64,000 nt of DNA from Bugula neritina (lineage: Eukaryota; Animalia; Bryozoa). The position numbers and the translations under genes were made by a program. Each line of letters begins with the position of its first letter. The first letter of the stretch is position 1. The notes under the pieces were generated by a model. That model did no database searches. It was not told where the DNA came from and saw nothing but the letters and a program-made list of their open reading frames with translations. Below are positions 1 through 64,000 of this stretch, piece by piece. The stretch covers positions 28,660,628 through 28,724,627 of the forward strand of contig OZ037767.1 of NCBI GenBank assembly GCA_964035545.1, read 5' to 3'.

Positions 1-171
1 TACAGTATATATATAGTGCAGCTATAGACGCAACGTGAGATCTCCATGTATCCCAGTAACCGGATTTAATTATAGTGCTTTGAGCTTAAGACTGTAGTAC
101 ACATGTAAGTAGGGACTTGTAAATTGGCATTCTTGACTACTGCTGTGTAGTTTTGCCTTGTCAGAAATATA

Positions 172-290
<119 letters not shown>

Positions 291-1196
291 TATATAATAT
301 TTAAAATATGATGAATCATTTATAGCTTCAAAAATAGTCAGACTATTTGACTACTGGATTGAAGTTTATGAGGATATTTATTCGCCAGCAGACGACCAAC
401 AAGCTGGTAGCAGACGACCAGCACGCCAGTGGCAGACACTGCGTCTGAATAACAAGCAGGACATGTGTCTGCTAGTAATGATAATAATGTGTTTGGTCGG
501 TGGCATTAGTAAGTGCCTAACCGCAGCAGGATGTAGAGTGGAGATGAGGCATAATGAGGTGGTTTGGTCTAGCCAACCTTGTGTTACCTAGTGCATAGTT
601 ACGCCCTCAAGTGTAGACTGAATGCTCTAATGCAAATATTTACTTAATAGTCTGAGAATTGTGAAGTAGGCGTTATAGTAGGCAAACTAGCATAGTCTGA
701 GGATGAGCAAGTAGATCATTATCCACAGAAATTATACAACTGGGAATGACAGTCTGTGAATATGTTATACTTATGGTATAACATTGTAATACTTAGTTCT
801 GTCACATTACAATCAAATTACACCAACAAAATGCGTCAAATTGAATCCACAGCTAGCTAGAATGTCCATCAGAAGGAACGTTCATCCATATTGTTTAAAT
901 ATCATTTTGTAACTGCTAGGTCTTAAACTGTCTTGATTTTCTCAAACCCTGACAAATGTGCATTCAGAATTCAGAAATGAAACTTAATAAAGGGCCTTTG
1001 CTTAGCTTATACACCGTGAAGCAAGGTGACCAAACATTCATGATCTTTGAAGGGGGGAATCATAGAGAATTAATCCTATATAGGTTAAGCACATCAGTTT
1101 CTTGTTACACCGTATACCCTCATCATATTGCACTGAATTATTGCTGGTCTACTGAATGTTACCATGGCTACCTAGTAGAGCTATTGAAATGCTCAC

Positions 1197-4100
1197 CTGT
1201 CAGTCTGACACGAAGGGACCACACTATCTGGATTCTCTAATACTGGCAGACAGCTAGTCTGTGGCATGACTCTAGGTCTGAAAACAGAAGAGAATGAATT
1301 GATTAGTGAATATCTTTGGTATATTGTATATAGAACCTTTGGTATATTATATATAGAGAGCCTTTGGTATATTATATATATAGAACCTTTGGTATATTAC
1401 ATATAGAACCTTTGGCATATTGTACTGCTAGTAAAACGTGAGCAGACAGAGCTGTATATAATGCTCAGTACCAGCCGCAATCTATCCCTCTGTTATTACT
1501 GATAATATCTTCAAAAGAGGTGTCTACTGTTGCAGGTGCAACTTGAGCTACTGCTAAGCCCAGGGCTAGAGAAGTTGCAGCTGTAATTCATTTTAGCTGG
1601 TCAGTTGACATTTGAACAAGCCATTCAGTCAGTAGCTTCGTCCAGTTTGCACACAAAAGGTTGTCAACTTAGTAGTGTTTGCACCGAGTAAACATCCCGG
1701 GGAGAGACTAGCCTAGTGACTGCTGGATGTGTAGTCAGCCATTGCTTGAGGGACTGCATTGTGCTCGAGTAAAAAACTACCAGGAGGAGGGGGGAGAGCT
1801 ACGAGTCCCTATTTAATGTCTCAATATTGAACACAGCTAAAAAAATCACATTTCTGGTCACTAGAAAGATTTACTGGCATAGAGTATAGACATTTTGAGT
1901 CAAAATTCTATTCCAGGTTTAGAAGTTACATCATCTAGGCACATTTTTCAGACTAGTGACTCGCTAACTGTTATAGACAAAGAGCTGAAACATCTGATAG
2001 GAGGGGATGCCAGACTAGACAAGATGTTATCTTTTGCTGATACCACAGACTCAATAACAGTGATGGTGATAGTGGTGGTAGTTAATCCAGCTAAAGGGGG
2101 GTACTTGTCTATTGCCAACAGTAGCTCATGAAGCTTGTCTTAATCAGGATTAGTTTACAGGGTGATGGGTATTGAAGACAGTGACGCTAAATGTTCAATC
2201 AAAATGATAAATGTAATGACATTAATAGAGTGGCAACTTAGTTGTCTGTGGCATCCATGATGTGCACTGAAAAATTAAACTTGGGTTTTATAGCCCACTG
2301 GTGGGAAGGGTGGGAAGGCACCTCTCCCGTAGTGACCACTATGGTACCGTAATAAGCTGTTGCAATAAATGCAGTTTTAATCATACATTCAAGTAGCAGA
2401 CTTCATATATCAAACTAGTGTAACCTGCCATATTTGGTTTCTTTAGGCATAGCAGCCATTATCAATGTTTCAGTATTGAAAACTCACTCAGTTTTGACCA
2501 ATGATGGGTTTTCATCTTCATTTTCTGCTGAACTGTTGAGCAGCCATTCTGGCCGAGCTGGGAATGCGACTGTAGAGGCAGAGGTGTACAACCTGTGGGC
2601 ACCTTCTTCACTGGTCACATGACTGTCACTCAGTTTCCGGAACTTTTCCTCTACTCCAGACTTGATGGGAGAACTGGATATCTAATAAGGGAAATAGTTC
2701 GAGTGGTTTCAATACAAATTACTAGCAAATTATAGTGTTGAAAATATTCAAAATGGCCGCTTGTGGTCCTATGCAATTATGAAACTTTATCATTAGGCTG
2801 AGAAACAACTGCTTAGCCAGCTAAATATAGACCCAATGGTTAACCCACACTTTTTTAATCTGATTTCTAAATTCTTTGTCTACACTTTACATATTCAAGT
2901 GTTGGCTAGAGGGCAAATTAGTTCCGACACCAGCTTAGTAGACGTTAGGCTGCAGATCAATCGCACAAGGCTTGTTTGCCAGTGGCAGCATATGCTAGCC
3001 ATTATGGCTCAAGTAATCTTGGCAGCAATATGACCTAATTGTAAGGCAGCAGTGACTGGATTAACCAAGTGCACTCACTGACTCAAACATTCTGAAATGA
3101 TGAACTAATAATGTGGTCATTGAATAAAACTTGGTGCATATGTAACGTGGTGTAACATAACATGGAGCAAGGGGAAATGCTGGTAATTCAATATGGTGGA
3201 ACATGCTGTCCATACAACTACTGTATAGTATGCAGTTTAGGGCTTAATATATTATGTTGAAGTCAGTTTGGTGAACTATTGGCCGCGTGAAAATGTTTTT
3301 CACCCCCCCACTGAGTAACTAAACATTAAAAACGTTGCTCTAGTTTAAATTTACCAATATGCTGGGGCATTTTAATAGAAAATATAATTATACTTAAATT
3401 ACAGTTGGTAAATACAAAAGCTGAAGCACCATTACAAATGAAACATACTATACGTGCGATTTATTTCTCATTTCCAGCCCCTAAATATGGCGCAGTTGTT
3501 CAACAAGCTAGCTCCGTGAGCTTACTAACCAGGCACTGTATTATGAGTTAAGGTTAGGCTACAACTAGTAATGGCTATGACATCACGCCATTGCGGCTTA
3601 GTTAACCAAAAGTCATCGACTGTGTCAACGCCTAACCAAGTCATGCTGCAGAGTCAACGACCCAAGTGACTTAAAACCATTATATAGTAATTCACTGTCG
3701 TTACATGACATACAGCATATCATAGCTAGATATAGATTCCATAGCACTAATATTTCTCAGAAAGCACTTTAGTTATTACTTAACTATGGTATATGAGCAG
3801 TACCATTAGTTTTAATGTAACTACAGTAGTTATGACTTGAACTATACCTGCTAATTATAAAACTAATCAGGCCAAATATTTAGATTTCTCTTGAAAAGAA
3901 TTTCTAAAGTCTAGACTAGAGTCTGGTAGCTTATTATATTGAAAGGGCAATACACGCAGCAGTCTAACTATTGTAATATATGCGTCTGAGCTTGAGCATG
4001 AATTAATAAATTACAGTTGCAGACGCTTCCATTGTGTGAATATAATGGCAGACAGACAGGCACTGAACTGACTACGTGATGTCAAAATCATATCTCAACC

Positions 4101-6655
4101 TGGGTTTTACGAGAAGGGAAAATATATGCTCTATGCGTCAGAAATGTCTATTTTGATAAGCAAATCTGTCTAGATATGAACCTGAAGTTTGATAAGTCTG
4201 GGAAATGGAAAAATGACAACAGTAGCTACTTATAGCATCACCTATGGTGATGCAACACATGAGATAGAGAGTCATTATAAATTGATCAGGTCGCAAAGTT
4301 TACACTCCAAACACCACTTTTATTCTTTCTGAAAATCATATTTTATGGTCAACTAGTCAACAGCCACTGGCTTTTTCAAATTTCAATTATTGCTGCTTTT
4401 TTAACAATTTTTTGAAGTTCAAAAAAAACTATTATTGCTGATGTATTATAAACAATGAGTAAATAGAATGAAAACCAACTTGAGAACTGGAGATCTGCAA
4501 GACCTGACAGAAAAATATGATTCTCACCATATAGATGAATGCATTTCAGTTGTAAAATCTCTCTCTATTGATATTTCTAGCTCATTGACATATTTGCTGT
4601 CTTGCTAGAATGGTCATACAGGTGGAATGAATGAATATGTGTAATAGAATGGGGATGAACTGGGCAAAAATGCTGGCATTTACCAATCATCATTGAACAA
4701 TGTTTAGTCTGTTATGTTCGATCAGATACTTTGCGTAGTAGAGTATTAGCTATCGATTGGTGTGAACCCAAAGGTTAATAATTGATGCAGTAATTATAAT
4801 GAAGCTGGTATCCTAAAATACCCTCAAACAATGACCCTGGTCAATACTTGTGCTTATGTCATCCAACCTGCCTTGGTTCACCAGAGTTCAGGCCCAGTCA
4901 ATGGTCTAACTTGGGAGAATAAGCTTTGCCTGTGACAGGTTACCTCCTGTTGCACAGTTGAATTGTCTTCAGAACCAACCCATATAAAAACTGGCTAATG
5001 TATCGATAATTGGTTCATGCCAGGATAATAGGTTTAAGAGAGATCTTTCGAGTTACACTGCTCTATGCTAACTGGTTAACGAGTTTAGAGAGGCTTCTCT
5101 ACTCCACTATATAGTTGACAAATCTTATTTTCAATACTGAATGGGCATCACTAGAGTTATTTCAGTTTTCAATAACGTTAGGCAGGCAATGCAAGAGACT
5201 AAAAATATAACCAATTATCTTAACGACTCGTGGGATAATCAAATTTCTTAAAAGCATTATTTCAGAAACAAAAGCGTAAAACTTTGCAGTTGTGTCGTCA
5301 GTTTGAAAATATTAAGTTTACCAGCATGAAAAATATAAACACAGGTCATTTCCCCACAACACTGTGGTTACACCTTTGGTTTGGGGTTAACCCTGCATGG
5401 CCACAAACTTCAAACCTCCAAACCCAAAGTGCAGACTACTGTTGCACAAGTGGACAGATAGTTACAAATGCATCACTAAAAATGGTTTCACATAGAAAGG
5501 CAATTTAAATGGACACTTATAATCCTATCACCCACATACTCTCATACTCATTCTGTGCCATCAATGTGATTAAATTATTGCTTTACTTTTTCCTTTTTAA
5601 ATTGATGCATCATTTGATTATAATATTAATTATCAACATTCTAATTCTATTGACTTTATTAAAAAAAAACGGTTTCTTGCCCTCACCTTTCGTTTTGAAG
5701 GTTGGTGTGTGCTTTGACCATTTAGTTCTGAAACTGTTTCCGAGTATTTCTGGAGTGTCTGGTTGAAAATGAGTTCAAGATCTGACGTGTTTTCAGATTT
5801 ACCCACAGCTTCCTCATCAAACAGGATATAAGATCTCCAATTGTTTCTATCAAAGCCCCAATGACAAATAAGACTTTCTTGAAATCCGTGTGAGTGTCCA
5901 ACAAACCTCCTTGGCGAAAGCAGATCTCCGCAATCAGCACACTCAATGCACAGGGCGTCGTGAGCTGTGTACAGATCAGGCTTCAAGTATCCATGCCCTT
6001 CGCCAAAGCATTCGTGGTAGACTGGTATACAGGAACTGTTAGCTCTAGCTCTGGTAGTGGCCGAATTGGAAATCATGTAATTGTTTTGAGCATCGTTAGC
6101 ACTGTGTAAAAGTACCTCGCAGAGTCTTTCAGCGTCTGTCAGAGTTATAAGACCACAGGAGTCGGCTCTCTGGAGTAAGTCACCTTTCTTCTTGAACAAC
6201 TCGAGCTGCTCTGGGTTGCAACGGGAGCAGTATATGTTTAAGTCGTCACACGCTTGCTCAATGTTTTCCCATGATAGTTTATCTAATACTGTTTGTAGAA
6301 GTTGTGGCAGACATAGTCGCTTTTCTCCTCCAATTTTAAAGCAGGATATTTTCTGGCCCTCTAGAATGGTGTGTGTAAGCTCCCATCTCGAGTCCGATCG
6401 CAACATTATCGGCAGAGTTTGTGAGTGTAATGGCATTCGTAAATTTGTAACATCCAAAGGTATTTGCTGCGCCAGTTCTTTTGCTGACCGGGTCAAAGCA
6501 GCTTTGTAACTCTCAAATCTTGCACCAGCCAACTTTGCCATTTCAGCATTCCACAGTGATGGCCCACCAAGAGCATTCATAGCGTAGATCTGAAAATGGT
6601 GAAGAACCTGGCTTAAATCTCTATTAGGTACAGATGGCGCCGTTGCTCCATTCAT
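1197..6655 (-). CDS. SKI: Ski/SnoN family transcriptional co-repressor, 5' part (continues beyond the left edge)
   Basis: Exon 1 5687-6655 (ATG 6655, donor AAG|GTGAGG) encodes an N-terminal Smad-binding-like segment (LSQVLHHFQIYAMNALGGPS), the Dachshund-homology domain (LEGQKISCFKIGGEKRLCLPQ...CGLITLTDAERLC) and the SAND-like Smad4-binding domain (VYHECFGEGHG...CIECADC...HSH...CHWGFDRNNWRSY). Further phase-compatible exons: 2488-2681 (ISSSPIKSGVEEKFRKL...) and 1197-1277 (PRVMPQTSCLPVLENPDSVVP, resembling the invertebrate Ski PVLxxPERVVP motif). Exons 2-3 are less certain than exon 1. Confidence 0.93.
1312..1422. repeat. About 23-27-bp minisatellite (ATATAGAACCTTTGGTATATT core), about 5 copies
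   Basis: Direct tandem copies in a Ski intron. Confidence 0.85.
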
Positions 6656-6984
6656 GTTGAAGAAGTTAATGTTGAAACCCCCGAGAATCACTTTCTTTTA
6701 CTAGGAACGACTATCGTGTGCCTTAGCTTGACCAGTCCTTAGCTTACGAAGTCTTGACGTGATATGAACAACGTTGTTTATAGTTTTTTAACGCTACGTC
6801 TGCAGAGGCTGTTGATTAGTCTAGACAGATTTCACTCCCTTCGTAGACAATATAAGATTATGTTTCAATGCGGTTAGTCTCGGCTAAATTCCGCACGACT
6901 AAGTTGCTGAATGTTGATAACTATCCTTTGATTTGCTTCAAATGAAGTCTATTGAAATAGGCATTATTCTAACCAACAAGGTAT

Positions 6985-7030
6985 TGCAGGGCGGAGGCAT
7001 GCCAGACAAGACTATTTCATTGGCTAGACT
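6985..7030 (-). promoter_or_regulatory. Probable Ski proximal promoter elements (GC box, CCAAT box)
   Basis: GGGCGG at about 6989-6994 and ATTGG (CCAAT on -) at about 7019-7023, about 350 bp upstream of the Ski ATG and downstream of the aPKC 3' end. Confidence 0.35.
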
Positions 7031-8337
7031 GAGATAATAGATTGTCGCCATTCTATTTAACGAGCAACCTCCCTAAAATCAATAACCCGTGAAACGTAGT
7101 TGCTATTCGCAACGTGCCACGGGCAGACAAATTGTAATTTTGCTCTTTGCTCGCTGTACAGCGCGTATTAGGAGTATTTGAGTGGTGGCCTTTATGGCAA
7201 TTATAAGCAATAATGTAATCATGCCTGGGTTTATAAATACACAAGGAAAACCGCTTCATTAGAATTCTTAAAAAATGGTTCAGAAAGTATACACATCTCC
7301 CGATCATTTCTGTAAATTTCAAAATTAAAGAACCGCTGCTACAAAGACAATAAGGTGGGCCTAAAAAATGAATTAGTAATTTTTAATTTTCATTCAGCAG
7401 ACTGTCATCAAGCACAACAATATAAGTACCATAATATCATCATGATAAGCAGCCAACATATTAGCTAAGACAGAAATATTTGATATCTTAACTTTTGGCC
7501 TACTAGATTAGGCATCGCTATAAGTACTGTGGTGACTGACAGTGGTAGAATTACTATAAGTACTGTAGTTACTGACAGTGGTGGAATTACTTGAAAATAG
7601 CTGTTGATCAAGCTTATAGGACAATAGTAACAAACTGAATGCATGAAGTGTCACGAGAGGAAAACTCTAGATATACACAACGAATTTGAGCGCTAAAAAT
7701 TTCGGTTTTGAAAAAGTTTATTAAATACGTTTGACAAAATTATATTGCACTTTAAAATAAGCAATATACAAGCAAATAGGTATAAAAATATTATAGCAAG
7801 TAGCACACATAAAATTGTGCTTTAAATAGCCTATTTATATGGTTTTACAGTACAAGCTATTACAATGAAATAAATCTAACTAACTAGAATTTATAATCTT
7901 ATCAAAAACACAAATGGCAGGCATTTATTTGGTTCCCAAAAGGGATGTTACCTAACATTAATTATATAATAAAATGCTGAACAATATGACTGCCTAGTAC
8001 GATTATAGCAGTCTCATTCAAAGAACTATAAAACATTAATATATCTACATCGGGCTACAAGACCAGACTGTTTGTTAACCTTAGTAAGTCAACAGAAGTT
8101 CAAGTAGGCGTGCACAACAAAAACTAAAAAATTCCATTATATAATACATATGTGAAAATTGGGTTTGTTTGTAGTAATATATTTAACAAATATTAAAGAC
8201 CACCAGTAAGCAAACAGATAGGCTGACCGCAGCATAGCAACATATAAACAAATAATTCTGCAAGAATTCATTCTGTTTGAACTGTGGCTTAAAATTAATA
8301 AAAAAATTATTTGACCTATTTAGTTAAAACAATTACT

Positions 8338-8437
8338 TAGAGTGGCTGCTAATATATAGAGTTTAGGTAGAGTGGCAGCTACTATATAGAGTTTAGGTAG
8401 AGTGGCAGCTACTATATAAAGTTTAGGTGGAGTGGCT
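8338..8437. repeat. 30-bp tandem repeat (TAGAGTGGCAGCTACTATATAGAGTTTAGG), about 3.3 copies, in the aPKC 3' UTR
   Basis: Direct tandem copies just downstream of the aPKC stop codon. Confidence 0.85.
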
Positions 8438-8472
8438 GTGACAAGTTGTTGAGTTGACACTTGATAGCAGGT

Positions 8473-34078
<25,606 letters not shown>

Positions 34079-34218
34079 TTCTGGCTCAATTATTAATACC
34101 GAGCTAACTAAATCATAAAAAGGGAATAAGACTTTAGAAGATGTTTTTATAATCTCAACACCAATAAAGTCAACGGTAATAAAAATGAATTATCAAACAT
34201 ATGATTCAATAAATACAT

Positions 34219-35211
34219 TGAAGTAAATTTGTGTCTGACACCAGGTGTCACTATTGACGGTAAGTAATCTCACTTAACAATGAGGGTCGGAATAGAATTC
34301 CCTTGTGCGGAAAACTAATTAAACTATCTAATACTGTTTGTTGCCAAATTATTTGCTAATGTGATTTTAATATTTTCCAGTGACTATTGATTTCTGGTGT
34401 TCGGTAACAGTGCTGGAGTGTGATAGGGACACGGCTATGGTTCGCCGATTTATATCACAGCAACTGTAGTCAGAGACAGTGACAGAAATCTAATTCCTGA
34501 TGTTCGAATCGCAGAGACTCGACAGGAATTCCGCAACGCAAGAGAGTCACTACAGTGGAAAAATGATTTCTGGTGTTCGGTAACAGTGCTGGAGCGTGAC
34601 AGGGACACGGCTATGGTTCGCCGATTTATATCACAGCAGCTGTAGTCAGAGACAGTGACAGAAATCAGATTCCTGGGATTTGAATCACCGAGATTCAACA
34701 GGAATTGCAGCGCAAGTAATCACCATTGACAAACCTATAGAAACTAACCACCACTATTGCCAACTCAATAGCAACCTAATCAAAGAGCAGAGTATTTCGC
34801 AAAGAATAAAATTTATTATATTTATAAGAGTCAATTATAAACATTACAACAGGCAACAGTCGACTGACTGCTACTAAAAATTACAACTCTATTTATATCC
34901 ATATTACGGACGTCTTGGAGCACAAAACGGACGTCTTGGAGTACAACCAATTATTTACATACAAAAATTTTATAAAACTCAACAAATTTAATATAAAATT
35001 AGCATTACAACTTGTATCAACCAATCACAATATATCAAAATTAGTTGACCTAGCTTTGAGTTAGTTAAATTATATTGCCAGAATGATTTAACTTGCAAGT
35101 CCGATAAAAATCACCTTGACCTAGTCTCTATATTCACAATATTGTTATTCAGGGCCGTCAACTTGACGCAACGTGTACTGCTCGATGGCTCTAATAATAT
35201 TTTTTACTACA
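34219..35211 (-). repeat. 3' LTR
   Basis: No difference from 40520-41512 seen by eye. On - it has a TATA box (TATAAATA, about 34890-34897), an Inr-like TCAGT (about 34865-34869) and AATAAA (34812-34817). Confidence 0.97.
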
Positions 35212-38200
35212 CCATCCCCTCCGGAGATAGAATTCCGTCCCGGAATTGGACCCTTCTTAAGTCTTTTAATTGGGTTGGCAGCTTCTACTAATGCAGGAAA
35301 TTCTTCATGGTAGTTACTGAACCAGTCAGCGTGTAGAATGGTTTGGGTCTCTGACTTCTTTGGCACAACTCTGTTAGTATAGTTAGACTTCGGCCAGGAG
35401 TGTACTCGATCTAGGTGGTAGTCTCCAAACCGAACAGGTTTGCGTCTTTGGCGGTTTGATCTAAAGCCAGGATCAGCTGAGTGGGTTTCTTCACCATATG
35501 TTTCTAACTCCTCTATAGCTGCAGACTCGCCTTCTTGGGGATGGTCATCGTCTTTCCGGTTTACATCAACACTTTCCTCCTTGGTCAATTCCTTCATACT
35601 GGAGGTAGATGGTAATCCGTCGGTTTCTGGTTCTACAGCAGTTCTATTATGTACGTCAACATCAGGTTCTGCATCTGGTAAGGCTCCGGGAGGTCTCACT
35701 ACGGCTGGGTCTTCTGATAATTGGGGTGTGACAGGCAGGATCTCTACATCGTCTTCTTCTTCTGTAATGAAGCCATTGGTGACCAAGTCTTGAGATGGTA
35801 TAGTGGGCAGTGGTGTTTCTGCGACAGTAGGTGGCCTTGTATCACCTGGAACAGGTGGGGTGGCTGCTAGTGCTCTATCCTTTTGTCTGGAGTCAGTTGA
35901 TTCTACATATGCTTTGATGCGCCCTTCATGTTGAACACTGTATTTGCCATCCTTTACCATACGATAAGTCTGGAACGGCAACACTTTAGTGATGGTGTAA
36001 GGCCCCACATATTTAGGACGGAGCTTAGCACCTCGTCCCTGTCCTTGGTAGTATGATTTTAACCAGACTTTATCGCCTTCCTTGTATGGACTGTCTTCCT
36101 CTTCAGGTTGAGGTATCTCCATCTGTTGTTGTCTCAACCGCTCATGGACTTGTTGTAGCCTCTCTCTGAGTTTATCCACAAACTCTTCCACTGGTAACTC
36201 CTGTGGGTCTTCTTGCTGGAACAAAAGATCTGCAGGCAATTTCACCTCCCTGCCTAGCATCAGAAAATTTGGGGTCTCGCCGGTGATTCGGTGTGGTGTA
36301 GCTCGAATTGTCCGCAGGATTTGTGGAACTAGCAAATCCCACTCCCTGTGAAGAGATTCGGCTAGAAGGGCACGCAGGGAATTTCCTAGGGTTCTGTTTA
36401 GCCGCTCGACCACGGAATTTCCTTGTGGGTGATACGGTGATGATCGTGTCTTATCACAGCCCCACAACAAACAGCACTCCTGAAAGATTTGGGATGTGAA
36501 TTGCTTTCCTTGATCAGAGTGGATGCATTCTGGGACTCCAAAGTAGCTGAAGACCCGCTCATCAAGCACCCGGGCGACAGTTGTGGCTGTCCCATTTTTT
36601 ATTGGGATAGCGTCATACCATCGGGTGAAATGGTCTGCTAGTACCAGTATCTGTGTGTTTCCTTGGTTTGTTTCAGGAAATGGTCCACAGAGGTCAATTG
36701 CAAGGATCTGCCAGGGGCGTCCGGCATGAAGATGATTCTGGGGGTTGGAGGATCGATGAGGGACAGGCTTAGCTTGCTGACACTGTTGACAACCCTGCAC
36801 TTGTCGTCTAATCTCGGCTGACATTCCAGGCCAATACCACTTTTCTTGTACACCAAGTAACGTTTTGTTGACTCCTAAATGTGCCTGTTTATGGATGGAT
36901 TCCACTACTTCACTTCTCAATGCACGAGGTAAAACAGTCACCATGTGACCCTCCCGGCGGTGCCTCGTTTTTATCATCAGGCGCCCTCCAAGAAGGCTGA
37001 GCTCTTCCCACCAGCGAAGTAGTGCTTTAGTCTCTCCGCCCACTTGGTCCACGTTAGGCTTCACTCCTTTCTGAAATGCGCGATAAACTGGACCAATGAC
37101 TGCATCTGTTTCTTGGGCTTGACGAATGGCGTCCATTTCAACATTCATCTGTGGCACAGCTTTAACTGCAACATGAGTAACCTCCGCAGCAACTTCCACT
37201 CTCTGGTCATTCACCGCGTTGGGTACTAGACTCATGGGTCTGTGGGCCATTGGGGGCTTCAACCATTCTGACCACTCCTGTGGCTCAGTCTTCTTTGGAT
37301 GGAAAATAGGGAATTGTGCAGCCTGTACAGTCGTTATTCCTTGCACTATGTCCGTCTGGGTAGCAGTGGAGTGGAATCTTGGTTCTTTGTTTGGTAAAGC
37401 AGTCTGGGAAAGGTTGATCTTCTTCTCAGGTGATGGAAACATTCGGTCACACTGTTTACATTCTTTGCATATCTGCCGGCTCAGTCCATCAGCATTGTTA
37501 TGTTTTCGCCCTTTCCTATGCTGTATCCTGAAGTTGTATTCGGATAGCGTTTCCAACCATCTTGCCAATTGTCCTGTCGGGGCAGGGTTTTGAAGCAGCC
37601 AAACAAGTGAAGCATGATCAGTCCTTACAAGGAACTGGCGGCCATAGAGTTGAGGCCGAAAATGGCGGACCGCTTTAATTATTGCCAGTAACTCCTGTCT
37701 GGTGACACAATAGTTGCTCTCTTCGCTGGAATACATCTTAGAGTAGTAGCTTACCACCCTCTCCTCGCCACCATGGATTTGGGACAGGACAGCCCCGGTA
37801 CCGACTTGACTAGCATCTGTATCAAGTATGAATTCTCTAGCATAATCAGGGTATGCAAGAATAGGGGCAGTAACTAGATGAGCCTTGAGTTTGTTGAAAG
37901 CCAATTCGCACTCCTCATCCCATTGAAATCTGGAATCTTTTGAACATAACTGGCTGAGGGAACGAGATACCTCGGAATACCTAGGGATAAACCGTCGATA
38001 GTACCCACATGTACCCAGGAATGCCCTGACATCTGTCTTATGCTGGGGTCGAGGCCACTCCTGTACTCTCTGTACCTTGGAATCATCTGTCGAAATACCA
38101 TTCTGACTGACAACGTGGCCTAGATACTGGACTTGTTCGGCAAATAAGGTGCACTTCTGAGGCTTTAATTTAAGTCCAGCAGCTGTTAGACGCTGGAAAA

Positions 38201-39653
38201 CTTCAGCAAGCCTTTCAAGATGGCTATTCATATCTTTGGAAAAGACTATGATGTCGTCTAGATATATTAGGACTGTTTGCCAATGTAACCCTCTCAGGAC
38301 AGTCTCCATCAATCGTTCAAATGTAGAGGGCGCTGAGGTTAACCCAAAAGGCAGGACTTGCCACTCCCACAAGCCGGACCTAGTAGAGAATGCCGCTTTT
38401 TCCTTGGCTGATTCTTCCAGTTCTACCTGCCAATAGCCACTAGTTAGATCTAGAGTGCTGAAATATTTGCTGCCTCCCAGCGCGTCTAAACTGTCATCTA
38501 TACGTGGGAGGGGGTAAGCATCCTTGTGTGTACTGTCATTAAGTTTGCGATAGTCAACACAGAAGCGCCAGGTTCCATCCTTCTTCTGTACTAATACAAC
38601 TGGTGAACTCCATGCACCATACCCTTCACGGATTAGTCCTTGGGCCTTCAATTCTTCTACCTGTCTTTCAATTTCTTCTTCTTGGACAGGGCCATGACGA
38701 TAAGGTCTCTGTTTGAGGGGTCGAGTCCCCGACACTAGAGGGATTTCATGTTTTACTAGATCTGTGCGACCTATGTCATATTTGTGGGCACTAAAAACTC
38801 CCCGGTGTCGCCTCAACATCTGTGTAGCTGCTTGTTTTTCTAATGGGGGCAGATGCTGGCACCACTTCTTCACTTCTTGTTCAAATGCATCTGGGGTAGC
38901 ACCTTCGGATTGCGGAGATTCAATGGACTCTACAGTACAGCATCTGGTGAGCACTTTTCCAGGTGGAATGGTGACTGGCTCCGTTGTATGGTTAAGCATC
39001 CTCACATAGATCTTTGGTTGCTGCTGAGGATGGTATAGTGCACTGGCGATTACCACCCCATCAGTGTAAGTTTTTGACTCCAAGAAAGCATGTTGACGAT
39101 TCCATGGCCGAACTATGCGGGCTTCCACAAGACTCTCTGCACGGGGCGGCAGAACTGTAACATATTTAGCCTGTACGTTGGCGTGGAAAGGCTGCCGTCG
39201 TTCATCACAACAGCTTATGGTTTGTTCTCCCATCCGGAACAAGCAATTAGAGAAATCTATGTAACAGTGAAATTGTTCGAAGAAATTGAGACCCAGTAGT
39301 ATTTGGTTGTCTAGATTGGCTACTAGGAACTGATGAGTGTAGACAGTAGAACCCAGTTTAAAGGTGAGGCATGTGGTACCTTCCAGTTTGACACTTTTTC
39401 CATCTGCGAGTGTGCAGTGCCCTGTTGTAGGAATGAGAGGCGTATAACAGTGGTCGGCAATTTGACGTATTACTGATGTAGGTAGGATTGACTGTGTGCA
39501 CCCACTGTCAAGTAACATAACCTCATCCTGGGTTCCAATCTTGACTGGAACATAGTAGGCGGTTCTCTGCTTCGTTAACCGGACATGTGTTCGACCCATA
39601 GGATTCAGTTCGACAGTGACTGGGTCATTTAGTGTCGAACTAAATCGTTTCCC
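35145..39653 (-). CDS. pol: Gypsy Pol polyprotein (protease, RT, RNase H, integrase), probably made as Gag-Pol by -1 frameshift
   Basis: ORF 35145..39599, open upstream to about 39656. Protease LLDSGC; RT YLDD; RNase H ILDTDASQVGTGAVLSQ; integrase HHCC (H..HLG..CQQC), DLCGP/SDQG/ERLNR; GPY/F motif LRPKYVGPY; no chromodomain. Confidence 0.97.
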   Translation of the reverse strand, partial: GKRFSSTLNDPVTVELNPMGRTHVRLTKQRTAYYVPVKIGTQDEVMLLDSGCTQSILPTSVIRQIADHCYTPLIPTTGHCTLADGKSVKLEGTTCLTFKLGSTVYTHQFLVANLDNQILLGLNFFEQFHCYIDFSNCLFRMGEQTISCCDERRQPFHANVQAKYVTVLPPRAESLVEARIVRPWNRQHAFLESKTYTDGVVIASALYHPQQQPKIYVRMLNHTTEPVTIPPGKVLTRCCTVESIESPQSEGATPDAFEQEVKKWCQHLPPLEKQAATQMLRRHRGVFSAHKYDIGRTDLVKHEIPLVSGTRPLKQRPYRHGPVQEEEIERQVEELKAQGLIREGYGAWSSPVVLVQKKDGTWRFCVDYRKLNDSTHKDAYPLPRIDDSLDALGGSKYFSTLDLTSGYWQVELEESAKEKAAFSTRSGLWEWQVLPFGLTSAPSTFERLMETVLRGLHWQTVLIYLDDIIVFSKDMNSHLERLAEVFQRLTAAGLKLKPQKCTLFAEQVQYLGHVVSQNGISTDDSKVQRVQEWPRPQHKTDVRAFLGTCGYYRRFIPRYSEVSRSLSQLCSKDSRFQWDEECELAFNKLKAHLVTAPILAYPDYAREFILDTDASQVGTGAVLSQIHGGEERVVSYYSKMYSSEESNYCVTRQELLAIIKAVRHFRPQLYGRQFLVRTDHASLVWLLQNPAPTGQLARWLETLSEYNFRIQHRKGRKHNNADGLSRQICKECKQCDRMFPSPEKKINLSQTALPNKEPRFHSTATQTDIVQGITTVQAAQFPIFHPKKTEPQEWSEWLKPPMAHRPMSLVPNAVNDQRVEVAAEVTHVAVKAVPQMNVEMDAIRQAQETDAVIGPVYRAFQKGVKPNVDQVGGETKALLRWWEELSLLGGRLMIKTRHRREGHMVTVLPRALRSEVVESIHKQAHLGVNKTLLGVQEKWYWPGMSAEIRRQVQGCQQCQQAKPVPHRSSNPQNHLHAGRPWQILAIDLCGPFPETNQGNTQILVLADHFTRWYDAIPIKNGTATTVARVLDERVFSYFGVPECIHSDQGKQFTSQIFQECCLLWGCDKTRSSPYHPQGNSVVERLNRTLGNSLRALLAESLHREWDLLVPQILRTIRATPHRITGETPNFLMLGREVKLPADLLFQQEDPQELPVEEFVDKLRERLQQVHERLRQQQMEIPQPEEEDSPYKEGDKVWLKSYYQGQGRGAKLRPKYVGPYTITKVLPFQTYRMVKDGKYSVQHEGRIKAYVESTDSRQKDRALAATPPVPGDTRPPTVAETPLPTIPSQDLVTNGFITEEEDDVEILPVTPQLSEDPAVVRPPGALPDAEPDVDVHNRTAVEPETDGLPSTSSMKELTKEESVDVNRKDDDHPQEGESAAIEELETYGEETHSADPGFRSNRQRRKPVRFGDYHLDRVHSWPKSNYTNRVVPKKSETQTILHADWFSNYHEEFPALVEAANPIKRLKKGPIPGRNSISGGDGVVKNIIRAIEQYTLRQVDGPE
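35212..35227 (-). other. Polypurine tract (short)
   Basis: GGAGGGGATGG on - immediately before the TG of the 3' LTR. Confidence 0.75.
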
Positions 39654-40465
39654 TGTCTAGATTGGGGACATCTCCTTGCATAGTGCCCTTTCTCTCCACA
39701 AGCATAGCAGGTAACTGGCGTTGGCGCAGTTCTAGGGTGTCGGCTTTGTACCGAGGCAGTTGACAAGGTCAATTTCTCCAGCATGGCTCCTTGAGTTTCC
39801 ATGAGTTTCTGCATCATCTTATTTTGCTGTGCCATGTATTGGTCCAGTCGAGCTTCTAACTCAACCATACTGTCGTTCTTCACTTGACGCACTGTGGTTG
39901 TGTTTGTTTGTAGTTGGGAAAATTGGTGGATGATGTCTATGGTGGCTTCCACAGTCTCTGGTGTGCGATGATTTAATTCCCAGCGTAATGTTTTATACTC
40001 ATCAGGTAATGCATTTATTAGCTCTTTAATAGTGCGCTTCATTCTACCATCCTCATCTAGTTCTGGGATGGCCATCTGAATTATTCTTTTTAGATAGTTG
40101 GCAAATTCGTGTATATTTTCTTTAGGGTTCCAGCTGACCTGCTTCAGTAGCTGACTGGCTCCTTGCTCTGTGAGTTGATACCTGGTTCGGAGTTGACCAG
40201 CACGATGTGTATAAGTGCCCTCTGGTAATCCACGCTTTGCTGCTCCAGTCACAGCCATATCAAAACGTAGCTCAGTTTCTGCATCCTCCCACTTATTAAG
40301 TACTCGGACTTGTTCGAACCTACGTAAGAACTCGTCCACATCAGTAGTGCCATCAAATGACGGGGGTGGTAGGCGAGTATGTTGCCGTTGATTAAGTATA
40401 GTAGCAGCCTCCTTTGCCATGTCTCGAATTCCTGCAGCGGCTTCACGAAGAGCTTCTTCTGCCAT
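39629..40465 (-). CDS. gag: Gypsy Gag with CCHC zinc knuckle
   Basis: 278-aa ORF with PPSFDGT..VDEFLRRFE near the N-terminus and CYACGEKGHYARRC. Confidence 0.95.
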   Translation of the reverse strand: MAEEALREAAAGIRDMAKEAATILNQRQHTRLPPPSFDGTTDVDEFLRRFEQVRVLNKWEDAETELRFDMAVTGAAKRGLPEGTYTHRAGQLRTRYQLTEQGASQLLKQVSWNPKENIHEFANYLKRIIQMAIPELDEDGRMKRTIKELINALPDEYKTLRWELNHRTPETVEATIDIIHQFSQLQTNTTTVRQVKNDSMVELEARLDQYMAQQNKMMQKLMETQGAMLEKLTLSTASVQSRHPRTAPTPVTCYACGEKGHYARRCPQSRQGNDLVRH

Positions 40466-40500
40466 TTTTATAGTGGGTTGTCTAGTATTGCTCTAGAAAT

Positions 40501-40518
40501 ATCCCACTGCTGCCACCA
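40501..40518 (-). other. Primer-binding site complementary to the tRNA-Leu 3' end
   Basis: TGGTGGCAGCAGTGGGAT on -, 1 nt after the 5' LTR. The + strand reads ATCCCACTGCTGCCACCA, like the 3' end of eukaryotic tRNA-Leu(AAG/UAG). Confidence 0.85.
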
Positions 40519-40519
40519 G

Positions 40520-41512
40520 TGAAGTAAATTTGTGTCTGACACCAGGTGTCACTATTGACGGTAAGTAATCTCACTTAACAATGAGGGTCGGAATAGAATT
40601 CCCTTGTGCGGAAAACTAATTAAACTATCTAATACTGTTTGTTGCCAAATTATTTGCTAATGTGATTTTAATATTTTCCAGTGACTATTGATTTCTGGTG
40701 TTCGGTAACAGTGCTGGAGTGTGATAGGGACACGGCTATGGTTCGCCGATTTATATCACAGCAACTGTAGTCAGAGACAGTGACAGAAATCTAATTCCTG
40801 ATGTTCGAATCGCAGAGACTCGACAGGAATTCCGCAACGCAAGAGAGTCACTACAGTGGAAAAATGATTTCTGGTGTTCGGTAACAGTGCTGGAGCGTGA
40901 CAGGGACACGGCTATGGTTCGCCGATTTATATCACAGCAGCTGTAGTCAGAGACAGTGACAGAAATCAGATTCCTGGGATTTGAATCACCGAGATTCAAC
41001 AGGAATTGCAGCGCAAGTAATCACCATTGACAAACCTATAGAAACTAACCACCACTATTGCCAACTCAATAGCAACCTAATCAAAGAGCAGAGTATTTCG
41101 CAAAGAATAAAATTTATTATATTTATAAGAGTCAATTATAAACATTACAACAGGCAACAGTCGACTGACTGCTACTAAAAATTACAACTCTATTTATATC
41201 CATATTACGGACGTCTTGGAGCACAAAACGGACGTCTTGGAGTACAACCAATTATTTACATACAAAAATTTTATAAAACTCAACAAATTTAATATAAAAT
41301 TAGCATTACAACTTGTATCAACCAATCACAATATATCAAAATTAGTTGACCTAGCTTTGAGTTAGTTAAATTATATTGCCAGAATGATTTAACTTGCAAG
41401 TCCGATAAAAATCACCTTGACCTAGTCTCTATATTCACAATATTGTTATTCAGGGCCGTCAACTTGACGCAACGTGTACTGCTCGATGGCTCTAATAATA
41501 TTTTTTACTACA
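40520..41512 (-). repeat. 5' LTR
   Basis: Matches 34219-35211; followed on - by the PBS. Confidence 0.97.
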
Positions 41513-42919
41513 ACATATATAAAGTAATCAACAGTTGCACTGCACTTTACATCAAAGCAATATTAACATTGTTTATGAGTATAGAAAACTTAAACAATAA
41601 ATTATTAAAAGATTGAAAGGTGTTAATCTCAAAACTACATTAGGAAATCAATTTTTCTATCAAAAATAAAAGTGTCAAATACAGATGATTTGCAGATGAT
41701 GAGGTGGATTTTAGCTACGGTATTAGCCAAGAACTGTAAATCTTTTAACTGAAAGTTTTCAAAATAATTTTTAAATTTCAGGTAAACTTTGTTTAAGAAA
41801 CCCAACTGTATCACAGGATATTAAACTTTAATTGTTGTGTAGGGAGAAAATTGGAGCTCACACCAATTCAGGGGAAGCCAGAAAATATCATAAACAAGCA
41901 TATACTATAAGTATATCATATAAAAAGAAAACACAAACTAACAACATCTTCAAAACTACTATAAAGTCTAAGAAAAAGTTTAGCAGCTATGCTCTAGCAG
42001 ATAAACAAAAGCAGCTTAAAGTTGAAGTTACACCTACTGACACTGACAGTCAAAATAAAAAGGGAGTATTACCATTGTTGTAGTTTATAAGATTTAGGTT
42101 AGGTTTCAGATTCAATATTACCATTACCATGAATTATCATAACCATTATCATTATGATTAATACTTATGGTTATACTATCACTATGAGTATCAGTATGAG
42201 TATGAGCATGACACTGATAGCACGAATATAAAATATCATTTAATATGACTATTAATATTAGTATTTACTTTTAGTATTAGTGTTCCTATTAGTATTACTA
42301 GTCTCACTGTAAGTGTAACGTAATTGTAAGACTATCCCTAAGACTAAGAGTAAGAGTGTTACTGTTCGACTCAGAGTTAGTGTAACGGTAAGACTAAGAC
42401 AGTAAGTGTAACTGAGTAAGAGTTAGACTTAAACTTAAAGTAAGTGTATAAGCTTAAGCTACGCCACGAAACTGAGTACAATAGCACACGTTCGTGCTTT
42501 CTGTAAAATTGAATAAATTCATATTGGTAGGTCAATTAGGTTTGGCGTAATCAATCTAAACATTTCACAATAAAATAGAAAGTCTGTGTTATGGGACATA
42601 GCCCACAGGATTTGACTGTCCCCTAAGCTGTATGACTCAGAGAGCAACTCCACCTATAACTTATTCACGTAAACTATAGCCTACTTTTTCAACTCAGCAC
42701 AGTTCTACCGAGAACGGGTAAACGCAATTACAATTTCTATTATAGCGTAACTCTGTAAAGTTCTTGATTGAAAGATTATAGTCTATAAGAGATTTTGCTA
42801 AGATTACACCACGTGACTAATCTTAATTAAATTAAAGAAAACTTGTTATACAGTTATTGTTTAACAAAATTAGATAATTTTTAATTTTTAAATTTTAGTT
42901 TATTTTCATTTATTTTTAA

Positions 42920-43080
42920 CCTACCAACAATAATATGTTTTTTGTCGACTAAACTTTTGTGCTAAACAAGCTTCCGGATTTCCTTCCCCTACAGAAGTTT
43001 TGTTTTCCTCAAATCTCAGTTCAAGCCGGTAGTACTTTCTATTTTGATATTTTGGTGAAGTTTCCTTGTTATTGGATAAA
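42920..43080. promoter_or_regulatory. Probable bidirectional promoter for aPKC (non-coding exon 1) and CAPZB
   Basis: Minus-strand donor TTG|GTAGGT at 42923-42924; Ets-type CCGGAAG at 42971-42977; CAPZB ATG at 43081. The aPKC ATG exon has an upstream acceptor (about 34104-34109), implying a 5' non-coding exon. Confidence 0.55.
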
Positions 43081-46000
43081 ATGGTATGTGCAAATATAAA
43101 TAGTTTTATTTGTTTAGTCTAATTGATGAATGATTCGTGTCGTGCTATTTTTGTGCGAACTGTGAAGCCTCAATATAAATCTCATGCTAATGCTATCAAG
43201 TATCAAATTCAATAATATAAATTAAAATATTAATTAAATTGAAATTCAATATCATCATACTCATACTGATACAGTGATACTCATACTAATACTCATACTA
43301 ATACTCATTGTGATAGTCACAGTGATAGTCATAGTGGTAGTAATGCTCATGCTGATACTCATAGTCACTCATGATTGTGAATTGGCCATGTGCCTAGTGC
43401 CTACTCATTATCACAGTGAGTGTGACAATGATGATAATATTTATAATATGTACCATTGTCATGGTGATACTGATACTAAATCATGTGATGGTTGCATTCT
43501 GTTTTAAAACATATTTATATTGCTATTTTCTATTGGTATTAGTGTCTAATTTTATGAGCATAGTACTAGTTAATACAAATGTTCATGGCCGTAATTGTTA
43601 AAATAATTTTTTCGTTTTCATGATGGCACTCATTGTACAATGAAGTGACAATCTTATTAATTATGATTGTTATGAATATTTTTTAATTGATCTAACATAT
43701 GTTTTTACACTATTGAATTTAATCTGCTACTTTCTGACAGACACTATGACCATTATTAATTGAATCTAATAGCTTTTACTCTGTTTTTGCACTATTTCCA
43801 TTCCAAAGAATTATGTATACCTTACTTTTTATTAACTCAGTAATGTTTGCACTGATTGACAGTATATGGAGCAGTGATGAGTATTGCTTACAGTATAGGT
43901 ATACTAGTGTAGGTCTGTATGACAGTTATAGTTTGATGATATTGTCCTGGTTTTAATTATATATTGCATTTGATTAAAAATGTCTAGCAATTAGCAATCT
44001 CTTTCAAAATTGAGTAAAACTAGTGAATATTCAGCTTAGTCAATCTTTAAATATAGTTTATATTTATTTTATGCAATTTGAATACAAAAATATATCAGTT
44101 TTGATGTCTATAATTTAGAAATCCATTTATAAATCATGGATTAAAAAGATGTGTTATTTTAGCTTTTTGTTCAGTAGTTGTAGAAAGTTTTGTCATTACA
44201 TTGAATAGGGGGACCAGCAGCTTGACTGTGCCTTGGATTTGATGCGAAGGCTTCCACCTCAACAGATTGAGAAAAACCTCGGAGACCTCATAGACATCGT
44301 GCCACACTTGTGTGAAGATTTGCTGTCGGCTGTTGATCAACCTCTTAAAATTGCTAAAGATAAAAAGAGTGGCAAAGATTACTTGCTGTGCGACTACAAC
44401 AGAGATGGCGACTCTTACAGGTCTGGTAGTTATCTTATCTTGTATGTCACCTCAGTAGTTATTTCTCAGTCATACTCAACACAACTGATGTTTCTTGCAG
44501 ATCTCCTTGGAGTAACGAGTATGAACCACCTCTGGATGAGGAGGGTGCCATGCCTTCAGACAGACTTAGGAGGCTAGAAGTTGAAGCCAATGACGCTTTT
44601 GATAATTATAGACAATTGTGAGTGGTTACAATTTCTTTGGCTTTTTTGGTGAACAAGTTAGAGGATTTTTTATTTATTTAGTTTCCCTGAAAATGGCACA
44701 AGGTTTTACTTTAGCTTTCTGCAAATATCCGAACCATTGTTTTGAATCTGAGTGTTTTTCTGAAGCCAAAAGCAAAATCATAATTTTTATTGGTATAGCT
44801 GCACAAACTAGTTATATCTGGTTTGTTTGAAGGTATTTTGAAGGGGGCGTGTCCTCCGTATACCTGTGGGACTTGGAGTCCGGTGGGTTTGCTGGAGTTG
44901 TTCTTATTAAAAAAGCCGGAGATGGATCCAAGAAAATCAAGGTGAGTTCCTTTATTAGTTGTGGTCAGTTGCTACTTTCTGAAATAGTGGTTTGCTTAAG
45001 TTTAACTTTTAACTACTGGTTTGTGAGTTGGTTTCAGTGACTTCTAGGTACAAACTATAGCTGGGCCAGTTTAAAGTTTGATTAACAAGTGTTGAAAGTT
45101 TTGAGGCGTGGCTTTCAAGCTTACAAAAGCTGTGTGTAGTTGAAATCAAGAAGCTCTCATCTGTAACCTTAGCATTCATTTTATAGAACATGATTAACAA
45201 AAACTTGTTTTTGGTAAAGAAAGGAATGATATCAGATTTAATTAATATATCTTGCTGGGTGATTTACATTTCACTATAGATGAGACACTATAAAATTTCT
45301 ATAATGCAATAGTTGGTCCATTGCATTCTCAGAATTACATTTTCTGTTGTGAAACTTATTTTACAAAAGTTGGAACGTGCAGTACATGTTTGTCAATCGC
45401 CATTTGCAAGCATTGCACTGCCATTTTGTAATGTCACTGCCTAGCATTAGCTCTAAAGGTTTTGTACAAGGCTAGAGTAATCTGCTTAGACCAAGTTCTC
45501 AGAAAGAAGGTTTTCATGCCAGTGTTGTATGAGCTACTTATACTAAGGCTTCATATCTCACCATTTTGTGTGGTAGGGATTGGGTGATCTTTCAAGAATT
45601 GTTAGCACAATGTGTAAATTTTTAGATTATATACTCCATGTAATAAATAGTATCCTCTATATAGTTAATAGTATACTCTATATAGTAAATAGTATTTATG
45701 GTGTGTACCTAGGGATGCTGGGATAGCATTCACGTTATTGAGGTGGTAGAGAAGTCCGGTGGTAGAAATGCACACTACAAGATCACATCTACAGTTATGT
45801 TGTGGTTACAAACCAACAAGGAGAGTTCTGGCAGCATGAACTTGAGTGGCAGCCTAACCAGACAGGTTGGTTGATGTCTGGTTGCTATCGGTTAGCAATG
45901 TGTTGTTTGTCGCTTTATATCATATATTTTTATTAGTCATTTTCTGTTGTCATGGCGATTTATCTCATATTTAGTAATTGCTACAGAGTATGTTCGTGTA

Positions 46001-46726
46001 TACTTGCAGCATGAATTAGAATCACCAGTCAGTGAAGCCACCTCACATGTTGCTAACATCGGTAAACTGGTAGAGGTAAGTTATCTTTTCATCTACAGTA
46101 AGTATTACTAGTACTGGCAAACTTTTCACATACGGTGAGTATTACTAATACTACCAAACTAGTAGAGCCAAATTGTCTCTTCATCTACAGTACATGTTCG
46201 AAGTGTAGTAAAAAAGCTAAGAAAAAATATCCTTTTTGGATTTGTTATCCCTTTTAGATGTCTTGAATAACTCTATTTACATTCAATGACCCATGAAACT
46301 GTTGTTGGATAACTGAATGGCATACCTGTGCTGTGTCATGCAGAACTATTGTTATTATTACTATTATTAGTAAATAACCTGGTCATACTATGCTCAAAAA
46401 TAAACAAGAGGATATTATAGTTTATTATTTAAGATGGGTTTAATGTTGGGATATGATCACATCTGGTATTTGACTTCCAGCTAATATTCTACATTCCTGT
46501 GTGGTAGACTTTGCTGTATAGGTAGTTGTGTGTCTCATATGGAGTTGTAATTTTATAGGACCTGGAGAATAGGATGAGAAGCACTCTTAATGAAATATAC
46601 TTCAGTAAAACTAGAGACATCGTCAACTCGCTTCGGTCCGTTGAGCCGATTCCTGACCAGCGACAGCAACAAATGCTTCAGACAGACTTGGCTGCCGCCT
46701 TATCCAAGAGAGCGCAAAACAACTAA
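43081..46726 (+). CDS. CAPZB: F-actin capping protein subunit beta, 7 coding exons, about 275 aa
   Basis: Exons 43081-43083 (ATG only), 44209-44420, 44501-44617, 44833-44941, 45713-45865, 46010-46075, 46559-46726 (828 nt). Sequence [25 protein letters not shown]...[20 protein letters not shown]...[14 protein letters not shown]...GCWDSIHV...[20 protein letters not shown]. Confidence 0.97.
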
Positions 46727-49700
46727 CTTAATCATTTTCATTCTAGACCTCCATCCTTGTCGTTAGATAAACTTTGCATTATGCTATGGAGTTGTACGGA
46801 GATTAGTAGCTGGGAACATTCTGTCCTTCATGTTATTTCAATTTCTTATGAACATCTAATACATTCTGTGTCTATTTAGCTTGCATTGTTACGATTCCAG
46901 TATCTGTTGTATTTCCATTGCATGCACTGGCCTGTGTGAGTGGCTCTAGTAGTAATGTAAGTAACATGCAATTGGTTTATACAAGAACTTTTGCTTTCTA
47001 ATGTTTCTTTGATGCCCATGGAGTTGTCAACCCTTGTAATCATAAACTTGATCTACCAATAGTAGTTGGTAGTCTACTAGATAGTGGCAATTCGACATGT
47101 ACATCTAACATAAATATAATCTTTTTTTAATTTAACTTTTTATTAAGAATATACTGTTGTTGATTCTTCCAACTATTTGTGTTATTTACTCCTGTTACTT
47201 TATCATCAGCTATCAAAAGGTCCTGAGTGTTTTGCCAACCACAGTTCTTACTAGTACTTCTGCCAGTGTGATTAAAGTGGAAATTGTTTTTCAATTTGAA
47301 AACTTTCTTTAAACCCCTTTCATAACTCAAGTCTTAGTACGTTCTGTAGAGGTTAATATGAAACTAGACATATTGCACATAAATTCGTCATGTAAAAGTG
47401 GACCAGTGGTCTATTTAAAATTGCAATTATTGATGTTACTAGTTGCTAGCTGTCAAGTTCTAAGTGTTGAGCAAAATTTTCAAAAATTTAAATACCTTAA
47501 AAGCCCTCTAGTTGTATTGGTTTGTTTTGCTACATAACTCTAAGTCACTTATTAGTTTAATCGATGCAACAGCACAGTCAAATAACAGCCATTAATTTAG
47601 TAATTAGCAAGAAATTGCATATATTAATTTTTTATTATAATTTTCTACCCAAAAATCGATAGTGGGTTGTTATTTCAGAATTCAAAGTTCTTAAAATTTC
47701 AATTAAACAAGGTGTATGTAAATATATTCCATGAAGTTTCTGCAAATGAGAATTTATAACTTGGCAACAGATTTTGGTTTCAACAGCTAGCAGCAGATTT
47801 CGATATTCCAACAGCTGGTATCTTTTCCAAGCTCTGTCTGATCGCCATACTTATTTATGAACAGATGTTCATTTATATGCATGGCTATTAAAATGTTTTA
47901 GAGAACTACAGATTGCGGGATCAGATAAAGCAATCTGTGTATGTGCAGAGTAGTTCAAAGCATACAAATTTAGTTAAATAAAAATATTAATAATTTTCAC
48001 ATTCCCCTTCGCAATTTAAAACAGCTACCTACAATATTTTACTGTCTATAGATTGTTATAACCAATGATGACTACAGATTTTTGAAAACTCAGACCAGCT
48101 ATGAATGCTGAAACGAGAAACTAACACATGTGCTAGATTATTCCATATTATAGCTCTTATTTAATCAGCAAAGTTACAACTCGGGTGGAGCTGAATTTAT
48201 CCTAGATAATGTCAAAAGTGTTTTCAGGGCATTTACAAAATCCCTAAAGGAAAATATTACATCACAGTTATCATTCTTAGAACCCAACAGTTTTGTCATT
48301 TAGACCATCATATGTTAAAATAGCCATTAGAAAATAAATTTTACTGCTGTATAAAGTTATAGACCAATACCTGTCAACCAGTTGCTTCATGAGTATATAA
48401 TACACCATTCTTTCCAATTTTCTGTGTTTACTTATATTATATGTGATAGTAATTTCATTTAAAATGCAGTTCATAGTATGTTTTTTATTTATCATATGAC
48501 AGCAAGTTTTGATACCAACTTAAAAAAGCTATAAATTTTTGTGACAGAGCAGATGTATAAAATGCATGAAGTAAATGTTTTTTCCACTTTCATTTGATTT
48601 TACATACCCACCACTTTATATAAAAATTTGACAATTTAAATTTAACTTAAATTTGAGCTAGTTGATAGTTCTTACTGTATTTAAAGGTAGTTTACTGTGT
48701 TTGTTCTGCGTAGGTTTTGTATTTATGAACAAAAGATATAATTACATATCACAATGAGTAATTGTCATGTCTGCAAAGTGCATTCAACAACACACAGCTA
48801 CGCAGTTTCTTATAAAATTTAATACTTAAATTCACATAACGTGGGTGTGTGGGAAACTTAATTCAAAGATATTTAATAATAAAGTATTGAGTTCTAGGGC
48901 TAATTATTGGTCTATATGTGTAGATCCTATAGGCTATGATCATGTCATATAAAAACTCCTACATATGCACTAGTTTTTAACACATACAAAATGTGAAGTA
49001 TTTTTGCAAACTCCTGTTATATTATAGATGGTTATATAATTTAGCAAATGTTTTATAAGCTGTTGACATTTAGACTGGACAGTCTTGCTATATTTTAGTT
49101 AGCCCGTTGACCATCAGTTGGAAAAGTATTGACAGTTTGGGCTTTAAGTATCCTACCTCGATAAACTTAATTCCATTAGTGCAGGCACCATAGCATGTAA
49201 AGCTACCCAACGCAAGGACATCCTTGGCATATAACATACGTGTATGAAAATATTTTGTATAAAATTACAGAAGCAACAAAAACTTTTTTGAGTAATTGAA
49301 AATACAAATAACTGCTTGGTTATTTATTTGCTTATTTATGTTAGAATTTGTCTAAATTGTGTCATCATACTTATTTTACCATCAGAAGTTCTTGGCCCAA
49401 TCTGGTTAAATAGTGTCTCAGCATGCAGTTACTAAATATAGATTACTCAGGTTGTTTCCTCGTGGCCCAGTACTGGTCACGAACTTGAGACAGTCTGAAC
49501 TCACAGGGACTATCATATTGTCTGGTTCCTTGTATTGTTAGCTATTGACACTAATTAAATTATATAATGATTATTATCAATTACTATTAATATTTAATAC
49601 CTATTTACCAATAGTGGATATAAAGTTTTGTTGTATATTTACAAAATAATCTTGTGAAGCCTTGTCCTGAAGATGTCACTTATATGTGTAGCAGTTACTC

Positions 49701-50388
49701 ACAGAAAGAAATTAGAGAAGACAACTAATAGTAGGTTATATATTTTCTGCAGATATAGAAACTAAATAAATGTGTAACTAACACAATGTAGCCTGCAATG
49801 TTTTGGAATTAGTCATTTTAAGCCACAATATGTGAAAGCTAAATTCCTTTAATCAACAAGAGCTTTTCTCTTCACAGTTTGTGTAAAACCAACAATACAA
49901 GCCACTAGAAGTACTTCCTTTTTGCCTATTGAGTTTGTAACAGCTAACAAGTGGTGATTTCCTGCCAACTATAATCAGTGAACAAGACTATCACATTTTA
50001 TCTTAACCATTCAGCACATAAACCTAGCACATTAGCTTCTGCTTTAATTAGAACAGAATATTTTGAGAGAGAAAATTGTGTGTACTTGCCCTTGATAGCT
50101 ATTACAGAATTTACTATTAATGTTCTTACACGCATCATTCTTCCTGATATTTCTTTATTTTTAAGACTGGCCCAGATGATAGTAAGCCAAGGTTTACTTT
50201 ACTTGCCATAATTAGCAAATTGAAAGACACAACTTGCTGCTTTGTCCATGCACTAACAGTAAAGGGACCATTTAGTCACTATACCATGCGTTTGTCCCTC
50301 ATTGGTCCATACATAAAGGGAAATGCTAATTTATCAACCATATCATTGACTATATAACGAAATTAATTATGCCATAGATGTGGAAGGG

Positions 50389-50396
50389 TATATAAG
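50389..50396 (+). promoter_or_regulatory. TATA box of the putative neuropeptide gene
   Basis: TATATAAG about 70 bp upstream of ATG 50463; ATTGG (reverse CCAAT) at 50301. Confidence 0.55.
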
Positions 50397-50462
50397 CAGT
50401 TGGATGTCAAGAGACAGTGTTAGACAGGTATCGCTACTGAAGAGCTTCATTCAGGACTAATC

Positions 50463-51167
50463 ATGCTGCTGAATTTTAACCGTTTTCTCTTTTTCTATTT
50501 GTTCATTATGACCCTTTTTTCACTGCAAGTAACTGCTCATTACTATGGCAAGCGTTTTCAAGGTAAGATCATATTCACTTATAAAGCTACTTCATGAAAT
50601 TTGTATAAATTAAGCAAGGAATAAGTTTGGCTTTTTCAATAGAAAAATAGTCAAAGCAGCAATTATTTGCCACTGTAAATGATAATTATGAAATGTAGCA
50701 AGTAAAAGCGGCTAAACCCAAGTTTTTACGACTGTAAGTTAGCTTATAGATAGTTTTTGCAATACAAAATTTAAAATTTCATATTTCAAACATGAAAAGC
50801 ATTAGTGTTAATTAGTCATCTAATTTTGGTAATGCGCTCTTTTAGTTTTAAAAGACTAGGCACACCTCACAGTGTACATATTGGAGTAATTTAAATTTAA
50901 CTGTTGTTGGGTTGCTGTAACTTTTCCTTCATTGTTTTAAATGTAGCCGATGATTTAAGACCGAGTCAACTGAATAGTAAAACTGTGGCTCCGATAGAAA
51001 GACCAACTTACTACAATACACAGACTAATGAAAAACTTGAAGCACAGAAAGCCAATAAACTTCGGACTCTGTTGGAATATATATCTGGAAAGCTGCCAAG
51101 AAAAAGTGACAAAAGAGTTATACAACCCGAATACCCATACATCAGCAGGTATGCAGGCAAACTATAG
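50463..51167 (+). CDS. Putative secreted neuropeptide precursor (signal peptide + HYY-GKR), about 100-106 aa
   Basis: Exon 50463-50562 (MLLNFNRFLFFYLFIMTLFSLQVTA-HYY-GKR-FQ, donor AAG|GTAAGA) joins in phase to the exon from 50947 (tgtag|CC; ADDLRPSQ...LRTLLEYISGKLPRKSD-KR-VIQPEYPYISR). It ends at TAG 51167 or splices at AG|GTATGC (51148). Confidence 0.72.
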
Positions 51168-54100
51168 ATTTTACTCTATATTTTCACAGCAGTTAAGATT
51201 GTATTTGTAGTTTTTTATTTGAGTTAATAAAAACTTTTTGACAACCTATTTACAGTCCTTGCAGATACATATATTTTCAAAGTACATACAGATGAAGGCA
51301 TAAACTAGAATGGTAGAAATAGGTCATTGTAGCTTTAATGATAACATTCATTTCTTTGAGAAGTGAAAACCTTGCAATAGAAATGTGCATGTAAAGTGCA
51401 ATAAGAGCTTAGAACTCATTGTTTCATTTGTGTACTTTTCACGCCTCTGAATTTCCATGTCTGTAAATAAACTCATGTGTCCAAGTGTAAGCGCTTCATT
51501 GATCTGCATTTATATAGTATATGTGGTAGGTTTGTACAATTTTTGCATAGCTCATTCTCATTGCATTGTTGCTTTTTTAATTGTTTACAACTGCTGTACT
51601 ATAAATAGCTGAGTGAGCAACCCAGTGTCTAATAAAGCTAATGAGTAGCAAAACATTTCTTTGTATACAGATGAGCAAAGTAGTAACGTAGTGTGTGTTG
51701 TAATCTGTTTCCTCTATCCTTTTTTAGATGAAAGCACCAAAACAATTAAATAATTACTAGAAGGTTTAGTGAACTGATTGAATCAATACACTTGAAGTGA
51801 CTTAAATAGATGACCTCTAAATACTGGGACCGGAACTTGTTATCAACGCTGCACCACTAACGAGTTTAGCTTGAAGCGCCACTCAATCTGGCTTACACAT
51901 GGAGTTCATAGTTTTACTACTGTTTTAATATGAGACACTATAGTAAATTGGTGAAAGTTTTTATGTATTGTTTACTTTCATTCTCTAAAAAAAGATGAGA
52001 GCTGTACCTTTATATATTATTTATACATAGACAAAATAAATAAATTATGCAGTACATTTTATATGGGGGCATTTCTATGGCTTATATTTTCCAAAACTGC
52101 ATGTTAAAGTGCATACATTTCAAATGCAATTACAGAGTAAGTTTAACTGGCAGTTCTCCAATATTCACTATCACACTCAGCATGTAAATTATTTCATAGC
52201 TGCCATTCTTTGTTCACACACCATACATCTTGATGCAAAATAAATACATACACCATCAATTGACATAGAAATACAGCTTACTATCTTCCAAATATATCAA
52301 ATTTATATCTAGTACTAATTTTCTTCACATTTAAATTTTGAAACTTTAATAAATTTAGTTTATTTCACAGAGCTTGAAGCTGTGTACTAGTACTGATCTG
52401 GTATTGGAAATACAAGTGGCTGTTTAATTATCAGAGCTTTAGCATTTTTGCACTTGCAGTACCTTTTCTCTCTGTTGCCATGTTTTCAGTATGCTTGTAT
52501 TATCATATATTGCGACATTGTTTATTCAACATTAAAAGAAGTTTCCTACATTTAGAAACCTTGCTGTATAGTATGAAAACACTAATTACTGGAAATGCTG
52601 ATAATTTGTGAATTGATACCAGGAAAATCATATTAATACAAACTGTCACAGAATCTAGACTGAAGATATCAATGCTATACTACCAAAACAAATACAGACT
52701 CAGTACTATTATGTATTACGAAGTTCTAATTAGGATAATGAGCATACTCCTACAAGTTGATTAAGTTAACTTCTAGTATGGCTGCTAGCTTTCCTTACGC
52801 TAATATTTCATGTTCTGTGCTCTTTTCAAAACATTCATAATCTAAAGTCTAGACTCTAGACTCTATTTAATTTGGTATTTAAAGACGGAGTAAATTTTGA
52901 AATTGCATGCAATTCAAAGTGACCAGATATCCCCCAATCTGAAACATAACAACTTCTTTTAAAGTCTAATAAGATCAGATAAAAACGCACAGAATATACA
53001 GTCATGCCAATTGGTGCGACAACCAGTGGATACAATGATGTCAACTAAATTATAAAATATAGTTCATCCCCAGATATTGAAAATTTCGGCAATTGTAGAA
53101 CTCATTAAGCCACAATATCTACTTAGACACTTGTAATACACAGTTGTCAGTATAAGGTACATAGTTCTCTGAACACTGTTATGCTATAAATTTCTAGTCA
53201 TTGCTAAGAAGAGATGCTTCAAGCTACAAAACCTTTAACTTTTGCATATATAATATATAACAAACAATGAGTTATGAATACATACACAATGTATGTAACG
53301 TCTACCCCAGTTTATTGATAACAGGTTGCACTGCTGGAGTTTTGCTGATGTTTATTTAACTAACTGGTAACCAACGTGAAACTACAATAATACGATTTAA
53401 TAATAAAGACATTATTGAAAGAAAAATGAAACATACAAAAATTACAAAATTGTTGCAAAACAATGTTTAACATACCTCTATTACCCTTCCTGGGGAGAGT
53501 TAGAATTAAGTATATAAAATTGTGATGGTGAAAGTTTAATCAAATAAAGAATGACTAGTTAGAACTGCAACAGTCAGTAGAGAAATGAAGGCATAAAAAA
53601 CTTTAGCTATTATAACTTCTGGCTACAAACTATAAAAAGCTGACAGCTATTCTGTTAGCAAAATCATTGCATTGTAATAGTGAAAACAAAGCTATTTGTG
53701 GTTCAAAAAAGCTGTGGCTGTGTGAGTAGTTAAGTTAATATAAGGGTGAATGGTGATGAATTGTCCTGTGCCGCTGTATGTAATAGTGTGTAATATAATA
53801 AAAAATGATCAAAACGCTACAATGTAGTTTTATTACAACAGTTTACTCTAAAATTATAGTAGATAGATTCTAAGTGAAATAACTAGTACAGCCTTATATA
53901 TATATTATAGCAATGTGCCACAAGATGCTGTAGAAAGCATTTGGACATACTGTAGGTTTATCAATGTAAGTGCATTTGGGTGATGATACAGGTATAACCT
54001 ATATTCCTACAGTTTTCATTTGTGGCTTATCTATTGACTGTAAACTGCAGCAAATCTATTATATTAAGATGTCAATGAATTTAAGTAAATGCTTTAAATA

Positions 54101-55085
54101 GATATCCGGACATCCTTTTCACGCTGACATTTAAAATAAGAGATAATTACAGGTAATGACTATGCTTAAGAGTTGCTGAGTTTCAACATACACGTTAGTT
54201 ACAGTTAAACTATAGCATAAAAAATTATTCCCATTTTTCAGTTTTGTACCTTATACTGGTTGAATGCGAAGTTGTATTTCAACATAAAATGGTGCTAAAA
54301 CTGGGCCACATTGTGTACCAGAATCTATTTATATAATTGGACACTTGGCAGATTATTTTGATTAGATCTGTAAAACTCATGGGACTGCATGAAGAATGAA
54401 GTAATACACGGTATTAGGCCTCGGAGATTGGCTAAGACGTGCCATAATCCAGCAGACATGACAAATATCCTCTCTCTATAACCTGTTTTATAAACAGTAT
54501 TAAAAAGATGGACAAAAGGATGTCTGCCACAAGTTGTTACAATCTTTGCTTTTAGCCGGTGATTAGGTGATTATTGAGATGCTTAATTACTATTATTAAA
54601 CTGTGCTGTAATGCAGTCTGGTTTGACCAAATAATTGACAACATAGACTACAAAACTGTCGAAATTGCACTTTAGAAAGGAAATTATTTTTTACACCATA
54701 TAAACTATCTTATGACATTGAAGAAAGTTTTTGAAGAATAATATATTATATCAACAACACAGAAATACATCAAATACCAGTTTATTGATGCACAAAACAG
54801 TGTCAGACCCATTAGGTTTGCTGAACAGAAACAACAGCAATCTAAACTGAAGGTTCTGGTCAAATCTATAGAAAAGTTGCAAATTAGACAGAGCCCTGCA
54901 GTTGAATTGATTGCCTAATAAATCCAAACGTTGATGACGATAACTTCACGTGACGAGCAATAGATTGGCTGCCTGGAGAGTCAGCAAGGCAGCTGTCTGC
55001 CTATCACAGCACTCCCACTCACTGAGCTCTAGTAACGGGAATCTAGTACACTGTAGCAGAAACGAGCGGGCAACCAATAACCTCT

Positions 55086-58000
55086 TCAGCTAGTTACGCC
55101 ACTGGTCATCAAGTGTGCTGAAATTGAATAATATACGAGTGTGTCAAGGTGTTCTTCTTTTGTGGAAGCAAGCAAATTACAATACATACTGGATGTTATC
55201 TTAGATGCACATATCCATGTTTTCAACACTTTAGTATGTTTGTCATCATTTCCTGTCATTATAAATTATCTCAAATGAACCGAATACGATAGAAATGGGC
55301 ATACTCTTTCAGAATATAATTACAAATTTACAACTACACAGAAGAAAATTTTCATTCGTTAGCTGATCACCTTGTAGAGGTATGTGTATAGGCTCGTTAT
55401 CGGCTATGGTCACATGATGCAATGCATTGTGGAACTTGTATCTTATATATAAACTCTTTTCCTCTCCGTAACACGGGTCGTAGAATCCAGGCATCTCAGC
55501 CTGCAACACAGCACGGCATTTTATAGCACTGAGCAAACATATCAAATTCAGATAACAGATACAAAGCCTTAAGCTGTTGAGAGAGGACAACTCTTAACAT
55601 TTGAAAGTGCACCAACACATTGTGTGTGTTGTGTTTGTGTTGTGTGTGTATGTGTTGCGTGTGTGTTGTGTGTGTGTGTGTTGTGTGTGTGTGTGTGCTT
55701 GTGTGTGTGTGTGATGTGTTGTGTGAGTGTGTGTGTGTGTGTGTTGTGTGTGTGTGTGTGCTTGTGTGTGTGTGTGATGTGTTGTGTGAGTGTGTGTGTG
55801 TTGTGTGAGTGTGTGTGTGTGTGTGAGTGTGTTGTGTGTGTGTGTGTGCTTGTGTGTGTGTGTGATGTGTTGTGTGAGTGTGTGTGTGTGTGTGTTGTGT
55901 GTGTGTGTGTGCTTGTGTGAGTGTGTGTGTGTTGTGTGAGTGTGTTGTGTGTGTGTGTGTGCTTGTGTGTGTGTGTGATGTGTTGTGTGAGTGTGTGTGT
56001 GTGTGTGTTGTGTGTGTGTGTGTGCTTGTGTGAGTGTGTGTGTGTTGTGTGAGTGTGTGTGTGTGTGTGAGTGTGTGTGTGTGCGCGTGTTGTGTGTGTG
56101 CGCGTGTTGTGTTCGTGTATGTGTCCACATCACTGATGTGATGATTTAACTATTTGTAACAAGATCAAGCTGCTCTCTACCACCCTGTATTATTACAATA
56201 TGCTATTGAATATGTTGACATATTGACAAATAGAATCAAATTAAAGCTCTTCCTTTTAAGAGGACATAACTTCTAACACACTGCAAACTACGAGGACACA
56301 ACTCCCTACTCAACTGATAAAACTGAACAAGTTTCAAACCTTTGATATAATGCCGGCTATCTTGAGAGATGAGTTCTTCACCTGGTGCTGTAAAGGAACT
56401 GTAACATTGATCACCACGTCCTCAGCAGCATCACTGAAAAGAAGAACCACACATAGTGAAGATGCTTTAAGATCTTAAGCTAAGTTTAAACATTTCACAT
56501 TATTTCTCTTGCCCTAGGCTATACTTTCAACTACTCCAACTGAACAACAATCAAGTGTTAATCAAATATATTTATTTACATATTCCTTTCCAAGTGACCT
56601 AAAGCTGAAGGGATTTTAATGAGTTGAAAAACAACAAGTGGGTGTTTATATTTTGAATATTGGTAAATATTTGGGGGAGATAACTTCAGCAAGTGAAAAA
56701 GTACCTGAAGCAAATTTGGTGCAGCCCAGCTCGTAAATTAACAGATATTACTGTACAAAACATGCAATGGCAGAAATTCATTGACAATACTGCTTTACTA
56801 ATAAGTCCCAATCAAAATATTTAAAAGCCCAAGAATTAGCCATTTCAATTAACTTGACAGAAGTCAATTAGCTGATAAACAAGCATGAACAGCATAGAAC
56901 CTCCCTAATTAAGGTGGTGGATTAGACTGCTAACAATTTTGATATTATAAATTTTATAAGAAAATCATCAAAACCTTGACAGCTCATGTATAAATAGCAT
57001 GTCTGCTTCCATTCCAAGCTATGTGAACATAAAGGATTACATTAATACCTCCTTAGAAAGAGAGCACATATTCAGTACACCATTTGATGAAGTCAGCCAA
57101 CCTTTAATATACTGCAATAATACCAGAGATTTCCAATACAAGACATATACTAGTACCTTTGCTGCATAGCCTGTAGTCTGCCATACAAAGCTTTCACAAT
57201 GACGAGACCCTGCACTCTCTGCTCTAACTCAATGCTCTGTTCAGCTGCAGACGTCATCAGATTCACTTCCAAGATGGCTGCCTCCCGTCTCGCATCTAGA
57301 CGCTTCTTTTGTTCTTCTTTTTTTTTCTGCAGTCTCCTATGATGTGGCAAAGAGGCACAAATGATGTTTGAACTATGAGGGGATAATTCTCATTTTGTCA
57401 AAAGATGCATGGCACAATAATTTCACAGACAGAATAGATGTATAAGAGCCTGAATAAATAGACCTTTGCTAATTACACAGAAATATATTGAAACAATAAA
57501 ATACACTTTATCTGTGAAACTTGAATTTTCAAAAGGAAAACCAATCAAACAAAACTACACGGGAAATACATTAAGCTAACCTTTTGAGTTTAAGCTTTAT
57601 ATCAAATGCTGCATTTTTATCTTAAACTTAATTAATTGACTTTGACACTAAAGGTAATTCAAATATATCTTTAAAAAATATTGTCAAGTACTGAACTGCG
57701 ATTTGACTATATAATTAATATGTAATCAATGTTTAACTTGATAAAATTAACAATTATTAATTTTGAAAAGTAGTAAAAAAAAACTAGAAACTCTGAAAAC
57801 ATAATGAAGCATGAGGCATATGCTGGTAATTATATTATACTGAAACTTATAACTATACACACATCTGCACACGCACACTATAGAATATAGTAAAGCGTAT
57901 ATTAAACTGTAAAGTTTAATAATTCCAAAAATAAAACTTATTAACCAGCTAATTCGAAACTGTCAACCAATTCTATGAATATTGACTGCATAATACAAAG

Positions 58001-61000
58001 TTAATTGCTTTATAAAATTTAAATAAAAACCATTGATTATTGACAAAATTAGCCAACTTAGTGCAGTGACTTTATATAATGGTTAAACAGCCTTAAAATA
58101 TATGCCCTGCAAACTGTGAGAGCTATTAAAACACAAAACAAATCTAACAACTGTGAAATTTATGAGACTAACATATAATCATAACAGCTATTTGATACAA
58201 TATTTCAACATATTAATAAGGCAATGAAATAGGAAATTAGCACAGTTTCAAACTAATTGCTACTATTACTAACTTGAGCATGATCATTCAATTTGCTATT
58301 AATTTAAACACTTACAGCTCTTGTTGCTGCTTTAAATAAGGGAATATCAGAAGAGAATGGACGGCAGCATAGACAGTTACAGGTATAATGGCGGCATAAC
58401 CAATGGCCGCTACATCAACAAAACTTGACATGAGTATAGGCAGCTCACACTTCTGTCTCCCCCTCTCTCCTCTGCGCATTAAACAAATCAATCATAATAA
58501 GTGACATTCTCCAAAAGACGCTAAAAAATGAATTAGCTAAGAAGCAAACAATTAAAACTAATTAAAAACGAAACAGTTTTCACAGGTGCAGCATTGACTT
58601 ATAACAACTTATGTCTTTTCTAAAAAAATCAATATAGAGAAGATATCTCACTGTTTGCTTATTTAGATGAAACCACTACAGAAAATGTACTTCTTTGTTT
58701 ATTCTACAAAATTATACAGCCAAAGTTTTAGGCAAATTTAAAGTAATAAGTACAGCCTATATGTGATCAAGGTGCAGCAGCAGCAGCAGCAGCGGCAGCA
58801 GCAAGTGATGCAATCTGGACTTTATATTTCACTAAACGACTTTTATTCGTATAAAATTTTTTGACTAACTCTATGCATGAATGAACTCTACATGAGCAGA
58901 GGATGTGGTCCCAGAAACTTCTGGAATCTCACCTTAAGATAAGATACACCCCTGTTTTACTGTTCACTTTGAGAGTGGAGTTGAACATCAGCTGTCTATC
59001 GGGGATCTTCTTGGTGAAGCCCAATATGAGCATGTATTTGGATAGAGACAACCTGTAACCAAGTATTGCATCGTAGTTCAAAAGCAACACAGCGTTCTAT
59101 CTACAGGAAATATGGAAAGGATTCGGTGAATATAGATTTAGCAAGAACCGCAGAGAAAGTCTCAAACAAAAACAAAATCAAAAAAAGTTTTTTCATATTG
59201 CGACATAAAACATCATAAAACACTGATGGATATTTCTAAATACGGATAAAAATGAGATCAGTGTGGGCAGGTATACTACTTACTCGCCGCCAAGCTTTAC
59301 TTTCACATTTTGATTGGGGAAATGCTTCACACACAATGCAGATACGGAGTTTGGTGAGGGACTTCCAGGGGCAGCCAACTCTACACCAGTTTGTACAGCA
59401 ACATTTATAGAGTATGTCTCAGATGTGTAATTCAGAGAGAACTTTACACTCTCAAATATTCCAGCTCGAGCTGACATTTCCACTTTCAGTTTTCTCGATA
59501 TTTGATAGCTCAATGCTAAATATTGAATATAAGAGCAAAATGAAGCCTATTTTCTAATAACATGAAACAACACGTATACTTCGACATCCACAATTTAAAA
59601 AAAGAAAGTCTTTCACATTACTAAACAGCCATGCATTATGTCAAAGGGCGATTTCAACAATTTATATGACAATTTCTGTTCAATAGGCAATGTTATAAAC
59701 TTCAGCAACAGTAAAGTTACCCAGGAGGCAGTGCAATTAATGTAATGAACTGCTGCATTCTATATATTAATGGAACAGACGTTTCTCCTGAAGCAAAATA
59801 AACTTGAATGAACTTCGATTTGGAAAGAAAGCCAAAATATGGATGTAGTGCCTGCGGATCAAGACGTATCAACCAATTTCAGGGATCAAATCGGAATTAA
59901 ACGTCACATGAATATTTCAGAGGTATAAATAGTTCAGATTAAAGTCTTGACAACTTAACTACACCAAAGACAACCCTCTGTCTACATTTAAAGATGATCT
60001 ACTTCGATACCTACTCTCCCTTTCTATATCTAAAGACATAATCATCTCTCTATATCTGAGAACAGACACAGCCTTTACTCCTTAAAGTCTGAAGAGAACC
60101 CCCCCACCCTCTACCTCTTGAAATAGTTTGAGTTCAGAGGTTTTATTAGAAATAACAGATGAGGGTAGGCATACTTACACCCTGCATAGCTGGGAAACAG
60201 CCTTCCATTGTAAACATTAGAGTCAATTCCAATGCTAAGTAAACTACAAATAAAATGTGTCCAAAGAGTTCATATAATATATATTATACATTTAGTTATA
60301 ATCAAATGCATTTACACATTAGATTTATCTATTAAACATCGCCAATAAGTGTGCTAAGGGATTACTGATGGCAACGATTCGCAGAAAAAAGCTTTTTATT
60401 ACGTTTGATGTTCCTAATACTAAACAATATTGTCGGGACAATTTAGTAACTAAAATATTTTAATAAATCAATATCTTATAACGAGTTTAAAAAGCTTTCA
60501 ACACATCAAGACTATAATGATATCCTGAAAATGGAAAAGTCTTAATAACATATAATGAGTAAAAAGTAAATATAGCTTGTATTTTTAACTGAAGATGTTG
60601 ACCGAAGCACTGATTGGTCCACTGAGCACATAAAAATCTGTTGCAGTAGTTCGCTTCTTAAAAAGCTGCGAAGATGACCAACCAAAGTGTAAGTATGATA
60701 GCATTAAAATTGTATATGTCTAACTTCATTACTAAATCATACTGATGGAAGATGTAACAGAGTTTGAGTAAAAATTGTGTCATAACTAACGGCTTTTAAA
60801 TGAAGATTATTCTACATTTGCTTCATGTAATTTCTTTTAGGATTGTAATATCGTAGATTCATACGATGGGTGTGAATCATTGAAGTGTGTTAATTTCCCT
60901 GAAGATATTTGTGCTGACACAGAAATCTTTATAATGATGGCCAGCGTCGCACTGCTGACATACGCTGCCAATATAATTCATATCACAATCTTGGCCAAAA

Positions 61001-63641
61001 CTCAAGGACTCCTCAGCACTTCACATGGAATTAGTGTATTATGGTTCGTCAAGAATAATTTTATTAAATAAATATGTAGATAAAATGATGCTTTTATTTA
61101 GTTGCAAGTAATGATTGATACTAGTCGGTTGGGCGCACACCTCCAATCACAACTTTCTAGCCTATTTTCTCTCCAGAAGATACTTGATACCGAATATCTT
61201 CAGGTTTGCATCTATAGTTGGCAAAAACTTCTTATAAGCAATTTTGACTTTGTATTTATCATAGTACTGTTCAGTGTAAAACACTCTAAAATGAATATTC
61301 CACATCTTCAAGTTTATACATCTATTAACAAAAGCCGTAAAACACTTTTGCAGTGTATCAGTGATTGATCTGTTAATTGGAACTGTGGTCCTCATCACAG
61401 CAAACTGTCCGGCACAGCACCAGCTCCTGATCCACCCAGAGCTCTGCTCGATGAGTGAAATCTGTGCAAATCTCCTGCTCATCACATCTCTAGGCTGGCT
61501 AATGATAATCAGTATTGAAAGGCTGAAAGCGGTGAGGAATATGGCAGTCGCACCCTTTACGGCTCAAAATAACTCAACCCGAAGGCAAGTTCAAGAATTG
61601 TGTGTATTTTAAGTATAAAATGCCGCCAAAAGTCATGTTAATATTGAAAATCACACACTATAAATTTTTTTTGAAGGATTAAAAATGGTGAAATACTAAT
61701 AAAGTTGCTTGGAATGACTGCCCTCACTTTGATAGCCATCGTAGTTTTTGTTACTGCATATAAAATAGATAAGCAAACTGGCCATCAGAACCTGCTCCCT
61801 TGTCACTCTGGGTGAGTACACCAGACTAATTTATACTTTCCAGTGACCCACACAAAACTTAACTTTTATAATGTACTATATTTGCTACATGTACCGCTCA
61901 GCCCAACGGGGTTTTTTATTTCAACAGCGGCATCTATATTCTTGTTAACATGATAATATATTGCACAAAAAGTTTTCAACAATTATTATGATTTCTTTGC
62001 TAAAAGAGTTTATTATTATTTTACTTTACATCTTTCTCCCATAATATTCTATCAAAGCTTCTCTTCTTTCACATCATGATTGTTTTTGTGCAGATTTACT
62101 ACATGCCTTGCACAGAAAACAAGAAACTCTGTCAATGAAAACGTTAGTTTGGTACTTTTCATAATTCCAATGGTGGTTATTGGTTTCATCTACATATCAA
62201 TTATTTATGTACTTCATAGACAACAATCATCAGGTTAGTACTCAGTCACTGCTAGTTTATTAGTAGTCACACTAATATTTGCTCATGCCAACTGGTTGAA
62301 CCATTGAAGTATTTCCTGATTATTAGTTTAATATTAGTTTCAACATGGTGGTTATGGTGACATAAAGGTTTTGAACAGCTAAAATAGAATCTAGATCTAC
62401 ATTTAGATCAATATTTATTTCATATATTACAGTGAGTCTTCAATCCCAAGCTGCTAAGAAACTGAAATCATCGACCAGATCGGTAGGCTTCCTGTCTCTG
62501 ACATTCATCATATCCTACCTGCCGATAATCATGTTGAAAATATTTGCCAAAGTGGAGAGTATCAAGAGCACAGATATAAGAGCTTACAGAGCCTCATATA
62601 TGGTGCTATACATGAATGGGTTCATTAATCCCATAGTATATGCATTGTCCAATAAAGAATACAGAGAGACTGCCAAAAGACTGTTGCGTTTATGTTCTGT
62701 GATCAAAGTAGCCACGGCACCACCTGAGCCCACCACAAGAGTTTAGCGGTGCAGATGGATTGTACTATGACTGCTGTGTTTATATACCAGCCAGTGATCT
62801 GCTCTACCACTAAGTCAGATACGAGTATTCAATGACACACAGCAGGAAAGAAGTCTCTTAATTTTAGACCAAGATTTAATTTTAAGTTTTCATCTTGAAT
62901 GATGACAATAATGGAAACTAACGAGAATAACTTGCAGTTATTCGCTGTTTTAATGATAGCATCCTTTAGCGATATACTAATAATTATTATTATTGCAACA
63001 ATAATTGTAGTCAATTGTACAGCTGCTGTCAGGTCTGACCTCACAGAGAGATCCATTTTATGTCATACCTGCTATTTTTAACACCCTTTACGTATAAAAA
63101 ACGGTTCCTTTGTTCAAAAGTATTTTCCAAAGCTGATGGGGTGAGCAATACATGACATATTATAATGTGAGAACAATCACATTTGTTTTTAGGATTGTCT
63201 GTAAACATAATTTCACAAGTCGTGCTGAACACACTAACTTTTGTCAGCAATAGAATGCTTGCTCAATCATTGCTGGTATTAGCAGCAGTGTTTTCGTAGA
63301 AACGTCCTTATGTGGATAGACCTCACTTATTGCTTATTATTCAAAAATCTTTGATGAAATTTCATTGATAATTTTCAATTACTATGTAACAAATTATCTA
63401 GAAAATAAATTGAAAAAATATTAACCACAACATAGCCTTTTACCTAATGACAAATTCATATCTTCACACACTCACCTATATTTTGACATACTCCTAGAGA
63501 AAGAGCAGGAGAGGTTATTATTGTGTCCAATCACAAGACCAGCATTGCCAACTACACCATACGGGAGTAGCCGACGCCATCCCAAGGATAAGCAACCAGT
63601 AGCCCGACGACTGCTTTCGTAATTGGCTGACAAACTGCTGT
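55086..63641 (-). CDS. DNAJC11: DnaJ homolog subfamily C member 11-like, 3' part (J domain lies beyond the right edge)
   Basis: Phase-consistent exons 63476-63641, 60179-60243, 59284-59515, 58933-59052, 58316-58471, 57157-57336, 56340-56433, 55371-55500, 55086-55117. C-terminal DUF3395-type motifs GLVIVKALYG, VINVTVPLQ, MPGFYDPCYGEEKSLYIRYKF..ALH.V. AATAAA on - at 54781-54786. Confidence 0.88.
55620..56125. repeat. Complex (GT)n microsatellite with higher-order units
   Basis: Directly visible; explains the HT/CV-rich ORFs. Confidence 0.97.
58774..58803. repeat. (GCA)n microsatellite, intronic
   Basis: Directly visible. Confidence 0.8.
60674..62746 (+). CDS. Orphan class A (rhodopsin-like) GPCR, 6 exons, about 345 aa, nested in a DNAJC11 intron
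   Basis: Exons 60674-60688 (MTNQS, glycosylation sequon), 60841-61043, 61354-61584 (GC donor), 61677-61811, 62094-62233, 62433-62746 (1038 nt, in phase). TM1 AAN, TM2 SVIDLLIG, TM3 C...ISIERL, TM5 FIIP..Y, TM6 FIISYLP, TM7 NGFINPIVY, helix 8 NKEYR. Confidence 0.88.
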
Positions 63642-64000
63642 CTATAGACACATAGTTCTACAATACACCATCTGCTAGTAACTAATTGCTAACAGTTACA
63701 TCTACAGATAGTTATGTATATAGATAGTTGTATCTAGAGAAGAAATAATTCAACTATCTACAGATAAATTATATATCTAGAGACTACTTGGAGTTGCCTT
63801 TCCGGTGATATAATAATAAAACGCCGTCAGTTTGGCAAAGTCTTTCACTAAGACTTTGCCTAATAGCAAAGTTACAAAAGAACACATCACACGGTGCACC
63901 AAAAACAATGAAGAATACTTGTGGAATTTATGCTAATAATACTACACTACTACTAACAACCAAGTCTAACCTCTGTGCCAATTGGGAACTTGAACCCCTG

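Follow-up and report, generated by a model that had tools for sequence, protein, structure and literature searches.

A candidate secreted-peptide gene of the bryozoan Bugula neritina predicts His-Tyr-Tyr-amide, a putative counterpart of the NdWFamide/HWYamide peptides

We describe a compact, single-copy, two-exon locus of Bugula neritina with splice, signal-peptide and polyadenylation signals in place; very probably it is a genuine gene, with a secreted-peptide precursor as its predicted product. The candidate places one copy of His-Tyr-Tyr-Gly-Lys-Arg (HYYGKR) straight after a signal peptide. We hold with moderate confidence that it encodes a secreted HYY-NH2 precursor and that this is what bryozoans have as their counterpart of the NdWFamide/HWYamide family, with Tyr for Trp at position 2. 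The window, to which coordinates refer unless a genome position is given, is the whole 64,000-nt stretch of contig OZ037767.1 that was analyzed.

Gene model

The gene model consists of the following features:

50389-50396, + strand: TATA box TATATAAG, read directly, 67 nt 5' of the start codon
50463-50562, + strand: coding exon 1, 100 nt, ending in phase 1, with the near-consensus donor AAG/GTAAGA at 50563
50563-50946, + strand: intron of 384 nt, GTAAGA ... TGTAG, in which a branch-like CTGTAAC and a stretch rich in T precede TGTAG/CC
50947-51167, + strand: coding exon 2, 73 codons and then the stop TAG at 51165-51167, encoding the precursor tail
51226-51231, + strand: polyadenylation signal AATAAA, read directly, 59 nt past the stop

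A sequence-only reading of this DNA had proposed the TATA box, the 100-nt first exon, its strong phase-1 donor and an in-phase join to the ORF 50904..51167, and all four were recovered at the same positions. Transcription would start at about 50420-50430. The start ATG at 50463 has an A at -3, and the stretch from about 50420 to 50462 is otherwise free of ATG. The TATA box is weak support on its own, because 16% of random ATGs in a null sample from the genome are preceded, at -120 to -40, by a TATA-like heptamer. The acceptor at 50947 was also recovered by a simple scan for a pyrimidine tract followed by AG; exon 2 begins there in phase with the ORF 50904..51167, and in a local join of the exons the G carried over from exon 1 forms an Ala codon with the CC of exon 2. 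A codon-usage log-likelihood was also computed, and it scored the known exons of CAPZB, DNAJC11, SKI and the GPCR of the window (see below) no better than random ORFs.

Predicted precursor

The spliced product has 106 residues and no repeats. Its parts are:

50463-50537, + strand: signal peptide of 25 codons ending ...SLQVTA, assigned by the (-3,-1)-rule and a hydrophobic-core heuristic, with the predicted cut after Ala25
50538-50555, + strand: His-Tyr-Tyr (50538-50546), the amide-donor Gly (50547-50549) and the Lys-Arg convertase site (50550-50555), which appears as G000:C3:28711165 in our genome-wide motif list
51018-51086, + strand: amphipathic helix of the tail predicted by AlphaFold2 from the single sequence, exon-2 residues 24-46, ending ...LRTLLEYIS

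The signal peptide has Arg7 in its n-region, a hydrophobic core of 12-13 residues and the c-region SLQVTA, with Val at -3 and Ala at -1. Its best (-3,-1) site by the heuristic is V-T-A/H, with HYY, present once in the precursor, immediately after it; this agrees with the earlier claim of a 25-residue signal peptide cleaved at V-T-A and followed directly by HYY-G-KR. The Gly-Lys-Arg after the tripeptide is encoded by GGC AAG CGT (50547-50555).

The tail comprises the 75 residues after HYYGKR, with an acidic stretch soon past the KR. Further along, exon 2 encodes RK (51099-51104) and KR (51111-51116), after which comes a 16-residue C-terminal peptide. In the AlphaFold2 model of the exon-2 product, pLDDT is 85-88 over the block of the helix, with an overall mean of 70.9.

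Genomic setting

The candidate lies between the 3' ends of two convergent genes:

44221-45868, + strand: exons of CAPZB, by Pfam
55312-57350, - strand: C-terminal exons of DNAJC11, by Pfam

Both flanking genes had been named from the sequence alone, and Pfam bears out both names. The locus itself is single copy and not a repeat in the 216-Mb assembly of 321 contigs.

We note other features of the window: (i) An apparently intact Ty3/gypsy-type LTR retrotransposon lies on the - strand at 35145-40465, within an insertion span of about 34218-41513; it has a 1484-residue Pol ORF with protease, RT, RNase H and integrase, and a 278-residue Gag with a CCHC knuckle. (ii) On the far side of DNAJC11, some 10 kb downstream of the peptide gene, are exons of a rhodopsin-type GPCR (61361-61612 and 62432-62746, + strand), with weak matches to 7tm_1 and to an Srw-type, peptide-receptor-like family. 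That a GPCR lies so near a peptide precursor may be coincidence. (iii) A SKI/SNO-family gene is represented by a large exon with Dachshund-homology and Smad4-binding domains (5633-6691, - strand). (iv) A long CA/TG-rich, microsatellite-like tract (55496-56133) adjoins the last DNAJC11 exon and yields artefactual Thr-His ORFs, and tandem-repeat blocks further upstream (21309-21722 and 23640-24327) give rise to long repetitive ORFs.

Expectation by chance

We estimated how often such an arrangement would arise by accident. The signal-peptide heuristic used for this takes a stop-free frame opened by an ATG, with a positive n-region and a core of at least 8 hydrophobic residues; the residues at -1 and -3 must both be small, and the cut must fall precisely on the codon under test. 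In a null sample made up of 200 kb of random genomic DNA and the rest of the window (0.52 Mb, both strands), 159 of 519,180 codon positions pass (3.0e-4), which extrapolates to about 130,000 signal-peptide-like positions genome-wide. When these are multiplied by the estimated chance that G-[KR]-[KR] follows inside a dozen codons, accidental combinations of a signal peptide with a short amidated peptide are estimated at a few hundred in the genome. Because so many accidental cases are expected, the general class of finding needs further support.

The 216-Mb genome holds about 52 copies of the motif [NH][WYF][YF]GK[RS], whose position directly after a signal-peptide-like ORF is thus expected 52 x 3e-4 = ~0.016 times genome-wide, with one case observed. 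Its Trp-free part, [NH][YF][YF]GK[RS], has 50 genome matches, against 57 in a reversed control. When matches to an ATG, 42-102 nt, a small residue and the motif were enumerated, 35 were found in the genome, and G000:C3:28711090 (window 50463) is the one match that keeps the frame, has no stop and is hydrophobic. The form with Trp, [NH]W[FY]GK[RS], has two matches in the genome, and stops just upstream of both rule them out as a canonical Trp-containing paralogue. A second HYYGKR 17-mer, at G000:C9:5326565, is likewise ruled out by stops four codons upstream.

Two related sequences recur in the genome. The 17-mer CAYTTTTATGGNAAAAG (H-F-Y-G-K-R/S) is present at at least 8 dispersed sites, for example C1:33578939, C2:17596886, C2:20244800, C3:2169703, C3:26988535, C3:28333537, C5:6428487 and C6:15160710, while AATTATTATGGTAAAAG (N-Y-Y-G-K-R/S) occurs twice, at C5:2824600 and C5:2830191, 5.6 kb apart. 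These sites probably belong to repeat or low-complexity DNA, since none of them is among the matches to ATG, small residue and motif.

The splice signals were compared with a null set as well. GTAAG has a frequency of 9e-4 per position in the genome, and at the locus it begins 7 nt past the KR codons. Among 395 null GTAAG sites, 5.8% are followed by an acceptor that opens an in-phase exon no shorter than 70 codons, with a poly(A) signal after it. Taken together, the donor 7 nt past the KR, the in-phase 73-codon exon, the poly(A) signal and the TATA box bring the expectation three to four orders lower, where the features are multiplied as independent and some of them were picked after the locus had been seen. 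The arrangement exceeds chance, and an accidental origin is unlikely even allowing for this post-hoc choice and non-independence.

Relatives and sibling lineages

The product of exon 2 has no relative in a word search of 5.8 billion proteins or, by HMMER, among 1.84 billion representative proteins; these libraries may or may not include members of the NdWFamide family, and short peptide precursors are often missed by searches of this kind. Pfam assigns no family to exon 1 or exon 2. As a control, the CAPZB exon found two 100%-identical gene calls, on the contigs L003 and L004, neither of which covers the candidate locus.

L003 (JGI 3300002729) is a 54.9-kb metagenome contig, 87-89.5% identical to the window in non-coding DNA, which breaks off at window position 48246, leaving about 2.1 kb to the TATA box. 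L004 (Logan SRR4020083) is 944 nt long and 92.7% identical to the window. On the other side of the locus, L008 (JGI 3300003318; 1.5 kb) carries the last DNAJC11 exon and stops at about window position 54000. With 87-93% identity in non-coding DNA and an identical CAPZB exon protein, L003, L008 and L004 fit two or more sibling lineages within the B. neritina species complex. The lineages of L003 and L004 stand at an ideal distance for a conservation comparison and offer a ready resource for it. L003 also aligns from window position 34218 straight on to 41513, without the Ty3/gypsy element, which is therefore a recent, lineage-specific insertion upstream of CAPZB.

Three distant short contigs anchored on the last DNAJC11 exon (L005-L007) contain no X-Ar-Ar-G-KR motif. 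Two metagenome scans, one of them of JGI/ENA with exon 2, and a degenerate-pattern scan of genome contigs found no copy of the locus, in collections from which records very near this genome may be absent.

The neuropeptide or hormone precursors described for Bugula neritina number only 11 (Wong et al. 2016, PMC4990251), and the NdWFamide family is not among them. A literature search for HYYamide or HYYGKR gave unrelated matches only, with none in PMC4990251, and neither string occurs in the parts consulted of the Thiel and De Oliveira supplements. The vasopressin-like peptide of B. neritina (PMC4990251) was looked for with a degenerate pattern covering its first 12 residues, which had two matches in the genome and none in a reversed control; the genome is accordingly that of B. 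neritina or of a very near relative. This peptide, CYIRTCDLGILG, is encoded on the - strand at G000:C5:7281486-7281520 and 7288519-7288553, that is, by identical 35-nt sequences 7 kb apart, which suggests a recent tandem gene duplication or an assembly duplication.

Processing and a possible D-residue

Cleavage of the signal peptide, the convertase cut, basic-residue trimming and amidation are established steps of the regulated secretory pathway. Applied to the predicted precursor, they would run as follows: signal peptidase would cut after Ala25 and a prohormone convertase after Lys30-Arg31; an enzyme of the carboxypeptidase E type would trim Lys and Arg; and peptidylglycine alpha-amidating monooxygenase would turn Gly29 into the amide. 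The mature product would be His-Tyr-Tyr-NH2, with a computed monoisotopic mass of 480.212 and [M+H]+ of 481.219. The genome has a gene for 7B2 (the PC2 chaperone) and many exons with Cu2-monooxygenase domains, so the processing machinery is plausible. The Cu2-monooxygenase family holds the amidating enzyme and also enzymes of the dopamine beta-hydroxylase type; because of the latter, these exons speak to plausibility only. For the locus itself we infer transcription, processing and neuronal expression, as well as descent from an NdWFamide gene and, tentatively, L-to-D conversion.

We know of no identified enzyme behind the L/D isomerization of neuropeptides. Ganglion extracts of Aplysia epimerize NWF-amide, and also convert GYFD to GdYFD (PMC11277431). 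The achatin-like GdFFD/GdYFD of Aplysia have an aromatic residue 2, Tyr included, that is converted to the D form by a molluscan peptide isomerase (PMC11277431); they are unamidated tetrapeptides with Gly first, encoded in several copies per precursor by an unrelated precursor family. Because these extracts epimerize Tyr at position 2, H-D-Tyr-Tyr-NH2 is conceivable for Bugula. By this analogy the mature product may be His-D-Tyr-Tyr-NH2, which we consider rather improbable. If true, bryozoans would gain their first neuropeptide with a D-amino acid and the NdWFamide type its first peptide with Tyr, not Trp, as the epimerized residue, and the neuropeptide L/D isomerase, together with its rule for an aromatic position 2, would predate the split of molluscs and lophophorates.

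Alternative readings

The main rival to a bryozoan NdWFamide/HWYamide counterpart is a real secreted-peptide precursor gene that is a lineage-specific orphan and resembles the family by convergence, which we regard as a distinctly less likely account. The tail, with no match by HMMER in 1.84 billion proteins and no significant homology, would suit an orphan, as would the absence of the hallmark Trp and a tail of 75 residues with an extra KR site, compared with about 51 residues in phoronids. The tripeptide argues the other way, for His1 and Tyr3 are exactly those of the phoronid and limpet peptide, and Tyr is a conservative replacement for Trp. So does its single-copy placement straight after the signal peptide, which is the distinctive layout of the family, and under the patterns searched the genome offers no other candidate for this family, which is widespread among lophotrochozoans. 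Another reading accepts the gene as one for a small secreted protein and puts the function in the helical tail or in the 16-residue C-terminal peptide, so that HYY would be unreleased or an inactive by-product. The confidently predicted helix, the second dibasic site that would free the 16-residue peptide, and tails that in several family members look by eye better conserved than a mere spacer are in keeping with it. We nevertheless think it quite improbable, given that a G-K-R straight after a three-residue N-terminus is the canonical signal for amidation and cleavage, and that the corresponding tripeptide of Aplysia is the bioactive product (PMC11277431).

It might also be that there is no gene at all, and that a hydrophobic ORF, a GKR motif and splice-like signals have come together by chance in AT-rich intergenic DNA. 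Such a constellation would explain why the protein collections searched hold no gene call or relative. T-rich DNA easily encodes pseudo-signal peptides rich in Phe, Leu and Ile, an ORF of 87 codons is common in this DNA, the sequence-only reading had covered the whole genome, and by our estimate a signal peptide combined with a short amidated peptide should turn up in it a few hundred times by accident. Against this stand the rarity of a family-like motif after a signal peptide, of which the locus is the sole match genome-wide at an expectation of about 0.016, and the further drop in that expectation once the donor, second exon, poly(A) signal and TATA box are counted. We judge a chance constellation unlikely, somewhat more so than the orphan gene and somewhat less so than a function in the tail.

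Significance

As a fouling organism Bugula neritina is of major importance, and it serves as a model of larval settlement; a three-residue peptide is easy to synthesize for settlement, ciliary and muscle assays. A bryozoan counterpart would extend the NdWFamide/HWYamide family to another lophotrochozoan phylum. The replacement of Trp by Tyr falls on the very residue that is epimerized in Aplysia, and the candidate therefore lends itself to testing the substrate rule of the isomerase and co-evolution with the receptor. The gain is incremental, as the NdWFamide family, its architecture and its wide distribution across Lophotrochozoa are already known.

Comparison with known peptide families

Phoronids and bryozoans are both lophophorates. 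To our knowledge, the D-configuration, cardioactivity and neuronal expression are established within the NdWFamide family for Aplysia only. Published precursors of the family are those of molluscs, of nine nemerteans and of three phoronids (supplements to Thiel et al. 2021, PMC8557429, and Stewart et al. 2014, PMC4200219). They have 60-90 residues, with one tripeptide directly after the signal peptide and then GKR (PMC4200219, PMC8557429), so the single tripeptide-GKR layout that the sequence-only reading had ascribed to the NdWFamide precursor holds for the published members. The tripeptide is NWF or NWY in nemerteans and WWF in Lottia gigantea (PMC4200219, PMC8557429), while HWYGKR directly after the signal peptide is found in Phoronis australis, P. 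ijimai, P. psammophila and Lottia cf. kogamogai (PMC8557429, supplement files 2 and 27).

The placozoan 'YYamide' (DYDDYYY-NH2; bioRxiv 10.1101/360925) shares a Tyr-Tyr-amide C-terminus with the Bugula peptide. It is longer and acidic, stems from a different precursor and a non-bilaterian, and the likeness is in name only. Closer are Aplysia NdWFamide (Asn-D-Trp-Phe-NH2) and the nemertean NW[FY]-amides, which like the predicted Bugula peptide are amidated tripeptides with aromatic residues 2 and 3, encoded once after the signal peptide; they have Asn at position 1 and Trp at position 2, where Bugula has His and Tyr.

The phoronid and limpet HWYamide precursors are closest. Like the Bugula candidate, they carry a single His-aromatic-Tyr-Gly-Lys-Arg at once after the signal peptide, and are small, free of repeats and acidic for a stretch shortly past the KR; by eye, both also have a tail segment of hydrophobic periodicity, predicted as helical in Bugula. 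His1 and Tyr3 of Bugula are identical to those of phoronid and limpet HWY. Position 2 of Bugula is Tyr (TAC, 50541-50543), in contrast to the Trp of all members published in PMC4200219 and PMC8557429, a conservative difference in that both are aromatic.

The precursors differ in their tails. At 106 residues the Bugula precursor is somewhat longer than the roughly 75-90 taken for the family; its tail exceeds that of phoronids by 24 residues (75 vs about 51) and adds the RK/KR site and the 16-residue C-terminal peptide. The conserved Trp-Glu (...W-E-E) that follows the tail helix in the family is missing in Bugula. The family's tail segment reads ...[VI]L[KR]xIxx[IV][ILV]xxW[ED], and by eye Bugula has its predicted helix at the corresponding place. 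Likeness to the phoronid tails is limited, by eye, to small islands, namely D-x-[HR]-P-S and, in the helix, [VL]L-x-Y-I-x-x-x-L: the phoronid D-T-H-P-S just past the KR resembles D-L-R-P-S in Bugula, and LLEYISGKL of Bugula shares 4 of 9 residues with phoronid VLRYIKLVL.

Of the earlier NdWFamide-like reading, the layout stands and is strengthened by the HWYGKR of phoronids and limpet; the hallmark Trp and more than a slight similarity of the tail do not come with it. As the hallmark Trp is absent and homology of the tail undemonstrated, we rank the locus as a variant, short of a proven member of the family. Since the NdWFamide/HWYamide precursors of phoronids and a limpet carry HWYGKR in the same place, directly after the signal peptide, the reading that suits the locus best is that of their bryozoan counterpart.
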